IMG/VR virus record: IMGVR_UViG_3300045988_175974
Strand: one strand, 5' to 3'
DNA: 64,000 nucleotides
Source of the DNA: a virus
Shown here: in pieces, positions 1-64,000 of the stretch
How the letters are laid out: every line of letters starts with the position of its first letter
How positions within the stretch are numbered: the first letter of the stretch is position 1
Notes under the pieces: model-generated
What the model saw: the letters and a program-made list of their open reading frames with translations, nothing else
Database searches by the model: none
What the model was told of the DNA's origin: nothing
Translations under genes and position numbers: made by a program

Positions 1-1033
1 TGTCAGAGTAATCCTGGCGAAGTTGGTCTATGCGCTCCTTGATGCCTTTCACTCTCGTCTGGGTAGATAGCTTATCCTTGCGAAGGATATACTTGATGCG
101 GGCATCGGCTTCAGCCTTGTGCTTGGCGGCTGCATCACGGGCTGCTTTTACTTCCGGACGGTCGTTGGCAATCTTCTCGGCTACCTGCTCGGCAAAACGA
201 GGGTCACGAGACAGCGCCTTCTCAAAGAATGGCTTAAACTGGGTGCGGAGAGTCTGAGGGTCGATGGTGAAGGCCTTCTTTGCGTAAGCGATGTATTCAG
301 GGTCTCCAGTCTTCTCGCTCAGTCTCAGATAGCATTCGCCCATCTCTCTATCTACAGCCTTAAAGATTTCCGGAAGAATATCGCTTTCGATTTCTACGGC
401 TCTTGTGGCTAGTTCGGCAATCTCAGCCTCGGTATAGATGGCGCTTTTACCCTGCGAGATAGCTTTCTCGTTGGCTTCTGCCATGGTCTTCGCATGCTCT
501 GCCTTGCTTGCCATTTCACTACGGAGGTCACGCACGGTGTTCACCTGCTCCTGAAGGGCAGTAGAGAGGAACGGACGCAACTGCATCAGGTTGGGCATGG
601 TAGCAGCGATACTTTCGCCGTTAGGGTTGGCTACGATACCATTATAGGTAAGCGGCTGTACGGTGGTGTCCGGTTTCAGATTAGGGAAGAGAGACTGCTT
701 CGCCTCTTCCATGGCTTTCTTTTTCTGAAGTTCGGCATAGGCTTCCTGTTCCTGTTTGGTTGGGCGACCTACACGTCGCTTGTCGGCAGCAGATGATGAT
801 GCAGCGTTGGCTTGAGAGCTGCTGTAGCTATTCAGATAGGCGATCATCTGTCGGGTACGGCGATGATAGTCTTTAAACTTACGTGAGTTCTCGATAAACG
901 AGTGTGCATTACTTGCACCTTCCAGGAGAGACAATCCCTGCTCATAGGCATCTTTCTGCTCCTGGGTAAGCATTCTTGCACCGATGGCAGGTTTCAAAAT
1001 GTTGATGATTTCCTGTAATGATAAATTTTCCAT
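1..1033 (-). CDS. hypothetical protein, 3' end cut by window edge (coiled-coil rich); absent from supplied ORF track
   Basis: Manual translation: ATG at 1033-1031 (MENLSLQEIINILKPAIG...). I checked every codon down to base 2 and found no stop. Same-strand continuation of the array after 1076..2236. Confidence 0.6.
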   Translation of the reverse strand, partial: MENLSLQEIINILKPAIGARMLTQEQKDAYEQGLSLLEGASNAHSFIENSRKFKDYHRRTRQMIAYLNSYSSSQANAASSSAADKRRVGRPTKQEQEAYAELQKKKAMEEAKQSLFPNLKPDTTVQPLTYNGIVANPNGESIAATMPNLMQLRPFLSTALQEQVNTVRDLRSEMASKAEHAKTMAEANEKAISQGKSAIYTEAEIAELATRAVEIESDILPEIFKAVDREMGECYLRLSEKTGDPEYIAYAKKAFTIDPQTLRTQFKPFFEKALSRDPRFAEQVAEKIANDRPEVKAARDAAAKHKAEADARIKYILRKDKLSTQTRVKGIKERIDQLRQDYSD

Positions 1034-1075
1034 AAATCCTTATTTTTGTTGTTTATTTGAAAATTACGAATATTT

Positions 1076-2236
1076 TTAGCACAGAATAGGGGTTACGAAG
1101 ATACGAGAACCTTTTTGGTTGTTGTCGTAGCCTTCGCTGCCGCCCTTGTCATTCGATGATGAAGCACTGGAGGCGTTACTCGTCGATGAGGAGGAGCCGC
1201 CTTCTGTGGCGCTATCAGCTTTGGCTGCATCGAGTTTCGCTTGCGCTTCGGCTTCCTCTTTCTTCAGCAACCGATGAATGCTTTCCCTTACGGTAATGGC
1301 ATCATTGTGCGCGGTGGAGCGGGTAAGCTTATCGAAACTGATAACTGATGTACGCTCCTTGAGATAGGCAGCTACAAGTTGACGTGCCTTCTTCAGCATC
1401 TTGTCGTTCTCGTCGGCCTGCAAGAGACGAGGAATAAAATCTTCGCCAAACGCTTCTTCCAGATATTCGCTCTGAATAAAAAGCATATCAGGGATGAGAC
1501 GGACGAACTTATCTCTGTTGCCGTAAATATCGAGATACGGCTGTAAAGACTCGCAAGTAGGGAAAAGCAAATCACGATGGTAGTAGTAGTACTTACTTTC
1601 CTGCCAGAGGGTTACGATTTTCTCTATCGCCTCATGCTGCTTCTTCTCGGCTTCGGCTGCATCATCTTTGCCGCTATCTGTTCCTTCATCTGTTCCTTCG
1701 GATGAGGAACCTTGGTTGCTGCCATCTGAAGGAGTACTGCCCTCTGCACCATCGCCCGCTGCCCCGATAGGCATAGGTGTATTCACTTCCTTTGCCCATC
1801 CCTCCAAGAGGGAAAGCAGGTTATTGAGCGAGGTCATTGCCGACTGGCGGTAGCTTTCCTTGCCCTGCGCTATCTGCTTGTCGGTAGCTACGGCATAGTC
1901 GTTGCTGGAGGCTACGTTGATACCGGAGCCATTGACAGAGAGCGCTTGCTTCTCGATGTTCTGCGCCATCGCATCATTTACAATCATGCGCTGGGCATAA
2001 AGCAGAAGCTCATTCCAGGGGTCGTTGACGTAGGTACCATCAGCAACCGCATCGCAGAAGATTAAGGGTTCTATGCTCGCATACTGCTTGCAGAGACGGT
2101 CGTATAGGGATGCTCCCAGGCGAGGCTTCAAGAAGTCCTTTTCGCTATTGTCGAGCATACCCTGCAGGTTGGCTACCTCGTCCACGGCATTGCTGGGGAG
2201 GTGGAGCCTGAGTTCTTGATTCGTGAAGAGTATCAT
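1076..2236 (-). CDS. hypothetical protein (head-module neighbour of portal)
   Basis: 386-aa ORF with internal Ser/Gly/Asp low-complexity stretches. Starts 28 nt after hairpin repeat copy 1. No recognisable motif. Confidence 0.6.
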   Translation of the reverse strand: MILFTNQELRLHLPSNAVDEVANLQGMLDNSEKDFLKPRLGASLYDRLCKQYASIEPLIFCDAVADGTYVNDPWNELLLYAQRMIVNDAMAQNIEKQALSVNGSGINVASSNDYAVATDKQIAQGKESYRQSAMTSLNNLLSLLEGWAKEVNTPMPIGAAGDGAEGSTPSDGSNQGSSSEGTDEGTDSGKDDAAEAEKKQHEAIEKIVTLWQESKYYYYHRDLLFPTCESLQPYLDIYGNRDKFVRLIPDMLFIQSEYLEEAFGEDFIPRLLQADENDKMLKKARQLVAAYLKERTSVISFDKLTRSTAHNDAITVRESIHRLLKKEEAEAQAKLDAAKADSATEGGSSSSTSNASSASSSNDKGGSEGYDNNQKGSRIFVTPILC

Positions 2237-2263
2237 TTTTTTTGCTTTTACGTTATTATATAT

Positions 2264-2296
2264 GGGCCCAGCGATAGAATCGCTGGGAACGGGGGC
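2264..2296 (+). repeat. hairpin repeat copy 1
   Basis: gggcccagcgatagaatcgctgggaacgggggc; 9-bp stem, AGA loop. Ends 3 nt before the portal stop codon (2300-2302) and lies 28 nt upstream of ATG 2236. Confidence 0.95.
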
Positions 2297-2299
2297 GGG

Positions 2300-4003
2300 T
2301 TAAGAGGCTTCTTGTTTCGCCACTCCGGTCTTCGAGTTATCGAGGGTGGTTAATACCTCTCGGTCTATCTGCCACACCAGGTGCTCGTCCCAATCGTTGA
2401 ATCGGCTCAAAACTTCCAATGGGCGTATCATCAACTGCTGCAATGGGGCAAACTGAATCTGTTTTACCAGGAAACGTTCTCTCAGGTCGGTACCGCCCGA
2501 TGATGCCGTATCGCCAGGAGTATTACCGATGAGCTTTGCATCAAGACCCATGGCAAAGAAAATAATACTACTTATTTCCTGCAACTCGGTTTTGTCGGCA
2601 TTCGCCTGATCATTTGCCTTGGTTTCGATTTCCACGATTTCCCAAGCTTTGTGCTCTTTCCCATCGCTGCCCGTGAAGGCAGAGGAAATGAGCGCCTGAC
2701 CTGCATTATCGGGATTGGCGAGCCATGTATTGATAGAGGTGAAGATTTCGTTCTGAATCTCACCATGGGTTTTCTTTTTCTTCTCACCCTGCTGCTGATA
2801 GAGCCTGCTAATATAGTCCTGGTGGATATAGATGACACGACCGATGATGTTGCTGTTGCGCTTCCGGGTGAGGCGATCATCTACGATGGTGAAGGCATAC
2901 TCAAAAATGCTGCCGGCAAAGATGGAGTGCCAAAGGGCATCGGCATAGTATGGACCGCCGAAATCTCTTGGTGACATGATGAAGCGGGTAGGGCGTTTCT
3001 TGCGGCTTACCTGCTTCTGACGTGCCTCACGGATATTGCGCTGCAAATCCTTTACGGCTGATGTGGTAGGGAGATAAGGGATAGCCGCTATCTTGCGGTC
3101 TTCCTCTTTCTGCACGCCGACGTATTGGGTAGGGTCGAGCCACTGATTGCTGACGTAGGCATAGTTGATGCGGTAGTTCTCGTCCATGCGCTCCAGTCGG
3201 GTAGTGAAGATGCTGCGATGCTTCAGACCGATTACCTTCGGGGTCCATTGGGCAGTAGGAACAGCTTTGCCGCTTTCGTCGAGGGAACGCTGATTGAGCT
3301 GAAGTTCTACAAAGCATTGTGACATCAAAGCCATATCTCCTGCCAAATCGAGGAAGGTCTGCATCAGGTCGTTGTTTTCGATGAAATCGCGAACCTGGGC
3401 ATTGGTTTCTTCCCATTTGTGGAGGGCTTCTTTCAGAGATTTCATCTCCTCGCTTTCCTCTTCCTTGGCTTTCAGGTCAGCTATCTGACCACGGAGCAGG
3501 ACTCCTGCACTCTCGTAGGGGATATATTTCTCTGTGATGTTGCCGCCAACGTACTGGGTGTAATGATACTTGGCTGCGGGACCGCGACCTACCAGTATTT
3601 TCTTGATGTAATCTACTCCTGCTGCTGTGAAAGGCGACATGCGCGAGAGCATCCAGATAAGGTTTGGCAGTCGGTTGGCCATACCCCATTCCATAAAGCC
3701 TAAGCCTTCGGTACCTACGCCTTTTGGTTTGCCCAGGTTCTCGCCGCCACTTGATGCAAAGATAGTGGAAACCTGCTGCCGTGCTGCGGAACCGCCTGCG
3801 TCGCCACCACTTGCCGACATACCGGCTGTGGTTAGGAGCATGCCGTGAACGTAGTCGTTCCAGGAAAAGACTTTACCGCCGCCATTTTTAAGCGGCGTAA
3901 AGGCATCCGGGCGAACGGCTACATAGCCTGCATCTTTCAGTTCCTCACTACGATTTTGGAGCTGCTGCAGGTTGGTTACTCTGTTTTTGTTTTTGCTTGC
4001 CAT
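2300..4003 (-). CDS. putative portal protein
   Basis: 567-aa ORF. The call rests on size, head-module context and a region (MEWGMANRLPNLIWMLSRMSPFTAAGVDYIKKILVGRG) that resembles portal families from memory. Not verified by search. Confidence 0.5.
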   Translation of the reverse strand: MASKNKNRVTNLQQLQNRSEELKDAGYVAVRPDAFTPLKNGGGKVFSWNDYVHGMLLTTAGMSASGGDAGGSAARQQVSTIFASSGGENLGKPKGVGTEGLGFMEWGMANRLPNLIWMLSRMSPFTAAGVDYIKKILVGRGPAAKYHYTQYVGGNITEKYIPYESAGVLLRGQIADLKAKEEESEEMKSLKEALHKWEETNAQVRDFIENNDLMQTFLDLAGDMALMSQCFVELQLNQRSLDESGKAVPTAQWTPKVIGLKHRSIFTTRLERMDENYRINYAYVSNQWLDPTQYVGVQKEEDRKIAAIPYLPTTSAVKDLQRNIREARQKQVSRKKRPTRFIMSPRDFGGPYYADALWHSIFAGSIFEYAFTIVDDRLTRKRNSNIIGRVIYIHQDYISRLYQQQGEKKKKTHGEIQNEIFTSINTWLANPDNAGQALISSAFTGSDGKEHKAWEIVEIETKANDQANADKTELQEISSIIFFAMGLDAKLIGNTPGDTASSGGTDLRERFLVKQIQFAPLQQLMIRPLEVLSRFNDWDEHLVWQIDREVLTTLDNSKTGVAKQEAS

Positions 4004-4097
4004 TTTTGCGTTTCTTTTTATATGTTATCCTGAATGTGATTGAAAGAGAGAATGGTGGCGATATACGCACACCCGCTTTTTCTCTTGTTTCTGAGTG

Positions 4098-4133
4098 TAA
4101 AGTTAGGGCTTTTTATGGTTTTAGTGGGGACAA
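4098..4133 (-). promoter_or_regulatory. TTGTCCC-N21-TAnnTTT(A) promoter-like motif P1 (upstream of portal)
   Basis: Minus strand reads TTGTCCCCACTAAAACCATAAAAAGCCCTAACTTTA. Spacing is identical to the six other copies. Confidence 0.55.
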
Positions 4134-4142
4134 AGAGGGGAT

Positions 4143-4171
4143 GGGACCAGCGATAGAATCGCTGGGAACGG
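4143..4171 (+). repeat. hairpin repeat copy 2
   Basis: gggaccagcgatagaatcgctgggaacgg; 9 nt upstream (in minus sense) of motif P1, 140 nt upstream of portal ATG 4003. Confidence 0.95.
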
Positions 4172-4183
4172 ATGCTCCTCTTC

Positions 4184-4342
4184 TTATTCATAATTGATAA
4201 TGATCATAAAATCCTTGGCGATGGAGGAAATAGCGTTACTGATACTTTCTCCGATTTCAAGCCTTTGGGAGTGAGGGTTGGAGTACCAATCACCATCGGC
4301 TCTGCCTCTGCTTGCGCAGGTTCTTATTCGTATTGCTGCCAT
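4184..4342 (-). CDS. small ORF, 52 aa (MAAIRIRTCASRGRADGDWYSNPHSQ...MIIINYE)
   Basis: Manual translation; below the 60-aa cutoff of the track. Ends with the recurrent TATGAATAA junction. Confidence 0.3.
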   Translation of the reverse strand: MAAIRIRTCASRGRADGDWYSNPHSQRLEIGESISNAISSIAKDFMIIINYE

Positions 4343-4375
4343 AAAAGATTATCTTTTGTTACGGTGGAAATGCAG

Positions 4376-4507
4376 TTACTCCAGGGGGTAAGGGCTTGGG
4401 CGATGATACTTATCCTTATAACGACAACCGCCTCTGTCGCCGTGTATCTTGCGATATGCCTTCGCTTCCTCAGTTCGATAGTGGGTGATGATGGCTTGCT
4501 TAATCAT
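4376..4507 (-). CDS. small ORF, 43 aa (MIKQAIITHYRTEEAKAYRKIHGDRGG...)
   Basis: Manual translation. N-terminus is paralogous to the next small ORF (MIK..I.H..RTE.AK..RK). Confidence 0.35.
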   Translation of the reverse strand: MIKQAIITHYRTEEAKAYRKIHGDRGGCRYKDKYHRPSPYPLE

Positions 4508-4510
4508 ATT

Positions 4511-4687
4511 TTATTCATAACTAAAGGCAAGGAGATTGTCCTTTGTATGGAAGGTGCCGATACACTGCATCAAGAAGCTGTCACGAAAAAAGATGGTTTT
4601 ATCCCGATAATCGTTGGTGCCGGTTTGCTTACGTACTTCCTTGGCGTGCTCTGTTCTCGCCTCGTGAATGGCTAATATCTTAATCAT
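4511..4687 (-). CDS. small ORF, 58 aa (MIKILAIHEARTEHAKEVRKQTGTNDY...LLAFSYE)
   Basis: Manual translation. Start overlaps the stop of the upstream small ORF (TATGATTAA). Paralogous to 4376..4507. Confidence 0.4.
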   Translation of the reverse strand: MIKILAIHEARTEHAKEVRKQTGTNDYRDKTIFFRDSFLMQCIGTFHTKDNLLAFSYE

Positions 4688-4781
4688 ATTCTATTAATAC
4701 GAAAGGTGGCATATCATTAGGATCATCCTCCTCCTCTTCGTGAGGAGGAATGCTGCCTTTATCTATTATAACCTTATTCAT
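4680..4781 (-). CDS. small acidic ORF, 33 aa (MNKVIIDKGSIPPHEEEEDDPNDMPPFVLIEYD)
   Basis: Manual translation; overlapping start/stop junctions on both sides. Confidence 0.3.
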   Translation of the reverse strand: MNKVIIDKGSIPPHEEEEDDPNDMPPFVLIEYD

Positions 4782-4917
4782 ACTCTGTTAATATTGCCGC
4801 AGCCTTCGTCTGCGAGTTTGTATTTGGAAGGATATTCGACTCTCCATCCTTGGAGTAGTGAGCCGTGATAACATTCAGAATACCAGGAGGAGTGTTGATT
4901 GTTATGATGCTAACCAT
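4774..4917 (-). CDS. small ORF, 47 aa (MVSIITINTPPGILNVITAHYSKDG...AAILTEYE)
   Basis: Manual translation, 48 codons counted. Confidence 0.3.
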   Translation of the reverse strand: MVSIITINTPPGILNVITAHYSKDGESNILPNTNSQTKAAAILTEYE

Positions 4918-4922
4918 ACTTT

Positions 4923-5072
4923 CTAATCATACTCTAATAATATTTTCGGTTTATCTACATCATGCCCTTTGCCCCCTCCACATAGGCATAAAGCGATACC
5001 TTTCGGGTGAACAATTATGCCGTTTTGGGATGGACTATAAGAGCCAAGGATGATAGGACGATTACAAATCAT
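4923..5072 (-). CDS. mini-ORF, 49 aa, resembling the TL segment of a C5-methyltransferase target-recognition domain
   Basis: MICNRPIILGSYSPSQNGIIVHPKGIALCLCGGGKGHDVDKPKILLEYD. The Q..-I-..-GIA-.-.-L-..-GGG pattern resembles M.HhaI-type QGERIYSTRGIAITLSAYGGG (from memory). Its ATG overlaps the TGA of 5069..6367 (ATGA). Confidence 0.45.
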   Translation of the reverse strand: MICNRPIILGSYSPSQNGIIVHPKGIALCLCGGGKGHDVDKPKILLEYD

Positions 5073-6367
5073 TTCTTCTCCAAAAACTGATGATACATAC
5101 TTTCCAACTTAGGATTTGAGAACTTGCCGTTTTCTTTCCAATCGTTGAACAACGTCATTACGTCGGTATGGATGGAAGAAAGCTTTTCCTGCATCTCTTT
5201 CGGAGTGTGGTACCAAAGATGCGACTCTTTCGTGAAGAGGGTGAGGATGGCTTTCAATGCCATGGCGTTCTCATGGCTCGGCTCTATCTCAAACTGATGG
5301 AAGACGCAGGTGTCTTTATCGTTTGCCTGAAGGAACTTGCTGACGGCTTCATCTTTCAGGAAGAACCTTATATCTACTTCTTCCTGCAACACATCTTCCA
5401 ACTTTCTCTTCAGCGGAATAGGGTCTGGGAACTGATAATCGAAGGCTACATCTTTTCTCATTGAGAGACAGAAAACACGGTCACGGTTCTGCGGAACACC
5501 ATAGTCTTTGGCATTGAGGCGTGCCCATCGGCTTACGTAGCCGAGAGAAGAGAGTTTATCAAGCCACTTCTGAAAATCGGGCATAAACTTTTCGCTTACC
5601 AGGGCTGCCACGTTCTCCTGGAGCAGATACTTCGGACGCAAAACTTCTACGGCATCGGCTACTCTCCACAATAATGCCGAGCGGGTATCGGAGCCTTCCT
5701 TCAAGCCCATCTGCTTGCCGGCTTGCGATATATCCTGACAAGGTGAGGAATAGGTGAAAAGGTCGATTCCTTGCCCCCCCACATTATTCTTTACCTGTTG
5801 CCAGTCGATTTTGGTTATATCGCCCAAGGCTTTGTCAGCAAACTGCGGAAAGATAAGGTCGTGCATCTGACAGGCGTATTTGTCTATATCGCTCCAGCCT
5901 ACACATGTCCAACGGAAATCAGGATGCTGCTGGGCAAGGACATCGGCTGCCATGAGCTGCGAGTCATAACCGGAGAAGGTGGTGAGAATAAGTTTTTCAC
6001 CGTGGTTCTTATCTACCGGATAGGGTGGAAGTTGGTCTTTTGGGAAGAAATCGGCAAAGAAAGAGGTCTGCGTCTCACGCTTTGGCTCTTTCGGATACCA
6101 GAGTTGCTGATAGATGGCTGCGAGCACATCTACCACGATGGAGTTACCTGCTTGCTTGTATTGCTGACTGGCTGATACTGCCATATCTTCTGCCTTTCCC
6201 TTGCTCTTATAGCCAGCTACTCGCTCGGCTGCCTGGGCATTGGTACTCTGCATCGTGCGAATTACATCATCTCGCACACCCATCAATCGGAAACACTCGA
6301 AAGGTGTCAGCTTTCGGATGGCATAAGACTTAATGGTTTTATCCTTGAAATTGAACTTTGTTATCAT
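5069..6367 (-). CDS. DNA (cytosine-5)-methyltransferase with circularly permuted motif order
   Basis: Motifs read from the protein: IX RKLTPFECFRLMG and X QAGNSIVV at the N-terminus, followed by I LTTFSGYDS, IV YSSPCQDIS, VI LLQENV and VIII VPQNRDRVF. Confidence 0.85.
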   Translation of the reverse strand: MITKFNFKDKTIKSYAIRKLTPFECFRLMGVRDDVIRTMQSTNAQAAERVAGYKSKGKAEDMAVSASQQYKQAGNSIVVDVLAAIYQQLWYPKEPKRETQTSFFADFFPKDQLPPYPVDKNHGEKLILTTFSGYDSQLMAADVLAQQHPDFRWTCVGWSDIDKYACQMHDLIFPQFADKALGDITKIDWQQVKNNVGGQGIDLFTYSSPCQDISQAGKQMGLKEGSDTRSALLWRVADAVEVLRPKYLLQENVAALVSEKFMPDFQKWLDKLSSLGYVSRWARLNAKDYGVPQNRDRVFCLSMRKDVAFDYQFPDPIPLKRKLEDVLQEEVDIRFFLKDEAVSKFLQANDKDTCVFHQFEIEPSHENAMALKAILTLFTKESHLWYHTPKEMQEKLSSIHTDVMTLFNDWKENGKFSNPKLESMYHQFLEKK

Positions 6368-6421
6368 TTTGTTTTGCTCTATAAATCGTTAATCAAAGGC
6401 TGTTGTCTAACCATATACAAA

Positions 6422-6793
6422 TCAAGAGAACGAGTCAGGCTCCAAATTGGCAATATAACAATAACGCTGCACGTCGTTTTCGCTAATGAACATTTGCCAA
6501 TTCTGTTCGTCGTGGGAGAAATGTTCATGCACAAAATGAGTGCCATCGCGTCGCCAACAAAGAAGCGACCCTATGCAATGCGGTTTCTCTCTGGCTGGGT
6601 GCAACAGTTGAACAATGTTGCGATATTCTGCTGTTTCATTCACTTCTTCATCACAAAGGGACACATTTTTGACGCTTATGCCATTTGCTTCATTCTCAAG
6701 ACAAACTACATCTTCTGTTGTCTGACTTTCTATCATTTCAAGAGCCTTTGATGATAAGAATATCACGTTAGGCAGTCTGTTGTTTCTTTCCAT
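6422..6793 (-). CDS. hypothetical protein
   Basis: 123-aa ORF in the same-strand array; no motif recognised. Confidence 0.5.
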   Translation of the reverse strand: MERNNRLPNVIFLSSKALEMIESQTTEDVVCLENEANGISVKNVSLCDEEVNETAEYRNIVQLLHPAREKPHCIGSLLCWRRDGTHFVHEHFSHDEQNWQMFISENDVQRYCYIANLEPDSFS

Positions 6794-6815
6794 AATCTTA
6801 TTGTTTTTATAATCA

Positions 6816-7922
6816 TTATTTCCCTCTCCTCATCTTTTCCATTTCCTCATTCTCTTTCGACAACCTTTCCAGGTGTTCGAGAACCAGGGAATAGGATTGA
6901 GTGTTGACCTGATCTTCTGTTAGGCCGGCATACTTTTGCATCGTAGCGGTGGTGGCGGTGTAGATTTCCATCGGGGTTTGCAGCTTCTTATTATCTACCT
7001 TCTGCACCTTGAATACATGAGGGTAGCGATGGGCTAGGGTGTGCATGATGCCACTCCACCAGAAGAGGATAACCTGCCAGTTGGCTTCCGGATATTTGAC
7101 GAAATAACCTGCGTTCTCGGTAAACTGCTTTGACTCGTAATGAAAATCGTATTTCGTGATGCCTGTTGTCGGGTCGACGTACTGGGTGGTGGTGTTGAAG
7201 ATGGTGGCAAGGAACATGTTTCTGGCACTGGCTACACTCTGGGCTTGCGTCTGGAGTTGTTCCTCGGTGAACTTATTCATCTGCTTCATCTTTACCAGAT
7301 TATTGCTTAACTTAGTGTAGGTCTGCATCATATCACTGGCAAAACGGTATTGCTGCCAGGAGAAGCCATCGAGGTCTTGGTGCGGACCTTGGAAGGCTTT
7401 TGCACGACGGTACCACTTGGTTTTCTGCCGGATAGATGGATAGGGGAAGCGGGTGAGGAAATTACCGCTATCTGCATCCAGCCAGTCGAGAAGACCTGCG
7501 CCCTGAGCGATGTACTCAGGGGAGGTCTTATCATCGGTCTTGGCTTTCGAGGAGAGCCAATAGTTGAGCTGCCAGAGATAGAGGGGGAAGGGGATAGCCG
7601 ATTGGGTACCAGCGATAGAATCGCTGGGAACAGGGGTACAGATGGTGAGGAGCTTCTTCAGGAGGCTCTTCTTCTGCGGCTCTATGCTTACCAGGTAGTG
7701 CTGCTCATTGATGGGCAGACGAGGGTCGGGGTAGGCATTGATGCTTATCCCCGCAAAAAGGAAGAAAACGGCTATCTTCACCTTCTGCATATCGAAGGGG
7801 TGATAGCGGTCTGCCTTGGATTTCTCTATCTGCTCCAGCATGATGAGGGCAATCTGCTCTAGCTGGGAAGGGGTGCATTGGTTCCAGCCCTTTGGAATTG
7901 TAAGATTTATTTGTTCTTGCAT
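6816..7922 (-). CDS. hypothetical protein (contains hairpin repeat copy 3 in frame)
   Basis: 368-aa ORF; the repeat is translated as TPVPSDSIAGTQ. Confidence 0.6.
   Translation of the reverse strand: MQEQINLTIPKGWNQCTPSQLEQIALIMLEQIEKSKADRYHPFDMQKVKIAVFFLFAGISINAYPDPRLPINEQHYLVSIEPQKKSLLKKLLTICTPVPSDSIAGTQSAIPFPLYLWQLNYWLSSKAKTDDKTSPEYIAQGAGLLDWLDADSGNFLTRFPYPSIRQKTKWYRRAKAFQGPHQDLDGFSWQQYRFASDMMQTYTKLSNNLVKMKQMNKFTEEQLQTQAQSVASARNMFLATIFNTTTQYVDPTTGITKYDFHYESKQFTENAGYFVKYPEANWQVILFWWSGIMHTLAHRYPHVFKVQKVDNKKLQTPMEIYTATTATMQKYAGLTEDQVNTQSYSLVLEHLERLSKENEEMEKMRRGK
7605..7636 (+). repeat. hairpin repeat copy 3 (intragenic)
   Basis: ggtaccagcgatagaatcgctgggaacagggg, inside 6816..7922. Confidence 0.95.
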
Positions 7923-7941
7923 ATTCTTAATTTTTAAAGGT

Positions 7942-8045
7942 AAAAAAGCTTTTGCCCTTACAGGGCGACTTACTGATTGCTATTATACCCAGGGTGCTGC
8001 CCTGGGCTAGGAGCTTCTGCCCTTTCAGGGCGTGTGGGGTTAAGG
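7942..8045 (+). repeat. three-hairpin ~105-bp palindromic element, copy A
   Basis: Hairpins GCCCTtaCAGGGC (7954-7966), CCCAGGGtgctgCCCTGGG (7988-8006) and GCCCTttCAGGGC (8019-8031). Near-identical inverted copy at 62306-62412. Confidence 0.9.
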
Positions 8046-8065
8046 TTCTTTTTACCTTTTTACCT

Positions 8066-8680
8066 TTAGAACGGCAGGTCGCTGTTAGGATCATCGTAAC
8101 CTGGCATTGATGAGTAATCATTGCCTCCATCTGCTGGCGGTACATAGGCGGTAGCGTTGCCAGCGGCTCCGTAGGCTTGCTGTGGGTACGTCTGCTGCTG
8201 GGCGGTAGGCTGTGGCTGATAGAGGCTGGCGATACGCTTATTCATGCGGGTGCGGATTGCCTTGAAGAGGTGAGAGTTCTCATCGTTGAAATCCTGATTT
8301 ACGATGTCAGGGTCTTTCTCCTTACTATACTCCTTTACCTGTTCTACGAGTTTCGGGAATGCTTTGGCTACTGCCTTGACGTACTCGGTGGAGAATGATA
8401 TTTGCATTTCGTGGGTAGGCACACTTTTTTCGGTGTCGCCACGCTCGATATTACTCTGTCGAATCTTATTCTTGTACGAATCTTTAAAAGGTTCGATGTG
8501 AACTCTCAACTTAGCCACCTGTCTGTTAACATTATCTTTTTGATATGTCTCTATTCGAATTTCGTTTACATCGAGAGGAATGCAAACATAAGGACGCTTT
8601 GCATTCTTCTCATCGATACCTACTAAGACCTTTGCTCCATTCAGAGACAAAAGGTCAACATTTCCATTGTAAGAAGCCAT
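8066..8680 (-). CDS. putative single-stranded-DNA-binding-like protein (SSB-type disordered linker plus acidic tip)
   Basis: C-terminal Q/P/G/Y-rich linker ending DDPNSDLPF, the same architecture as the bacterial SSB tail DDDIPF. The N-terminal domain is not a recognisable OB fold by eye. Confidence 0.4.
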   Translation of the reverse strand: MASYNGNVDLLSLNGAKVLVGIDEKNAKRPYVCIPLDVNEIRIETYQKDNVNRQVAKLRVHIEPFKDSYKNKIRQSNIERGDTEKSVPTHEMQISFSTEYVKAVAKAFPKLVEQVKEYSKEKDPDIVNQDFNDENSHLFKAIRTRMNKRIASLYQPQPTAQQQTYPQQAYGAAGNATAYVPPADGGNDYSSMPGYDDPNSDLPF

Positions 8681-8699
8681 TTTTTACTTTATTTATTTG

Positions 8700-9254
8700 T
8701 TAAAAACTTATTTTCATTCCACCATTGGTGATGAGACTGCCGTAACTGATGGCATTGAGGCGACGGAGCCAGCCTGCCTCAAATTCTTTCTGGCTAGGAC
8801 GCTTGGCGAAGACGCGTGCGATATACTGCTTGCGGCGTGCCTTGATGCGCTCGAAGAACTGCTTAGGGGGCTGTGCATTGAGCGCCTTGAGGGTCTTGCT
8901 GCCCACGATACCATCGGCGGTTACTCCTAGCATTGCCTGCACGAGGGTGATGCCTGGGGTACCACTAAGCCATACCCAATCTACCAGGATATTGGCGATG
9001 CTCTGGTCTTTGATAGCATCGGCTTTCCATCGGTTCCAATAACAGCGGCGAAGGATGGAGATAGCATCGGCTTTGGTGATAAGCTTCACGTCCTTTGCGT
9101 CTATGCGGCCATCGTTATTCTTGTCGTAACCTTGGGTCTGCCAGGTTTTGAGGGTTACGCCCATGTTGGTAGGACCGCCCTTATCGTTTGGGTGGTTCAC
9201 GTAACCTCCCTCGAAGGAGAGAATGAAATCTGCAAGAGGTTGAATCTTTGCCAT
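8700..9254 (-). CDS. endolysin, GH108-type N-acetylmuramidase with C-terminal peptidoglycan-binding domain
   Basis: FEGGYVNHPNDKGGPTNMGVT is the hallmark of glycoside hydrolase family 108. GVTADGIVGSKTLKAL resembles PG_binding_3. Confidence 0.85.
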   Translation of the reverse strand: MAKIQPLADFILSFEGGYVNHPNDKGGPTNMGVTLKTWQTQGYDKNNDGRIDAKDVKLITKADAISILRRCYWNRWKADAIKDQSIANILVDWVWLSGTPGITLVQAMLGVTADGIVGSKTLKALNAQPPKQFFERIKARRKQYIARVFAKRPSQKEFEAGWLRRLNAISYGSLITNGGMKISF

Positions 9255-9287
9255 ATCTTTTCTGTTTTATCGTTTTTATTCTGATGG

Positions 9288-9323
9288 CAAAGATAGCAAA
9301 TGCTAAAAAGATGACGGGGACAA
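9288..9323 (-). promoter_or_regulatory. TTGTCCC-N21-TAnnTTTG promoter-like motif P2 (upstream of endolysin)
   Basis: Minus strand TTGTCCCCGTCATCTTTTTAGCATTTGCTATCTTTG. The -7 box ends 33 nt before ATG 9254. Confidence 0.6.
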
Positions 9324-9444
9324 AGAAAGCCTCCCTGCGGCTTTTACAGGCGCAAAGAGGCTTCAAAAAATGTTATCCCAATCTTTTTACTTTAAATACT
9401 TGCACTCGCTAGTGCGAAATCCATATTACCTATATCAAAACAAA

Positions 9445-9945
9445 CTACATCGTAGCGTGAGCGGACATATAGTCCCATATCTTAGTACAATCGTCTTCTT
9501 CGGGTTGCCAGTCAGCATCCTGGAAATAGAAGAGATAAGCTGCCTTGATGATTTCATCTTCTGTCATATCGCTGCACAGGTCAGCATACATGGCATTAAA
9601 GGCAACATATTTATCCCAATCGTTCACCTTTTCACGGAACTTCATGCCCTTGGTGGCATTCACTATCTGCGATTTGGTCCAATGCGCTCCGGATCCTACC
9701 AACTCACCATTCTCACCTTTCTTGCTGTACACAAGATGGCAGACATCATGGTTGGCCATTTTCTCACTGTAATGACGATCATAGAACACTGCGTGCTGGT
9801 GACGGAGGATGCACCAGTACAATTCCGGATTTGTTTCCTCCAGGGAGGCGAGGTCGCAGCTCAACTGCTCCATCGCCTCCATCATCTTCTTCTCAGTAGC
9901 CACGCCGTGAGCGCGGGCCTGATCTATCAACTGAATATACTTCAT
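9445..9945 (-). CDS. hypothetical protein
   Basis: 166-aa ORF; no motif recognised. Confidence 0.55.
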   Translation of the reverse strand: MKYIQLIDQARAHGVATEKKMMEAMEQLSCDLASLEETNPELYWCILRHQHAVFYDRHYSEKMANHDVCHLVYSKKGENGELVGSGAHWTKSQIVNATKGMKFREKVNDWDKYVAFNAMYADLCSDMTEDEIIKAAYLFYFQDADWQPEEDDCTKIWDYMSAHATM

Positions 9946-9977
9946 CGTCTCTTACCTTTCCTTTTGTTGGTGGATAG

Positions 9978-10400
9978 TCATGCGATGGTGAGTGTTAACG
10001 GAGCATCGCACACGAAAGTCTTGCTGCAGGAGCAGCAGGCTACCTTGACAAGACGGTTTTTCACGCTGCCAAGAGATGTGGTAACGTTCGTGATTGCCGT
10101 AGCAGAGAAGACAGGAATGGTGAAATCCTGACTTACTACCTGCGAGCGGGTGCAGCAGGAGCCACAGTTGCAAGGCACGTAACTGATAACACCCTCTACA
10201 TGAATCGTTATGAGATATTGCGAAGTACCCACGTTGTCAATACTCTTTACAGAGAACTGAGGGTTGAAAACCGGAGTCTCGTCCACACATGAAGGAGCAC
10301 AGAGCTGCTGCGTGATATTTACATCATAATAGGGAGCAGTGGCGGTTGCACCTACTGCAAGCGTAGCCATGATGCAGGCTGGAATTGTTCTTTTGTTCAT
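9978..10400 (-). CDS. secreted or lipid-anchored Cys-rich protein
   Basis: N-terminal signal-like segment MNKRTIPACIMATLAVGATA and 14 Cys (CNCGSCC, ACCSCS). Confidence 0.5.
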   Translation of the reverse strand: MNKRTIPACIMATLAVGATATAPYYDVNITQQLCAPSCVDETPVFNPQFSVKSIDNVGTSQYLITIHVEGVISYVPCNCGSCCTRSQVVSQDFTIPVFSATAITNVTTSLGSVKNRLVKVACCSCSKTFVCDAPLTLTIA

Positions 10401-10441
10401 AGTCTTTTCTGTTTTAATAGAGCGACGACTTCACCGCCGCA

Positions 10442-10864
10442 TTAATGTTTCACCTGATAGCCCTGCGTCTTCTCTACCGGAAGGTTCTTCTGAAGAAGGT
10501 CGGCGAGTTCGTCAAGATCCTCCTCGTCAAAGGTTATCACACCCTCCAGGATAGAGAGCGGTCCTTTGTAGCGAAGCTGCTCTACCACATCGTGCGCCAT
10601 CTGCGGAATGCTCTCTTCGGGAATGTTCCCGAAATACTTGGCGAGCATCGGGGTGACAAGCGCATTGACCACAGGCTGAATCATCGGTTCTATATCGGCT
10701 TGCAGAGAATAGTTGCCGCTCACCAGTCCCATGCTGCCGATGGTAGCCTGGAGAGACTGGAGCATAGGCAAGTTCATCAGATTGCCAGCCGCTATCTGAG
10801 AGATGGCAGGGCGTGCCCATTCGGACACCACCGCTGCCAGGATTTGCGAGTTCTTGTAATCCAT
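10442..10864 (-). CDS. hypothetical protein
   Basis: 140-aa ORF. Confidence 0.5.
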   Translation of the reverse strand: MDYKNSQILAAVVSEWARPAISQIAAGNLMNLPMLQSLQATIGSMGLVSGNYSLQADIEPMIQPVVNALVTPMLAKYFGNIPEESIPQMAHDVVEQLRYKGPLSILEGVITFDEEDLDELADLLQKNLPVEKTQGYQVKH

Positions 10865-10894
10865 ATCGTTTCTTCCTTTTATCCGAAAATACGG

Positions 10895-11407
10895 TTACTG
10901 ATTACAAGCGCATCCACATCCCATCTGACAAACATTGCCCGATGGAATCATCAACTTAGTAACATTCAAAAGTGAAGCCACCTGCGATTTCAGCACGTCG
11001 ATATTGGCGTTGGCAGCGGCATTGTATGCCATCTGCTCTGCGTTGACCGCCTGCTGTGCATCCTTGTTGGCATCCACCTTGTTTTCGAGCTGGCGAATCT
11101 TACCGTCAAGATACTGAGTAACCTCTACCATCTTCTTGTCGGTATAGTTCTCACTCTTCTGGATAGCAAGTTCCGTCTTCAATGTAGAGTTCTCCTGAAT
11201 AAGGTTGGTCTCACTCTTGGTTACAAAGCGTGCATCCGGATCACTCGGATTGGCAGTCATGCCATTGTTGCCTCTGCCGAGGTTAAACAAGGATGCACCG
11301 CCACCCAGCAAACTGGTAGCCAAACCTGCGATACCAAGTCCAAGGGCGGTATTACCCAATCCCTTGCTGGCAACATCATAGTTGCCATCATTCGTTTTTA
11401 CCTGCAT
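10895..11407 (-). CDS. membrane-anchored coiled-coil protein with Cys-rich C-terminus
   Basis: Gly-zipper hydrophobic segment GNTALGLGIAGLATSLLGGGASLF, then heptad-like region; ends CQMGCGCACNQ. A TACCTTTG -7 box lies at 11449-11456. Confidence 0.55.
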   Translation of the reverse strand: MQVKTNDGNYDVASKGLGNTALGLGIAGLATSLLGGGASLFNLGRGNNGMTANPSDPDARFVTKSETNLIQENSTLKTELAIQKSENYTDKKMVEVTQYLDGKIRQLENKVDANKDAQQAVNAEQMAYNAAANANIDVLKSQVASLLNVTKLMIPSGNVCQMGCGCACNQ

Positions 11408-11545
11408 AGTTTTTTGTGTTTAAATTCTTCCAATATCGGAATCGTATGCAAAGGTAATAGGAATGAAGTAAACAGAAAAGTGATTTTCATTAGATGTTCT
11501 TGCGGATAAATCATGAAGCAGGAACACTAATAGACAGATAAGAAA

Positions 11546-11592
11546 AAGTACAAACGTGCAGAAGTACATAAGTACAAATGTACTTTGGTACC
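11546..11592. repeat. cluster of AAGTACA heptamers (3 direct, 1 inverted) plus GGTACC
   Basis: aagtaca at 11546, 11562 and 11570; tgtactt at 11579; ggtacc at 11587. Confidence 0.8.
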
Positions 11593-11595
11593 AAA

Positions 11596-12500
11596 TTACA
11601 TGGTTTCTTCCAAAGCCTTGATATACGGGATGGCTTCGTCCCTGATAATGTCGAGAAAGAGTTGTGCAGAACGCTTCATAGGTACATCCTTCATCCAGTG
11701 GGCATTGCTCATCAGTTCTTCTCCTATGCCCTGGATAGGACGAGCTATAAGGGTAGGGTGATTCTTCAGATACAGCTTCGGCATAAAAGTAACCAGGTGA
11801 GTATCTTCTATGATGGCAAGGTCTTCGTCTGGGTCGCTGACGATACACTTTACGCTTAATTGGTGAGATCGTTCTGCAAATATTGCTGAAAAGTGTTGAA
11901 AACACGTTCGCCTACATCGGGCATGATGACACCGTGCTTCAGCAGGTCATCGTATGTTACCTTATCTTTCCTGGCAAGAGGGTGTGTGTTTCGCATGATG
12001 GCGCAAATACTGAATGGGATGCAGGGCTGGCTCTCGATGCCCTCGTTGGTATAGGCTTCGTTCATCGTAAAAGCGAGATCCAGTATGTGGTCTCGCAACA
12101 GGCGGTTCAGGCTCGTTGCCTTGGAAAATTCGGCATTCACTCTTACGTTAGGGTATCGCTCCATGAATATAAGTGCAGCCATACGGATATAGGGTGCGAT
12201 AAAGGAACCGACACCGATGCGCAGTTCTCCGGTCATGCAGTTGTTGAGTGCATTGATATGCTCCTTGCAGTCTTCCGTCAACTTCAGTATTTCCTTGGCA
12301 CGTGGCAGAAGAGCCTCCCCGTTCTCGGTGAGCATGATGCTGTGCGATGTGCGTATCAACAGCTTGCAGCCCAGTTCATCCTCCAGAGCCTTGATGTGCT
12401 GACTGATGGCGGATTGGGTGACAAAACATCGGGTGGCGGCGATGCTAAAAGAAAGCGTCTCTGCCACATACATAAACGAACGCAAATGTCTTAGTTCCAT
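11596..12500 (-). pseudogene. LysR-family transcriptional regulator interrupted by a 1-nt frameshift near 11856-11862
   Basis: N-terminal HTH MELRHLRSFMYVAETLSFSIAATRCFVTQSAISQHIKALE plus substrate-binding domain in ORF 11856..12500. The C-terminal part (SVKCIVSDPDEDLAIIEDTHLVTFMPKLYLKNHPTLIARPIQ...) continues in another frame to 11596. Combined length ~300 aa is typical of LysR. Confidence 0.7.
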
Positions 12501-12548
12501 AATCTTCTACTCTTTTAGTTACACTATATATATTAAAATTTTATGCTG

Positions 12549-12556
12549 CAAAAATA
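12549..12556 (-). promoter_or_regulatory. -7 box TATTTTTG upstream of the LysR gene
   Basis: Matches the Bacteroides TAnnTTTG consensus; 49 nt upstream of ATG 12500 in an AT-rich gap. Confidence 0.45.
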
Positions 12557-12649
12557 AGAAAAATATTCTATGCGGAAACGCATTTTGCATAAAAAAATCT
12601 AATTATGGGATAAGATATTAAAAAATGAAAGATATTTGCAGTTTTAAAT

Positions 12650-12701
12650 GCGAAAAGCCCCGGTATCTTGCCTTATTTTACTAAGGATCAATACCGAGGC
12701 T
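12650..12701 (-). terminator. hairpin plus T-run terminator after 12866..13444
   Basis: AGCC(C)CGGTAT ... ATACCG(A)GGCT stem, followed on the minus strand by TTTTCG. Confidence 0.5.
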
Positions 12702-12865
12702 TTGATTTATAGAGTGTAAATTGCCAATGGAACGCATTGGATAGGTGAGCGATTATTCATCATTCTCGCCAAGCATAGCGGTTTCATCATTGATAGATGC
12801 TACCTGCTTGCTCCGCTTAGATGACTGCCGGGGAGCGGAATTGGTATCGCTCTTGTCAGTTCCGC

Positions 12866-13444
12866 TTACACTTCCCCCGCTGTGCCTGCACCATTGCAGA
12901 GAGAATCCCATCCACTTTCTGGTGCGGCAATCTCATAACGGCCGAAAGTTGTCGGACTGAGGGAACCGCTCAGTGTAACTACACGATCATCTTCTGGTTT
13001 TTTGCCCGTGTCTCCTTTAATATTACCGGAGTCGTATTTGAAGTCGTGCTGCTTGTCGTAAACGATGATTGATTTATCACCGTCCTCGATGATATAACCA
13101 CACTTGAGGTTATTGAGACCACGAGCCACATAAGCAGTATCGGCATTTACGCTCTCAAGAACGTAGTCCAAGGTCTGCTTGAAACCCTTCTGGAAACCGA
13201 GGTTCTCCCAGGTGTGACCCTGACCGCCATCCTGGCACTCAAACTTGTAGAGACCCTTACCTTTCTTGAAGGACGCAGCAGTCAGCGCTGCATAGGTGTT
13301 CTTACCTTTCTCTGGTGAGAGAGGAGCAGCAAGCTCACTCTTGATAAAGACATATACGTTTACGCCAAGACCGCCGAAATTTTCCAAGCAATCGTTCTCG
13401 GAAAGCAAATCCTTGATCTCTGGGCATGTTACTGTTTCTGCCAT
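12866..13444 (-). CDS. hypothetical structural protein (directly downstream of capsid gene)
   Basis: 192-aa ORF; call from position only. Confidence 0.55.
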   Translation of the reverse strand: MAETVTCPEIKDLLSENDCLENFGGLGVNVYVFIKSELAAPLSPEKGKNTYAALTAASFKKGKGLYKFECQDGGQGHTWENLGFQKGFKQTLDYVLESVNADTAYVARGLNNLKCGYIIEDGDKSIIVYDKQHDFKYDSGNIKGDTGKKPEDDRVVTLSGSLSPTTFGRYEIAAPESGWDSLCNGAGTAGEV

Positions 13445-13465
13445 AATTGTATCTTTTTTGATGAT

Positions 13466-13517
13466 TAAACGAAATGGCGGCGGAAGCCATATCCCGCCAG
13501 GTCAAGCGACCGCCGCC
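13466..13517 (-). terminator. GC-rich stem (GGCGGCGG/CCGCCGCC) plus T-rich tail downstream of capsid gene
   Basis: 8-bp GC stem 13476-13483 / 13510-13517, followed on the minus strand by ATTTCGTTT. Confidence 0.5.
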
Positions 13518-13550
13518 GAGGATTTATAGAGGACTGCCTTTTTGCCTGTT

Positions 13551-13582
13551 GGACCAGCGATGGAATCGCTGGGAACGGGGGC
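13551..13582 (+). repeat. hairpin repeat copy 4
   Basis: ggaccagcgatggaatcgctgggaacgggggc; 11 nt after the capsid stop codon (13594-13596). Confidence 0.95.
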
Positions 13583-13593
13583 AGGGGAGGGGG

Positions 13594-14883
13594 TTAACCC
13601 TTCTTGAAGAAGGCGGTGATACCCATGCTCATACCGGTGGCGGCGAACTGAATCTTCTTCTCCTTGCTGCCAGTGCTCCAGTGAGAGAATACATCGGTAG
13701 TGCCCTCTGCCTCCAGGGTAATAACCTGGTTAGGAGTTGTGCCTACTGGCTTAGTGTACTCTACGCCGTTTACCTTCACCTTACCATCGGTAACAGGAGA
13801 AGCATCCTCCATTGCGGTTGTTACAACAAGGTTAGAATTGGTGTAATCACCAGCTACGTACTCTGCTGTTGCAAGGTTGCCGTCTGACATCGCAAAGGCG
13901 TATTTGAACGGATTGCGGATACCTGCGCCCTGAATTGACTGAATCTGGAACTGGATGTCGCGCATATCGTCATCGGTACCCACCTTAACGCCTACGTAAG
14001 TCTTGTTACCCTCAGAGTCAACTGCATAGACGAAGTTCTTAGGGATGGTAACGTACATACGATCACCCTCACCGAAATCTGCGATAGGGCAGAGTGTTAC
14101 ACGAGAGAGACCTGGAAGCTTGAAGTTACCGCCGTCCTCGTACTCAACCTTGAAGTTGCCGTGGAACTTGTTAGCGTAACCTGCAGCGATGTACTGAGCT
14201 GTCAACTCGCTCATGTAAACGAGAACGTTCTGCTTGCGCAGACGGGCATCCCACTTCAGGTGCCATGCCAGGAAGTTGTCGTATGGAGTAGAGTCGTTGT
14301 TGTCAGAAGGCTCTGCGATTGACTCGCAAGGAATCAAGTTGCCATTAGCCTCGCTGATAAGACCATCCTCGATGTCATGCTTGACACAGGTATGGAAACC
14401 GTCATACAACGCCATAGCCTGCTGTGAAGCTGGAGTGCTCTCATCACCCTTGTCAAGACTGATGTCACCATTCCACAAACAAGCGGTAAGGTTATCGGCA
14501 TAGTTGGCAAGGATAGCAGTAGCAGCCTCGGTAGCGAGAGGGTACTGACCCTGAGCGTCTGTACCGAATACCGTTTCGCAGTACTTATCGATGTTATCAG
14601 TGTAATGATCCCAGGCGAGCTTAACTGTGATTGTACGTTCTTTCAGGAATCCTACCTCGCTGTTCACCTTAGTGTGAACGTCCTTACGGCGGGTGGTACC
14701 ACCCTTGCGGAGCAGAATATGGATGGTGCGCTTATACTGAACACCGGAAACGATGTCGATACCCAAGCGGTCCATCTCCTCTGCATCGGTGTAACCTGGA
14801 CCCATGAGGATTTCCTTAGTTACCTGCTCGGCTACGTGCTGCAAGGCAGTAGTGCCGATAAAATCTTTAGGAAGTGTTGCCAT
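13594..14883 (-). CDS. putative major capsid protein
   Basis: 429-aa ORF immediately downstream of the protease-scaffold gene and followed by a strong hairpin. Call rests on position and size only. Confidence 0.6.
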   Translation of the reverse strand: MATLPKDFIGTTALQHVAEQVTKEILMGPGYTDAEEMDRLGIDIVSGVQYKRTIHILLRKGGTTRRKDVHTKVNSEVGFLKERTITVKLAWDHYTDNIDKYCETVFGTDAQGQYPLATEAATAILANYADNLTACLWNGDISLDKGDESTPASQQAMALYDGFHTCVKHDIEDGLISEANGNLIPCESIAEPSDNNDSTPYDNFLAWHLKWDARLRKQNVLVYMSELTAQYIAAGYANKFHGNFKVEYEDGGNFKLPGLSRVTLCPIADFGEGDRMYVTIPKNFVYAVDSEGNKTYVGVKVGTDDDMRDIQFQIQSIQGAGIRNPFKYAFAMSDGNLATAEYVAGDYTNSNLVVTTAMEDASPVTDGKVKVNGVEYTKPVGTTPNQVITLEAEGTTDVFSHWSTGSKEKKIQFAATGMSMGITAFFKKG

Positions 14884-14960
14884 AATTTCAAATAATAATT
14901 AAAAAAATGAATAAGAATGTTTTAACCTGAATACTTAGTGTTATCCTGATGCTGGAGGGG

Positions 14961-16514
14961 TTACTCCTCGCCTCGCTTGAAACGCTCGAAAGCTGCCTTG
15001 CGCTCTGCATTGGTCTTATACTTCGATGGGTCAAACTCACGGAGGTTCTGAGCCTTTGCACCCTCACCGTTGTTCTGAGGTGCTGCGCCCTGTGCTGGCT
15101 CCTCACCTGGGTTCTCGTTCAACTCAGCAATCTGAGCGTCCTTGTCGGCGATGGTCTGCTGGGCAGTAGCGAGTGAAGCCTGGGCAGTCTTCAACTCCTC
15201 ATCTACCTTAGCCTTCTCCTCATCAGCCTTTGCCTTAGCGTCGTTGAGGGCTTTGATGTCCTCATCTGCCTTAGCCTTTGCCTCTTTCAGATTCTTGATT
15301 TCCTCGTCCTTCTGGGCGATGGTCTCAGCGAGTGCGTCGTGCTTTGCCTGAAGGTCGGCAAGACTCTGCTCTGCTGTGGTGGCTTTCTGCTTTGCATCAG
15401 CCACAACCTGCTCCTGCGATGCGAGATGAGCTTCGAGGGTGTCGAGCAATGGGGCATTCATGAATGCGCCTTCCTCCTTCACCTCAATCTGCTGACCATC
15501 CTGCATACCGCAAGCGGCATTGATCTTTGGATAATTTGCCATATTGATTTGATTTTTGGTGTTTGTATGTTGATGATTTTCTTGTGTGCGCTTGATAGGC
15601 TCGGCTGCGCCGTTGTAAAGGTCGAAGCAACGCTTTACGCAAGAGAAGAAATCACTCTGATCATCCATCAGGATTCCCTTCACTTCCTCGGCATCGAATA
15701 CCTTACCATGAAGGTGCTCATCCTTTGCAGCAGGACAGGCTTTCTTGATGTCAGCTCTGAACTCCACGCCTAACTCGGCAAGTTCTTTTACCAGCTTCTC
15801 GCTATCGCCATCATTGGCAATGTCACGGAACTCTCGGTTCTTATCGAAACTCTCAGGGTCGTAAAGCTCGTGATAAGTTTCATCGGTAAACTGATTTTTG
15901 CTACCATCGGCCTGCGTATAGAAGGATGCCATCACACCGATACAACCGATTTCGTCCTTCGGGTGCATGTAGTAACGCTCATCGCAGAGAGATGCGAGAT
16001 ACATACCTGCCGATGCACACATGCCATCGATGAAGGCGATGACTGACTGACCCTGCGAACGGGCATAATTGATAGCCTGCTCATAATCGTTCTTTGCCCA
16101 AGCGGAACCTCCAGGAGTGTTGATAATGAAGATGTGACCTCGACAGAGGGGATGATTGGCCGCATTGATCATCATGTTGCGATGGTCGATAGAACCATAT
16201 GAGCAACCGCCACCATTTCGGGTGATAGGACCATCGACGGTGAGCACAGAAACAAACGGGAAGGTCTGCTCGTTCTCATCCTCCAATGCCCACTGACCTC
16301 TCACTTTCTTTCCATCCTCGGAAATCTGATATTCCTCCGGGTAATAGATGGAGCCATCGGCTGCCTTCACGGTTACGAAGCCGCAAGTAGGTGCTGGGCG
16401 TTCATATACGGCATGCGCATTCAAATTCTGCTCCAATGCCTTTCTAATTCCGTGAACAAAGTCAGGCGAAATCATCCACTTCTTTTCGGTCAGAATTTCA
16501 TAAAGACCTTTCAT
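14961..16514 (-). CDS. prohead protease (S49/ClpP-like) fused to coiled-coil scaffold-like C-terminal half
   Basis: IFIINTPGGSAWAKNDYEQAINYARSQGQSVIAFIDGMCASAGMYLAS resembles the SppA/S49 catalytic region. The C-terminal ~200 aa is Ala/Lys/Glu-rich heptad repeats. Confidence 0.7.
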   Translation of the reverse strand: MKGLYEILTEKKWMISPDFVHGIRKALEQNLNAHAVYERPAPTCGFVTVKAADGSIYYPEEYQISEDGKKVRGQWALEDENEQTFPFVSVLTVDGPITRNGGGCSYGSIDHRNMMINAANHPLCRGHIFIINTPGGSAWAKNDYEQAINYARSQGQSVIAFIDGMCASAGMYLASLCDERYYMHPKDEIGCIGVMASFYTQADGSKNQFTDETYHELYDPESFDKNREFRDIANDGDSEKLVKELAELGVEFRADIKKACPAAKDEHLHGKVFDAEEVKGILMDDQSDFFSCVKRCFDLYNGAAEPIKRTQENHQHTNTKNQINMANYPKINAACGMQDGQQIEVKEEGAFMNAPLLDTLEAHLASQEQVVADAKQKATTAEQSLADLQAKHDALAETIAQKDEEIKNLKEAKAKADEDIKALNDAKAKADEEKAKVDEELKTAQASLATAQQTIADKDAQIAELNENPGEEPAQGAAPQNNGEGAKAQNLREFDPSKYKTNAERKAAFERFKRGEE

Positions 16515-16618
16515 TGTGGGTAATAGAATTTTAAAAATTAATGTATGTTATCGTTATCCTGAAAACAAATCTCCTTACCTTGTTATTATGCTAGAAGACT
16601 ATTGATATTTTCTGAGGG

Positions 16619-16654
16619 CAAAGGTAATGGAAATGCGTGGGCGTATAGGGACAA
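16619..16654 (-). promoter_or_regulatory. TTGTCCC-N21-TAnnTTTG promoter-like motif P3 (upstream of protease-scaffold)
   Basis: Minus strand TTGTCCCTATACGCCCACGCATTTCCATTACCTTTG. Confidence 0.6.
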
Positions 16655-16691
16655 AATAAGCCTATATGCCGAAATAGCTATGATTTAGGGG

Positions 16692-16727
16692 AAAATAAAA
16701 ACCCTGCGATCCTCACGGACGGCAGGG
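16692..16727 (-). terminator. intrinsic terminator after 16819..17307
   Basis: CCCTGC/GCAGGG stem (16702-16707 / 16722-16727), followed on the minus strand by TTTTTATTTT. Confidence 0.65.
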
Positions 16728-16818
16728 CTGAAACTCAAATCTAATTTAACATTATTATGAATATAAGTTTTTTTAAAAAAACTAGAAGATAATTAGATAC
16801 TGATTTTTCTGTAACTAA

Positions 16819-17307
16819 TTAAGAAATCGTTATCGGAATAAACTCCGACATCGCCTGACAGATAGCCGTAATACTACGGGTCTCAGCATCGTTCTGACTG
16901 GTTACGGAATCGGTGATACCGAAGGTGCCAGGCAGCGTATGGCACAGATAAAGCGAGTCATCCTGCTTGCGCAAGACTATATAATAGTCCTTTCCGTGCA
17001 TATTCTTGATGATTTCGGGTATATTCCCCTTTCCGTCACGGATATTGGCGGTAATCTCGAACTTGAAGACGGTACCGTTGCCACCTTCCTGGGAAGTCTG
17101 CTTGGCGGTGATGGCATCTGCCACCACGTAATTATCGCCTTCGCTGGTGGCAATATGGAGTGCTTCGCCGGCAAACCTGCAGCCATTCATCTGCAACACC
17201 CGCTGCACAATGAACGGGATAGGAAGGGAACTTTCCCTTGCAGCATAAAAATAAGCATCGGTTACTCCATCAAGAAATAACTCTCTGCAACTATTTGCTT
17301 TTTTCAT
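16819..17307 (-). CDS. hypothetical protein
   Basis: 162-aa ORF. Confidence 0.5.
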   Translation of the reverse strand: MKKANSCRELFLDGVTDAYFYAARESSLPIPFIVQRVLQMNGCRFAGEALHIATSEGDNYVVADAITAKQTSQEGGNGTVFKFEITANIRDGKGNIPEIIKNMHGKDYYIVLRKQDDSLYLCHTLPGTFGITDSVTSQNDAETRSITAICQAMSEFIPITIS

Positions 17308-17381
17308 ATCTTTTCCTTGATTTATCTATTATTTAACGTTTATTATATTATGAATTAACACCTATTATATAAGGTGTAAAA

Positions 17382-18113
17382 TCATAGCCACTGCACTTCA
17401 TCGATGCGATTGGGCTTATCACGGCTATCTTTATACTGCATATCCACACAGGAATAGCTCTTGAAGAAGCAGTGCTCCGTGCGGAACCATCTGCCGATGA
17501 TGCGGCGCAATACGTCTTTCTCTTCCTCGCTGGCTTCTATACCATATCGCATTAAGTACCGCTCCAGCATGGCATTATGGGAGCGGGCGATAACCCTGCC
17601 TTTGGACGTACAAAAGTCGAAGGTGGATAGCGACCATTCTACGAGGCTGCGCTTGAAATCGTTGTTGAGTGAGACCGCCAGCGCACGCATTCCGTTCATA
17701 TCGAGTGTAAAGGTAGGCTTTACGGAATAAACGGTATCGACAATCTCTACTTCGCTGGGTAAGCGGATGCAGAGGTAATCATCATTGGCTCCCTTGCCGT
17801 CGGTCAGGCGACCGTTGAGCTGCTGAACCTCTCGGAAGGTGAGCCAGCTTCCGGCATCACGGCGCATCATCACCTTGCCTCCGGCAGGGTGCCTGCCCGT
17901 GAGCATATTGCACCATTGCTGCTGGGAGAAACAGCCGAGGTCGATACGGCTGCTGCGGGCTGGGGCATTGATGAGGGAGTTGCGCATGATGAAGTGCTCG
18001 TGCGAGTAGTTACTGAACACTACCGGCTCATCCTTTGCCAGGGTGAGCTTGGGATCGCGGTGCCGGAAGAACTGGCAGCGGGAGGTGGGGAGACGGAGAT
18101 AGATATTTGGCAT
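17382..18113 (-). CDS. hypothetical protein
   Basis: 243-aa ORF. Confidence 0.55.
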   Translation of the reverse strand: MPNIYLRLPTSRCQFFRHRDPKLTLAKDEPVVFSNYSHEHFIMRNSLINAPARSSRIDLGCFSQQQWCNMLTGRHPAGGKVMMRRDAGSWLTFREVQQLNGRLTDGKGANDDYLCIRLPSEVEIVDTVYSVKPTFTLDMNGMRALAVSLNNDFKRSLVEWSLSTFDFCTSKGRVIARSHNAMLERYLMRYGIEASEEEKDVLRRIIGRWFRTEHCFFKSYSCVDMQYKDSRDKPNRIDEVQWL

Positions 18114-18119
18114 TTTTTA

Positions 18120-19094
18120 CTATTTTAGAGCGATGCCTTTCTGCTGGGCATAGTAGAGCATGATGGCATCGGTGATGTAGAGAAAGTATTTCTGCATGCT
18201 GTTGCCTTCCTTCGGGCGTGGTACCAGCTTGTCGAGCTTGGCAGTCTGCTCCTCGCTGAGATTAGGGATGAGCTTCATACCGTCGATATAGCAGCCACCT
18301 GATTCCGTCTTGGCGATGAAGCTCTCATTGAACTTCTTGTCTTCTCCGAAGAAGAGGTTGATGGCTTCTATCATCTGATCCTGGGTGAAGCCAGGGAGTT
18401 GAGGGTGCAGCTTACGATGCTTGGCCGAATAGGTCTTCATACGCTTATCCACATAGGCATTGATGCTATCGGCATACTCGCAGTAGAGGTCATTATCCTT
18501 ACTGTCGATGTCCTTGGTTCTTGCGAAATTGAAGAACCCCTGCATCTGCTTCAATACCTGCAGAACTCCGTCAAACTGGTTGAACTCGACACTGCCATTA
18601 AAGATGATTTTCATATATGACTTCACATCTACCACGATACTCTCCAGGGTATCTGTGAGGAAAGTAACCTTATCGAGATTAAGGGCTAGTTGGTCAACTG
18701 TCTCCTGCATGCCAGGCTTGCTGTAATCTACGTAATAGCGGAGCAACTGACCGAAGTTGAGGAAATCGTAGCTTTCATCACTTCGCACATTTACCTGCAC
18801 GAGCAGGGAGTACATATTCATTGCCAGCTTCTTATCCTTCTCCTGGATGGCACGGATGAGCGAAGCCATCTGAGGTGAGTTCTGCGGAACGCGGCTGGCT
18901 GCACGGACCAGTTCGTTGCGGTTGCGCACGGCTTCTGCGAAATCAGGATTGGAGAAAAGACGGTCCAGGGCAGAGGCATATTTCTCTGACGGAACATCCT
19001 TGAAGTTGAAAGTATAGATGGTCGGCAGATTTCTGATCTGCTGCTCACGCTGGGCCAATGCCTGCTGCTGTTGTTTTTTGTTTTTTGTTCCCAT
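18120..19094 (-). CDS. hypothetical protein
   Basis: 324-aa ORF. Confidence 0.55.
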   Translation of the reverse strand: MGTKNKKQQQQALAQREQQIRNLPTIYTFNFKDVPSEKYASALDRLFSNPDFAEAVRNRNELVRAASRVPQNSPQMASLIRAIQEKDKKLAMNMYSLLVQVNVRSDESYDFLNFGQLLRYYVDYSKPGMQETVDQLALNLDKVTFLTDTLESIVVDVKSYMKIIFNGSVEFNQFDGVLQVLKQMQGFFNFARTKDIDSKDNDLYCEYADSINAYVDKRMKTYSAKHRKLHPQLPGFTQDQMIEAINLFFGEDKKFNESFIAKTESGGCYIDGMKLIPNLSEEQTAKLDKLVPRPKEGNSMQKYFLYITDAIMLYYAQQKGIALK

Positions 19095-19145
19095 TGCGTT
19101 TTATTGCTTTTTTACTCTATTAATCATAATCTCCCTTAACGGAGA

Positions 19146-19352
19146 TTATTTACTGCTATAATTCTGAAAGCCTTTCAGCCATGATACGGGTGCGGGATTG
19201 ATGCACGGGAAAGACGTGTTCACGTTATAGAGCATAGCGTGAAACTCGTCTATCTCTTCGGCTGTAAAAGGGCAATCTTTATGAATGCGACGTGGCATAG
19301 ACTGATTGCTTACTTTTTTATTTGTTATTAAATGCCTCCATTCTTTCATCAA
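19146..19352 (-). CDS. small hypothetical protein
   Basis: 68-aa ORF overlapping the 3' end of the ThyX-like gene. Confidence 0.35.
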   Translation of the reverse strand: MMKEWRHLITNKKVSNQSMPRRIHKDCPFTAEEIDEFHAMLYNVNTSFPCINPAPVSWLKGFQNYSSK

Positions 19353-20205
19353 TGATGCGGTTGATCTCGAAGGCTACCTCTTTGGCATTAGGATGCGCCT
19401 TGCCGGTGGTTTCTCTGAAGCGGAGGTCGAGGATATGCTGCCACTCGGTGATGGTGTAGGTGTAAGCTACTACCGTATAGGTATCAAGAGGAAGAATGCC
19501 TCTTGCATCCTGTGGCTTCATGCCCGATTTCAGCAATCGACGATAGAGCCAGTCGGCAATCTTGCAGCCGGTGAGATAGAGGAACTTCTGCCAGCGGGTG
19601 CCCTCGTGCAACCAGTGCGGACGGGCAATCTGCACGCCACCTTTCTTCTCAAGGTTCACATAGCGAGTGCTCTGCTCACTGATGCTGTTAGGCGATGTGC
19701 GGTTCAACTCACGGCTGGTGCTGATCTGCGTAGTCACCACCAGCGTCATTCGGAGGAGATTGAGTGCTTCCTTGAAATCATATTTCAGCGCCTTCTCAAT
19801 AAACTCGGCTTCCTTCACATTGAATGGGGATAGCATTTCGAATATATTGCCGTGCTCGCAAAGGAACTGCATGTTACTGCTGATCCATACCTTCTTTTCC
19901 TGCACTGCATAACTGATGTAAGGCGATGCAACGAGGAAAGACCAGAGGTGTTTTGGCAGCCTACTATCGTTCTTCACGAAGAAGTAAAGGGTGCCATGTC
20001 GGTACATGGAGCGGTGACCGCTCTCCCAGAATCGGTTGGCCAACTGCACTGCCTGTTTCTCCAGAAAATCTTCTTTCTTGTCTTCAGGAAGATTCTCGTC
20101 AGGCTGCTTACCTTTGCTCTTGTAGCAAACTCTGCCTACTCGAGCAATCTGTTGAGCGGCGGTCTTCTGAGGCCACCACTCAACACCAGGAATTATCATT
20201 TTCAT
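19318..20205 (-). CDS. thyX: ThyX-like flavin-dependent thymidylate synthase homologue (signature motif degenerate)
   Basis: SGHRSMYRHGTLYFFV, ELNRTSPNSISEQSTRY and DARGILPLDTYT align by eye with ThyX blocks GHETPFEH..FTF, RHRxxSxxxxSxRY and ARxxLP. Confidence 0.55.
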   Translation of the reverse strand: MKMIIPGVEWWPQKTAAQQIARVGRVCYKSKGKQPDENLPEDKKEDFLEKQAVQLANRFWESGHRSMYRHGTLYFFVKNDSRLPKHLWSFLVASPYISYAVQEKKVWISSNMQFLCEHGNIFEMLSPFNVKEAEFIEKALKYDFKEALNLLRMTLVVTTQISTSRELNRTSPNSISEQSTRYVNLEKKGGVQIARPHWLHEGTRWQKFLYLTGCKIADWLYRRLLKSGMKPQDARGILPLDTYTVVAYTYTITEWQHILDLRFRETTGKAHPNAKEVAFEINRIIDERMEAFNNK

Positions 20206-20252
20206 ATTGTTTCTTTATTTGATGTTTAAAAAACAAAAACAGATAGTTTCTT

Positions 20253-20864
20253 TTAATAGAAGGCGCTAAGAACGCGGATCATGTTTTCTGCTGCCACCCC
20301 TCCTTTTTTAAGTTTCTCTTCCGCCTCTGCTGCCAACTTCTTCGATGGTTCGCCGTTGGAAGGTTGGATGCACCTTACTACATTCAGCGTAGTAGTCAGC
20401 AAGCGATAGAGTGATGAATTATTGCTGATAACGTAATCGAAGGAGTTAATATCCAGCGATACACGATATTCGTCACGGTTGGTTCTTTCAGGAGCGATGC
20501 CGCGAGCCTTCAGCGTTTCAGGCTTGGCTGCCACATAAATACTCATCAGTTCAATATCCGGAAAATGCTCACAGATGCCCAGGAATCCTTTTTCATCAAT
20601 CACGTAGATGGCGGTATCTTCCACCTGGGCGAGTTCCGTCCAATATTCGTAGCCACCATATTCGGTGTAGGCAAGCATATCCTCCTTTGGAGTCTTACAC
20701 TCCTTCACGAAAAAATGCTCCCTACCATTTACCTCATCATCTCTCATGGGACGGGTGGTGAAGGAACAAAGCAACGGGATATTCAGGGCGATGGAAAGGA
20801 TATTTGCCACCGTATCTTTTCCTGCTCCAGATGGACCCATAATTGCAATAATCTTTTGTTTCAT
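20253..20864 (-). CDS. guanylate-kinase-like nucleotide kinase
   Basis: P-loop GPSGAGKDT, plus SFTTRPMRDDEVNGREHFFV and YGGYEYWT, which match guanylate kinase blocks. Confidence 0.7.
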   Translation of the reverse strand: MKQKIIAIMGPSGAGKDTVANILSIALNIPLLCSFTTRPMRDDEVNGREHFFVKECKTPKEDMLAYTEYGGYEYWTELAQVEDTAIYVIDEKGFLGICEHFPDIELMSIYVAAKPETLKARGIAPERTNRDEYRVSLDINSFDYVISNNSSLYRLLTTTLNVVRCIQPSNGEPSKKLAAEAEEKLKKGGVAAENMIRVLSAFY

Positions 20865-20929
20865 ATCTTTTATTTTGTAATATTATTTATATAATATATA
20901 AGGAATAGGTAAAGGACACTGGGGGGACT

Positions 20930-20984
20930 CGGGAGAATCTTTGGAGAATTTGCGAGGAATCTCCGAAGAACCTCCGAAGAATTT
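20930..20984. repeat. five phased 11-bp imperfect tandem repeats (nnGRAGAAYYT)
   Basis: cgggagaatct ttggagaattt gcgaggaatct ccgaagaacct ccgaagaattt. Confidence 0.85.
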
Positions 20985-21085
20985 CCAAAGTGTCTAACTA
21001 TTGATTATCAGCCACTTACGAAACTCCATTTTTCTAAAACTTTCACTACTCAAACGAAGCTTTTGTGTTCCTTTGTAATTTTATT

Positions 21086-21369
21086 TCATCCTCTCAAAAC
21101 CTTGTTTCCCGTAGGGTAAAACGTGAGGTTTATCAGGCGTTCCAGCGAAGGGTACTGCCGATTTACTCTATCTCTGAAATCGCTCATATTGCCCATATCT
21201 ACCGTATATTTTCCCAATGCCATATCGAAGTTCATCGGGAACGTCATAGTAATCTGACGGAGGAATTTACCCCCCCCCCAATCATTACATCGAATATTAC
21301 TTTCATCCATCGCTGACCTTTCTGGTCGAGCCATGACCCCTTCGGGATTTTTACATTTCTCTTTGCCAT
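21086..21369 (-). CDS. small ORF split by a G10 (plus-strand C10) homopolymer tract at 21270-21279
   Basis: Frame A is 21086..21334 (82 aa). Frame B is ATG 21369 to TGA 21244 (MAKRNVKIPKGSWLDQKGQRWMKVIFDVMIGGG...). One extra G would fuse the frame B N-terminus to the frame A C-terminus. Confidence 0.4.
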
Positions 21370-21402
21370 AATTTTTAATCTTTATTGTATTAAAAAGCTT
21401 TT

Positions 21403-22530
21403 CTATGTATTCTGATATATCTCTTTCCAGTCTTCCTTGGTGAGGATGATACCCGAACGCTTGCAGTAGTCGAAGAAAGTTGCCTCAGAAATTTTATTGT
21501 AATTGGCAAACTGATTCCATCGCTTGCGAAAATCCATCTCATTGTGGCCGCAGGTGGAATCAGCAGGACGGAAGCGGGAAACTCTGCGCCATAGGTCGTA
21601 GCCCGCTACTCTATCCACGTGATAGAGCGACATGCCGCATTTAACCCAACCCAGATAACCGCTATTAGCATCCTTTCCGGCACAAATATCTATGCCTTGA
21701 GCCTCAATTTTCTCCACCAATCGCAGAGCTTTGCGGTAGATGATTTCCGGCGTATCTCGTCTATAGGCACCCTGTCCGTTATGCGGATAGTTGCCGCTGA
21801 AGCCAGCACCGGTCGGATGACTGCCACTGAAATAGGTGTTGGTATAGTTCATCACGGGCATCGGTGTAGGTACGTTAACGGGCAGCCTAGTGTAAAGTAC
21901 CGCACGTTCATTAATATATATATGCTGTGGATCATCCCATGAAGCGAAGCGCACACGGCCGATATTTCCACAAGAACCATCGAGCATAATGCCCAGGGAA
22001 GAATACTCCTGAAGTAATGCCTTGAACTGCTCTTTGTGACGTTCGGGGTAAGCCAGACGGACCAAACCAAACAGTCCTGTTCCGGAGCAGGAACGCATCA
22101 GCAGGGCTACCTCAGGGCGAAATGCCAATACTCTGCGGATATTCTCGAAATCGGCAATACCCTCGTTGTCCTGAAGGTCAATATCTATCGCCAGCCATCC
22201 GGTATGCTTCTGCAGATGACTTTCTCTTCGGGAAACCATCACCCGTTGACCTGGATGGGTAAGGCTATCGTCCTCGTAGGTAGCGAAGAGACCACTCAGC
22301 GTGGCACCAGGAAGCATCTTCTTGGTATCTACGTATTCCGGCATCTTCTTAGCTGCACTGCCATACTGTTGCCGCATGGCTCTCAGCTTCTCTACATACG
22401 GCTTCCACCTATCCGTAAGACAGAACTCACGGATAGACATCTGCGTGATGCACTCGCCCGTCTCCATATCGACGTATCTTCCGAGTGCATCTTTCGCATC
22501 CCGATAGATGGAACATATCTCATCAAACAT
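21403..22530 (-). CDS. AEP-type primase-polymerase-like protein (VirE N-terminal / BT4734-like domain)
   Basis: WLAIDIDLQD (DxD) and SCSGTGLFGLV resemble archaeo-eukaryotic primase motifs. Recognised from memory only. Confidence 0.45.
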   Translation of the reverse strand: MFDEICSIYRDAKDALGRYVDMETGECITQMSIREFCLTDRWKPYVEKLRAMRQQYGSAAKKMPEYVDTKKMLPGATLSGLFATYEDDSLTHPGQRVMVSRRESHLQKHTGWLAIDIDLQDNEGIADFENIRRVLAFRPEVALLMRSCSGTGLFGLVRLAYPERHKEQFKALLQEYSSLGIMLDGSCGNIGRVRFASWDDPQHIYINERAVLYTRLPVNVPTPMPVMNYTNTYFSGSHPTGAGFSGNYPHNGQGAYRRDTPEIIYRKALRLVEKIEAQGIDICAGKDANSGYLGWVKCGMSLYHVDRVAGYDLWRRVSRFRPADSTCGHNEMDFRKRWNQFANYNKISEATFFDYCKRSGIILTKEDWKEIYQNT

Positions 22531-22564
22531 ACCTTACATATATTATATTATATAAAATCTGCTG

Positions 22565-22572
22565 CAAAGATA
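22565..22572 (-). promoter_or_regulatory. -7 box TATCTTTG upstream of 21403..22530
   Basis: Matches TAnnTTTG; 35 nt upstream of ATG 22530. Confidence 0.45.
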
Positions 22573-22659
22573 CAAAAATAAATCGAAAATAGTATAGGTA
22601 AGCTATATAATATTTGAAATAAGTTATATTTTTAACATTTAATATAGGTTTGAGAGGAA

Positions 22660-22691
22660 GAACCAGCGATGGAATTGCTGGGGACGGGGGC
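22660..22691 (+). repeat. hairpin repeat copy 5
   Basis: gaaccagcgatggaattgctggggacgggggc. The stem has one G:T on the plus strand. Confidence 0.9.
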
Positions 22692-23261
22692 ACAGAGGGT
22701 GTTTTTCAAAAATGGACCAGTTTTTGACCATTTCCTTCAAAAAGTTCAAAAACGCATCAAAAAGTCCAAAAATCTAAGGGTAAACAGAAAAATGGGTTGG
22801 ACCATGTTTTGTTAACAAATATAAATTGACCATGCACAGACCTGTTATAGTCCGTTAAAAGGTGATTTTCTATTTTTGCCTAACTTCTGCTGAATCAGTC
22901 GATTTGCTACATTTAGATCAAAAATTTATTGATTTTCTTCTACTCTATACGTAAGAAATGGTGAAAAAAAAATATTAGAAAAGAGATTTATACGCATTTT
23001 TCGCTATTTTTGGGGGATTTCGCTGCACAGTTGCCTTTCCCTATCCCAATCTAAGTACTTATCAGTCCGATGTTTACGGCAAAGCCGTTGATGCTACCAA
23101 CTTCTCATTCGGGTTAAAGGGTTTTTACTTTTTAGGGGAATAAAAAATACACGAAAAATTTGTAGGGTAGTAGTGAAAACGGAGTAGTTTTTGAACTTTT
23201 TGCCCTAATTCACCCCTAAAAGTTCAAAAAATCAGGGAATTAGAGAGAAAAACACCTCAGA

Positions 23262-23307
23262 CCGAAAAATACGCAAAAAGGCTGCCTCGCTTCACAGCGA
23301 AACAGCC
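23262..23307 (-). terminator. intrinsic terminator after tape-measure gene
   Basis: Two-tier hairpin GGCTG..TCGCT tcac AGCGA..CAGCC (23280-23307), followed on the minus strand by CTTTTTGCGTATTTTT. Confidence 0.65.
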
Positions 23308-23368
23308 TCAATAAACAAATAGCTAATTAAACTAAAAACTAATAACTAATAATCAACAAAACCTTCTT

Positions 23369-26300
23369 CTATTTATTCTTCATAAACTGATTAGCCTTAT
23401 TCAGGCTATCATACAGCTCGCCACGACCAAACATATTAATCTTGGCGCTGATAGGCTCATTCAGGCGCTGAATGAGCGCATTCACGGCTTGCAGGAGCGC
23501 CGCATTGCTTGCAGCGCTTGCAGCAAGCAATCCGTCTGCCGCTGACGCGCCAGGCAAAAGATTACCATTGCCTGCTTGCGTGCCTGCTGCAAGAACATCA
23601 CCCACATTGCCATTGTCAAATGCCCTTCTTGCTGAGTTTCTTCCTGAATAGTTGCGGTCGTAGTTCACCAGTGCTTTCAGCAAGCCTGGATTGTTCATCA
23701 TCATCGCATGGGTAGTTTCCCTACCAATGACGATTTCCGGTCCTCTCTCGGCTATGAGAGACGGCTGCCCGTTCACGGTAGTGGCGGTTGGAGACGTGAG
23801 CATCTTCACGCCCTGCATCTGCTTGCCGTCATCCTCCTTCGCCCAATACACTTCGCCATTATCAGCCATGAACGGTTTTTTACCCATTTCCTTATCATTA
23901 TCATCAGCCATCCAGTACAATTCGCCATTGTCATCTACAAATGGCTTCAAGTCTTGAACGTTTCCGGAATCGTAGGTAAGCATACCAGTTACAAGCTTGG
24001 TATTGGTATTACTCTTCTTCTTGCCGCCGCTGAATGCAGAATTGAGTGCCCACTGGAGTAAGCCCATCAAAGTAGCCATTACACCCGCGGCTGCGATAGG
24101 ACCAGCGATAGGACCTAGGAAATCAAAACACTTGCCGATGGCACCAGCGATAGAGAAGGTCATTCCTGCTCGCGTGCGGTCAGCATCCGACTCGATAACA
24201 GCTTCGTTATTGGCTTGCGTTTTCGCAAGGTTGGTAGTGAGCGCCGTTTCCGTCATAGCCACACCTGTATTCAAAGCTATCTTTGTACCCTCGGTCTGCT
24301 CCTTGTTTCCGGCATCAGTTACGTCTGTGATGTTCTTGACACCCTGCGTGGTAACCTTCTCACGATCCTTATTGCCCTTCTTTACCTCCTTACTCAGCTC
24401 CTTCTGGTGTTTCTTCTCCTTCTTCAACTGCTCGGCTTTTTCTTTGTCTTCCTTAGATTTGCCGCCGCCAGTCTTGAACTCGGTATTCATCACGCCACCA
24501 ATGAAAGAACCGCCGATATCGGCTGCGACATCGGACCAGGAACCGCCACCTGCGATAGCATCGGCTGCTGCCGCACCAGTTTGCGTTGCGGCATCCTGGT
24601 AGAACGCATTGGCATTGTCTCGATTGCGATGTGCCCACGCATGAGGAGCACCGTTTTGCTGCTCTTGTGTACCCTGCTGCTTGGAATCGGTAGGCGCATA
24701 AGGCACGACGGGAGCGTTATCAAGCGCAGCAGGAGATTTACCAGGCATGATAGGCGAGCCGTCAGGATTCCAACCGATAGGCTGCTGCCGTGAACTCATA
24801 TTCTCGAAACTAGACTGCGGCTGCTGAGTAAGATAAGATGCGCCCTCATCCACCAGTCGCACATACATCGGGTTAGCCTTCGTGCCGAGATGAGAGAAGT
24901 CTTCCTTCACGGCATTGGCATTAGCATTGGCTCTTGCTGCATCAATACCAGGCTGGGCTTTCTTCTTGGCTCGCTTGGCACCAGCATCGTTGATAGCCTT
25001 CCACATCTGCGTATTCACATCATTGAGCGCCATATTACCCCACGATTCGAGCATAGACTTCAGAGCGTTCTTGATGCTCTCTTGTGCGCTGCTTACATCG
25101 TTGCGCATTTCAGCAAATGCCTTGCCTACCTCTGCACCGAAGGTTTCGATAGGCTGCACAAGCTGCTGCATCTGAGAGAGGCGGTTCTTCATCGCCGTTG
25201 CCATTTGGTTGACATAGGCAAGTTCTGCCTCCTGCCGAGCCTTGTCAGCTTCATCGAGGAGCTGCTTGTTTTTTGAGTTCTTGAATACAAAGGCATAGTA
25301 ATCTTCTGCCATCTGCATCTTCATCTTCATCAGCTCCACCTCTGGGTCGGCGGTAAGATCACCAAGGCCGAGGTTCGACCACATATTGGTTCGCTTGCCG
25401 AAGAGCGCACTTTCCTGCTGCATCTTGCGAAGAGTTTCCTGGTTGGCGAGGTTGCGCTGGTTACGTTTCCACCAGAAATCAGAAATCTTCTTTGCTTCAT
25501 CGTAATGTTTCTTTTCGGCTTCTGTATATTCGTCTGAATACTGTATCAGTTTCCGATAGAACAGTTTGACATTCTCTTCCGTATCATTCAAAAGCGCAAG
25601 AAAGACAGAAGGTGTATTTTCGTAATTCTCGCCAAAGAGGAATTTCAACAAGTTATCTTTCTTTCCTTCAGTAGCAAAAAGATCAGCCATCTGCGTTCTT
25701 GCCTTTTCAAGAACCTTGATGACATCGTTCTTATCCTTCTGAAGTGAATCGAGAGATACATCTGCAAAGCGAGATTTTATCAAACCGAGAAAAGAGTTTT
25801 CCTGCACCACTTTGGTGTAATCATGCTCCAGCAACTCTTTGCGACGCTGCTCCATGCGTTCCTGTATGATATTGGCGTTACTGTTTTCGCCCTTTGACGC
25901 ATCGAGCCACTGACGATCGAGATATGCCCTATCCCGCTCATCGGATTTATAGCCAACAACCTTACCTTTCTTGATTTTAGGCAGTTGCTTTAAAAGGTCA
26001 GCACGGAGCTTTGACACATCGTAAGCATTAATCTGCTCCAGCAAGGTACGAGACTGAGACTGGCCAAACTCATCATCCTTCTCCTTGCGGTCTTTATCCA
26101 TTGTCTTTTTGAAATCATCCCAGGTTTTCTTACCGAGGACAATAGATTGCTTTGCCGCAGCGAGAGCCGATTTCAGCTTTATATCCAAGTCATTAACAAC
26201 CTGCTTCTGTATCTCCTTTTCTACATTATCCTTTGTCATTTCCTCTACCATTGCCGTCTTCTGGCGTTCGTAGAAGTTCTTGATTTTGGTTATGAACTCG

Positions 26301-29300
26301 GATATATTATTGCGGGCATCGTCTTCAGGAGTTGTAGCAGAGCCTTTACCGCCCTTCCCAGTTTCATCAATATGTTGTGGGGTTCCCGTCTCTTTACCAG
26401 TTGCCACATCCAATTCCGCGCCGAATCTATCTCTTAACGCGTTTTCCTGCGCAATAACATCGTCCAATCGGCGTTGAGCCTTATCACGAGCACTCTTTGC
26501 CGCAGCCCTCTGACCTGCTTGGCCGATAGCGCCCTGAACCTGAGAAGGCATCATGGCACCGCCGGAAGTCTGAATATAGGAGCCGTTAGGTGTCTGTACC
26601 TTCGAGTTAGCGTAAGCATCTTCTTTTTTCTGCAAATCAAGAATTGCATCCACCTTCTGCCGACCCAACTCTGCCAGCTTAGAACGGGCACCCTCAAGTT
26701 CGTAATACTTCTGCAAGCGGGTAAAGTTTGCATCCCATGCCTTAGTATTTTCCTTGACTGCACCGGTTTCAGTATTAATCTTTGCGTTGAGTCCAGGAAT
26801 AGCACTATTCAACTGATTCATCGCATCGATTCGCAACTTCATAGAAGCAGAAGTATCTTTCATTACATTATGAAGACGATTCAGTTGCTCCTGCTCTTCC
26901 ATTGCCCTACGCTTACCTTCCTCCTGTACTTCGTTCAGTACACGCTGACCGGCTGAAGCCCGATTCAGAGAAGACGTATATTCAGCCAACTTCACAACAA
27001 GAATACCTAGCAAGCCGATTATACCACCGAAGACACCAGCCTGTTTTACTAATGACAGCTTATTGAAAGTCGAAACCATCTTAGCCCAAACCACACTCAG
27101 TGAGGCCGAAGCAGAACTCAGCTTCTGAGCATAATCAAGTACGTATGCAAACGCACCCGCCAAACCTGCCATACTGAGCATAGATATGAGCGTAGGAAGG
27201 ATATTCAGCAGCATTTTGACAGAAGCAAAAATGAGTCCGATGGCTAACTTAACCTCTGTCATAAAACCGAGGCTGCTGGTTAATTCCTGAGTTAACTCAA
27301 ACCACGCCTTAGCTATATCGTGAACGGGACCTGCCGCTGCGCTGGATGAAACAAACTGTTTCTCCCAAAGGTTATTAGCACGCTCCATATAGGCCATAGC
27401 GGTTTCCTGCTGCATATTGTACTCTACCGTTACAGCCGTACCGTCATTAAAGGCTTTATTTGATTCCTCAACAGCTTTTGTAAGCATACCATTTTTGGCA
27501 GCCATCGTAACCATCGTCTTCACGAGTCGGGCGCCATCAGAACCTAAGTCTTTAAACAATCCGTCAAGAGCAAAGACATTCTTGGTTTCACCCATTTTTC
27601 TAAAGATAGTAAGAATAGCATCCATACCTCTTCCGCTCTCGATCATCTTCTTCAAACTTCCGGTAGCGATACCCAGGGATTTTTCTATAGGGCTGGTTCC
27701 TTTTCGCAACTCAGTTACCAATTTACCAAAAGCGGTTGCTGCCACTTCTGGCTCCAATGCCATACTATCTACCGCAGAACCAAGGGCGAGAATATCAGGC
27801 GTGGTAAGGGCAGCCTGTTCACCAAGGGCGAGCATACGGTTTGAGAAATCCACAATCTTATCGCTGGAAGCGGTGGAAGTAGCAGCCAGACGGAAGATTG
27901 CAGAACCAGTCTTCAACATGGCTTTTTCAACACCATACTTGTCAACCAATCCCATTACCTCAGTAATCTTTGCCAAAGACGTGAGCGCTTCCTCACCCAA
28001 ATCTTCTTTAAGTGCCACATTTACCTGGTCGGCAGCACGGACGAAGCCAGCGAGTGCCATAGTTCCTCCCTGCGTCTGAACGCCCAACTTAGCGCCAGCA
28101 TAAGCGATGCGATTTAGCTCTTCAAGGCTAGTTCTGGTATCAATTTTTGACAACTCACGAGAAAGATTTGCTATTTCATCCGTAGTAGAAAGCGCAACTT
28201 TGCGAATATCTGTCAACTGATCCGCAAACTTCATGTTCAGACGGAACAAATCAACAAAGTAAGTCTTTACCTGGTTGAATACCGCAAACATACCTACGTA
28301 TGCCGTAAGGTTCTTTAATGCCGTATGCCATGCACCGCCCTGCTTATTGGCTGCACCCGTTGCATCATCAATAACCCTCTTGAGATTCTTCAGTTCCTTC
28401 TGTCTGTTTGCAAATGTCTCGCTCTTGGTGTTGACAAAGTTCAGTTCCTCCTCAAGTTGCTTATAAGCCTGTCTCAGCTCATTGATATTTGCCTTGCCAG
28501 TCTTACTGCGGGCAACAATATCATTGATTTGCGCTTGCGAAAGACGGGTACCTTTCATAGTTTGTTCCAACTGGGCATATTGTCTGCGTAAATCAGATAC
28601 AGCCTTGCTTCCAGCAGGGAGTTGCTGAATTTTCTGCTGAATAGCGTCCATTGTGCGCTTAATGTCCTCACCCGAAGCCTTGCCAGGGTTTGATAAAACC
28701 TGTCGCATCTGCTGCCAACTGATCGCTGCCTTCTGAGCCTTGCCCGATACGGCATTCAAACGCTCTTCAATCGTTTGAAGTTCGCGATTATAAGTTTCTA
28801 TAGCACTTGCGTTACCGATAGGTACTCTATCACGAACTTCTGTAATCGTAGCCTTGGCACGGCGCAAATCGGACACAGAAGCATTGCTGTCACTTACTGC
28901 TTGGCGAGCTTCCGATATGCCCATCTTTCCTTTGCGTCTATCCTCCTCTGCCTCCAGTTGCTTTAAGGTACTGAGGTTGTGATGATATGAAGTATCTGTC
29001 TTTTCGAGCGAAGCCACAAGCTCTTTCTGTTGAACAATAGCCTTACTAAGCCATTGGTCAGATTGATTCCTTACGTTCTTCAGTCCTTTTTCAATCTTCA
29101 CATACTTGCCTTCGAGCAATCGCACCTCGTCACCTACTTCCTTCATCAGCGAGCGGATATGTTTTGCTTCTTCCTCCTCTGCTTCAGAAAGGCCTTCCAG
29201 CTTGCGCTTGCCTTCACCCAATGCACGACGAAGGTTACGGAGCGAAGTATTACCGAGGTTATTAACCACAGCTTCCAGTCGCTCCGTAGTCTTGATGGTC

Positions 29301-29479
29301 TGAACCTGGGCAGACTGCAGGGCTTTCACTTTCGCCTCTGCCTCCTTGTATTCCTCTGTGCCAGGCTTCATCTGCTTCATCTGATCGGTAAGTTCCTTTG
29401 CCTTATCGAGAAGGAGTTGCAGCACTTTGATAGGCTGCTTGCCGTCCATCGTAATGATGGATTCTATTTTACCTGCCAT
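23369..29479 (-). CDS. tail tape measure protein (TP901-family core)
   Basis: 2036 aa. N-terminal coiled coils; core region ...IAYAGAKLGVQTQGGTMALAGFVRAADQVNVALKEDLGEEALTSLAKI...ALGSAVDSMALEPEVAATAFGKLV typical of the tape-measure core; hydrophobic segments; long Gln/Lys/Glu coiled coils. Confidence 0.8.
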   Translation of the reverse strand: MAGKIESIITMDGKQPIKVLQLLLDKAKELTDQMKQMKPGTEEYKEAEAKVKALQSAQVQTIKTTERLEAVVNNLGNTSLRNLRRALGEGKRKLEGLSEAEEEEAKHIRSLMKEVGDEVRLLEGKYVKIEKGLKNVRNQSDQWLSKAIVQQKELVASLEKTDTSYHHNLSTLKQLEAEEDRRKGKMGISEARQAVSDSNASVSDLRRAKATITEVRDRVPIGNASAIETYNRELQTIEERLNAVSGKAQKAAISWQQMRQVLSNPGKASGEDIKRTMDAIQQKIQQLPAGSKAVSDLRRQYAQLEQTMKGTRLSQAQINDIVARSKTGKANINELRQAYKQLEEELNFVNTKSETFANRQKELKNLKRVIDDATGAANKQGGAWHTALKNLTAYVGMFAVFNQVKTYFVDLFRLNMKFADQLTDIRKVALSTTDEIANLSRELSKIDTRTSLEELNRIAYAGAKLGVQTQGGTMALAGFVRAADQVNVALKEDLGEEALTSLAKITEVMGLVDKYGVEKAMLKTGSAIFRLAATSTASSDKIVDFSNRMLALGEQAALTTPDILALGSAVDSMALEPEVAATAFGKLVTELRKGTSPIEKSLGIATGSLKKMIESGRGMDAILTIFRKMGETKNVFALDGLFKDLGSDGARLVKTMVTMAAKNGMLTKAVEESNKAFNDGTAVTVEYNMQQETAMAYMERANNLWEKQFVSSSAAAGPVHDIAKAWFELTQELTSSLGFMTEVKLAIGLIFASVKMLLNILPTLISMLSMAGLAGAFAYVLDYAQKLSSASASLSVVWAKMVSTFNKLSLVKQAGVFGGIIGLLGILVVKLAEYTSSLNRASAGQRVLNEVQEEGKRRAMEEQEQLNRLHNVMKDTSASMKLRIDAMNQLNSAIPGLNAKINTETGAVKENTKAWDANFTRLQKYYELEGARSKLAELGRQKVDAILDLQKKEDAYANSKVQTPNGSYIQTSGGAMMPSQVQGAIGQAGQRAAAKSARDKAQRRLDDVIAQENALRDRFGAELDVATGKETGTPQHIDETGKGGKGSATTPEDDARNNISEFITKIKNFYERQKTAMVEEMTKDNVEKEIQKQVVNDLDIKLKSALAAAKQSIVLGKKTWDDFKKTMDKDRKEKDDEFGQSQSRTLLEQINAYDVSKLRADLLKQLPKIKKGKVVGYKSDERDRAYLDRQWLDASKGENSNANIIQERMEQRRKELLEHDYTKVVQENSFLGLIKSRFADVSLDSLQKDKNDVIKVLEKARTQMADLFATEGKKDNLLKFLFGENYENTPSVFLALLNDTEENVKLFYRKLIQYSDEYTEAEKKHYDEAKKISDFWWKRNQRNLANQETLRKMQQESALFGKRTNMWSNLGLGDLTADPEVELMKMKMQMAEDYYAFVFKNSKNKQLLDEADKARQEAELAYVNQMATAMKNRLSQMQQLVQPIETFGAEVGKAFAEMRNDVSSAQESIKNALKSMLESWGNMALNDVNTQMWKAINDAGAKRAKKKAQPGIDAARANANANAVKEDFSHLGTKANPMYVRLVDEGASYLTQQPQSSFENMSSRQQPIGWNPDGSPIMPGKSPAALDNAPVVPYAPTDSKQQGTQEQQNGAPHAWAHRNRDNANAFYQDAATQTGAAAADAIAGGGSWSDVAADIGGSFIGGVMNTEFKTGGGKSKEDKEKAEQLKKEKKHQKELSKEVKKGNKDREKVTTQGVKNITDVTDAGNKEQTEGTKIALNTGVAMTETALTTNLAKTQANNEAVIESDADRTRAGMTFSIAGAIGKCFDFLGPIAGPIAAAGVMATLMGLLQWALNSAFSGGKKKSNTNTKLVTGMLTYDSGNVQDLKPFVDDNGELYWMADDNDKEMGKKPFMADNGEVYWAKEDDGKQMQGVKMLTSPTATTVNGQPSLIAERGPEIVIGRETTHAMMMNNPGLLKALVNYDRNYSGRNSARRAFDNGNVGDVLAAGTQAGNGNLLPGASAADGLLAASAASNAALLQAVNALIQRLNEPISAKINMFGRGELYDSLNKANQFMKNK

Positions 29480-29499
29480 AATCTTTTTCTTTTAAAATA

Positions 29500-30063
29500 T
29501 TATTCTCTCTTGATTCCGTCATCCTCCAGCGCCTTCGCTATCTGCATGATAGCCTGCCAGCCGTAGTAATCGGCAAGATGGTTCTCGTATCTCGTTTTCA
29601 GTCTGCGAATGGTTCGCATGATAGCCGGACGGTGAGATTTACCTTCCCTTCTATCCCACTTTCTGATATATCGGGTGTTGTACTTCGCCTTCCTTGCTCG
29701 GTCCACCTTGTCAGCCGTGATATGAGCTTCTGGGTCGTGAGGATTTCCGGTCAAACCTACACCAATATCCACGAACTTCAGATAATCGTTGTAGCGAATA
29801 CCTACGGTGAGTTCACCCGTCTCCTCATTAGCCTGATATACTGTACCCTCGAAGGATTTTGCACCATCGCCTCTTGACCACCACATGTGGTGCTTTCTCC
29901 GGTACTGATTCACCTTCTCATAGCCGCGATATACCTCTGTAGGGTAGATACGCTGCTTCTGAAAGTTCAACTGAATATCGAGCAAAGCCTGCTTGAGATA
30001 GATTCCTGCTACATCTTTTAAAGGTGCAAAAGGCGATTGGATGGGTTTAGTCTTGATTCCCAT
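29500..30063 (-). CDS. hypothetical protein (tail-module position, upstream of tape measure)
   Basis: 187-aa ORF; call from position only. Confidence 0.5.
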   Translation of the reverse strand: MGIKTKPIQSPFAPLKDVAGIYLKQALLDIQLNFQKQRIYPTEVYRGYEKVNQYRRKHHMWWSRGDGAKSFEGTVYQANEETGELTVGIRYNDYLKFVDIGVGLTGNPHDPEAHITADKVDRARKAKYNTRYIRKWDRREGKSHRPAIMRTIRRLKTRYENHLADYYGWQAIMQIAKALEDDGIKRE

Positions 30064-30077
30064 AAGCCGTTTCCTTT

Positions 30078-30665
30078 CTATTTAGTTGATGCAGGAATGA
30101 TATATTTCTGCTCCTTTTCACATTGGAAGTTATAGAGCGGACGGATGGTCTGCCAATAGCAATCGGCAAGGAGCCAGCTCGGTCCACGGAAAAGAGGGTT
30201 TACACCATAGGCGAAACTCTCTATATCGACAGATGATAACTCGATGCCCAATTTAGGCTCTTCCGTCTTGAAGTTTCTGCCAGTGATAGGACAGATACCT
30301 GTGCGGCGAAGCTGAGTGAGATAAGAGGCGAGGTCTTCGCAATACTCCATCAGATCATCCGATGCAGCCTGCAATTTGCTACCATCATATCTGCCCAATG
30401 TAGCAGAGGAATCTTTCAGTCGGGTAAGGAAACAGACCTGATAAGTAATCAGGGCTTGCTTATCCGATTTCAACTCTCCGGAGTTCACTACACGATAGAG
30501 CATACAGGGAGAGTGAATGATATTGGCGTTTCGGGAAAAGATATTTTCCTCATCAATATCACGAATGCGAAAGAAACTCTGATCCTCCAGCTTCTTGCTT
30601 GTCGGGTCATGGGATAAGGGCTTGTATATCGTAGCCCAATGTTCCAAAACATCTGATATTGTCAT
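30078..30665 (-). CDS. hypothetical protein (tail-module position)
   Basis: 195-aa ORF; call from position only. Confidence 0.5.
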   Translation of the reverse strand: MTISDVLEHWATIYKPLSHDPTSKKLEDQSFFRIRDIDEENIFSRNANIIHSPCMLYRVVNSGELKSDKQALITYQVCFLTRLKDSSATLGRYDGSKLQAASDDLMEYCEDLASYLTQLRRTGICPITGRNFKTEEPKLGIELSSVDIESFAYGVNPLFRGPSWLLADCYWQTIRPLYNFQCEKEQKYIIPASTK

Positions 30666-30729
30666 AATTCAAAGAGATTTTAACACATTATTAACTGATA
30701 GCGTACAGAAATTAAGAGATATTGGCACA

Positions 30730-31329
30730 TTACATGCCCATTACTGGGTCAGCAGGTTTCTGCGGAATCCAGTCGTCATTATCATCTTCTTTCTTCTTAT
30801 CCTCTTCCGGAGTAGCCTCTTCCTTGTTGCCCTCTTCTTCTTCCTTCATCAAGTCTTTCAGCTTCACATTGAAGTGCCTTTCGGTTTTATCAGCCACAAT
30901 CTTCTGCATCACTCTTGCCCAGGGTGCCCCATTGCAGGTACTCTCGTTTTCGAGGATGCTCACGAGCTGTACACCGCAGTAGATAGCAGCAAGATAGTTG
31001 GCGAGATGGAGAGGGTTCTGAAAATCGAGTATCACGGTATCTACCATCGTAGCCAAGAATATCGCAAGGATGAGGACGGAGAAATCTTTCACCATCTTTG
31101 CCATTTTCTTAGATTTCAGTTTGCCGTCGATTTTACATCGAGGGTCTTTCTTGATTGCCTCCCGATAGCGGGAATAGATGCGGCAGTTGCACCGCCACGC
31201 CGTATAGCAGTCGCAGATAAGGGCGAAGAAGCATACGGCGATGTAATTAAGAGATGGTTCCAGGGTACACCACACTAAGCCGATAATGGCTGCAAGAAAC
31301 CTGGTAAGGGTCGGAATTAAACTTTGCAT
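30730..31329 (-). CDS. holin-like multi-pass membrane protein with acidic C-terminal tail
   Basis: 3-4 hydrophobic segments. VSILENES resembles the SILEN block of the phage holin 4_1 family (from memory). Confidence 0.45.
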   Translation of the reverse strand: MQSLIPTLTRFLAAIIGLVWCTLEPSLNYIAVCFFALICDCYTAWRCNCRIYSRYREAIKKDPRCKIDGKLKSKKMAKMVKDFSVLILAIFLATMVDTVILDFQNPLHLANYLAAIYCGVQLVSILENESTCNGAPWARVMQKIVADKTERHFNVKLKDLMKEEEEGNKEEATPEEDKKKEDDNDDWIPQKPADPVMGM

Positions 31330-31375
31330 TTCTTTTTTCTTTTTAATGTTATCCTATGTTGTCTTAATACTATTG

Positions 31376-31411
31376 CAAAAGTATCGGTTTTTAATTGAGA
31401 GATGGGGACAA
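31376..31411 (-). promoter_or_regulatory. TTGTCCC-N21-TAnnTTTG promoter-like motif P4 (minus-strand tail operon)
   Basis: Minus strand TTGTCCCCATCTCTCAATTAAAAACCGATACTTTTG. Confidence 0.6.
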
Positions 31412-31421
31412 AGGGATTTTC

Positions 31422-31457
31422 TTGTCCCAATCATTTAGGAGCGATTTCGTAATTTTG
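31422..31457 (+). promoter_or_regulatory. TTGTCCC-N21-TAnnTTTG promoter-like motif P5 (plus-strand packaging operon)
   Basis: Plus strand TTGTCCCAATCATTTAGGAGCGATTTCGTAATTTTG. Back-to-back with P4, 10 nt apart. Confidence 0.6.
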
Positions 31458-31507
31458 CAATCAGATGTACGGATGGTATATAGACTTCCGTGGTCCGGGG
31501 TTTTTGA

Positions 31508-31534
31508 ACACGAATGACACGAATGACACGAATT
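31508..31534 (+). repeat. 3 x 9-bp tandem repeat ACACGAATG in the leader of the plus-strand operon
   Basis: acacgaatg acacgaatg acacgaatt. Confidence 0.85.
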
Positions 31535-31589
31535 TCGTTTTTCGATGCCCCACCAATTATACATTTTATACATTAAACATTAATAAGGA

Positions 31590-32375
31590 ATGAGCCAATT
31601 AACGCAAAACACCCTGCAGAGGATAGACAAATGGCTATCAAATGGTCTCAGCATGGAGACGATGTTCCCCAAACTGGAACAGCGGTACCGCATGCAGATT
31701 TGTGCCGAGTTCTACAAGCGATGGGTGCAGAACAACGATATAGACCCTCGTACCACCTGCCGCAATATCGCACGGCGCGATTATACGCTCTTCGTGAACC
31801 AAGCAGGACAGGGCAACAAGGAGGCGCAGGAAATGGTGATGGCGCTGCATATTGATATTGACGAGGAAGGCAATATCAAACCCCGAACGGTTACGGAACT
31901 GAATAATGATGTGGCGGTATGCAACCACATTATCCGTTTTTTTCAGACCGATGAAAGCCCTCGCCACAAGGCGATGTATCTGAGCAGCGCTGAATGGCTC
32001 ATCCGCACGGGCAAGCAGCAGAACAACGACCGCGCGGTGGATAAGGGTATGCAAGCCCTGGCTAATGTATATGGTAACTTCGTGGAGGATAAGGATGCTA
32101 CGGATGAGATGCCAGATATGAGCCGCATTGCCATTACCCAGGATGTGAGCATCGTGAAGCACGACCGCATCAACTATACCGATGAGTATAAGCGCAAGAT
32201 GGCTCGCAAGTACGGTTTGACGGTGAAGGATATGCAGCAGATAGCCGATGAGGAGAGTCTGAATGCTACTCCGGAAAAAGCTCCTGATTACTTCGACTAC
32301 ATGGAAGAGGTGATGGAAGAGAAGGAGGCTGACAAAAAGGCTAAAGAAATGAAGGAGGAACCAGCCGATGAGTAA
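31590..32375 (+). CDS. hypothetical protein (small-terminase candidate by position only)
   Basis: 261-aa ORF, first gene of the TerL-containing operon; acidic C-terminus. Confidence 0.5.
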   Translation: MSQLTQNTLQRIDKWLSNGLSMETMFPKLEQRYRMQICAEFYKRWVQNNDIDPRTTCRNIARRDYTLFVNQAGQGNKEAQEMVMALHIDIDEEGNIKPRTVTELNNDVAVCNHIIRFFQTDESPRHKAMYLSSAEWLIRTGKQQNNDRAVDKGMQALANVYGNFVEDKDATDEMPDMSRIAITQDVSIVKHDRINYTDEYKRKMARKYGLTVKDMQQIADEESLNATPEKAPDYFDYMEEVMEEKEADKKAKEMKEEPADE

Positions 32376-32607
32376 GCGATACGGAAATCATCATCCCAAC
32401 AAGATACCTCCCTTCCGTCCTGATCCGGAACACTGGACGAGGAAAAGCAGCCACGGTTGGAAAGCCAAGGTTGCCTACGAGAGTGAGGATGAAGCCTGCG
32501 AGTTCCTGCACCTGCACCCTAAAATCATGGCTGCCGGATATACGGCTTATCAGTGCAAGGTTTGCTCGAAATGGCACATTGGGAAATTAAGAGTTGATAG
32601 TTTATAA
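32368..32607 (+). CDS. small protein with C-terminal CxxC..H
   Basis: 79 aa; ATGA overlap with the previous gene; YQCKVCSKWHIG. Confidence 0.45.
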   Translation: MSKRYGNHHPNKIPPFRPDPEHWTRKSSHGWKAKVAYESEDEACEFLHLHPKIMAAGYTAYQCKVCSKWHIGKLRVDSL

Positions 32608-32624
32608 TTTATAGTTTATAGAGG

Positions 32625-33394
32625 ATGGAGTTAAATAAGATATATAATGAAGATTGCCTGGTAGGAATGAAAAAGATTCCGAACGCAAGCGTGGATTGCA
32701 TTATCTGCGATTTGCCGTATGGCGTTCTCAATAAAAAGAGTGAGGGCGGTGGCTGGGATAGCATTATCCCGCTTGAGCCATTATGGAAGGAATATCTGCG
32801 CATAACCAAACCCAATGCAGCGATTATTCTTTTCTGCCAGGGTATGTTTACCGCACAACTTATGATGTCACAGCCGAAACTCTGGAAATATAATCTTATT
32901 TGGAGCAAGCAGCGGGTAACAGGCTTTCTGAATGCCAACAAGATGCCTCTGCGCTCGCATGAGGATATTGCAGTATTCTATCGGAAACAACCTATCTACA
33001 ATCCTCAGATGGTTAAATGTGCTCCACATCAAAGGAACCATCGAAGGGGCGATGGCTCTCATAGTTTGAAGCGAGGTTGTTATGGCGATCATAAAGAAGT
33101 GCCTACTATCGTATCAGATGAAAAATTCCCTAAGAGCATTATCTGCTTTGATAAAGAACATTCTGCCGATACCTTCCACCCCACTCAAAAGCCAGTAGCT
33201 CTTATCCAGTATCTTATATGTACTTATACCAATGTGGGGGGTGCGTTCTTGATAACTGCATGGGCAGCGGCACTACCGCCATCGCCTGTATCAGGGAAAA
33301 GAGGAACTTCATCGGATTTGAATTAAACAAAGAATATTACGACAAGGCTTGTAAGCGCATTCAGCTTGAAATGATGCAGCCTTCTCTGTTTTAA
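32625..33394 (+). pseudogene. N6-adenine/N4-cytosine DNA methyltransferase (beta-class order) interrupted at a G6 tract (33236-33241)
   Basis: Frame 0 carries DCIICDLPYG (motif IV-like) ... FHPTQKPVALIQYL. After the G6 run the conserved end VLDNCMGSGTTAIACIREKRNFIGFELNKEYYDKACKRIQ continues in another frame to TAA 33392-33394. A G7 tract would restore one ORF. Confidence 0.8.
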
Positions 33395-33429
33395 AATCAA
33401 CATACATTCAGGATAACATTTTTATTATT

Positions 33430-35430
33430 ATGCAACAACCACATTTGATATACCTAACCAAATTCCAGCAGCAGTCATTATATATGGCTGCGAAGGATGA
33501 AAGGGTGATTGCCGCAAGACGTGTGGGTAAAACCGACGGTCTTGTGGCTCCATACGTCTGGATGGCTTCTAACTCTATGCCCGGTATGCTGGGAGCCTGG
33601 GTAGCCGTATCACGACAGCAGGGATTCGGCAAAACTATTCCTGGTACCATGGCTGCCATGAAACGAATGTTCGGCTTTACGCAGGGCATTCATTTCGGTT
33701 GGGGACGACCACCGAAGCACGCTCGTGAGGCTATCTTTAAGCCGAAAAACTATGACAATATCATTTGGTTTGCCAATGGTGCCCAGTGGGTGCTCATCTC
33801 CCTCTCGCAGACCGCAAGTGCCAACAGCTACACTTTTTCGGCGATGGTAGGTGACGAGGCAAGATTCTTCCCTTACAAGAAAGTAACCGATGAGTTGATG
33901 CCGGCGTTATCAGGCCAGACTCACCCTTTGGGCAACATCAACTTTACTGATTACAACCCGCTCTATAAATCGACGAGATTCCTATCTGATGCTTCGCTTA
34001 CCACCAAGGGTAGTTGGTTGGAGCGTGAGGAGGAGAAGCTTGACCTTACAATAGAATCAGGTAAATTTCAAGGCAAGACTTACAGATGGGTGCAGGAGCA
34101 GTTGGAAGACTATGCAAACAAGATTATCCGTTACAACGACCTTATTTATAATGCCAAAAAGACCGGGCATATCCCTCATGCCGTGCCACCCGATTTGAGA
34201 TTGATGATACGTGCCATCGCCCTCAAGATGATTAAGCACGAGGGACAGTTTAAGATTCTGCCGAACCACGGCAACCAGCTCACAAAGAACATGGTGGATA
34301 TGGCGGTAAACTATAAGCTGGTGGATACAGCGGATGCGGAACTCATCTATGATTACGAATATCTAGTAACTGATGAAGAATGGTGGGAGATGCAGATGTT
34401 CGACAAATCAAAAGAGTTTCGGGAAGACGAACTGAGAGAGCTTCGCCGCTCGGCATTCCTCGTTCGCCGTGCCTCTACTCTCTCTAATGTGGACTTATTG
34501 AGTGAGGATTACATCCGACAGATGCGCAGAGATTTGCCTAATTACACCTTCATGGTCAGTATTTTGAACGTAAAAATCAAGAAATCGAACGATGGTTTCT
34601 ATTCTAATCTGGATATAGATCATGTTCATGGTTACACCTGCGATGAGATAGACCCCCTTTCACAAGCCAACTGGAGCACTCAGAAGGCTACGGGCATCAT
34701 CGGCGGTAAGAAGATTACTTCAGAAAGTTATCAGCCGGATTTGAAGGAGCTGTCCGAAAGAAACGATTGTCGTATGGATGCCGACTGTGTGAACGACCTT
34801 CCTCTCTATCTCGCATTTGATTATAATGCGAATATCAACACCCTGGTGGTAGGTCAAGTATATCAGCGTGACGGAGTGGAGGCAGTGAATGTAATCAAAA
34901 GCTTCTATGTGAAGAACGAGCGCAAGCTGAGAGAGTTGGTAGATGATTTCTCGCATTACTATGCTCCGAAGAGATCCGTGAACCGTGATGTGGTTTACTT
35001 CTACGATGCCACCGCCAAGCAAGGTGCCTCGTATGCACTGACTGATGAGAGATTCTATCAGGCTGTAATTAAAGAGTTGGAGCGTAATGGATGGAATGTT
35101 ACGGCAATAGATATGGGTGTGCCGGAGAAGCACGAGGTGAAGCATCGCATCATCAATAATGGTCTTGCCGGCATAGAATATCCTGCCATCCGTATCAATC
35201 AGCCCAACAATCCCGACCTGATTATTGCCCTGCAGCTTTGTGAAGTTAGCATCGGCTACCAGGGATTCCGAAAGGATAAGAGCCAGGAGAAGAAAGCGGA
35301 GACTGAAGACAACCTGCCGTTGCAGCAGCGTACCGACTTCACTGATGCCTTCGACTCGCTATATCTGGGATGCAAATTCTGGCGAGGAAATATCGGTTGG
35401 TTCGTACTGCCGGACGGAAGGAACGTTTAA
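33430..35430 (+). CDS. terL: terminase large subunit
   Basis: Walker A AARRVGKTDG, Walker B AMVGDEARF, and a C-terminal nuclease-like region with conserved acidic residues (LAFDYNAN, FYDATAKQG, FTDAFDSL). Confidence 0.8.
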   Translation: MQQPHLIYLTKFQQQSLYMAAKDERVIAARRVGKTDGLVAPYVWMASNSMPGMLGAWVAVSRQQGFGKTIPGTMAAMKRMFGFTQGIHFGWGRPPKHAREAIFKPKNYDNIIWFANGAQWVLISLSQTASANSYTFSAMVGDEARFFPYKKVTDELMPALSGQTHPLGNINFTDYNPLYKSTRFLSDASLTTKGSWLEREEEKLDLTIESGKFQGKTYRWVQEQLEDYANKIIRYNDLIYNAKKTGHIPHAVPPDLRLMIRAIALKMIKHEGQFKILPNHGNQLTKNMVDMAVNYKLVDTADAELIYDYEYLVTDEEWWEMQMFDKSKEFREDELRELRRSAFLVRRASTLSNVDLLSEDYIRQMRRDLPNYTFMVSILNVKIKKSNDGFYSNLDIDHVHGYTCDEIDPLSQANWSTQKATGIIGGKKITSESYQPDLKELSERNDCRMDADCVNDLPLYLAFDYNANINTLVVGQVYQRDGVEAVNVIKSFYVKNERKLRELVDDFSHYYAPKRSVNRDVVYFYDATAKQGASYALTDERFYQAVIKELERNGWNVTAIDMGVPEKHEVKHRIINNGLAGIEYPAIRINQPNNPDLIIALQLCEVSIGYQGFRKDKSQEKKAETEDNLPLQQRTDFTDAFDSLYLGCKFWRGNIGWFVLPDGRNV

Positions 35431-35464
35431 CTAAATGTTGAATGCTGAATGTTTATAGATAAAA

Positions 35465-35505
35465 GGGCGGATGTCATCACGACACCCGCCCTTCTGCGTT
35501 TTTGG
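35465..35505. terminator. bidirectional terminator after terL
   Basis: GGGCGG..CCGCCC stem (35465-35491), flanked by AAAA upstream and TTCTGCGTTTTT downstream. Confidence 0.65.
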
Positions 35506-35716
35506 AAATTAATACATTATCTATATATATAAGAAATATCTAAAAAGTAAATGGGAAAAGGCTCCCCCGCTTCGCAGTGAAGAAGCCCTATAATCATTAT
35601 GAATACTTAAACAGTAAATTGCTGTTTATGAACGGCTGCAACTCCTTGCAGTCTGGTAATTACACAAACCTAATAACTCATTAAATATTTAGAATGAAAA
35701 ACAAAATTATTTATTT
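35465..35716 (-). ncRNA. candidate small non-coding transcript between orphan promoter P6 and terminators
   Basis: P6 at 35724-35759 has no ORF longer than 25 codons downstream. Internal hairpins CTGCAAggagTTGCAG and AAACAGcaatttaCTGTTT. A terminator-like hairpin lies at ~35560-35587 and a strong one at 35465-35491. Confidence 0.35.
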
Positions 35717-35723
35717 CTGCTTG

Positions 35724-35759
35724 CAAAGTTACGAAATTATTTTTAGGTGGCGGGGACAA
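35724..35759 (-). promoter_or_regulatory. TTGTCCC-N21-TAnnTTTG promoter-like motif P6 (orphan)
   Basis: Minus strand TTGTCCCCGCCACCTAAAAATAATTTCGTAACTTTG; starts 10 nt after the GNAT stop codon. Confidence 0.55.
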
Positions 35760-35768
35760 GGTATCGCC

Positions 35769-36128
35769 TCAAAGCCTCTTTACCAGCAGCAGCGGACCGC
35801 CTATGCCACAAGCCGTCACCACGTAGCCAAGGCGCTTATACCACTGGAGAACGAAAGACTCACTCTCCTTGTCATATTCCAACTGCACAGACTTGCATCC
35901 TAATTTCTTGGCTTCCTTCTCCGCAGTCTCCATCAGAAGGCGTGCCACACCCTGCTTGCGATATTTCTCATCCACCCAAAGGTTATAGATGGCGCAATCG
36001 GCATGCTGATAATATTTATCCTTATACTCTCCAGGCTTCGGTATCTCCACCTGCACGGTGCCATGATTGATTTCATCCACGGCCACGATTTTCTTGTCAC
36101 ATTTCCAATCTTGAATCTGTATCATCAT
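35769..36128 (-). CDS. GNAT-family N-acetyltransferase
   Basis: LWVDEKYRKQGVARLLMETAEKEAKKLGCKSVQLEY is a motif A-type acetyl-CoA binding block. Confidence 0.75.
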   Translation of the reverse strand: MMIQIQDWKCDKKIVAVDEINHGTVQVEIPKPGEYKDKYYQHADCAIYNLWVDEKYRKQGVARLLMETAEKEAKKLGCKSVQLEYDKESESFVLQWYKRLGYVVTACGIGGPLLLVKRL

Positions 36129-36175
36129 ATCTGTTTGATTTAGAAAATTTCTTCTACCATATTATTCACTTTTTA

Positions 36176-36204
36176 GGACCAGCGATAGAATCGCTGGGGA
36201 CGGG
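36176..36204 (+). repeat. hairpin repeat copy 6
   Basis: ggaccagcgatagaatcgctggggacggg; ends 1 nt before the stop codon of 36206..37399; 48 nt upstream of ATG 36128. Confidence 0.95.
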
Positions 36205-36205
36205 A

Positions 36206-37399
36206 CTAGGCGAGCTTAGGCATCTTTTCGATGTTAAAGCCGTAGTCTCTTATCAATTTCATGCAGGTATCTTCTGTAAGGTTCTGCCAATCGATGCTAT
36301 CTTCGTCTAGGAATAGCGGTTTCGGGAGAGAATCCTTTATCTTCATAAACAAATCCTGTACTCGCTCTACTGTGCCGCAAGAACGATAGTATGCCTTGTA
36401 ATCGAAATAGCCGAATACCAGACTTTCAAAAACCTTATAATTACGAGCAGGGTTAACGATACGCACCCATCTGAGCATAGGGAAATGAGTTTTTTCTACT
36501 GCCAATAGAGCATGATAACGCTCCAGCGCGATGGCTTTTGCCTTTTCACGACTGATGGCCGAAACAAAGAACGAGAAATATATACAATCTTTTTCCTCCT
36601 TCGTGAACTTTACTGCATCAAAATACGTGAATCCAAGATTACGGGCAGAAACTCCCTTTACTTCCGAAGATGCCCCTATGGAAATATCAACCTCATACCA
36701 GTCTTTGCGCATAAGCATCTGCTCATCGTCAAAGCTGTATAGCTCAATGCTTCTATCCCCATCCTTATCAGCAAATATCTCGGCTTTTTTCTTATCTGAA
36801 AATACGCCATCGATATGATAATCGCTATAGCAGCCCGATGTTACTACATAGGCGGTTTTAGGTTCACCAACGGGTGCTGTAAATAGGGCATAGATGGATG
36901 TTGCAGGAACCCAGTTTAGATTAACGATATACTCGACTTTGTATAGTTCAGGATGTTTCACTGCAAAATCCCTACATAGTTTAGGAGTTCCTTCGTATGC
37001 CGGATCACCATTCGGATCGAAACTGAAATGATCAATTACCTTTGGTCCGATTTCATCCATAACAAACAAGTCCGGTCTTTCTCTATTACCCTTCACGTCC
37101 TCTAGATACTTTCCTTCTGCCCATTCTATCGCCTGGTAGAACTCATCATCGAGATACATATAGCCTAAATAAAATTCTCGAAATGCCTCTTTGCCTTCTT
37201 CAGACAAGGCTTGCGCCTTGACATCATAGAAGCGGTCTTCGTCCAGATAGTAAAACATATCTGGCAAATCTTTCACGATGAAGAGAGAAGCATCATCGCA
37301 GCAAACGATAAACGGTTTGCTGAAGTCAATATCAAAATCCTCATCGGTAATAGGATGCCAAAGGGATTTCACCTTTTCTTGTTTTGTATATAAACTCAT
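36206..37399 (-). CDS. hypothetical protein
   Basis: 397-aa ORF. Confidence 0.6.
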   Translation of the reverse strand: MSLYTKQEKVKSLWHPITDEDFDIDFSKPFIVCCDDASLFIVKDLPDMFYYLDEDRFYDVKAQALSEEGKEAFREFYLGYMYLDDEFYQAIEWAEGKYLEDVKGNRERPDLFVMDEIGPKVIDHFSFDPNGDPAYEGTPKLCRDFAVKHPELYKVEYIVNLNWVPATSIYALFTAPVGEPKTAYVVTSGCYSDYHIDGVFSDKKKAEIFADKDGDRSIELYSFDDEQMLMRKDWYEVDISIGASSEVKGVSARNLGFTYFDAVKFTKEEKDCIYFSFFVSAISREKAKAIALERYHALLAVEKTHFPMLRWVRIVNPARNYKVFESLVFGYFDYKAYYRSCGTVERVQDLFMKIKDSLPKPLFLDEDSIDWQNLTEDTCMKLIRDYGFNIEKMPKLA

Positions 37400-37421
37400 A
37401 TTTTTTATTGTTTTAAAATAA

Positions 37422-38069
37422 TCAGTTGGCGATTAAATGAATAAGTTTTTCTGAATCCGTCATGATATTTATCGGACGGAAATGCTTATTCAAGTATTCC
37501 TCCGGAACATCATTCAGATAACCCTGCCATGCAGATTGTATATAGTTATCAGGGGCAAGCCAATCTATACTGACCTGACAATACTCATCGAGAATAGTGC
37601 CCACGAGGTCGCCTATCTTTAATGATGACGGATGCAAACGACATTCTTCCTTTTTATTTTTTACAGGCGGTATCTGCACTATCTTTTCGCCGATAAGATA
37701 AGGAGTAACGATACTCACATGTTTGCTACCATCGGCATTGAAGCCATTATGCTTAATGGTGAAAGCATTTGCTTTTCCTATTAAGTCGAGGGGCATTGTC
37801 TGAATCGCTTCTGCAAGACTTGGCTTAAAAAGCATCGGATGGTCATAGGTATGTTCTGCTTCAAAAGAAGGAAATACCTGTCTTACTTCTTTCTTGCGAC
37901 AATAATCTTCAGACGGATCATTCCATACACACGACTGGTGAAAGATATTCACTTTCGGATATTCAAAAAGCGCATACTCTTTTGTCTTCAAATCAAAACG
38001 GAAGCAGATAACGCTGATGCCTTCAGCTATCTTTTTTATCTGTTCCTTTGTAAATTCAATCTTTTCCAT
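37422..38069 (-). CDS. hypothetical protein
   Basis: 215-aa ORF. Confidence 0.6.
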   Translation of the reverse strand: MEKIEFTKEQIKKIAEGISVICFRFDLKTKEYALFEYPKVNIFHQSCVWNDPSEDYCRKKEVRQVFPSFEAEHTYDHPMLFKPSLAEAIQTMPLDLIGKANAFTIKHNGFNADGSKHVSIVTPYLIGEKIVQIPPVKNKKEECRLHPSSLKIGDLVGTILDEYCQVSIDWLAPDNYIQSAWQGYLNDVPEEYLNKHFRPINIMTDSEKLIHLIAN

Positions 38070-38102
38070 AATCTATTTTTTATCTGATGCCTTGCTTTGA
38101 TT

Positions 38103-38432
38103 CTAGAACTTTTCTTTTATCTCTATATCTCCATTTGCTGCGAGCCTTACGGTACATGGACCGGACGCATACCAAAAAGATGAGTAGTCAAAGGTGAGAA
38201 TTTTATCTTTCCTTGATTTCATAAAAACCTTATCTGATAATAACTCATCTTTCGATACAGGTATCTCGTATCGGCTGAAACGAAGATGGTCTTTTATCTG
38301 ATCATCCCATCGCGGTGCCGTAAGCCAGGTATAATAAAGCTCGTTGAGATAACGGGCTGGGGAGAAGTAAATCAATGCCTCTCCCTTCGCCTTCTGGAAT
38401 GCCGGGCTGGATAATAATTCTTGTTTTGTCAT
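38103..38432 (-). CDS. hypothetical protein
   Basis: 109-aa ORF. Confidence 0.55.
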   Translation of the reverse strand: MTKQELLSSPAFQKAKGEALIYFSPARYLNELYYTWLTAPRWDDQIKDHLRFSRYEIPVSKDELLSDKVFMKSRKDKILTFDYSSFWYASGPCTVRLAANGDIEIKEKF

Positions 38433-38440
38433 TCCATTTA

Positions 38441-39160
38441 CTACTTATGAATACGAATAAGACTAGGGATGCAGCAATCGTAAGTTTTATACACTGGCTC
38501 CACGTAGCTGACTTCGGGATTTGTATCACGCATAGTGTTTATTTCATCCAGGGAATAAGACCACAAACTGTAGGATTGAGTGAAACCTATGTAAAGAATA
38601 GAACCTTCATTGTCATAGCCAGCAAGACGGCCGAGAAAATTTCCCTTCGCCTTACCAGCCGTAATCAGAACTTGACGACCGTGATAGAGATGATAAATCT
38701 CTTTAACCGTCAATCCGGAAATATCCTCGAACTCGGAATCACCAAGCGCAGGCGTATTCTTCTGCTCTGCCATATCCACTTTAGGCTCTACTCTACCTTT
38801 TGCAGGATCTACACCCATAGCAAAAAAAATTTTAGAGGCTATTTTTTCTTCTTCACGTTTACATCGATGCCTTAACTTTAAAGCCATAAGCTTTGTCTTT
38901 CTCCAGCTATCAGCCCAGGAGAGAAACCAAAAACCTACGGAGAAACCAGCCAATACCACGATGGTTGCCTCTAGGCAGCAATCGTATATCTCCTGCGATA
39001 AAACGCAAGGATGAGTATAGATATTCTTCAACTTGCCGAGACCATAGATAAGGACAACGGCTAAAACGGGTACCAAAAATGCCAACAGGTTAACACCGAT
39101 AACCTGAGCGTAATACTTCAATTTACTTTTCATAATTTTATTCTTTACTTTTTGTTGCAT
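38441..39160 (-). CDS. membrane protein (two N-terminal hydrophobic segments)
   Basis: VIGVNLLAFLVPVLAVVLIYGL and ATIVVLAGFSVGFWFLSW. Its 5' end overlaps the 3' end of the radical-SAM gene 39138..40115 by 23 nt. Confidence 0.55.
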   Translation of the reverse strand: MQQKVKNKIMKSKLKYYAQVIGVNLLAFLVPVLAVVLIYGLGKLKNIYTHPCVLSQEIYDCCLEATIVVLAGFSVGFWFLSWADSWRKTKLMALKLRHRCKREEEKIASKIFFAMGVDPAKGRVEPKVDMAEQKNTPALGDSEFEDISGLTVKEIYHLYHGRQVLITAGKAKGNFLGRLAGYDNEGSILYIGFTQSYSLWSYSLDEINTMRDTNPEVSYVEPVYKTYDCCIPSLIRIHK

Positions 39161-40115
39161 AAATTTCTCTTATCTCATCGAGTTTTGCGATACACATATC
39201 TCTGTACGTATCCTCGAAGTTTTCAGCTTGTTTATACATGCTATCCTTCACCATAAAACGGCAAGGGAGGTCGCGTGCCAGAAACTTAACCGCAGTCATG
39301 AAACCGAAAAACTCGTTAGGATCATATCTATCTTTCTTGATAGGCGACTGAGCACCGATACGTATCTCATCCGTAATCTGATATGTTTTCTTAATTACTT
39401 CCGATGCGGTATGAATGCTCGTTATCGGCTCCAAAGACACAAAGGTCTTAACCAGGTATTTATCGCGCAACTCACGTAAAGCTTCGATGCGCTCCTCAGT
39501 AGAAGGAGCACCAGGCTCCAACTTATCTTTACCAGTGATAGTAAAACCGATGGTGAGGTGGCGGGCTATATCCTTATAATCTGTTGTAAGGTCTCGAAGT
39601 GTACACTTCCACAAATCAGTCTGCGACCAATTTACGTTTTTTGTTAATATCGTGACCGGAATACGGTCGAATAGTAAATATAAAACCGTCTGCTGCAGGA
39701 TAAGCATATCTGCCTCTATATCGAATGGGTCGCAGGTGAAAGAGAAAAAGATACCGCCATCTTGACGTATTCTATCTATTCCTATCTTCTCTAGATCCTT
39801 CGAGATAAGATCACGGGCAGCAACAAGACTTTCATGGTTTACAACACCTTTCTTAATAGCATCATGTGCAGTCATATTGTTTTTCTTCAGATATTCATTG
39901 AGCAACTTATCTCGCTGCTTGATGATAGGTGCTGCCAGTTCCGGCTTATCACCGAAGACATGGCTCAACACCCCTCTGCGGTTATAACAATACGTACAGC
40001 CATTAGAGCAACCATGGTATAGATTGATTGCCCACTTGGCATATTCACCAGCCGCACCCTGCGGCTGATAAATCAATGCTCCCTTTACAGGAGTTTCTTT
40101 CGTTTCTGTTTCCAT
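39138..40115 (-). CDS. radical SAM protein (SplB / COG1533-like)
   Basis: NLYHGCSNGCTYCYN is a CxxxCxxC cluster in the context typical of the spore-photoproduct-lyase-like family. Confidence 0.7.
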   Translation of the reverse strand: METETKETPVKGALIYQPQGAAGEYAKWAINLYHGCSNGCTYCYNRRGVLSHVFGDKPELAAPIIKQRDKLLNEYLKKNNMTAHDAIKKGVVNHESLVAARDLISKDLEKIGIDRIRQDGGIFFSFTCDPFDIEADMLILQQTVLYLLFDRIPVTILTKNVNWSQTDLWKCTLRDLTTDYKDIARHLTIGFTITGKDKLEPGAPSTEERIEALRELRDKYLVKTFVSLEPITSIHTASEVIKKTYQITDEIRIGAQSPIKKDRYDPNEFFGFMTAVKFLARDLPCRFMVKDSMYKQAENFEDTYRDMCIAKLDEIREIYATKSKE

Positions 40116-40118
40116 ACG

Positions 40119-40913
40119 CTATTCTTTTTTATCTTCTGGCTTTTCAATCAAAAATCCGATACCAGCGTGGATATTACCAAGCTTATACCACTTCTGGCTG
40201 AGAGTCATCACATAGCTGCTGAAGGCATTCTCTTCGATATCCAACTCGAAGGCTTCGTCAGTATCAGGCTCACCGTGTCTGATATAACCTTTACCTGGGG
40301 TATAAATGAGACGATAGTAAACGCCATCTTTACAGAGATAAAGACCGCTGTTCTCGCAATCAGAACTCCACCATTTCGGGTTTCTTACATAGCAAAGCAT
40401 TACATCGCCATCGTAGATAGGAATATATGATTTCTTGCCATTATTCTCGCCTACGTAATCTTTGGCATCAACATTATCTACCTGGCGGGCGGTAGCCGTT
40501 AGCGTATAGCCGTTCTTTATCATTTCGGCTATATCAAGATATGCAACCTGCCATTGCAAATTAAACTCCTGCTGAAAACGCTCATCACCTCTTTTAAAGA
40601 ATGCAAGGATATTTGGCTTTCTATCCTCGCCAATGGCTGCGGTATCTTTGATGAGAGAGTTTAAGACTTGAATCTTGCTAGCTTCCACCGCCATGTTTAT
40701 CATGGAATAAAGATACCCGTCCTTCTTATCTTTGATACTCCAATACTGACCCGAAGATATCTTACGTAGATCACCGTACATATCCATCGCTTCACGCTCC
40801 TGAATATTATGCAGATGACAGACAAACTTGTATTGGTCGGGATAAACGCATTCCACCATATTACTAAACTTTAGCATATTCTTGATGATGCTTACATAAT
40901 CTTCTGTTTCCAT
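40119..40913 (-). CDS. hypothetical protein
   Basis: 264-aa ORF; TAGCGTATG junctions on both sides. Confidence 0.6.
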   Translation of the reverse strand: METEDYVSIIKNMLKFSNMVECVYPDQYKFVCHLHNIQEREAMDMYGDLRKISSGQYWSIKDKKDGYLYSMINMAVEASKIQVLNSLIKDTAAIGEDRKPNILAFFKRGDERFQQEFNLQWQVAYLDIAEMIKNGYTLTATARQVDNVDAKDYVGENNGKKSYIPIYDGDVMLCYVRNPKWWSSDCENSGLYLCKDGVYYRLIYTPGKGYIRHGEPDTDEAFELDIEENAFSSYVMTLSQKWYKLGNIHAGIGFLIEKPEDKKE

Positions 40914-40916
40914 ACG

Positions 40917-41381
40917 CTATTTTTGTTTATTTTCTAAATCTTCACTCTGTTCAAAATTCTTATTCCAGCAGATGATGGTATTATTTTCAGGTATTCTACA
41001 TACGAAACCTGGGCAGCACCAGCATTCAATGGAATCTGTTCTGATAAGGCAATCGTTATATTCAGCCTTTTCTCCGTGAGGGCACGGGGCATTCGTAGGG
41101 TACTCCGTAGCTACGACTTTCACCTTATCATAAATAGAACGAAGTCTGGTATTTAAAGTGCTAATTCTCTTATACAACTCTCTATTCTCTTTTTCCAAAT
41201 CGTTGTTGCGTTTGTATATCCTATAAGCGGCATTTCCCTCCCATCGTTCGTACTGCTTACGGAAGCGATGGTTGGTGTACTTACGGAAGAACTTAGACTT
41301 ACTACCCGATTCTATGATAAGGTCAAAGATAAAGCCTGCAATCTTCTCCTTCACCTGTTTCATATTTATCTTCATATACAA
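40917..41381 (-). CDS. hypothetical protein with Cys-rich C-terminal half (probable ATG at 41375)
   Basis: The track start is a TTG; the first ATG is at 41375. Contains CPHGEKAEYNDC...CWCCPGFVC...C. Confidence 0.55.
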   Translation of the reverse strand: MYMKINMKQVKEKIAGFIFDLIIESGSKSKFFRKYTNHRFRKQYERWEGNAAYRIYKRNNDLEKENRELYKRISTLNTRLRSIYDKVKVVATEYPTNAPCPHGEKAEYNDCLIRTDSIECWCCPGFVCRIPENNTIICWNKNFEQSEDLENKQK

Positions 41382-41387
41382 TCGTTT

Positions 41388-41957
41388 TTAATATCTATCA
41401 ACTAATCTTTTGTGCATCATATAATAATGAAATGGGCGAGGGTCGTTTGGCTTGTCTTGGTGATAGCCCATGCCGGCAAGCCACTTATCTGCCCACGTCT
41501 CGGGTTTTGGCTTAATATCCCAATTTACAAACAGAATATGCACGCCATAACCTCTCGCTCTAGCCTCTAATGTTTTTATCATTAGAGAGCCAATGCCCTT
41601 CTGCCGATATTCCTCGCTAACGATGAAGCTATTGATGTAGCCACACACCGGATCTTTTCTTATCGGGTTATAGGCAGGATCAAACTCCATTAAGGCGAAA
41701 GCGGTACCAGTTAGATTTGTAAGGGTAAGAACATTTTCTTTCCAAGAACCATCGTGAGCATTCCAACATTTAATCTCTTTAAGATATGATATAAAAACGA
41801 ACTCCGGTTCTCTGGCTTCATTATCTGATAAAATTGCAGTTTTAACTTCTGCCTCATGAATGAGATTATCTGCAATTCCATCAAGATAATTTTTCTCAGT
41901 CGCTAACAAAAATGCCTTCAATCTCGCCGCCAAGGCTGCACGCTCTTCTTTTTCCAT
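41388..41957 (-). CDS. GNAT-family N-acetyltransferase
   Basis: FIVSEEYRQKGIGSLMIKTLEARARGYGVHILFVNW is a motif A block. Confidence 0.7.
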   Translation of the reverse strand: MEKEERAALAARLKAFLLATEKNYLDGIADNLIHEAEVKTAILSDNEAREPEFVFISYLKEIKCWNAHDGSWKENVLTLTNLTGTAFALMEFDPAYNPIRKDPVCGYINSFIVSEEYRQKGIGSLMIKTLEARARGYGVHILFVNWDIKPKPETWADKWLAGMGYHQDKPNDPRPFHYYMMHKRLVDRY

Positions 41958-41968
41958 ACGCTATTTCT

Positions 41969-42586
41969 TTAATTTAACAATATAGGTAATCTTCTCCACA
42001 CCCCGCCATTAGGCTGGAACTTGTTCTGCCAATCACGATACTCTACGTCGAAACGAACCCCAAGGTCTATGAATTGTTGGAGATTCAATGTAGAAAGAAG
42101 CTCGTCATTTTTCTCCTTGCGGTCCATCAAGATAAGCCTACAGCTTTTCATTGATGCGAAGATATGAAAGAAGCAATCGAGTGCATTCTTCCCTAACATA
42201 CCTTGTATAGCCCAACGTTCGCGGTTGGTTCCTTTAGGCGAAATATTCACGCCATCAATATCGGTATAAACCTTGTTTTTGTTCCATTGCTCTACGTTGT
42301 GGTACATAGAATATCCCGAAGTATAAACATAAAGGTTTTCTATGTTTTTATATTGACCTCGCAGATTTTGCACGAAATCAGCAAAGTAGGGAATCTTGAA
42401 AGGTTCACCACCTGTCAGCAACACCGTTTTAGCGTTGTTAAGTTCCTCTACCGTTACAACCGGAACAGAATCTAAAAAGTATTGGTCATTACAGCATAAC
42501 ATGCAATGATTATCACAATTTGTATTTAACATCAGATGGATAACGGAATGATCCGCATTTTCTTCGTCTTCATATACTCTTATCAT
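41969..42586 (-). CDS. small radical SAM enzyme (NrdG/QueE-like size and motifs)
   Basis: NTNCDNHCMLCCN (CxxxCxxC) and LLTGGEPF. 205 aa with no extra C-terminal Cys clusters. Confidence 0.65.
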   Translation of the reverse strand: MIRVYEDEENADHSVIHLMLNTNCDNHCMLCCNDQYFLDSVPVVTVEELNNAKTVLLTGGEPFKIPYFADFVQNLRGQYKNIENLYVYTSGYSMYHNVEQWNKNKVYTDIDGVNISPKGTNRERWAIQGMLGKNALDCFFHIFASMKSCRLILMDRKEKNDELLSTLNLQQFIDLGVRFDVEYRDWQNKFQPNGGVWRRLPILLN

Positions 42587-42589
42587 ACG

Positions 42590-42724
42590 CTACTTCTTTT
42601 TTTTCTTATTACGTTTATTTAGTAAATACTGCCCGTAGTCTTTTGGGGTAGGAATCATCATAAATGATTTATCCGCCATTGTAAATTCCGGGTGATAATA
42701 ATAATCTCTAAGACTTTCTTTCAT
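42590..42724 (-). CDS. small basic ORF, 44 aa (MKESLRDYYYHPEFTMADKSFMMIPTPKDYGQYLLNKRNKKKKK)
   Basis: Manual translation; bounded exactly by two TAGCGTATG junctions. Confidence 0.4.
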   Translation of the reverse strand: MKESLRDYYYHPEFTMADKSFMMIPTPKDYGQYLLNKRNKKKKK

Positions 42725-42727
42725 ACG

Positions 42728-42991
42728 CTATTTTCCCTTTTCTTCCTGTTGAACATCTTCTTTTTTATCCTCCACATATTTCTTGCCGCAGAAAGGGCAA
42801 TACTGGGGGAGGATATTTATCTGGTTCCACTTTTCACAGAAGGAACCATCCTTCTTCTGCTTATGGAATAGACCATAGATGTTTACCATCGCAATGCCCG
42901 ATGGGACACCGATACTTGTATCAAGGCAACCGCTCTCGTTAGTCTTTGCCTTAACCAATTTCTCTACTCTGCTAATACAATCACATGCCAT
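42728..42991 (-). CDS. small zinc-ribbon-like protein
   Basis: 87 aa with MACDC...C...CEKW...YCPFCGKKY. Confidence 0.55.
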   Translation of the reverse strand: MACDCISRVEKLVKAKTNESGCLDTSIGVPSGIAMVNIYGLFHKQKKDGSFCEKWNQINILPQYCPFCGKKYVEDKKEDVQQEEKGK

Positions 42992-43031
42992 AATCTTTAA
43001 TGTTTTTATTTGTTTTTAAACTCTTTGCTCT

Positions 43032-43487
43032 TTATCCAAACAGAACCCCCGGAAGCAGAGGTGCAATGTCGATCTTTCTCATTTCATCATCTATAAACAT
43101 ATAGCCCAAACTGCGAAGGTTGTCTAGGACATCCTTTACTTGATCTTGACTAGGAATATAGAAATTATAATCATCATATCGCATTAAACCTATATCTTTA
43201 TATATAGCATTGGCGCAACGTGAAGACGCAACGCTTTGGTAATTCTTTGCGTGAGGGTCTGAAATATGAACCGTCATTCCTGCTCGCTCAATATAAATAC
43301 CAAAATGCAATACAATACCACCATCAGAAGGAAGAACCTGCTTTACGCAAACATACGCTCTCAGAAATCTTGTCTCAGCTCTCGGCGTTTCAATAAGGTA
43401 TATTCTACCTTCTGCCAGCTTATCCGCATCTACACGCTCGGTGTAGGTATCATGAGGATATGACTTAATATAATCTTCTTCTTTCAT
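43032..43487 (-). CDS. hypothetical protein
   Basis: 151-aa ORF. Confidence 0.55.
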   Translation of the reverse strand: MKEEDYIKSYPHDTYTERVDADKLAEGRIYLIETPRAETRFLRAYVCVKQVLPSDGGIVLHFGIYIERAGMTVHISDPHAKNYQSVASSRCANAIYKDIGLMRYDDYNFYIPSQDQVKDVLDNLRSLGYMFIDDEMRKIDIAPLLPGVLFG

Positions 43488-43494
43488 ACGCTAT

Positions 43495-43638
43495 CTAAAA
43501 TTTATGTTTATTGCAAACTTTGAAACACGAGGTTTCGCATTTTCGTTCTGCGCACCAGCCACTAGCTTGATAGTCTTTATCAACATCGTACCAATGGCAG
43601 TTGCCACAGAATCTATATACATATACTTCGTCGGGCAT
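43495..43638 (-). CDS. Cys6 mini-protein 1, 47 aa
   Basis: Manual translation MPDEVYVYRFCGNCHWYDVDKDYQASGWCAERKCETSCFKVCNKHKF; paralogue of 43642..43782. Confidence 0.5.
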   Translation of the reverse strand: MPDEVYVYRFCGNCHWYDVDKDYQASGWCAERKCETSCFKVCNKHKF

Positions 43639-43641
43639 ACA

Positions 43642-43782
43642 CTATTTATTTAAATGATTACCGCAAATGCTGCTGCATAATGTTTCGCACTGCTCATCAA
43701 TGCACCAGCCTTGGCCGTAGGCATCCTCATTGTCGAACCAGAAACAGTTGCCACAACATTTCTTTTCCTTCTTTTCTGCCAT
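43642..43782 (-). CDS. Cys6 mini-protein 2, 46 aa
   Basis: Manual translation MAEKKEKKCCGNCFWFDNEDAYGQGWCIDEQCETLCSSICGNHLNK. Confidence 0.5.
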   Translation of the reverse strand: MAEKKEKKCCGNCFWFDNEDAYGQGWCIDEQCETLCSSICGNHLNK

Positions 43783-43810
43783 ATTACTTGTATATTTTTT
43801 ACAAGATGAC

Positions 43811-43942
43811 TTATCTTTTTAATTTTAATACACCTAGTTTGGGGCGAGTATCAACATATTCGATTGCGGCACTCACAGCATCGTATATCTCTTTATCACC
43901 TATTACAAAATCATCAGCAGTAATTGTTCTTTGTTTTTTCAT
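43811..43942 (-). CDS. small ORF, 43 aa (MKKQRTITADDFVIGDKEIYDAVSAAIEYVDTRPKLGVLKLKR)
   Basis: Manual translation; TAGTGTATG junction at its start. Confidence 0.35.
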   Translation of the reverse strand: MKKQRTITADDFVIGDKEIYDAVSAAIEYVDTRPKLGVLKLKR

Positions 43943-44012
43943 ACACTACTTCTTTTTACTCTTGCGTTTTGTATAGATCTTTTTTATTTCTTCGTACTTT
44001 TCTTCTGTCATA

Positions 44013-44471
44013 TTATATATTCTTTGGACCAGCGATGGAATCGTTGGGAACGGGGGAAAGAAAGGTATCGGGGCTGAGGATGCCGAGCTGTCCGATGTTG
44101 TACGTATTGCGCTTAAAAATGACCGGAGCCCTAAAAGGCAGACGCTTTTTACACATTTCTACCCGGAATGGCGATATGCTGGACACTGGCAATACCGAAG
44201 ACGCAAGCTTCGTTGCATTGTAATGCTTACTTCCCCAAACCTCATTATCAAGAATTACCTCCATCCTGAGATTTCTTTCTGCATCTCTCCTTCCGAAATT
44301 ATCCGGAACATCATACAGCCAGGAATCTGCCGTACACACACTGCCGGAATAGTCTATCTTTACCGTCAGTGTTTCCGGTGGCATTAAGGATGCTCCGTCT
44401 TTACTTACCTTCACCTTTATTGCATCTGGTAGCAAATCACTTTTCTTGAGCTTAATATCTTCTTGTTTCAT
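44013..44471 (-). CDS. hypothetical protein (C-terminus runs through hairpin repeat copy 7)
   Basis: 152-aa ORF ending ...SPVPNDSIAGPKNI. Confidence 0.55.
   Translation of the reverse strand: MKQEDIKLKKSDLLPDAIKVKVSKDGASLMPPETLTVKIDYSGSVCTADSWLYDVPDNFGRRDAERNLRMEVILDNEVWGSKHYNATKLASSVLPVSSISPFRVEMCKKRLPFRAPVIFKRNTYNIGQLGILSPDTFLSPVPNDSIAGPKNI
44026..44056 (+). repeat. hairpin repeat copy 7
   Basis: ggaccagcgatggaatcgttgggaacggggg. The stem has one G:T on the plus strand. Confidence 0.9.
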
Positions 44472-44473
44472 AA

Positions 44474-44887
44474 CTATTCCTCCACTTTTATACCAAATGG
44501 AGTGCCGTCTGCAAAGGTGTAACCCTCCATAGCTTCTTTGAAAGATATTACAAAAGCATCATCAACAAATGATGGAACTTCAATACTTTCATCGTCACAG
44601 ATTGCAATAGAACGATAGGTATCTTCATCCACTAGCCACCCAAACGGCAAATGGTTTTGCATCTCAGCCCAGCACTCTTTTTTGTTCTTAAAAGGACGAT
44701 ACTTTGCTCCCGGCTTAATGCGGTAGCATTCGGGGCACGTTATGAGCGTAGAAGCATTTACTCCTTCCCCGCCAAAATCTATATCCATCCAATCGTCTCC
44801 AGACTCGACTTGAATAGTCTTGCCTTCAGCTATTGCCTGAAACAAAGGATTTAACTTCTGGATTGTTTCTTTATTTATTTTCATCAT
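44474..44887 (-). CDS. hypothetical protein
   Basis: 137-aa ORF; ATGA overlap with the upstream gene. Confidence 0.55.
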   Translation of the reverse strand: MMKINKETIQKLNPLFQAIAEGKTIQVESGDDWMDIDFGGEGVNASTLITCPECYRIKPGAKYRPFKNKKECWAEMQNHLPFGWLVDEDTYRSIAICDDESIEVPSFVDDAFVISFKEAMEGYTFADGTPFGIKVEE

Positions 44888-45462
44888 ATTCTCTTCTTTT
44901 TATTCTCTCCCTGTTGACCAGCGATTGAATCACTGGTCAGCAGGGGGTTATATTCATAATTGCCAAACTCTTGCGCTATTTCTAGCCTTTCAAACAACTG
45001 CTCTTCTTCAGATTTCTCAGAAAAGGAATGAGAGAAGAGATTTCTCATTGCCGCATAGAAGAAGTTATGACGGTTGCGATACAGCGTTGTGTAGCCATCA
45101 GCCAATCGAAATGGAAGGTGAGGGGGAGTTACGGGAAACAGCGACTTACCGAATACCGGCAGTACGCAGACTACCAACATCTGAGCATTATAACGTTCCT
45201 CCTGCTTATCTACTATAGTGAAAGAACACCGGAAACTTCTTTTTGGTTCTTCTGCCAGGGTTGTCGTATCACTGGTGAGATCAACCGGAATGAAATGAGA
45301 CTTGTCACCTACCAAAATACTTCCGTCATTAATCAAATTCTGACCAAACGTTTTTTCGATGTCTTCCTTTTTAATGAAAAAGCACTTATCAGATAAACCA
45401 GCCAGACGGTCTAAACCGTCCTCACCTAGCGTTTCTTTTAACATATTCATTTTATTATCCAT
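44884..45462 (-). CDS. hypothetical protein (C-terminus runs through hairpin repeat copy 8)
   Basis: 192-aa ORF ending ...LTSDSIAGQQGENKKKRI. Confidence 0.55.
   Translation of the reverse strand: MDNKMNMLKETLGEDGLDRLAGLSDKCFFIKKEDIEKTFGQNLINDGSILVGDKSHFIPVDLTSDTTTLAEEPKRSFRCSFTIVDKQEERYNAQMLVVCVLPVFGKSLFPVTPPHLPFRLADGYTTLYRNRHNFFYAAMRNLFSHSFSEKSEEEQLFERLEIAQEFGNYEYNPLLTSDSIAGQQGENKKKRI
44915..44947 (+). repeat. hairpin repeat copy 8 (most diverged)
   Basis: tgaccagcgattgaatcactggtcagcaggggg. Confidence 0.75.
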
Positions 45463-45468
45463 ACGCTG

Positions 45469-45930
45469 TTACTTTAAATGATTTTTCTCACAACAGAGAT
45501 ATACGTTTTTGATAATCTCACGGAAGACGGAACTCAGTTCACAGTTACGATAGAGGATTTCTGCGATATTTGCCTTCTCATCGGGAGAGGCTTCACCTTC
45601 CAGAATATTGGTGAGGCAATGACCGATATGTTGTTTACCACGGGTGTCTTTCGATATATGATCACCTTCGATATGATAAATACCAAGAGTGGTAAGCTGT
45701 AGAGGATGCTGCTTCTGGAAAGCCTTTATCTTATCACTAATTTCCTTCATGAGTTGGTCGAAATCCTCGGTAAGATGGTTTAAGCCTTTGGTGTAGGCGA
45801 TGAAATCATCCAGGGTTTCACGGTTATCCAACTGCGCTTTCAGTTCCTCTTTCGAGAGAACTAGATCGGGTTTCTGACGGAGCAGAGCTTCTATCTGCTC
45901 GTCGATATATTTTCTATCTTCTTGGTTCAT
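45469..45930 (-). CDS. hypothetical protein
   Basis: 153-aa ORF; starts 17 nt after hairpin copy 9. Confidence 0.55.
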   Translation of the reverse strand: MNQEDRKYIDEQIEALLRQKPDLVLSKEELKAQLDNRETLDDFIAYTKGLNHLTEDFDQLMKEISDKIKAFQKQHPLQLTTLGIYHIEGDHISKDTRGKQHIGHCLTNILEGEASPDEKANIAEILYRNCELSSVFREIIKNVYLCCEKNHLK

Positions 45931-45946
45931 GTCTTATTACTTTTTA

Positions 45947-45974
45947 AGACCAGCGATAGAATCGCTGGGAACGG
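45947..45974 (+). repeat. hairpin repeat copy 9
   Basis: agaccagcgatagaatcgctgggaacgg; ends 3 nt before the stop codon of 45978..46724. Confidence 0.95.
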
Positions 45975-45977
45975 TGA

Positions 45978-46724
45978 CTACTCTTCTATGAAATCCCGAT
46001 TATAATCATTTACATCAATGATGATAGGAATATTCAGGATAACACACGAGGCGAATGGCAGAGCTGCCATATCGGAAAATACACTATCATAGGATGGAAT
46101 CTCGATAGTTCTATCTTTCTCCTTGATAAGAATACTCTTGGCGGTGCGCCCGTAATTAAAGCCTTGGGTTGGAATACGGAAAACATTGTATCGGTTCTCA
46201 CTTATTTTCGCTTCTACCTTCATCAGGCAAATATCCAACTTTCTTTCCTCACCATCCTCAATGATGGTAAGAACACCATCTCTAATAGAAGCACCATACT
46301 CCTGATTATCGTCAAACTCAAACGTGATACCATCACCATATTGAGAAAACTCGCAGTTGTCATACACCTTATCTAATAGGCGGGATAACTTGACGGTACC
46401 GTCTTCCTCGGTAGGAATGCCCGATAGAACTTTACGGAATGATTTGCAGAAGGTACTAATGCAGGTCTGAGCTGCCATCTTATCTATCTCTGCAATAATT
46501 TCCTTGTTGACTATCTCGGCATAGCTAGGCAAAGAAAAACTTGCCATCGGAATGTTCTTCTGCAGGTACTCATGCACCTGTTTACGAAAAGGCGATGAAT
46601 AACCGGTGAAGTACTCCGTTATCTCTTTCTTGATACCTGCTCTTGCAGCTTCAACTACATCTTTTTTCAGTTCCTCGGAACTACCGATGAACTCTGAAAC
46701 TATCTTGCTTAAATTATCTTCCAT
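45978..46724 (-). CDS. hypothetical protein
   Basis: 248-aa ORF. Confidence 0.55.
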   Translation of the reverse strand: MEDNLSKIVSEFIGSSEELKKDVVEAARAGIKKEITEYFTGYSSPFRKQVHEYLQKNIPMASFSLPSYAEIVNKEIIAEIDKMAAQTCISTFCKSFRKVLSGIPTEEDGTVKLSRLLDKVYDNCEFSQYGDGITFEFDDNQEYGASIRDGVLTIIEDGEERKLDICLMKVEAKISENRYNVFRIPTQGFNYGRTAKSILIKEKDRTIEIPSYDSVFSDMAALPFASCVILNIPIIIDVNDYNRDFIEE

Positions 46725-46736
46725 TATTTTTCATTT

Positions 46737-47063
46737 TTATCTGTTTGATTTTCTTGGGCCAGCGATGGAATCGCTGGAGACGGGGGTTAGAGAGGTGACA
46801 GCTTGCTTCTTGGCCTGGCAGGGGCAGGAGGCTGAGTGAATGCAACAGGTGGAGCCTCTGTCGGTTTCAAAGATGATATACTCGTGACCTTTTGAAGTTA
46901 CGGTAATGCTACTACCTTTTATGCGGTTGTCGTCTCCTTTCACATCGGTGATGAGCGCGTGAATAAGCATATAGAGCATACCCAGCATAAATGCTATAAA
47001 TATTATATCCCTGGTTGTTGCTTTAAACTCATAAAAGAGTTTCTTTAACTTTGTTTTATCCAT
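46737..47063 (-). CDS. small membrane protein (C-terminus runs through hairpin repeat copy 10)
   Basis: 108 aa; hydrophobic segment IIFIAFMLGMLYMLIHALI; ends ...TPVSSDSIAGPRKSNR. Confidence 0.5.
   Translation of the reverse strand: MDKTKLKKLFYEFKATTRDIIFIAFMLGMLYMLIHALITDVKGDDNRIKGSSITVTSKGHEYIIFETDRGSTCCIHSASCPCQAKKQAVTSLTPVSSDSIAGPRKSNR
46756..46786 (+). repeat. hairpin repeat copy 10
   Basis: gggccagcgatggaatcgctggagacggggg. Confidence 0.9.
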
Positions 47064-47079
47064 ATCATTTCGTTTTTAT

Positions 47080-47709
47080 TTAATCTTCTAATAGAGACTG
47101 AGGAACCTTCAGTTCCTCGCAACCGCAGAGACGGAGGAAATGCTGCAGGTCGTGAATGCTTATTGACTGCATGACTCCTACCCCGCCAAAGAGCACAAGA
47201 CCCTTTTCTTTACTAAAATGGTAAGTTTTGGCTACTATTTTTGCAACCGTAACCGTGCCTTTCGACTCATTGAGACAAGTGAACCAATCTAAGCCTTCTC
47301 TGCATAAACGCTGATATACTCCCTCATCCTCGTAATGCAGTTCGTAAACTACAATATTATATTTGCGGTTTAAACGCTTGGCAGAGAACTTATACTGATA
47401 AGAGAAAGAGAGATCTCCTTCCGTTTGCCTTAAATCATTACAAGGAGTGAACACCTGCGGATTCTCCTTCAGCCAATCCTCGGTTATCGGCACGAGGTAA
47501 AGGTCTTCATACTCTCTACTAACCGTGCGTCCTGTCTGCGCAAAGATGATAGAACAAAACTCATCATCCTGCTGGTCGATATACGCCAACTGATTGCCCT
47601 GCGATGGGTCGTTAAGAGATACCGGAGCATAGACGTAATCGCCCAACTGGAAATCGTGCGGTCCGTACTTAATGGGTTCGGAACCGCTTATCTTTATTTT
47701 ATTTGCCAT
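47080..47709 (-). CDS. hypothetical protein
   Basis: 209-aa ORF. Confidence 0.55.
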   Translation of the reverse strand: MANKIKISGSEPIKYGPHDFQLGDYVYAPVSLNDPSQGNQLAYIDQQDDEFCSIIFAQTGRTVSREYEDLYLVPITEDWLKENPQVFTPCNDLRQTEGDLSFSYQYKFSAKRLNRKYNIVVYELHYEDEGVYQRLCREGLDWFTCLNESKGTVTVAKIVAKTYHFSKEKGLVLFGGVGVMQSISIHDLQHFLRLCGCEELKVPQSLLED

Positions 47710-47717
47710 GATTATTT

Positions 47718-48422
47718 TTATTTGTTATTTTTCTTTTTCATTCTCTCCAGACTGCTATTCAAAGTCTCCTTGATAACATCTTCGGGCAGGTGCTCGATAT
47801 TCAGATCAGCCTCGGAAACGTAGCGGGAAAGCAACTCGTGATAGAAATCCTTGATTCTATCCCTCTCGAAAGTTTCGTAAGGAACGAAATCTACCATTTC
47901 CGCAGAAGTCATTTCTCCCTCCGTGATAGCACACCTAGCAATATTGATACCGCCAGGCCATACGGAGAGAACATAATTTTCGAGGATTGCCATCTTGCTC
48001 TTGAAAGCCGGAATCTTGGCTAACTCCTGCGCTATCTGTGATTCAGAAAGCTTCTTGTAACCATATATCGACGGGATGTAGGTGCTTACGAAGCTGGGCT
48101 GAAAACGGATTTTGTTACGATAGAACGCCCAAACACCGTTCTTTGACTTGACGAGCATATCCGAGTCGGTGGTACCATCCTCATGATGGAACACTACGGC
48201 ATAAAGATGATGAGTGTCGTTACGGAAAACAAATTCCACATCGGCTTCTGCATGCTCTACCTCTCGTGGTTCCGACATTCGCTTGATGGCATTATTGAAC
48301 TTTAGATAGGCTGACCTATCGGTGTATTCGTCACCATAGAAGGTGGGCATCACGGCAACCGGGTCGTTATTGTCATCCTTCGGAAATGCCAGGCTCTTGG
48401 GATTGATGATTCCTTGATCCAT
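47718..48422 (-). CDS. hypothetical protein
   Basis: 234-aa ORF. Confidence 0.55.
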   Translation of the reverse strand: MDQGIINPKSLAFPKDDNNDPVAVMPTFYGDEYTDRSAYLKFNNAIKRMSEPREVEHAEADVEFVFRNDTHHLYAVVFHHEDGTTDSDMLVKSKNGVWAFYRNKIRFQPSFVSTYIPSIYGYKKLSESQIAQELAKIPAFKSKMAILENYVLSVWPGGINIARCAITEGEMTSAEMVDFVPYETFERDRIKDFYHELLSRYVSEADLNIEHLPEDVIKETLNSSLERMKKKNNK

Positions 48423-48435
48423 ACACTACCCTCCT

Positions 48436-49509
48436 CTATTTGTTGTAATCTACTACGATGTTGTACTTGGCGAGAACGGGGACCAGGCCAGTCATTACGC
48501 CTTTGCCCAGAAGTGGAACGGCATCGAGCACACTATATGGGATAACCTTCTTCTTAGGAAGCTGCTCACGGGTGGCTTCCTCCTCTAGAAGTTTCTTGTA
48601 GGTTTCCAACTCCTTGTCGGCATCATCGCGCTCATCCAGGGCTTTCTTGTATTTAGTATTCAGCTCATCGTACTGGCTCTGGGCTTCCTTTGCTTCCAGC
48701 TTCAGCTTGGAGATGTAATCGCTGGCTTTTTTCGCTGTAGTATAGGCATCATCGATTTTCTGCTGCAGGGCGGTGACTTCTTTCTGATGCTGAGATTTCT
48801 GATCTTCTAGCTGATGCTGAAGAGTGGCGAGCTTCTGGCGAAGGGCATCGGTATCGGTGGCGGTGTGAATGAAATCAAACAGGCGCTCGATGTTCTGCTT
48901 TAGCTGGGAGCAGGTATCGGAGGTGGTGGCGATGAGGGCTGCGGCTTCTTCGGCGGTTAGGGTATAGCCGGGGGTTTGACCAGCGATGGAATCGCTGGGA
49001 ACGGGGGCGCTCTCCTCGGCTGACTGCAGGGCTTCCTTCTTTGCTGCTTCCTCGGCTGCTTTTTCGGCGGCCTTTTCCTCGGCTTGCTGCTCCTGCACCA
49101 TAGCGATGGCGGAAGGCATATCGGAGAGTTTATCGTAATAGGCTTCATCCTGGGAACCCAGGGAGAGGCGGCCTTCATAGGTTTCCCATAGGCCGTTGTC
49201 GATGAGGTAGTAGATGGCAGAGAGGACGATGCGGTCTCCGTGTTCCTCGATGTAGGTATTGAGAGGGGCTACCCATTCTTTTTCTACCACGTCTTTGAGC
49301 CATTCCTTGTAGATAATGCCATTCAGATCCTTCTTGTCTTTCTCGTCGGCATAGCAGGAGGCGATGCGGGGGAGAATATAGAGAGGTTCAGCCTTCTGTA
49401 GGAAGTTCTCGAAGTTGATTCCGAGTGCCTGGCGAACCACGTTGCTCACGCTCTTGTATTTATACTTCTTGAGTAATGAGCGGAGAATATTCTGTTGTTT
49501 TGTGTTCAT
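48436..49509 (-). CDS. hypothetical two-domain protein with coiled-coil C-terminal half (hairpin repeat copy 11 in the linker)
   Basis: The track ORF extends to 49656 but overlaps the upstream gene. The ATG at 49509 (MNTKQQNILRS...) avoids the overlap. The repeat is read as APVPSDSIAGQTPG. Confidence 0.55.
   Translation of the reverse strand: MNTKQQNILRSLLKKYKYKSVSNVVRQALGINFENFLQKAEPLYILPRIASCYADEKDKKDLNGIIYKEWLKDVVEKEWVAPLNTYIEEHGDRIVLSAIYYLIDNGLWETYEGRLSLGSQDEAYYDKLSDMPSAIAMVQEQQAEEKAAEKAAEEAAKKEALQSAEESAPVPSDSIAGQTPGYTLTAEEAAALIATTSDTCSQLKQNIERLFDFIHTATDTDALRQKLATLQHQLEDQKSQHQKEVTALQQKIDDAYTTAKKASDYISKLKLEAKEAQSQYDELNTKYKKALDERDDADKELETYKKLLEEEATREQLPKKKVIPYSVLDAVPLLGKGVMTGLVPVLAKYNIVVDYNK
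48977..49008 (+). repeat. hairpin repeat copy 11 (intragenic)
   Basis: tgaccagcgatggaatcgctgggaacgggggc. Confidence 0.95.
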
Positions 49510-49543
49510 TTTTTTATTATTGTTTATTTTATATTTCTGGAAC

Positions 49544-50029
49544 TCATGCTTCAACCTCTTGTGCCGGGTCTGCTGGCCAGCCATCCTCCTGATAGCATGA
49601 ATTATGTTCTTCGGCTGACATCTCACGGCGGTTGTCGTAATATACAGGCTGCTCACCCGCGGCTACTCGCTCCTTGTTGTACTCAGAAAAGGCTATGGCT
49701 AACTTATCCATATATTCCTCGTTGGCACGGCGTTTAGCAATCTTGTAGTCTTGGGTAGCTTTCTGATACTGAGCGTGAGCATCGGCACGCTCGGCATCCT
49801 GCAGGACGAAGAAAGATTTCTTTTCCAAGGTCTGCTTGCTCAGAAACTCTTTCAGGCAGGATTTCTGATTCTCCTTGAACTCCCCTTCTTTCTCCACGAT
49901 TTCCTTCTTACGCTTCGCAAAGGCAGCCCCCCCATCGGTCTTGATTTTTAAAGCTGCATCCTGCTTGTCATCTCTCTCCTTACGCAACGGCGCAAGGACT
50001 TCTTTCTGAAATTGTTCTAATGTTCTCAT
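49544..50029 (-). CDS. hypothetical protein
   Basis: 161-aa ORF. Confidence 0.5.
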   Translation of the reverse strand: MRTLEQFQKEVLAPLRKERDDKQDAALKIKTDGGAAFAKRKKEIVEKEGEFKENQKSCLKEFLSKQTLEKKSFFVLQDAERADAHAQYQKATQDYKIAKRRANEEYMDKLAIAFSEYNKERVAAGEQPVYYDNRREMSAEEHNSCYQEDGWPADPAQEVEA

Positions 50030-50067
50030 ATCTCTATAAATCCTTTAATGTATTAAAAACTTTCTTT

Positions 50068-50451
50068 CTAGTCAAAAAGCGAAGGGTTTTGAGCCTTCAA
50101 CTTCGCTTCTTTCGCTGCCTTCATTTTCTCCTCGTAACCTTTCTTCACTTCGGCAGCATCAGTGAGACGTTGCTTCAAATCCTTGCGGGACATCAAAGGA
50201 TTTGCCTTGACGATGGAGATAAACAAATCTCTGCCCAGCTTCTTGTAGAGAGGAATAAACTCCTTATCCACCAAATCGGCTTGGACGTTTTCAGGTGAGA
50301 GGTCGCCACAAAACGGCTGACCTTTCTCATTCACAATCAGGAAATGGCGCTTGTCATCTCCAGGTTCTGATATATCTATGCCTCCGGAATATCTGGCTAC
50401 ACTCAGTTGGCTATACAGCCAAAATCCCTTGGCGAATATAACTGCTCTCAT
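50068..50451 (-). CDS. hypothetical protein
   Basis: 127-aa ORF. Confidence 0.5.
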   Translation of the reverse strand: MRAVIFAKGFWLYSQLSVARYSGGIDISEPGDDKRHFLIVNEKGQPFCGDLSPENVQADLVDKEFIPLYKKLGRDLFISIVKANPLMSRKDLKQRLTDAAEVKKGYEEKMKAAKEAKLKAQNPSLFD

Positions 50452-50457
50452 AAGCTC

Positions 50458-51015
50458 TTATCCTTGGGACAATTCATTCTTGATTTCATCCCACATTGCC
50501 ATTTCCACCTTCTTGCCATCGTAATGACCAACAGCTACGAGCTGACCACCTTCCTGGGTTGCCTCCTGCTCTGATACGGCATTGCTGCGGATGATCATAA
50601 TATCGAACTCGTGAATAGCATTCAGAATGCTGCTGATGTCGATATGCTGAATCTCTTCTCTCGCATTCTGACGGATGCGCTGAATATCAGCATCGGTAAG
50701 TTTGGTCTTGGTCTGCTCCTGCGCCTTTCTTACGGCTGCCGTTTCCAGGTCGATGCGCTGCTGCTCGTAGGCATCGCTTATCAGTTCAGCGTTCTTATAC
50801 TGAGCTACGAGGTCGAGGAACTTCATGAAGTCCTTTCTGCCCTGCGACATCATAACGATGGCAAGGCTCTGCTCCAACAGAAGGGTCTTGCCCTTTACCT
50901 GCCAGTGAAGCAGACCGTCACGCTCTAACTTCTTGAGTGTCGATACAGCGCTGGAGATATGTCTCAGACGCTTGACTGACAACTTCTGTCTGATTCTCTT
51001 AAATGGATTCCACAT
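50458..51015 (-). CDS. hypothetical protein
   Basis: 185-aa ORF. Confidence 0.5.
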   Translation of the reverse strand: MWNPFKRIRQKLSVKRLRHISSAVSTLKKLERDGLLHWQVKGKTLLLEQSLAIVMMSQGRKDFMKFLDLVAQYKNAELISDAYEQQRIDLETAAVRKAQEQTKTKLTDADIQRIRQNAREEIQHIDISSILNAIHEFDIMIIRSNAVSEQEATQEGGQLVAVGHYDGKKVEMAMWDEIKNELSQG

Positions 51016-51246
51016 TGTTTATATCTTGTTTTTAAAATGAATACTCAGTTAAGAAAAAGCGCCCTATTCTCACGAACCAGGGAGGTGCAGGAGACATGGT
51101 AAGACCCTGCATTGCTTTTTACCTTACACAAACTTTATTACCTTGTTATGCAGCCTTTCGCTAAAGGCTTATTTCTCAAAAATTCACCTAAAAAAAGATG
51201 AACACTTTAGAGTTTAGAAACCGTATTTTGATCTATTCTGAAAACT

Positions 51247-51558
51247 TTAATGGGTGATGAACCTGGTACCATCTACTTCCAGTACCAGTATATCATTCAC
51301 TACCCTGATTTCTCCGCTCTTGACGAACTGCACCTTTCTCTGGTGGCGCATAATATCCACCTTCAGACAGACGCATTCGCCCTCATCTACGTGTCCGGTC
51401 TTGGTGAGGAATTTGATGTAGAACGGCTTGCGCTCTACCTTCCTCGCTGTCTGCGGATGCACATAGCCAGTAACCTGCTGACCGCTGCGTGGGTCTATCC
51501 ACTGCCACTTTTCGCAGAACTGGCGGAGGTTCTGATAGGACTGATGATATTTTGCCAT
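51247..51558 (-). CDS. hypothetical protein
   Basis: 103-aa ORF. Confidence 0.5.
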   Translation of the reverse strand: MAKYHQSYQNLRQFCEKWQWIDPRSGQQVTGYVHPQTARKVERKPFYIKFLTKTGHVDEGECVCLKVDIMRHQRKVQFVKSGEIRVVNDILVLEVDGTRFITH

Positions 51559-51589
51559 AACAACACTTTATTTATCGGTTTATAAATGC

Positions 51590-52306
51590 CTACATCATTC
51601 CACCGAAATCGTGATAGTCACGATGACTTTCCTGCTCCTTGTCTTCCGGATAAGGCGGCAAGTTCGCATGCAGAAATCGGTCGAGGATCATACTCCTTAC
51701 CTCCAGCTTGCTCTTGGCTACCCGCTGCCGGTGTCGCAATATATCAGGCAAACAGATATTCCGAAGCGGGTTCGACCAGTCGGAGGCATTGCTGCAAGCC
51801 GAATAGTCAGGATAGAGGACCATTGCGTAATGCGACAGCTTGCCGTTAGGGGCATCGAGCATCGGCCCCGCCAGGGTAAAAGCCTTCTCCTCGTTGTAGA
51901 GAACCAGGTGCGAGGTCTGAGTGCTTACGTCCTTGTGGCTGGTGTATAAGATGCGGTCCTTATACTCCTGCAGATGAACATCTATCCAGTCTTCCACATT
52001 CTTGTCGGTGGAGAGTACCAGGTGTGTGATCCATTCCCGCTCGAAGCAGGTGCGTAGATACTGGACCATATATCCGGTGGCAGATGTTCTGCTTACGGTC
52101 ATCGCCAGTACCATCACGCAGAAATGGTTCTTCACTGTGCGGTTAGGTGTCGTATCAGTCAAATACCCGATGGCGTGGAAGAATTTATCCAGCAGCACAT
52201 CGCCGTGAGTATAGAAGCTCAATGCCCGCCGTGGAGCCTGCATCACTGCCTTGGGCAGCTTCTTATCTACACAGCAGGGAGGTATGAATAACAAAGTATC
52301 ATCCAT
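51590..52306 (-). CDS. hypothetical protein
   Basis: 238-aa ORF. Confidence 0.55.
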   Translation of the reverse strand: MDDTLLFIPPCCVDKKLPKAVMQAPRRALSFYTHGDVLLDKFFHAIGYLTDTTPNRTVKNHFCVMVLAMTVSRTSATGYMVQYLRTCFEREWITHLVLSTDKNVEDWIDVHLQEYKDRILYTSHKDVSTQTSHLVLYNEEKAFTLAGPMLDAPNGKLSHYAMVLYPDYSACSNASDWSNPLRNICLPDILRHRQRVAKSKLEVRSMILDRFLHANLPPYPEDKEQESHRDYHDFGGMM

Positions 52307-52333
52307 AATCTTATCAGTATTTCTGAGAATATA

Positions 52334-53530
52334 TTATTCGTTCAAAATCATCGGCATGAGCAGGGTCAATGCTCGGGGTGAAGACTCGTTGGCGGTGACG
52401 ACTCCTGCACGGCTTGGGTCGCCCAGATGAAGGGTGACGGTATCACTTGGGATTGGTGCCAGGACATCGAGCAGACTGCTCGCCTTGAAACCGATGCTAT
52501 GACCTTCCGGACAGGTGCCGTCGGTGATGAGCACCTGGTCGTTGGCTGACATATTGAAGTCTAAGTCCTGGGCAGAAATATCGAGGAACATGCCGTCCTT
52601 CTTCAGGACGATCAGGTTGCTGCTCGCGCTGGAGAAGAGTGCCACACGCTTCACTACGCTTGCCAACTCCCGCTTATCTACTGTAACCTTATAAGGGTTG
52701 TTGCGAGGAATCACGGAATTGTAGTTAGGGTATTGGCCCTCTGCCTTCTTGCAGACGAAGGTAATGTCACCTGCCGTGAATCTCACCATGCTCTCATTTG
52801 CCTCAATATCAATATCCTCTTCACCATCGAAAGCTGAAAAAGTCTTGAAGAAGGAGCTATATACGAGAATCTTTCCCGGTGTTCCGCTACGGAAGAAATT
52901 GCTGCCTCCTGTATCAGGATTGTTGGTATGAATCAGTTTGATGAGGACGTGACCGTTTGAAGCTACAAAGATAACTTCACTTCTATCCTCGGCTACATCG
53001 ATGCAGAGGCATCTCATCACTGGGCGAAGCTCGGAATCGGATACAAACTTGCCGGCATGAGAGAGCACATTGCTGAAGGTTGCCATCGGCAGGGAGATGT
53101 GAAGACTGGCATTATCGGGCTGCGCTGCACGAGGGAATGATTCTGCGCTGAAATATACCAGACTGACGTTACCCTTCTTGACGTTATCGCCATTCTGAGT
53201 GCAGTACTCAATATTCATTGTGCGATTCTTATCCTCAGAGAGGTCCATGGTGACTACGCAGTCAGCAGGGAGTGTGGAGAGGAGAGACAACAGAGACGTG
53301 ATAGGCAGAACGACATTTTCCTTAAAGCTGCCCTCTACGATGCTGAGAGGGGCAGGGATGGTGAGCTCCGAATCTGTAGTTGCTGATACGAAGAAGAACT
53401 TACCGTCTTCCTTGCGCTGGGTTAAGAGCACGTTGCTCAAGATGGCGATAGCAGTCTTGCTGTCGATACACTTCGCAGCTTTCTGTAGAGCCTGACGAAG
53501 CAAGAGGGATGATTGCGCTTGTATTTTCAT
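52334..53530 (-). CDS. dnaN: DNA polymerase III beta sliding clamp homologue
   Basis: 398 aa. The N-terminus MKIQAQSSLLLRQALQKAAKCIDSKTAIAILSNVLL...SATTDSEL parallels the bacterial DnaN pattern (..L...L..V...I..K...PIL.N.LL...TD.E). Length is right for three clamp domains. Confidence 0.7.
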   Translation of the reverse strand: MKIQAQSSLLLRQALQKAAKCIDSKTAIAILSNVLLTQRKEDGKFFFVSATTDSELTIPAPLSIVEGSFKENVVLPITSLLSLLSTLPADCVVTMDLSEDKNRTMNIEYCTQNGDNVKKGNVSLVYFSAESFPRAAQPDNASLHISLPMATFSNVLSHAGKFVSDSELRPVMRCLCIDVAEDRSEVIFVASNGHVLIKLIHTNNPDTGGSNFFRSGTPGKILVYSSFFKTFSAFDGEEDIDIEANESMVRFTAGDITFVCKKAEGQYPNYNSVIPRNNPYKVTVDKRELASVVKRVALFSSASSNLIVLKKDGMFLDISAQDLDFNMSANDQVLITDGTCPEGHSIGFKASSLLDVLAPIPSDTVTLHLGDPSRAGVVTANESSPRALTLLMPMILNE

Positions 53531-53571
53531 TTTGCTTTTATTTTTTATAGAAATTATATTTTCTTGTTTAT

Positions 53572-53599
53572 GGACCAGCGATAGAATCGCTGGGAACGG
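53572..53599 (+). repeat. hairpin repeat copy 12
   Basis: ggaccagcgatagaatcgctgggaacgg; ends 3 nt before the primase-helicase stop codon; 42 nt upstream of dnaN ATG 53530. Confidence 0.95.
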
Positions 53600-53602
53600 T
53601 GG

Positions 53603-56600
53603 TTAGAATGGGAGATCACTCTTATCTATGCCGGATACCGTAGCTGCTGCATTGTCATTCTGAGCATTTGGGGCAGCTACAAATCTACCCTGCTTGCGCT
53701 TCTGATACGCATTCCAGCGGTCTTCCTCTTCCTGGGTGAGGGTAACGATATTGCCTTCATCATCACGATATGGTAATGGGTCGGGACCTTCCACAAACTC
53801 CTTGGCTATACGCTTCAGTTCCTTGTAGTCGGTCGGTATCATATCCTTGCCAGGACGATAAAAGAAGAATACGTGCTTGGAAGTCTGAACGTAACGGATG
53901 AACTTCGGTTCTATCGTGTTATCATTCTCCCACTCCCTGCCTACGAAATATTCCTGCGTTACCCAAGCCTTCATCTTGAAGCAGTGGCGTTGCTTATCGC
54001 TCACGTTCTCGAAGAGGTGTTCCGGGTTGCACTTGATATTCGCCGTATCGCAGTACTTGTATATCTTCTTTTTGAAGGTAGCACGGCTATATTCCTTGCT
54101 CTTACCCTCGCTGGCATCAGCCCAGTCACGGATAAACTCATTGAACATTTCGTCGGCGCAGATTGGAACTCCATAGACTTCTTCACGTGAGAAGAAGAAC
54201 TCGAAGTAACGCACGCAGCTCTCCGTAATCTCCGTAATCATATCACGTCTTCGCAGGTTCAACTGAGGAGCCTTGCTCACTACGTGATAGCGCATCATGA
54301 ACTGCACGGCTAGGGCAGTGATGTAGATAGCCTGGTTTCTTGCTATATCAGGCAATTTTTCGGGGTCTGGGTTAAAACCCTTCAGAATATCACCAGGTGA
54401 TCGAGCCATCTTGCGCCTTAACGTATTTTCTCGTGCGAAGCGGTTAGAGAAGGCTATCTGCGGAAAACGTCCTGACGTGGAATCCACTCCACCATCGTAT
54501 GGGAAGTTGGATGATACGATATGCAGCGGCGAATCTTTCAGACTGAGCGTTTTTATATCTGCTCCCTTGCACTCTAGTGTAACACCGGTGGTTGCCATTA
54601 CATAGAAATAGTCCATCGGGAACGATTTCGGTCGGTCTTCCCAGTGTATCGTCCGATACATTCCTGGGTTATGCTGTATCTCTCCCAGACTGAACCGGGC
54701 ATCGGCAGTGGTGATGAATCGCTTCATATCAATATTCAGCACATTGACTGCAGAACCTACGAACACTCGCACCACCATGGATTTGCCCGAACCGCCACTA
54801 GCCTGCTTCTCGTCTTCAATCTGATCTTCCAGCAGATAGGGAATGCTCTGACTGTCTGAACCCGTCAGGTCTCTATAGCAAACCCTGCCTATGCCGGAAA
54901 CCATATTGACGAAATGGGCATTGATGATAGCCTTGTCTTCATCAGATAATTCAGACTTGCTTCTGTCGGCTTCCATCTCTTCCTGCCAAAGCACATTGGA
55001 GCAACCTCGCAGGATGCGGAGCATCGGCCACAATTCCCGGTCTTTCTTGCCTCGCCAGTCAACGTTCCATCGGTAGATGGTACCCCATTCCCGCAGATCA
55101 TTTTTCATCTGATTGATTTCAAAGATGCTGAATACAGGCGAACCGTCCTCATTCTTCTGAGCTTCCTTCTGTGCTATCTCATTTTCCCTGCGTGTATATT
55201 CATCGCTCTGTCTGATGATGAACGGCGGGTCGAAATGGCGCATCGTGAAGTCGTATGGCTTTCGGGCGGTGGCAGGGATGAAGAAGTTACACTGGTCGTA
55301 ACTGATTGGAGTGATATACTCCGGCGTTATCTTCAGCGCCACGTTGCGGAAGTAGAAGTATTCCACGTTCTCGCTGTAGCCTTCCGTAAAGTCGATGATG
55401 ATGCTCTGCAATCCTCCGGCTGATTTCTCTGAGAAATTCTTGTCTATCAGATTGGCGCAGTCGCTCATCAATTTTTGTTCCTGCTCATTGTGTCTCCAAC
55501 TCTGTTCGCAGAACTCCAAGAGCTTTTCCTTAGTTGCCTGTATGATGCTCTTTCCGTCGATGTACTCAACAAAGCATCGGTCGAGGTGGATAAACTGACC
55601 TACGAGGTCATTGCTCTCAGGGTCGATTTTGCGGTAATATCCGTGGCTCGTCATAAAGAGCCATACCTTGGTAGGTGAAATCTTGCAGGTGCAAGGTTTC
55701 AGCTTACCGCTGCGGGGGTCTCTCGGATATTCTATCTCGAAAGGGTCGGTGTTCTTGGCTCCCCGAAGCTTGGAGAATAACGGCAGACGAATATCGTAGT
55801 CGAACCGAAAATTATCTTCATCGGTCATGCGATAGGTGAGCATATAATCTCTTACGCTCCTCGGTGTGCAGCCGTAGAGCCACTGCCAGCGCTGGTTATA
55901 GCGCACACGGAAAGGCTCGGGAAGCATGGCATAGCAAATATCACTGAACTTAGTGGCGATGGCTCCGCAGTTGCGTTGCGATGTAATATCATTGGGATAG
56001 ATCATAATGACCCTTTCGGCAAATCGCTTCATCTTTTGATATTGCACGCCGCTGAAGTCCAGCTTTTTCTGCCTCCACTGACCTCTCTCGATATACCAGA
56101 AGTTTCCTCTTCCTACCGAGAAGGCTACGTGGTACCAACTATTCTTTTCAAAGAACTTATCGCCAGCTTTATCCTTACGTAGGGATTGCATGGCGTAATA
56201 AACACTCAGAGCATCTTCGGGCGTTCGACAGAACACGATGTTCTGAGCCTTAATTTCATTGAGCGGAATATCTACCTTATCGGAGTGAAAAGTGCCTTTC
56301 GGTTTATCATTCTTATCCAGATTCTCCACCCAAATTTCTTTTTTTTCCGTATAGACCTCATCAGGCTGATATTTCTTGATAGCCGCATAAACGGCGGTAT
56401 TCTCAGCCGTTCTGTTTTCGGCGGCATGAATGAACACCGGGTCGCCCATGAGCCACTTGCTCACCTTCCTCACGCTGTGATCCTCGCAGGTGGAGAAGAC
56501 GATAGGGTCTTGCTGCATAGCCGGACGGAAGAAGCATCCGCAGCTTCCTTGCGGCGCTATCACGTCTGTGGCGAAGCAGACGAACAGCGGATTCCAGGGC

Positions 56601-57283
56601 GTTCCATAAATCACTTCGCTTACCAGTTGCCCGTTTCTCACCACATTAGGCAGCGTTACCTGGTCCACGGCGTAGATACGGAAATCTTCGTTCAACATTC
56701 TCGTATTGAAGTCCTTCCCGAAGCCGTATTGCGGAATGCCTTTTACTGATGTAACCTCGCACCCCAGGGCTGCAAGCTCCTGGGGATTGAAATCAGTTTT
56801 TGGCATGAAAGAGAATGTCTCTATCGTCTGTGCGGCAATAGTGCGATAGTCCATCTTAGCAAAGAGCGCAGGCCATTTGGCTCTCGTCTTCTCGTTGTCG
56901 CCATACGCCTTTACCACGAGGTCGTGACAAAGGCGAAGCAGACTGGCTCCGTGCATCGGCAGCTTGCGCTTTGCGGCATAGAGTTCCAAGGCTCCGTAGC
57001 CATACTTACCGGTCTTGGTACACATCCAACGCAGGGCACCATGCTCTGCCTTGGTATTATTATCCACCCCTACGCCGTTATACATACCGCCACGCTCATT
57101 ATTGTATATAATGAGGTGTGGTGTCTGTTTTGCCTTGCCCTGCTCGCCATCGTCTGCCTCTTCCTTCTGGCAGAGCGGACAGAAACAGGCAGTCTGTCCC
57201 TCGATGCGCTGCTCATCGGCAGGTTTTACGAGGAATGCCATGTCGAGATTGGCAAGCTGGTTCAATATAGGGTGGAATAACAT
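53603..57283 (-). CDS. putative replicative primase-helicase (N-terminal Zn-finger region, central P-loop NTPase)
   Basis: 1226 aa; CFCPLCQ...H; Walker A ASGGSGKSMVV; C-terminal tip GIDKSDLPF. Family assignment not verified. Confidence 0.5.
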   Translation of the reverse strand: MLFHPILNQLANLDMAFLVKPADEQRIEGQTACFCPLCQKEEADDGEQGKAKQTPHLIIYNNERGGMYNGVGVDNNTKAEHGALRWMCTKTGKYGYGALELYAAKRKLPMHGASLLRLCHDLVVKAYGDNEKTRAKWPALFAKMDYRTIAAQTIETFSFMPKTDFNPQELAALGCEVTSVKGIPQYGFGKDFNTRMLNEDFRIYAVDQVTLPNVVRNGQLVSEVIYGTPWNPLFVCFATDVIAPQGSCGCFFRPAMQQDPIVFSTCEDHSVRKVSKWLMGDPVFIHAAENRTAENTAVYAAIKKYQPDEVYTEKKEIWVENLDKNDKPKGTFHSDKVDIPLNEIKAQNIVFCRTPEDALSVYYAMQSLRKDKAGDKFFEKNSWYHVAFSVGRGNFWYIERGQWRQKKLDFSGVQYQKMKRFAERVIMIYPNDITSQRNCGAIATKFSDICYAMLPEPFRVRYNQRWQWLYGCTPRSVRDYMLTYRMTDEDNFRFDYDIRLPLFSKLRGAKNTDPFEIEYPRDPRSGKLKPCTCKISPTKVWLFMTSHGYYRKIDPESNDLVGQFIHLDRCFVEYIDGKSIIQATKEKLLEFCEQSWRHNEQEQKLMSDCANLIDKNFSEKSAGGLQSIIIDFTEGYSENVEYFYFRNVALKITPEYITPISYDQCNFFIPATARKPYDFTMRHFDPPFIIRQSDEYTRRENEIAQKEAQKNEDGSPVFSIFEINQMKNDLREWGTIYRWNVDWRGKKDRELWPMLRILRGCSNVLWQEEMEADRSKSELSDEDKAIINAHFVNMVSGIGRVCYRDLTGSDSQSIPYLLEDQIEDEKQASGGSGKSMVVRVFVGSAVNVLNIDMKRFITTADARFSLGEIQHNPGMYRTIHWEDRPKSFPMDYFYVMATTGVTLECKGADIKTLSLKDSPLHIVSSNFPYDGGVDSTSGRFPQIAFSNRFARENTLRRKMARSPGDILKGFNPDPEKLPDIARNQAIYITALAVQFMMRYHVVSKAPQLNLRRRDMITEITESCVRYFEFFFSREEVYGVPICADEMFNEFIRDWADASEGKSKEYSRATFKKKIYKYCDTANIKCNPEHLFENVSDKQRHCFKMKAWVTQEYFVGREWENDNTIEPKFIRYVQTSKHVFFFYRPGKDMIPTDYKELKRIAKEFVEGPDPLPYRDDEGNIVTLTQEEEDRWNAYQKRKQGRFVAAPNAQNDNAAATVSGIDKSDLPF

Positions 57284-57343
57284 ATCTTATATCAAGAGTA
57301 TTTATAGAGTTAAAAGAGAAGGGGAAGGCACCACTCTAGACCT

Positions 57344-57370
57344 CGCCAGCGCCGGAATCGCTGGGAACGG
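57344..57370 (+). repeat. hairpin repeat copy 13 (shorter 6-bp stem)
   Basis: cgccagcgccggaatcgctgggaacgg; 61 nt upstream of ATG 57283. Confidence 0.8.
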
Positions 57371-57871
57371 CTGCATGAGGGTAGGCAAAACTTCAAGTGT
57401 TTGCACCTTTCCAGGTTATATTCCAGAGCGAGCGGTCGGAGCATTTGAAAATCTGTGGTACTCGCCCGCAGCAAAGATGCAGCATACGTAGTCGTGTGGC
57501 ATTACTGACTCACACTACCCTTGCATAAGAGCGTTTCCAGAATGCCTCCCCTATTCTCTTTATATCAATATTGTCAAAGAAAGAAGAACTTTCGGGGTAA
57601 TGCCGCCAAACTTCGAGGATGCCTTTTTACCGCATCGATAAGTATTCCTCAGGCTTTTTAATCAGACTTTTCACTTATCGTTCCGAGGTTGCGGTGGAGG
57701 GTATCAACTTATCAGTGAAGCTTTGCAGCGTTCACTCATTACCCGTCCAGTTCTTCCTGCCATTTAACCGATGGCTCGGTTGTCTAATAAAATAAAGTCG
57801 GATCGAGTGTATCGTACCGAAGTTTGCATGATGTCATGCAGAATATCTTTTATTTCTTCATATCTTCACGT

Positions 57872-58288
57872 TTATAAATTCAAGAATGTTTCCAGGCGAT
57901 AATGCCTTATCTTGCAGTTGCAGATGGTTTCCATGCGGTGTACTATCATCTGCGAGAGACTTTCCATCGTGAGAAAATCGGTATCTAGACCGATGATCTG
58001 CACCTCCTGCCTCCAATAGATCTTGCCGTTCTTCCGGCGGCAACTGTGCGAAGGCGTGATAATCATATCTTCCACGCTGCCCGTCATCATCCTGCAAAGA
58101 TACTCGCAGGTATCTTTCAATAGGGCGAAGGGAGCATAGAAGAGAAGAGTTGGAATGTCATCCCTCAGTCCGCTCATCGTCTCGGTATAGGCGAAGCGAT
58201 GGAGCATCTTATATCGGGATAGATTCCTGTGCCTCTGTTGTATGCCCGTCCGGTTAGGGATATAGGGCAAATCGAATAGCCTAGGCAT
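57872..58288 (-). CDS. hypothetical protein
   Basis: 138-aa ORF; 8-nt overlap with the exonuclease gene. Confidence 0.5.
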   Translation of the reverse strand: MPRLFDLPYIPNRTGIQQRHRNLSRYKMLHRFAYTETMSGLRDDIPTLLFYAPFALLKDTCEYLCRMMTGSVEDMIITPSHSCRRKNGKIYWRQEVQIIGLDTDFLTMESLSQMIVHRMETICNCKIRHYRLETFLNL

Positions 58289-58958
58289 AGCCTTCTCTTA
58301 TCTTCTTCATCATCTGCCAGGTGCTGTAGATACTTCGCTTGCAGTCGAAGAGCGGGTCGTGTGCCGCACCCTCGTCATCGGCGATGTCCTTGTAGTCCGT
58401 AGTCAGAGCATAAGCCTTGTCTAAGGAGAACTTCTCCGCGTTTGGCTCGGCTGCATCCCAGATGATTCTCGCAAGTTCAAGATAGAACGTGCGATGATCT
58501 CTCAGTTGGGTATGCTTAATCTGGAACTTGATGCCCAGCTTCCAGCAGATATATCTCAGAATAGCCGGGTCAAAGTCTGTACCCTGTGCCCAAAGGCAGA
58601 GGTCTTCATCACCGAGTTTCAGCTTGACGTATGCTATCCATCCGAAGAAATCGTTTACTACCACATCAATAGGCTGGCAAGGTGACTCGTCGCTGTCGCT
58701 ATCGAGCAAGGCAGCTTTTGCCTCGTCACTCTGCTTTGCCCACCAGTCTGCCGTCGATTGATCAAAGGCGAACCCATTCAGGAACATGCTTCGCAGGTCA
58801 ACGTGGGCAGAGAATGTGGAACTTCTCAATACGCCGTCTCCTTCATCGAAGAAAGGCGACTCTTTACCGTAGCGCTTCCACGCCACCGCGCCGATACTCA
58901 TCACGGCAGCGGTGGGAGAAAGCGAACAGGTTTCAAAATCAACAGTTACATCTATCAT
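58281..58958 (-). CDS. DEDDh 3'-5' exonuclease
   Basis: ExoI VDFETCS, ExoII GTDFDPAIL, ExoIII AHDPLFDC. Confidence 0.8.
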   Translation of the reverse strand: MIDVTVDFETCSLSPTAAVMSIGAVAWKRYGKESPFFDEGDGVLRSSTFSAHVDLRSMFLNGFAFDQSTADWWAKQSDEAKAALLDSDSDESPCQPIDVVVNDFFGWIAYVKLKLGDEDLCLWAQGTDFDPAILRYICWKLGIKFQIKHTQLRDHRTFYLELARIIWDAAEPNAEKFSLDKAYALTTDYKDIADDEGAAHDPLFDCKRSIYSTWQMMKKIREGYA

Positions 58959-59449
58959 TTGTAGTTATGAATGTTTAAGAGTGCCTTGATGCCTTCCTGC
59001 TCCCACGGTTTCCAATCATCGGCGGTAAACCGCTTGATGATGGTGGTGCGGCTCATACCGCGTTCCTCCATGAAGGCAAAGAACTTCATGCAGAGACCGC
59101 TGCTGGCTTTTTTCAGACAGGTGTAGAATACACCTGGCTCCTCGCTCTTGGCAGCCTCTGTCAGATAACCTTTCTTTCCAATCTCGTTACCCAGGGCATC
59201 GGTCTCCACATACTCGGACAATAGGTTAGCTACTTCCGGTATAGCTAAGAACTGCTTTTTGCAGTTCTTGATGCCTAGGATTTCCCAGGCATCGAAACCC
59301 TTCTGGAAGAAACGAAGGTAAAAAGTCGATATAGTGAAGCCTTTGGCTGATAAAAACTCAGCTAAGTTCTTCTTTTCGTCAGCAGAAATATCATTTACCT
59401 CTAACGGAGTATTATTCTGCGTAACTTTTTCTATAATTTCCTTTGTCAT
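58955..59449 (-). CDS. hypothetical protein, possible DNA-binding (first gene leftward of the divergent control region)
   Basis: The track ORF runs to 59506, but the -7 box lies inside that extension. ATG 59449 (MTKEIIEK...) sits 27 nt downstream of it. GMSRTTIIKRF is a possible HTH. Confidence 0.5.
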   Translation of the reverse strand: MTKEIIEKVTQNNTPLEVNDISADEKKNLAEFLSAKGFTISTFYLRFFQKGFDAWEILGIKNCKKQFLAIPEVANLLSEYVETDALGNEIGKKGYLTEAAKSEEPGVFYTCLKKASSGLCMKFFAFMEERGMSRTTIIKRFTADDWKPWEQEGIKALLNIHNYK

Positions 59450-59475
59450 CTCAATTTTATTTCTTAATTTTGGTG

Positions 59476-59507
59476 CAAATTTAGGAAATAAAATCATAAC
59501 TACCAAA
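59476..59507 (-). promoter_or_regulatory. canonical Bacteroides-type promoter TTTG-N20-TAAATTTG
   Basis: Minus strand TTTGGTAGTTATGATTTTATTTCCTAAATTTG. Matches the -33 TTTG / -7 TAnnTTTG consensus and spacing. Confidence 0.6.
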
Positions 59508-59620
59508 TGTTACCTATATTTTCTTTCAGAAATTAGGGGAATTTAACATAGGTAAGGTATATTAATTGATTTTCAGATGAGCAAGTTAGAGTTTTTAAAC
59601 CTTTTAAATATAGTTGAGAT

Positions 59621-60304
59621 ATGAAGTACTTTTATAACTACAGCTTCCTCGACAAATGGATGGAAGCCAACAGAAAAATCACCAATAAGCAAATTATGAA
59701 GGCTATGGGTACTACGAGTAATGCGTGCCTGGATAGCTGGATAAGAATGAAGTCGCCACTGCCTACCATCGCCATGCTGCGCTTCTGCAATGCGTTTCAC
59801 GTTCCGCTATCGGCATTTATTGTAGATGCGGATGCTCAGACGGAAGAGAACGATGAGGGCATAGAGCACGTGCTGCCTGGCATAGATGACCAGTTTGAAC
59901 CAGATGGCGGATATATAGATAATGATGAGAAGCGCAAACTGGGTACGCGTGCCCTGCGCAATCCGCTCGATGTGGAGAGAGTGAAATCGGTGGTACCGGG
60001 GTGGACCAGCGATGGAATCGCTGGGAACGGGGGCGCAAAGGGGCGCAAGCAAAAAGAAGAGTACAAAAGAGAGGATGCCCCTGCCCCTATGAATGAGACT
60101 ACCCCTACTCCGATTGCGGAGCCAGTTCCAAATGCTGATCCGGACATCAGTATGGCTACCCTTAACCGCATGCTCGATATTATCGCCGAACAGCAGAAGC
60201 AGATAGGCGATCAGCAGAAGCTCATCAGTGAACTGACTCATCGCTTGAACATTCAGCAGAACGGCTTGGGTATGGTGGCGGAAGATATACACCATCGGGA
60301 GTAG
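59621..60304 (+). CDS. XRE-like HTH regulator with C-terminal coiled coil (hairpin repeat copy 14 in its linker)
   Basis: ITNKQIMKAMGTTSNACLDSWIRMKSPLPTIAMLRFCNAFHVPLSAFI resembles the HTH_XRE layout. Divergent from the leftward genes. C-terminal heptads IAEQQKQIGDQQKLISELTHRL. Confidence 0.55.
   Translation: MKYFYNYSFLDKWMEANRKITNKQIMKAMGTTSNACLDSWIRMKSPLPTIAMLRFCNAFHVPLSAFIVDADAQTEENDEGIEHVLPGIDDQFEPDGGYIDNDEKRKLGTRALRNPLDVERVKSVVPGWTSDGIAGNGGAKGRKQKEEYKREDAPAPMNETTPTPIAEPVPNADPDISMATLNRMLDIIAEQQKQIGDQQKLISELTHRLNIQQNGLGMVAEDIHHRE
60003..60034 (+). repeat. hairpin repeat copy 14 (inside a plus-strand gene, same DNA orientation)
   Basis: ggaccagcgatggaatcgctgggaacgggggc, read as WTSDGIAGNGG. 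Confidence 0.95.
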
Positions 60305-60308
60305 TTAA

Positions 60309-60333
60309 GGCTTTTGCCCTTTCAGGGCGTGTA
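60309..60333 (+). repeat. solo copy of hairpin 3 of the three-hairpin element
   Basis: ggcttttgccctttcagggcgtgt matches 8012-8036 of copy A. Confidence 0.8.
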
Positions 60334-60371
60334 AAAAAGCAGCCAGCTATCCATCACGGACGGCTGGCTGC
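60333..60371 (-). terminator. intrinsic terminator after 60476..61036
   Basis: 9-bp stem GCAGCCAGC/GCTGGCTGC (60339-60347 / 60363-60371), followed on the minus strand by TTTTTT. Confidence 0.7.
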
Positions 60372-60475
60372 AACATCGTATAACCTTTTAAACTTTTTGA
60401 AAAAAACTAGTAATACTAAACCTAAATAAAAACTAAATAAAAACTTAAATAAAAACCTTAATTATATATGAAATA

Positions 60476-61036
60476 CTACTTTTGCTCATTGGTTGCTGCC
60501 ATTCTGCGGCGAAGGAACTCCTTCTCCTCGATTACCTGGCAGTCGCCGCTTGTGCTCTCGTAAGGCACATCGGTATAGTAGAAGCCGTGATGCAGGAAGA
60601 GTGGTGGCGTTGTGGTGCCGAAGGTGAACGGAAGCTGCGCTTCCTTTCCATCCTTGCCCTTTGCCATTTTTGGTTTGAACTGCAGGATAGCGATGAGTGC
60701 CGTTTCATTTACGATCGGAAGTGATAGCATCTCTTTCTCCAGTTCGCTGTTCTCATCAGGAATGAAGAGTGATGTGCTCTGCATTCCGTCTTTGGTAGGT
60801 GTCTGAACGTTCGCCCATCCTTCCTTACTGATGGTGTTCTTGAACTCTACCATCACTACACCTCCGGCAAAGCCTTCGGGTGACTCGTAGTAGGTATTGG
60901 CTCCCTGCTTCTCTGCCCAGGCTCTTGCCTTCTCGCTTGCTTCACTGCATTCGGCAAGAAATGCTTTCAGCTTCTTGCCTGTCTCACTCTCCTCTGCTAT
61001 CTTCAGATAGTTGTGAGGTCTGTTATCTTTACCCAT
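60476..61036 (-). CDS. hypothetical protein
   Basis: 186-aa ORF. Confidence 0.55.
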   Translation of the reverse strand: MGKDNRPHNYLKIAEESETGKKLKAFLAECSEASEKARAWAEKQGANTYYESPEGFAGGVVMVEFKNTISKEGWANVQTPTKDGMQSTSLFIPDENSELEKEMLSLPIVNETALIAILQFKPKMAKGKDGKEAQLPFTFGTTTPPLFLHHGFYYTDVPYESTSGDCQVIEEKEFLRRRMAATNEQK

Positions 61037-61080
61037 AAATCCTTGTATTTTAAATAATTAGAAATCTATTGTATAATTTT

Positions 61081-61145
61081 CGAGAAATATTGCGTATATT
61101 TTCGGCGAAATATTGCGTATATTTTCGGCGAAATATTGTATTTTC
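61081..61145. repeat. three tandem 23-bp repeats, each containing the near-palindrome CGAAATATTGCG
   Basis: cgagaaatattgcgtatattttc ggcgaaatattgcgtatattttc ggcgaaatattgtattttc; 45-110 nt upstream of ATG 61036. Confidence 0.9.
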
Positions 61146-61171
61146 TGCTAGGTGAGGGGGAAGCCCGCTAG

Positions 61172-61243
61172 GCGTTCCGGCGGATTTGAAATCCGCCGTC
61201 TAAAAAGGCTCGACATATTTCCTTGCGGATTTGAAATCCGCAG
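61172..61243. repeat. two copies of the palindrome GCGGATTTGAAATCCGC
   Basis: ccggcggatttgaaatccgccg and ttgcggatttgaaatccgcagcc, just after the stop codon of 61256..61576. Confidence 0.85.
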
Positions 61244-61255
61244 CCATAAGGCTTT

Positions 61256-61576
61256 TTAAATCTTCGCCTTGCAATAGATGACTGGCTCCCCGCTTTCATC
61301 GTTCCGCATTTTGAAGCCACGATAACCTAACTCCAGGAGATATAGGCTCAACGGGTCGCCAAGCGGACAGACTACTGCTTTGAAGTAACTTCGCAGTTGG
61401 TAATCGGTGTAGGTATCGCAACCTTCCGTCCAATGATCCTGCGGTTCATACTGATTGCAGAAGGCTTCTATCTTTGCCGGAATGACAAAATCCTGCAGCG
61501 TAACTTCTGCCTGCTCCTCGTTATCTACGAGGTCGTAATCATTTCTATTTTTTCTGCCCTTGCCCATTGTCGTCAT
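61256..61576 (-). CDS. hypothetical protein
   Basis: 106-aa ORF overlapping the 3' end of the lipoprotein gene. Confidence 0.5.
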   Translation of the reverse strand: MTTMGKGRKNRNDYDLVDNEEQAEVTLQDFVIPAKIEAFCNQYEPQDHWTEGCDTYTDYQLRSYFKAVVCPLGDPLSLYLLELGYRGFKMRNDESGEPVIYCKAKI

Positions 61577-62168
61577 GCTTTTTGAGAGTTGTCAGCAACA
61601 GCGCCACTACCAATATCAGGAATAACGCAAAGGCGTTCTTTCTTGCCGTTTCCTGCCAGGTTGCCTTTCTCGCCTCCCTGGTGTTCTTTTCCGGCGTATC
61701 TGATAAGCTGTCGGTGGCTTCCAAATGAGTATCCACGTCGCTGCGGGTGCGGACGGATAGGCTGTCGATGGTTTTCTGCATCTGATTGATTTCCTGCTGC
61801 TGAAGCTGCAAACGTTCATCATAGGATGACTGGTTGCTGTGGCTGCCTTTGCGATGGGTGGTGCGCTGGGTAGTCTTCTGCCTGTTGCCGGAAGAATCGG
61901 TAGTCTCGGTGATATGTTCCTGGATGGTTTCTTCATATTCGCCCGATTCCGAGGAGGTGGCAGTGACCTGCTTATCCTCGATGAGCTTCCTGGCTGCACT
62001 ATCGCTTGCCGCTACCTGCTTATGCACGCTATCCGTCTGCTCGGTCCTCACGCTATCCTTCACCTCCTGATGGTTATCGCTAACCACCCGTCGAGAGGAA
62101 GCGCATGCCGTAAACATCATCATCGCTACCGCTATCAAGAGTAGATGAATAATCTCTTTCCTTTTCAT
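61545..62168 (-). CDS. lipoprotein with C-terminal transmembrane anchor
   Basis: Signal plus lipobox-like LLLIAVAMMMFTAC-ASS; hydrophilic Ser/Thr/Gln-rich middle; C-terminal AFALFLILVVALLLTTL followed by basic residues. Confidence 0.6.
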   Translation of the reverse strand: MKRKEIIHLLLIAVAMMMFTACASSRRVVSDNHQEVKDSVRTEQTDSVHKQVAASDSAARKLIEDKQVTATSSESGEYEETIQEHITETTDSSGNRQKTTQRTTHRKGSHSNQSSYDERLQLQQQEINQMQKTIDSLSVRTRSDVDTHLEATDSLSDTPEKNTREARKATWQETARKNAFALFLILVVALLLTTLKKHDDNGQGQKK

Positions 62169-62197
62169 ACGTTTTCATTTATTTAATGTTTCTGGTG

Positions 62198-62233
62198 CAA
62201 AGGTACGAAAAGGGGGAGAAATGGGTGGGACAA
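62198..62233 (-). promoter_or_regulatory. TTGTCCC-N21-TAnnTTTG promoter-like motif P7 (upstream of lipoprotein gene)
   Basis: Minus strand TTGTCCCACCCATTTCTCCCCCTTTTCGTACCTTTG. Confidence 0.6.
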
Positions 62234-62238
62234 AAAAA

Positions 62239-62302
62239 GGTAAAAGAGTAAAAAGGTAAAAGAGTAAAAAGGTAAAAGAGTGAAAAGGCAAAAAGATAAA
62301 AG
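62239..62302. repeat. four tandem 16-bp repeats GGTAAAAGAGTAAAAA
   Basis: ggtaaaagagtaaaaa x2, then ggtaaaagagtgaaaa and ggcaaaaagataaaag. A short ggtaaaaag x2 relative flanks copy A at 8044-8066 (opposite strand). Confidence 0.9.
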
Positions 62303-62305
62303 AAT

Positions 62306-62412
62306 CCTTAGCCCCACACGCCCTGAAAGGGCAGAAGCTCCTAGCCCAGGGCAACACCCTGGGTTTTAGAATAGACATAACAAAGTCGCCCTGAAAGGGC
62401 AAAAGCTTTCAA
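62306..62412 (-). repeat. three-hairpin ~105-bp palindromic element, copy B (inverted relative to copy A)
   Basis: Hairpins at 62320-62332, 62345-62363 and 62388-62400. The reverse complement aligns with 7942-8045 apart from the diverged spacer between hairpins 1 and 2. An extra inverted partial arm lies at 62419-62446. Confidence 0.9.
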
Positions 62413-62451
62413 ATCCAAAAAAGCTTTTACTCTTCCAGGGCGACCTTGCCG

Positions 62452-63735
62452 CTATCCTCGGTAGAACACCGGAGCGAAAGAACCTTTGCAATCGAAGAAC
62501 TCTTTGGCTTTATCCTCAATACCCAACTTTCGGATCATATCAAAGTCATCATCACTGCACTCCACACAGAACCTTCCGTTCTTCATGCCGACGAAGGAAA
62601 TGCGGGAAACCAGTGATTTCTCAGCATCGCCTATAACGAGCTTGCAGAATGCCTTCCACTTGTCGCTGCCCTCGCCTACCTTCGTCTCTATCTTGGAAGA
62701 AGCAGGCTGCACGTTCTTCGCTACATCGAATGCCTTCGCATCGAATAGCTCACCCTCAGAATACTTTCCTGCCTTATGGAGTTTGCCGAGCGGCGTATAG
62801 AATACCTCGAAGGTGATGTAATCGGGGTTGCCTCGCTTCTTGCCTTTGGGATAGTGTTCCTTATAGTCGAAGGTAATATCAATATCGTTTTTCTTTGCCT
62901 GCGCCACCAGGTCGGCTTTTGCCTTATCCAGAACATCCTTCTTGAACTTTGAATACTTGGCATACTGATAAACCTTTTCCTTCGTTTCCGGGTCTATCTC
63001 ATAGCAGCCCAGGAAATCCTTCAGCTTCTCTACCGTAATCGATAAGGGATTGCCCTGCCCCCTTTTACGTGGACGGTCCTTGTTCTCCATCAGCCAGAGA
63101 TACACACGAGGTGTAACTCTTCGCTTGCTGGTCTTCGCTACACGCGCCATGTGCGGCACATATCCCTTGCTCAGGTCGAAGGCATAGTCAGCTACAAAAT
63201 GATTGATGTAGAGTTCAACAACACCCGAATAAACATCTCTGATGGTGCCATCCTTGCTTACCCACGTTTTCTTAGGCAGCGATATGCGATCGAATACAGG
63301 ATAGAAGTCGGAAATCTTATCCTTCTTCACAAACACCCTCAGAGCGCCTATCTCTTCTACGATAGGAACCTTGCCATCGGCAAACTCCTGAAACATTTCC
63401 TTGTAGTTGCTATGATTATCTACAAGTTCTGACATATCTATGCGGATATGCAGGGCTTCCCTCTTCTGCTCCTCAGAAAGAAACGGTGATTTGGGATAGG
63501 TCTTCTCCTTATATCGCATCTGGTCGTAGTACTCATTAATGTATTCCTGCAGCTTTGCGCTTACCTGCAACATAATATCCTGCTGCAAAAGTGAGAAAGT
63601 GCTGCCCAGCGAAGCATAAGAGCACGGAGTCTTGATCCACCGCAAATTACAAAGCTGCTGTTCCGTAGGTTGATTCTCCAAATCACGGAAAGTAACTTGG
63701 TTTTCATTTATTCGCTTGTCTTCATTTGCGCCCAT
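62452..63735 (-). CDS. plasmid-type replication initiator (Rep_3/RepB-like)
   Basis: 427 aa. Layout and blocks such as YAKYSKFKKDVLDKAKADLVAQAKKNDIDITFDYKEHYPKGKKRGNPDYITFEV resemble the second winged-helix region of Rep_3 initiators (from memory). Iterons lie immediately upstream. Confidence 0.6.
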   Translation of the reverse strand: MGANEDKRINENQVTFRDLENQPTEQQLCNLRWIKTPCSYASLGSTFSLLQQDIMLQVSAKLQEYINEYYDQMRYKEKTYPKSPFLSEEQKREALHIRIDMSELVDNHSNYKEMFQEFADGKVPIVEEIGALRVFVKKDKISDFYPVFDRISLPKKTWVSKDGTIRDVYSGVVELYINHFVADYAFDLSKGYVPHMARVAKTSKRRVTPRVYLWLMENKDRPRKRGQGNPLSITVEKLKDFLGCYEIDPETKEKVYQYAKYSKFKKDVLDKAKADLVAQAKKNDIDITFDYKEHYPKGKKRGNPDYITFEVFYTPLGKLHKAGKYSEGELFDAKAFDVAKNVQPASSKIETKVGEGSDKWKAFCKLVIGDAEKSLVSRISFVGMKNGRFCVECSDDDFDMIRKLGIEDKAKEFFDCKGSFAPVFYRG

Positions 63736-63860
63736 AACTATTACTTATATATTTTCTTTCATTTTTATATATACAGGTATAATAAATAGTATCAGTATCA
63801 GTATAGAGACTTAAAAATCCAACGAAATGCCGATAAACACTAGGGTTTCCGAAAAATAGA

Positions 63861-64000
63861 GGTTCCAAGAACTATACCCTTTGGTACCGAAAACTATACC
63901 CTTTGGTACCGAAAACTATACCCCTCCAGATTTTAGAACTTCGTACCAAGAACTATACCCTTTGGTACCGAAAACTATACCCTTTGGTACCGAAAACTAT
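63861..64000. repeat. iteron array: at least 6 copies of 22-bp GGTACCGAAAACTATACCCTTT (runs off the window)
   Basis: Copies start at about 63861, 63883, 63905, 63941, 63963 and 63985; 125 nt upstream of the rep ATG 63735. Confidence 0.9.

What the first reader, a model, noticed from the sequence alone, without database searches (positions are those of the whole stretch)
4923..6367. Circularly permuted C5-cytosine methyltransferase with its TRD segment on a separate overlapping mini-ORF
In 5069..6367 the canonical motif order I-IV-VI-VIII-TRD-IX-X is rotated. Motif IX (RKLTPFECFRLMG) and X (QAGNSIVV) come first. They are followed by I (TFSGYDS), IV (SPCQDIS), VI (QENV) and VIII (QNRDRVF), then a ~110-aa tail.

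The next ORF (4923..5072) starts with an ATGA overlap on the methyltransferase stop codon. It encodes SQNGIIVHPKGIALCLCGGGKG, which resembles the conserved TL part of C5-MTase target-recognition domains (M.HhaI-type QGERIYSTRGIAITLSAYGGG, recalled from memory).

So the TRD appears to sit at the permuted C-terminus and to be split off by a stop codon and frame change. A permuted motif order has, to my recollection, been reported for M.BssHII. A permuted enzyme with a detached TRD peptide would be unusual.

Alternatives are a decayed gene or a frameshift error.
Basis: partly seen in the sequence, partly recalled or inferred. Interest (0 to 1): 0.65.

Follow-up and report, generated by a model that had tools for sequence, protein, structure and literature searches.

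The report
Split phage methyltransferase with recognition-module gene array
A gut phage encodes a rearranged DNA cytosine methyltransferase that has no DNA-recognition part of its own, followed by a variable row of tiny genes that each encode one recognition module; this looks like a new way to give one enzyme many switchable target specificities.

Summary
ORF 5069..6367(-) is a C5-cytosine methyltransferase with motifs IX-X ahead of I-IV-VI-VIII. The 49-aa ORF 4923..5072(-) overlaps its stop codon by ATGA.

The mini-ORF is the first of six cassettes in the window (4184..5072). In 80 related phage loci a median of 6 and up to 10 cassettes sit downstream of the same core. Each is 33-63 aa, mostly 45-63.

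- Cassettes are chained by overlapping stop/start codons, most often TATGATTAA.
- They are under purifying selection in their own frame only (dN/dS 0.04-0.5, most 0.3 or less; about 1 or more in the other frames).
- Cassette profiles match modules that lie in tandem between motifs VIII and IX of ordinary single-chain, multi-TRD C5-methyltransferases.
- None of 77 cores contains such a module.
- Array content differs between phages whose cores are 94-98% identical.
- Broken cassette copies are mostly broken at poly-G runs, with a 3-nt ON/OFF periodicity.

Best reading: a multispecific anti-restriction methyltransferase whose TRDs are separate, exchangeable, possibly phase-variable subunits. Assembly and activity are inferred, not shown. 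I found no prior description.

The parts
5069..6367 (-). TRD-less, circularly permuted C5-cytosine DNA methyltransferase core (432 aa). Order: N-terminal beta-hairpin, IX, X, linker, I, IV, VI, VIII, then a helical C-terminal bundle.
   Evidence: PF00145 E=8.7e-50. PDB alignments show the permuted order. AlphaFold model pLDDT 76.5; best folds M.MpeI, M.HhaI and M.HaeIII. No hit to any of 25 cassette HMMs in 77 cores.
6278..6316 (-). Motif IX (RKLTPFECFRLMG, residues 18-30)
   Evidence: Invariant in 66 homologues.
6131..6154 (-). Motif X (QAGNSIVV, residues 72-79)
5960..5980 (-). Motif I variant (TFSGYDS, residues 130-136). It departs from the usual FxGxGG.
   Evidence: Read from the sequence and invariant in homologues. 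Not covered by the tool alignments, which start at residue 154-155.
5726..5746 (-). Motif IV with the catalytic cysteine (SPCQDIS, residues 208-214)
5471..5491 (-). Motif VIII (QNRDRVF, residues 293-299)
5774..5780 (-). G7 run (C7 on the + strand) inside the core gene at codons 196-198 (NVGGQG). It is one of only five G/C runs of 6 or more in the 64-kb window.
   Evidence: The same G7 is present in 20 related loci.
5072..5290 (-). C-terminal extension of the core (residues about 360-432), predicted as four helices. It has no counterpart in M.HhaI or M.MpeI. Proposed docking platform for the TRD peptides (inference).
   Evidence: pLDDT 87-97; helices 365-381, 389-398, 400-413 and 419-430. PDB sequence alignments end at residue 359.
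4923..5072 (-). TRD cassette 1, family F2 (49 aa; the finding's mini-ORF). ATGA overlap with the core's stop codon.
   Evidence: Present in 68 of 77 loci. dN/dS 0.089. Homologues in 5.8 billion proteins are all 36-83 aa. Homologous modules lie between VIII and IX of P0419 and P0421.
4774..4917 (-). TRD cassette 2, family F1a (47 aa; ..NVITAHYSKDG..ILTEYE). ATG lies 5 nt after the preceding stop.
   Evidence: The F1a HMM hits P0423 residues 296-319 (E=6e-8), between VIII at 169 and IX at 531. dN/dS 0.11-0.44.
4680..4781 (-). Mini-gene family F11 (33 aa; acidic EEEEDDPND core; keeps the ..VLIEYD end but has no T-L type motif). Role unknown.
   Evidence: dN/dS 0.18. No hit in single-chain methyltransferases.
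4511..4687 (-). TRD cassette, family F0b (58 aa; ..HEARTEHAKEVRK..CIGTFHTKDNLL..)
   Evidence: The profile search of 1.84 billion proteins finds this module type inside PF00145 enzymes between VIII and IX, for example P0337 residues 487-535. dN/dS 0.105.
4324..4507 (-). TRD cassette, family F0a, in an OFF (frameshifted) state. HMM positions 1-41 are in one frame (4385-4507) and 40-60 in another (4327-4389). There is one extra C in a C-run at 4384-4388 compared with the intact copy in L005.
4184..4342 (-). TRD cassette, family F3 (52 aa; ..SRGR..QRLEIG..ISNAISSIAKDF..IINYE). Last cassette of the window's array.
   Evidence: The F3 HMM gives 44 domain hits at E 0.01 or less among the 52 long proteins. 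dN/dS 0.24 for the 52-aa form.
4146..4169 (-). 24-nt palindromic element GTTCCCAGCGATTCTATCGCTGGT between the array and the portal-like gene. It marks the end of the methyltransferase/TRD block. The 'ORF' 4018..4191 that contains it is not coding (dN/dS 1.25).

Best explanation
This is a phage-borne orphan, multispecific DNA (cytosine-5) methyltransferase assembled from separate parts.

**Proposed parts.**
- Part one is a catalytic core in permuted order (IX-X-I-IV-VI-VIII plus a helical tail). It has all catalytic and SAM-binding motifs but no target-recognition domain.
- Part two is a co-oriented row of translationally coupled mini-genes. Each encodes one TRD module, mostly 45-63 aa, of the kind found in tandem inside single-chain multispecific C5-methyltransferases.

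**Proposed mechanism.**
1. Ribosomes terminate and restart at overlapping stop/start sites (ATGA, ATGAxTAA and similar), so each module is made as its own small protein.
2. One module at a time docks on the core. The likely contact is its conserved hydrophobic C-terminal strand (..ILIEY-D/E) next to the core's N-terminal hairpin that leads into motif IX, together with the helical tail. This would complete the small domain.
3. The docked module directs methylation to its own sequence motif.
4. Phage DNA is thereby methylated at several motifs and escapes several host restriction systems.
5. The cassette set is reshuffled between closely related phages. Single cassettes, and in the window's clade perhaps the core itself, are switched off and on by length changes in poly-G runs.

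**Shown here.** Permutation; absence of a TRD in the core; homology of the cassettes to TRD modules; translation-level selection; conserved coupling geometry; mosaic arrays; frameshift alleles tied to G-runs.

**Inferred.** Physical assembly, enzymatic activity, the specificities, the anti-restriction role, and real-time phase switching.
For: **Core.**
- PF00145 and the permuted order are established.
- The model folds like M.MpeI and M.HhaI.
- Catalytic motifs are invariant in 66 homologues.
- No cassette-type module is found in 77 cores.

**Array geometry.**
- 717 chained mini-ORFs were found in 77 loci.
- 675 start within -25 to +45 nt of the preceding stop. The commonest offsets are -8 (262), -4 (98), -19 (53), -11 (34) and -14 (25).
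- Met1 is conserved in the family alignments.

**Translation.**
- dN/dS is 0.04-0.3 in the annotated frame for most families, against about 1 or more in the other two frames.
- By subfamily it is 0.09-0.5.

**TRD identity.**
- The F0 cassette profile searched against 1.84 billion proteins gives 314 hits at E 1e-3 or less.
- All 10 long hits tested are PF00145 enzymes. The module lies between motif VIII and motif IX or X wherever those motifs could be found, often 2-3 modules in tandem.
- HMMs of F2, F3, F5, F7, F8, F10, F0c, F1a and F1d hit the same variable regions.
- The sole hhalign match of F2 to M.HhaI is the recognition loop 237-255.

**Natural fusions.** P0099 (core plus F2, 482 aa) and 112-113-aa two-cassette ORFs show that the modules tolerate being joined or separate.

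**Variability.**
- Arrays differ among phages with 94-98% identical cores but keep a common relative order of families.
- There is a median of 6 and a maximum of 10 TRD-homologous cassettes per array.

**Switching.**
- Disrupted alleles are mostly at G-runs.
- G runs of 6 or more occur at 0.81 per kb in arrays, against 0.03 per kb downstream and 0.01-0.05 per kb for C-runs.
- In F3: G5 ON 9/9, G6 OFF 1/1, G7 OFF 5/6, G8 ON 6/7.
- In F2: G5 ON 38/38, G6 OFF 2/2, G8 ON 4/4.
- 19 of 63 indels between arrays that are at least 97% identical lie in G-runs.

Against: - There is no direct evidence that a roughly 50-aa peptide binds the core or that the complex is active.
- The AlphaFold run on the natural fusion P0099 was uninformative (pLDDT 51). 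I could not model a complex.
- In M.MpeI and M.SssI, engineered large-domain plus small-domain fragment pairs did not complement (PMC5944983), so assembly in trans is not automatic.
- Here the split leaves motif IX on the core, an arrangement never tested.
- The TRD homology of F2 itself rests on modest E-values in a small target set (7.7e-5 and 7e-3 for full-length enzymes) and a weak M.HhaI match.
- Profiles of F2, F1a and F0 found no methyltransferase among PDB sequences.
- tblastn of 18 concatenated cassettes found nothing in GenBank phages.
- Some array members (F11, F14, F9, F16, F18) are not TRD-like.
- Motif I is atypical (FSGYDS).
- Poly-G length differences come from consensus metagenome contigs and could partly be assembly or sequencing noise.
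Confidence: 0.6

Rival explanations
1. The cassettes are read together with the core as one long multispecific enzyme through programmed recoding (frameshifting or read-through) at every junction, so the stops are not real protein ends.
For: - Single-chain enzymes with the same modules in tandem exist.
- Occasional natural fusions exist: P0099 and two-cassette ORFs.
- The commonest junction is highly stereotyped.
Against: - Junction geometry is heterogeneous. The next frame is +1 for offsets -8, -11 and -14, and -1 for offsets -4 and -19. In some junctions it is the same frame with a stop in between (offsets +3, +6, +9, +12). No single recoding mechanism fits all of these.
- Every unit keeps its own ATG.
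- All three stop codons are used (TAA 378, TGA 200, TAG 139).
- The GAT-TAA/TGA context is not a known slippery site (established knowledge of +1 sites such as prfB CUU-UGA).
Confidence: 0.07
2. Only the first cassette is used. The others are a silent store from which new TRDs are moved next to the core by recombination at the repeated junction sequences (cassette switching).
For: - Conserved 9-12-nt junction repeats are present.
- Presence/absence is mosaic while the relative order is conserved.
- Different families occupy the first position (F2, F6, F8, F14, F21, F25, F30).
Against: - Purifying selection, ATG starts and stop/start coupling hold for families at all array positions, not just the first.
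- Recombination between direct repeats would only delete cassettes.
- Recombination at junctions may still explain the mosaicism in addition to expression.
Confidence: 0.08
3. The mini-proteins are real but do not serve the phage core. For example they could bind DNA or host methyltransferases and restriction enzymes as decoys or inhibitors, and the core would recognise DNA through its own helical tail or be non-specific.
For: - The core has a well-predicted extra helical bundle of unknown role.
- Acidic F11 looks more like a mimic than a TRD.
- Cassettes can lie kilobases from the core, or upstream of it, in some loci.
Against: - The cassettes are homologous to modules that sit exactly where TRDs sit in ordinary enzymes.
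- They are found next to this TRD-less core in every complete locus examined.
- No comparable helical TRD appears among the solved C5-methyltransferases that best match the model.
Confidence: 0.1
4. A decaying multispecific methyltransferase gene riddled with frameshifts, or sequencing or assembly errors.
For: - Some cassettes are frameshifted, including window 4324-4507.
- Poly-G runs are error-prone.
Against: - The same ORF boundaries recur in 80 loci and hundreds of protein clusters from independent samples.
- dN/dS is well below 1 only in the annotated frames.
- The junctions encode both a stop and a start.
Confidence: 0.03

Closest known systems
Multispecific C5-methyltransferases of Bacillus phages and prophages (M.SPRI, M.Phi3TI, M.Rho11sI, M.H2I, M.phiBssHII). 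Titles seen in reference lists; properties from my own knowledge.
   Same: - Phage-borne orphan enzymes.
- Several short TRD modules placed one after another, each thought to give one specificity.
- The cassette families here are homologous to tandem modules in the variable region of single-chain enzymes of this architecture.
   Different: - There, all TRDs are part of one polypeptide between motifs VIII and IX, in canonical motif order.
- Here the TRDs are separate genes in shifting frames, each with its own start and stop.
- Here the core is permuted and TRD-less.
- Here a median of 6 and up to 10 TRD-homologous modules per array were counted, against 3-5 specificities there (from memory).
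- Poly-G switches are not known for the Bacillus phage enzymes.
Natural circularly permuted C5-methyltransferases (M.BssHII, M.Alw26I, M2.Eco31I, M.Esp3I, M2.BsaI; PMC5944983)
   Same: [quoted passage not shown]
   Different: - Those are permuted within the variable region and mostly keep the TRD on the chain ahead of IX (Type H).
- Here the chain starts 17 residues before motif IX and carries no TRD.
Two-polypeptide C5-methyltransferases: M.AquI alpha/beta (cited in PMC5944983) and M.EcoHK31I (from memory)
   Same: - The activity is expected to need more than one polypeptide.
- A related AquI-like split (I-VIII | TRD-IX-X) occurs in the distant relative L091.
   Different: - In M.AquI the second subunit carries the TRD plus IX and X.
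- Here IX and X stay with the catalytic part, and the detached pieces are TRD-only, many and interchangeable.
Separate specificity subunits and phase-variable specificity in Type I and Type III systems (HsdS, Mod phasevarions)
   Same: - The logic is the same: a constant catalytic subunit plus a variable specificity part.
- There is translational coupling of M and S genes (PMC3510504 abstract).
- Simple-sequence repeats switch genes ON and OFF.
   Different: - Those are amino-methyltransferases with unrelated TRD folds.
- They have no array of many alternative mini-subunits.
- They are bacterial, not phage-borne.

Membership tests
C5-cytosine DNA methyltransferase (PF00145) | Profile match above the curated threshold | tested here: met
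   E=8.7e-50, 170 bits against a cut-off of 22. Foldseek top hits are M.MpeI, M.HhaI and M.HaeIII.
C5-cytosine DNA methyltransferase (PF00145) | Catalytic motifs IV (PCQ), VI (ENV) and VIII (QxRxR), plus IX and X | tested here: met
   Present and invariant across 66 homologues.
C5-cytosine DNA methyltransferase (PF00145) | SAM-binding motif I, FxGxGG | tested here: inconclusive
   FSGYDS sits at the expected place and is invariant. It deviates from the consensus and is not covered by the tool alignments.
C5-cytosine DNA methyltransferase (PF00145) | TRD on the same chain between motifs VIII and IX | tested here: not met
   No cassette-type module in 77 cores. The chain ends in a helical bundle.
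C5-cytosine DNA methyltransferase (PF00145) | Produces 5-methylcytosine in DNA | not testable with these tools
   Needs methylation-sensitive sequencing or an enzyme assay.
Natural permuted C5-methyltransferases (M.BssHII type, Type H) | IX-X precede I-VIII | tested here: met
Natural permuted C5-methyltransferases (M.BssHII type, Type H) | TRD at the new N-terminus, ahead of motif IX, on the same chain | tested here: not met
   Only 17 residues precede motif IX. No TRD HMM hit. Definition from PMC5944983.
Multispecific phage C5-methyltransferases (SPR/phi3T type) | Several TRD modules in tandem | tested here: met
   At gene-array level: 5 TRD-like cassettes in the window and a median of 6 in relatives. 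They are homologous to tandem modules of single-chain enzymes.
Multispecific phage C5-methyltransferases (SPR/phi3T type) | All TRDs within one polypeptide, in canonical order | tested here: not met
   Each module has its own start and stop in differing frames.
Multispecific phage C5-methyltransferases (SPR/phi3T type) | Several distinct methylation specificities | not testable with these tools
   Needs methylome data.
Split C5-methyltransferases (M.AquI type) | Split between VIII and the TRD, with TRD-IX-X on the second subunit | tested here: not met
   IX and X are on the core. The detached parts are TRD-only. The AquI-like layout is seen instead in L091.
Phase-variable methyltransferases (simple-sequence-repeat switches) | Homopolymer or repeat tract inside the coding sequence whose length sets the reading frame | tested here: met
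   G-runs of 5-10 are enriched in arrays. ON/OFF state follows tract length with a period of 3. Disrupted alleles map to the runs.
Phase-variable methyltransferases (simple-sequence-repeat switches) | Reversible switching within one population | not testable with these tools
   Needs read-level data or passaging. Only differences between consensus contigs were seen.

The most novel reading that the evidence does not exclude
A C5-cytosine methyltransferase that works like a Type I system in miniature. One constant catalytic subunit takes any of up to about ten roughly 50-aa free-standing specificity peptides. Their repertoire is reshuffled between phages, and they are individually toggled by poly-G slippage. 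A phage population would then carry a combinatorial, bet-hedging set of protective methylation patterns.
Probability: 0.45. Interest if true: 0.88.

Novelty: new variant of a known kind. Interest (0 to 1): 0.8.

Why it matters
**For the enzyme family.** As far as I know and could find, every studied C5-cytosine methyltransferase carries its recognition domain on the chain that also carries conserved motifs. A natural enzyme whose recognition modules are free ~50-aa peptides would show that C5 specificity can be supplied in trans by very small units. It would also define the minimal size of such a unit and explain how multispecific enzymes use one catalytic site with many TRDs.

**For phage biology.** It points to a compact, fast-evolving counter-defence locus in abundant human-gut phages. 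The locus has a readable genotype (which cassettes are present and in frame) that should predict which host restriction systems are evaded.

**For annotation.** These genes are currently unnamed 'hypothetical proteins'. They can be masked by spurious antisense ORFs.

**For technology.** A core plus swappable mini-TRDs would be an attractive scaffold for programmable 5mC writers.

Tried and rejected
**Searches that found nothing.**
- blastn of the region against 50,697 GenBank phages: no match.
- tblastn of the core: only hits below 60% identity.
- Pfam and PHROGs scans of the mini-proteins: no family.
- Word-indexed searches with F2 and with the F0 alignment returned only small proteins, 36-103 aa. 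This says nothing about distant relatives. The exhaustive HMM search was what revealed them.
- tblastn of 18 concatenated cassettes against phages: nothing at E 0.01 or less. This test has low power for 50-aa modules.
- PDB sequence searches with F2, F1a and F0 profiles: no methyltransferase hit. My remembered likeness of F1a to the E. coli Dcm segment TLSARYYKDG was not confirmed by this test.

**Structure prediction.** AlphaFold on the natural fusion P0099 gave pLDDT 51 and was discarded.

**Regulatory signals.** The promoter and terminator scan of 3800-7000 gave no more sites than shuffled sequence.

**Host.** The host could not be settled. The eight genome-collection hits are MAG bins with inconsistent labels, two of them Prevotella.

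**Readings considered and rejected.**
- Stop-codon reassignment: all three stops are used and the frames differ.
- The antisense 167-aa ORF 4172..4675(+) as a real gene: not conserved, with only 6 of 70 arrays having an antisense ORF of 120 aa or more.
- ORF 4018..4191(-) as a cassette: dN/dS 1.25, and it holds a repeated DNA element.
- The Bacillus phage Deep Blue match as a permuted relative: it is three tandem ordinary methyltransferase genes, with the alignment running across a gene border.

**Papers not held.** Three older papers could not be read: Trautner 1996, Sethmann 1999 and Xu 1997.
Full report
**1. The observation**

On the minus strand, ORF 5069..6367 (432 aa) is followed by ORF 4923..5072 (49 aa). 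The ATG of the second overlaps the TGA of the first as ATGA.

The large protein matches Pfam PF00145 at E=8.7e-50 in two stretches. Against PDB sequences:
- residues 155-359 align with M.HhaI 35-208 and M.MpeI 113-287
- residues 13-47 align with M.MpeI 331-365 (motif IX)
- residues 46-85 align with M.HhaI 278-314 (motif X)

An AlphaFold model built on 66 homologues reaches pLDDT 76.5 and pTM 0.70. Its best structural neighbours are M.MpeI, M.HhaI and M.HaeIII (E about 1e-10).

After motif VIII and the usual post-VIII segment, the chain ends in a confidently predicted four-helix extension (residues about 360-430, pLDDT 87-97). This extension has no counterpart in the aligned parts of those enzymes.

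The gene is not an error. More than 100 protein clusters keep 432-445 aa down to 70% identity, mostly on contigs of 90-110 kb. 80 viral loci show the same gene.

**2. What lies downstream**

Three-frame translation of 3990-5110 shows that the 49-aa ORF is the first of a chain of small ORFs:

| Window coordinates | Size | Family |
|---|---|---|
| 4923-5072 | 49 aa | F2 |
| 4774-4917 | 47 aa | F1a |
| 4680-4781 | 33 aa | F11 |
| 4511-4687 | 58 aa | F0b |
| 4324-4507 | interrupted by a frameshift | F0a |
| 4184-4342 | 52 aa | F3 |

Most end in a hydrophobic strand plus Y-D/E (ILLEYD, ILTEYE, VLIEYD, AFSYE, IINYE). The next ORF starts at an ATG that overlaps or closely follows the stop.

The same layout is found in every related locus with enough sequence:
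- 717 chained mini-ORFs occur in 77 loci.
- 675 begin within -25 to +45 nt of the previous stop.
- Preferred offsets are -8 (262 cases, typically GAATATGATTAA), -4 (98), -19 (53), -11 (34) and -14 (25).

The distance from the core to the next large gene ranges from about 390 to about 2,700 bp. Cassettes can also resume beyond inserted larger genes.

Clustering gives about two dozen recurrent families. They keep a common relative order along the array but show presence/absence differences even among phages whose cores are 94-98% identical to the window's.

**3. Are the mini-ORFs translated?**

Pairwise Nei-Gojobori estimates over distinct same-length members, with the overlap zones trimmed, give these dN/dS values in the annotated frame:

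| Family | dN/dS |
|---|---|
| F2 | 0.089 |
| F0a, F0b | about 0.10 |
| F3 | 0.18-0.24 |
| F5 | 0.25 |
| F4 | 0.31 |
| F11 | 0.18 |

Across all families and subfamilies tested, apart from the unsplit heterogeneous F1 cluster (0.61), the range is 0.04-0.5. The same DNA read in the two other frames gives about 1 to 4.

The last 'ORF' before the portal-like gene (4018-4191) has dN/dS 1.25. It contains a repeated DNA element (section 8), so it is not part of the array.

A 167-aa antisense ORF (4172-4675, +) is not conserved. A similar antisense ORF was called by a public annotation in place of cassettes.

All three stop codons are used. The frame relation between neighbours varies: +1, -1, or the same frame with a stop in between. 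No single recoding mechanism could fuse them, so independent termination and reinitiation is the reading that fits all junctions.

**4. Are they TRDs?**

Direct searches were at first negative:
- No Pfam or PHROG family matched.
- Word-indexed searches found only small homologues.
- PDB sequence searches with three family profiles found no methyltransferase.
- The only hhalign match of the F2 profile to M.HhaI is residues 237-255 (QGERIYSTRGIAITLSAYG), the recognition loop that contains Gln237 and the T-L dipeptide. It is weak (E=0.044). I checked my remembered M.HhaI sequence for residues 209-291.

The decisive result came from an exhaustive HMM search of 1.84 billion representative proteins with the F0 profile:
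- 314 hits reached E 1e-3 or less. Besides mini-proteins, they include many proteins of 200-1,039 aa.
- All ten long hits I tested are PF00145 enzymes.
- Wherever the flanking motifs could be located, the cassette-like module lies after motif VIII (Q.R.R at about 165-220) and before motif IX or X (IX at about 245-565). Two or three modules are often in tandem. An example is P0337 with modules at 378-433, 463-481 and 487-535.

HMMs of the other families were then run on those 52 long proteins, which had been selected only for an F0 module. Domain hits at E 0.01 or less:

| Family | Hits |
|---|---|
| F3 | 44 |
| F0c | 25 |
| F5 | 8 |
| F1d | 5 |
| F2 | 4 |
| F8 | 3 |
| F10 | 3 |
| F1a | 3 |
| F7 | 2 |

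In the full-length enzymes these again fall in the variable region. For F2 the hits in full-length enzymes are P0419 267-298 (E=7.7e-5) and P0421 272-297 (E=7e-3). The hits in TRD-IX-X proteins are P0400 (E=2.6e-7) and P0348 (E=3.6e-6).

The array is therefore the tandem-TRD region of a multispecific-type C5-methyltransferase, cut into one gene per module. Conversely, none of the 77 cores hits any of the 25 cassette HMMs. The core is TRD-less by this test.

Natural fusions also exist. P0099 joins the core to F2 through an indel in an A-run about 20 codons before the stop. Two-cassette ORFs of 112-113 aa occur as well. This is consistent with modules that function whether joined or separate.

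**5. Poly-G runs**

Cassette copies that are shorter than their family norm are mostly broken at G-runs. Examples are GCTGGGGGAGG against GCTGGGGGGAGG in F2, and runs of 7-10 G in F3, F6, F8 and F10.

Density of runs of 6 or more on the coding strand:

| Region | Runs per kb |
|---|---|
| Arrays (G) | 0.81 |
| 4 kb upstream (G) | 0.28 |
| Core genes (G) | 0.25 |
| Downstream (G) | 0.03 |
| Any region (C) | 0.01-0.05 |

Reading-frame state follows run length with a period of three:
- F3: G5 intact 9/9, G6 broken 1/1, G7 broken 5/6, G8 intact 6/7.
- F2: G5 intact 38/38, G6 broken 2/2, G8 intact 4/4.

Among array pairs at least 97% identical, 19 of 63 indels lie in G-runs of 4 or more.

In the window itself:
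- The core carries a G7 run at 5774-5780, one of only five G/C runs of 6 or more in 64 kb.
- F2 has GGAGGGGGC.
- The F0a cassette is out of frame through one extra C in a C-run at 4384-4388.

This is the signature of simple-sequence phase variation. It comes from consensus contigs, so switching within a population is not shown.

**6. How it most likely works**

The core supplies SAM binding, catalysis and motifs IX and X. The cassettes supply recognition. Each cassette has an N-terminal strand (MIKILAI-like), a loop with a T-[LIV]-type motif (..NTLTSV.., ..VITAHY.., ..CIGTF.., ..IALCL..), and a C-terminal hydrophobic strand.

In ordinary enzymes the last TRD strand pairs with the strand leading into motif IX (GGYLV / KTRKL in M.HhaI, known from its structure). 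The core here begins with a predicted hairpin (strands 2-6 and 11-15) that runs into motif IX.

I therefore propose strand complementation between a cassette's C-terminus, this hairpin and the helical tail. This step is an inference.

Translational coupling would deliver all in-frame cassettes along with the core. The outcome would be methylation of several motifs on phage DNA, as in the multispecific Bacillus phage enzymes, as protection from host Type II restriction. G-run slippage would let single specificities drop out, for instance where a methyl-dependent restriction system penalises a given mark.

Precedent for assembly in trans exists for C5-methyltransferases cut between VIII and the TRD. 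The same paper reports engineered large-domain plus small-domain pairs that failed (PMC5944983). I put this mechanism at about 0.6.

**7. Comparison with what is known**

[quoted passage not shown] This core does not.
- **M.AquI.** It is split between VIII and the TRD, with TRD-IX-X on the second subunit. That layout occurs in the distant relative L091, not here.
- **Multispecific phage enzymes.** They have tandem TRDs in one chain (titles; details from memory).
- **Type I and Type III systems.** They share the logic of separate or phase-variable specificity but are unrelated enzymes.
- **Possible origin.** Three tandem ordinary methyltransferase genes in Bacillus phage Deep Blue give an alignment that runs from IX-X of one gene into I-VIII of the next. 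This illustrates how a permuted core could arise by fusion of neighbours.

Seven full-text searches found no description of stand-alone TRD genes for a C5-methyltransferase. The cassettes that carry a name in public records are 'hypothetical protein' or 'uncharacterized protein'.

**8. Context**

The block lies between a GH108 endolysin (8700-9254) and a portal-like gene (2300-4003). The phage has no close relative among GenBank phages. Genome-collection hits are MAG bins, two labelled Prevotella.

A 24-nt palindromic element, GTTCCCAGCGATTCTATCGCTGGT, occurs 11 times in the window against 0 expected. All copies are on the minus strand. At least seven lie 19-142 nt upstream of gene starts. One sits at 4146-4169 right after the array and one at 7608-7631 upstream of it. 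These may bracket the transcription unit.

**9. Verdict**

The thing is a TRD-less permuted C5-methyltransferase core with a hypervariable array of translated, stand-alone TRD mini-genes, some with G-run switches. It is a new variant of a known kind. I rate interest at 0.8.

What remains unproven is that the parts assemble, what they methylate, and whether the runs switch in real time.

Noticed in passing
window 2267-2290, 4146-4169, 7608-7631, 13553-13576, 22662-22685, 36178-36201, 44028-44051, 45949-45972, 48979-49002, 53574-53597, 60005-60028 (all minus strand): A 24-nt element GTTCCCAGCGATTCTATCGCTGGT occurs 11 times against 0 expected. It contains an 8-bp inverted repeat, CCAGCGAT / ATCGCTGG, around a TCY loop. 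At least seven copies lie 19-142 nt upstream of gene starts. It is probably a phage promoter/operator or an RNA hairpin signal.
   Followed up: partly
window 21270 (C10), 49927 (C7), 20921 (G6), 33236 (G6); 4 kb upstream of the methyltransferase in L002-L081: Other long G/C runs exist in the window. In related loci the small genes upstream of the methyltransferase are also enriched in coding-strand G-runs (0.28 per kb against 0.03 per kb downstream). Poly-G switching may therefore extend beyond the TRD array.
   Followed up: no
window 4680-4781 (-): The 33-aa mini-protein F11 (MNKVIIDKGSIPPHEEEEDDPNDMPPFVLIEYD) keeps the cassette ends but replaces the recognition loop with an acidic stretch. 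It is under purifying selection (dN/dS 0.18). It could be a blank or competitor subunit, or a small DNA mimic.
   Followed up: partly
L006, L009-L011 etc., first array position (family F14): In 12 loci the first mini-gene after the core encodes a 63-aa protein with two CxxC pairs (..CTQC..CPNC..), which looks like a zinc ribbon and is not TRD-like.
   Followed up: no
window 4172-4675 (+): This 167-aa ORF antisense to the cassettes is not conserved in relatives. A similar antisense ORF was called in a public record (L093 3758-4261) in place of cassettes. It is an annotation trap.
   Followed up: yes
L083 (Bacillus phage Deep Blue KU577463.1, locus 1445-4394): Three tandem C5-methyltransferase genes (419, 340 and 221 aa). 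A single tblastn alignment of the window's core runs across the border of the first two, from IX-X of one into I-VIII of the next. This is a plausible route to circular permutation.
   Followed up: partly
L091 3905-5061 (MAG contig labelled uncultured Clostridia): A 43%-identical relative in canonical order, split into two ORFs like M.AquI: 247 aa with I-VIII, then 130 aa with TRD-IX-X.
   Followed up: partly
P0398 (402 aa), P0444 (436 aa), P0468 (539 aa) and many 200-330-aa hits: These proteins consist of several TRD modules followed by IX-X without I-VIII, or of TRD-IX-X followed by VIII (P0398, Type H-like). They suggest a spectrum of split and permuted multi-TRD architectures. Some may be gene fragments.
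   Followed up: no
window 23369-29479 (-) and 53603-57283 (-): Two very large ORFs (2,036 and 1,226 aa) were not examined. The phage as a whole has no close relative in the GenBank phage collection, and its portal-like protein is only 23-27% identical to the best hits (an unannotated human-faecal phage record and Polaribacter phage Leef_1).
   Followed up: no
window 6816-7922 (-): The 368-aa ORF upstream of the methyltransferase block contains a copy of the 24-nt element at 7608-7631. The real gene may start downstream of it, and a transcription unit may run from there through the 123-aa ORF (6422-6793), the core and the cassettes.
   Followed up: no
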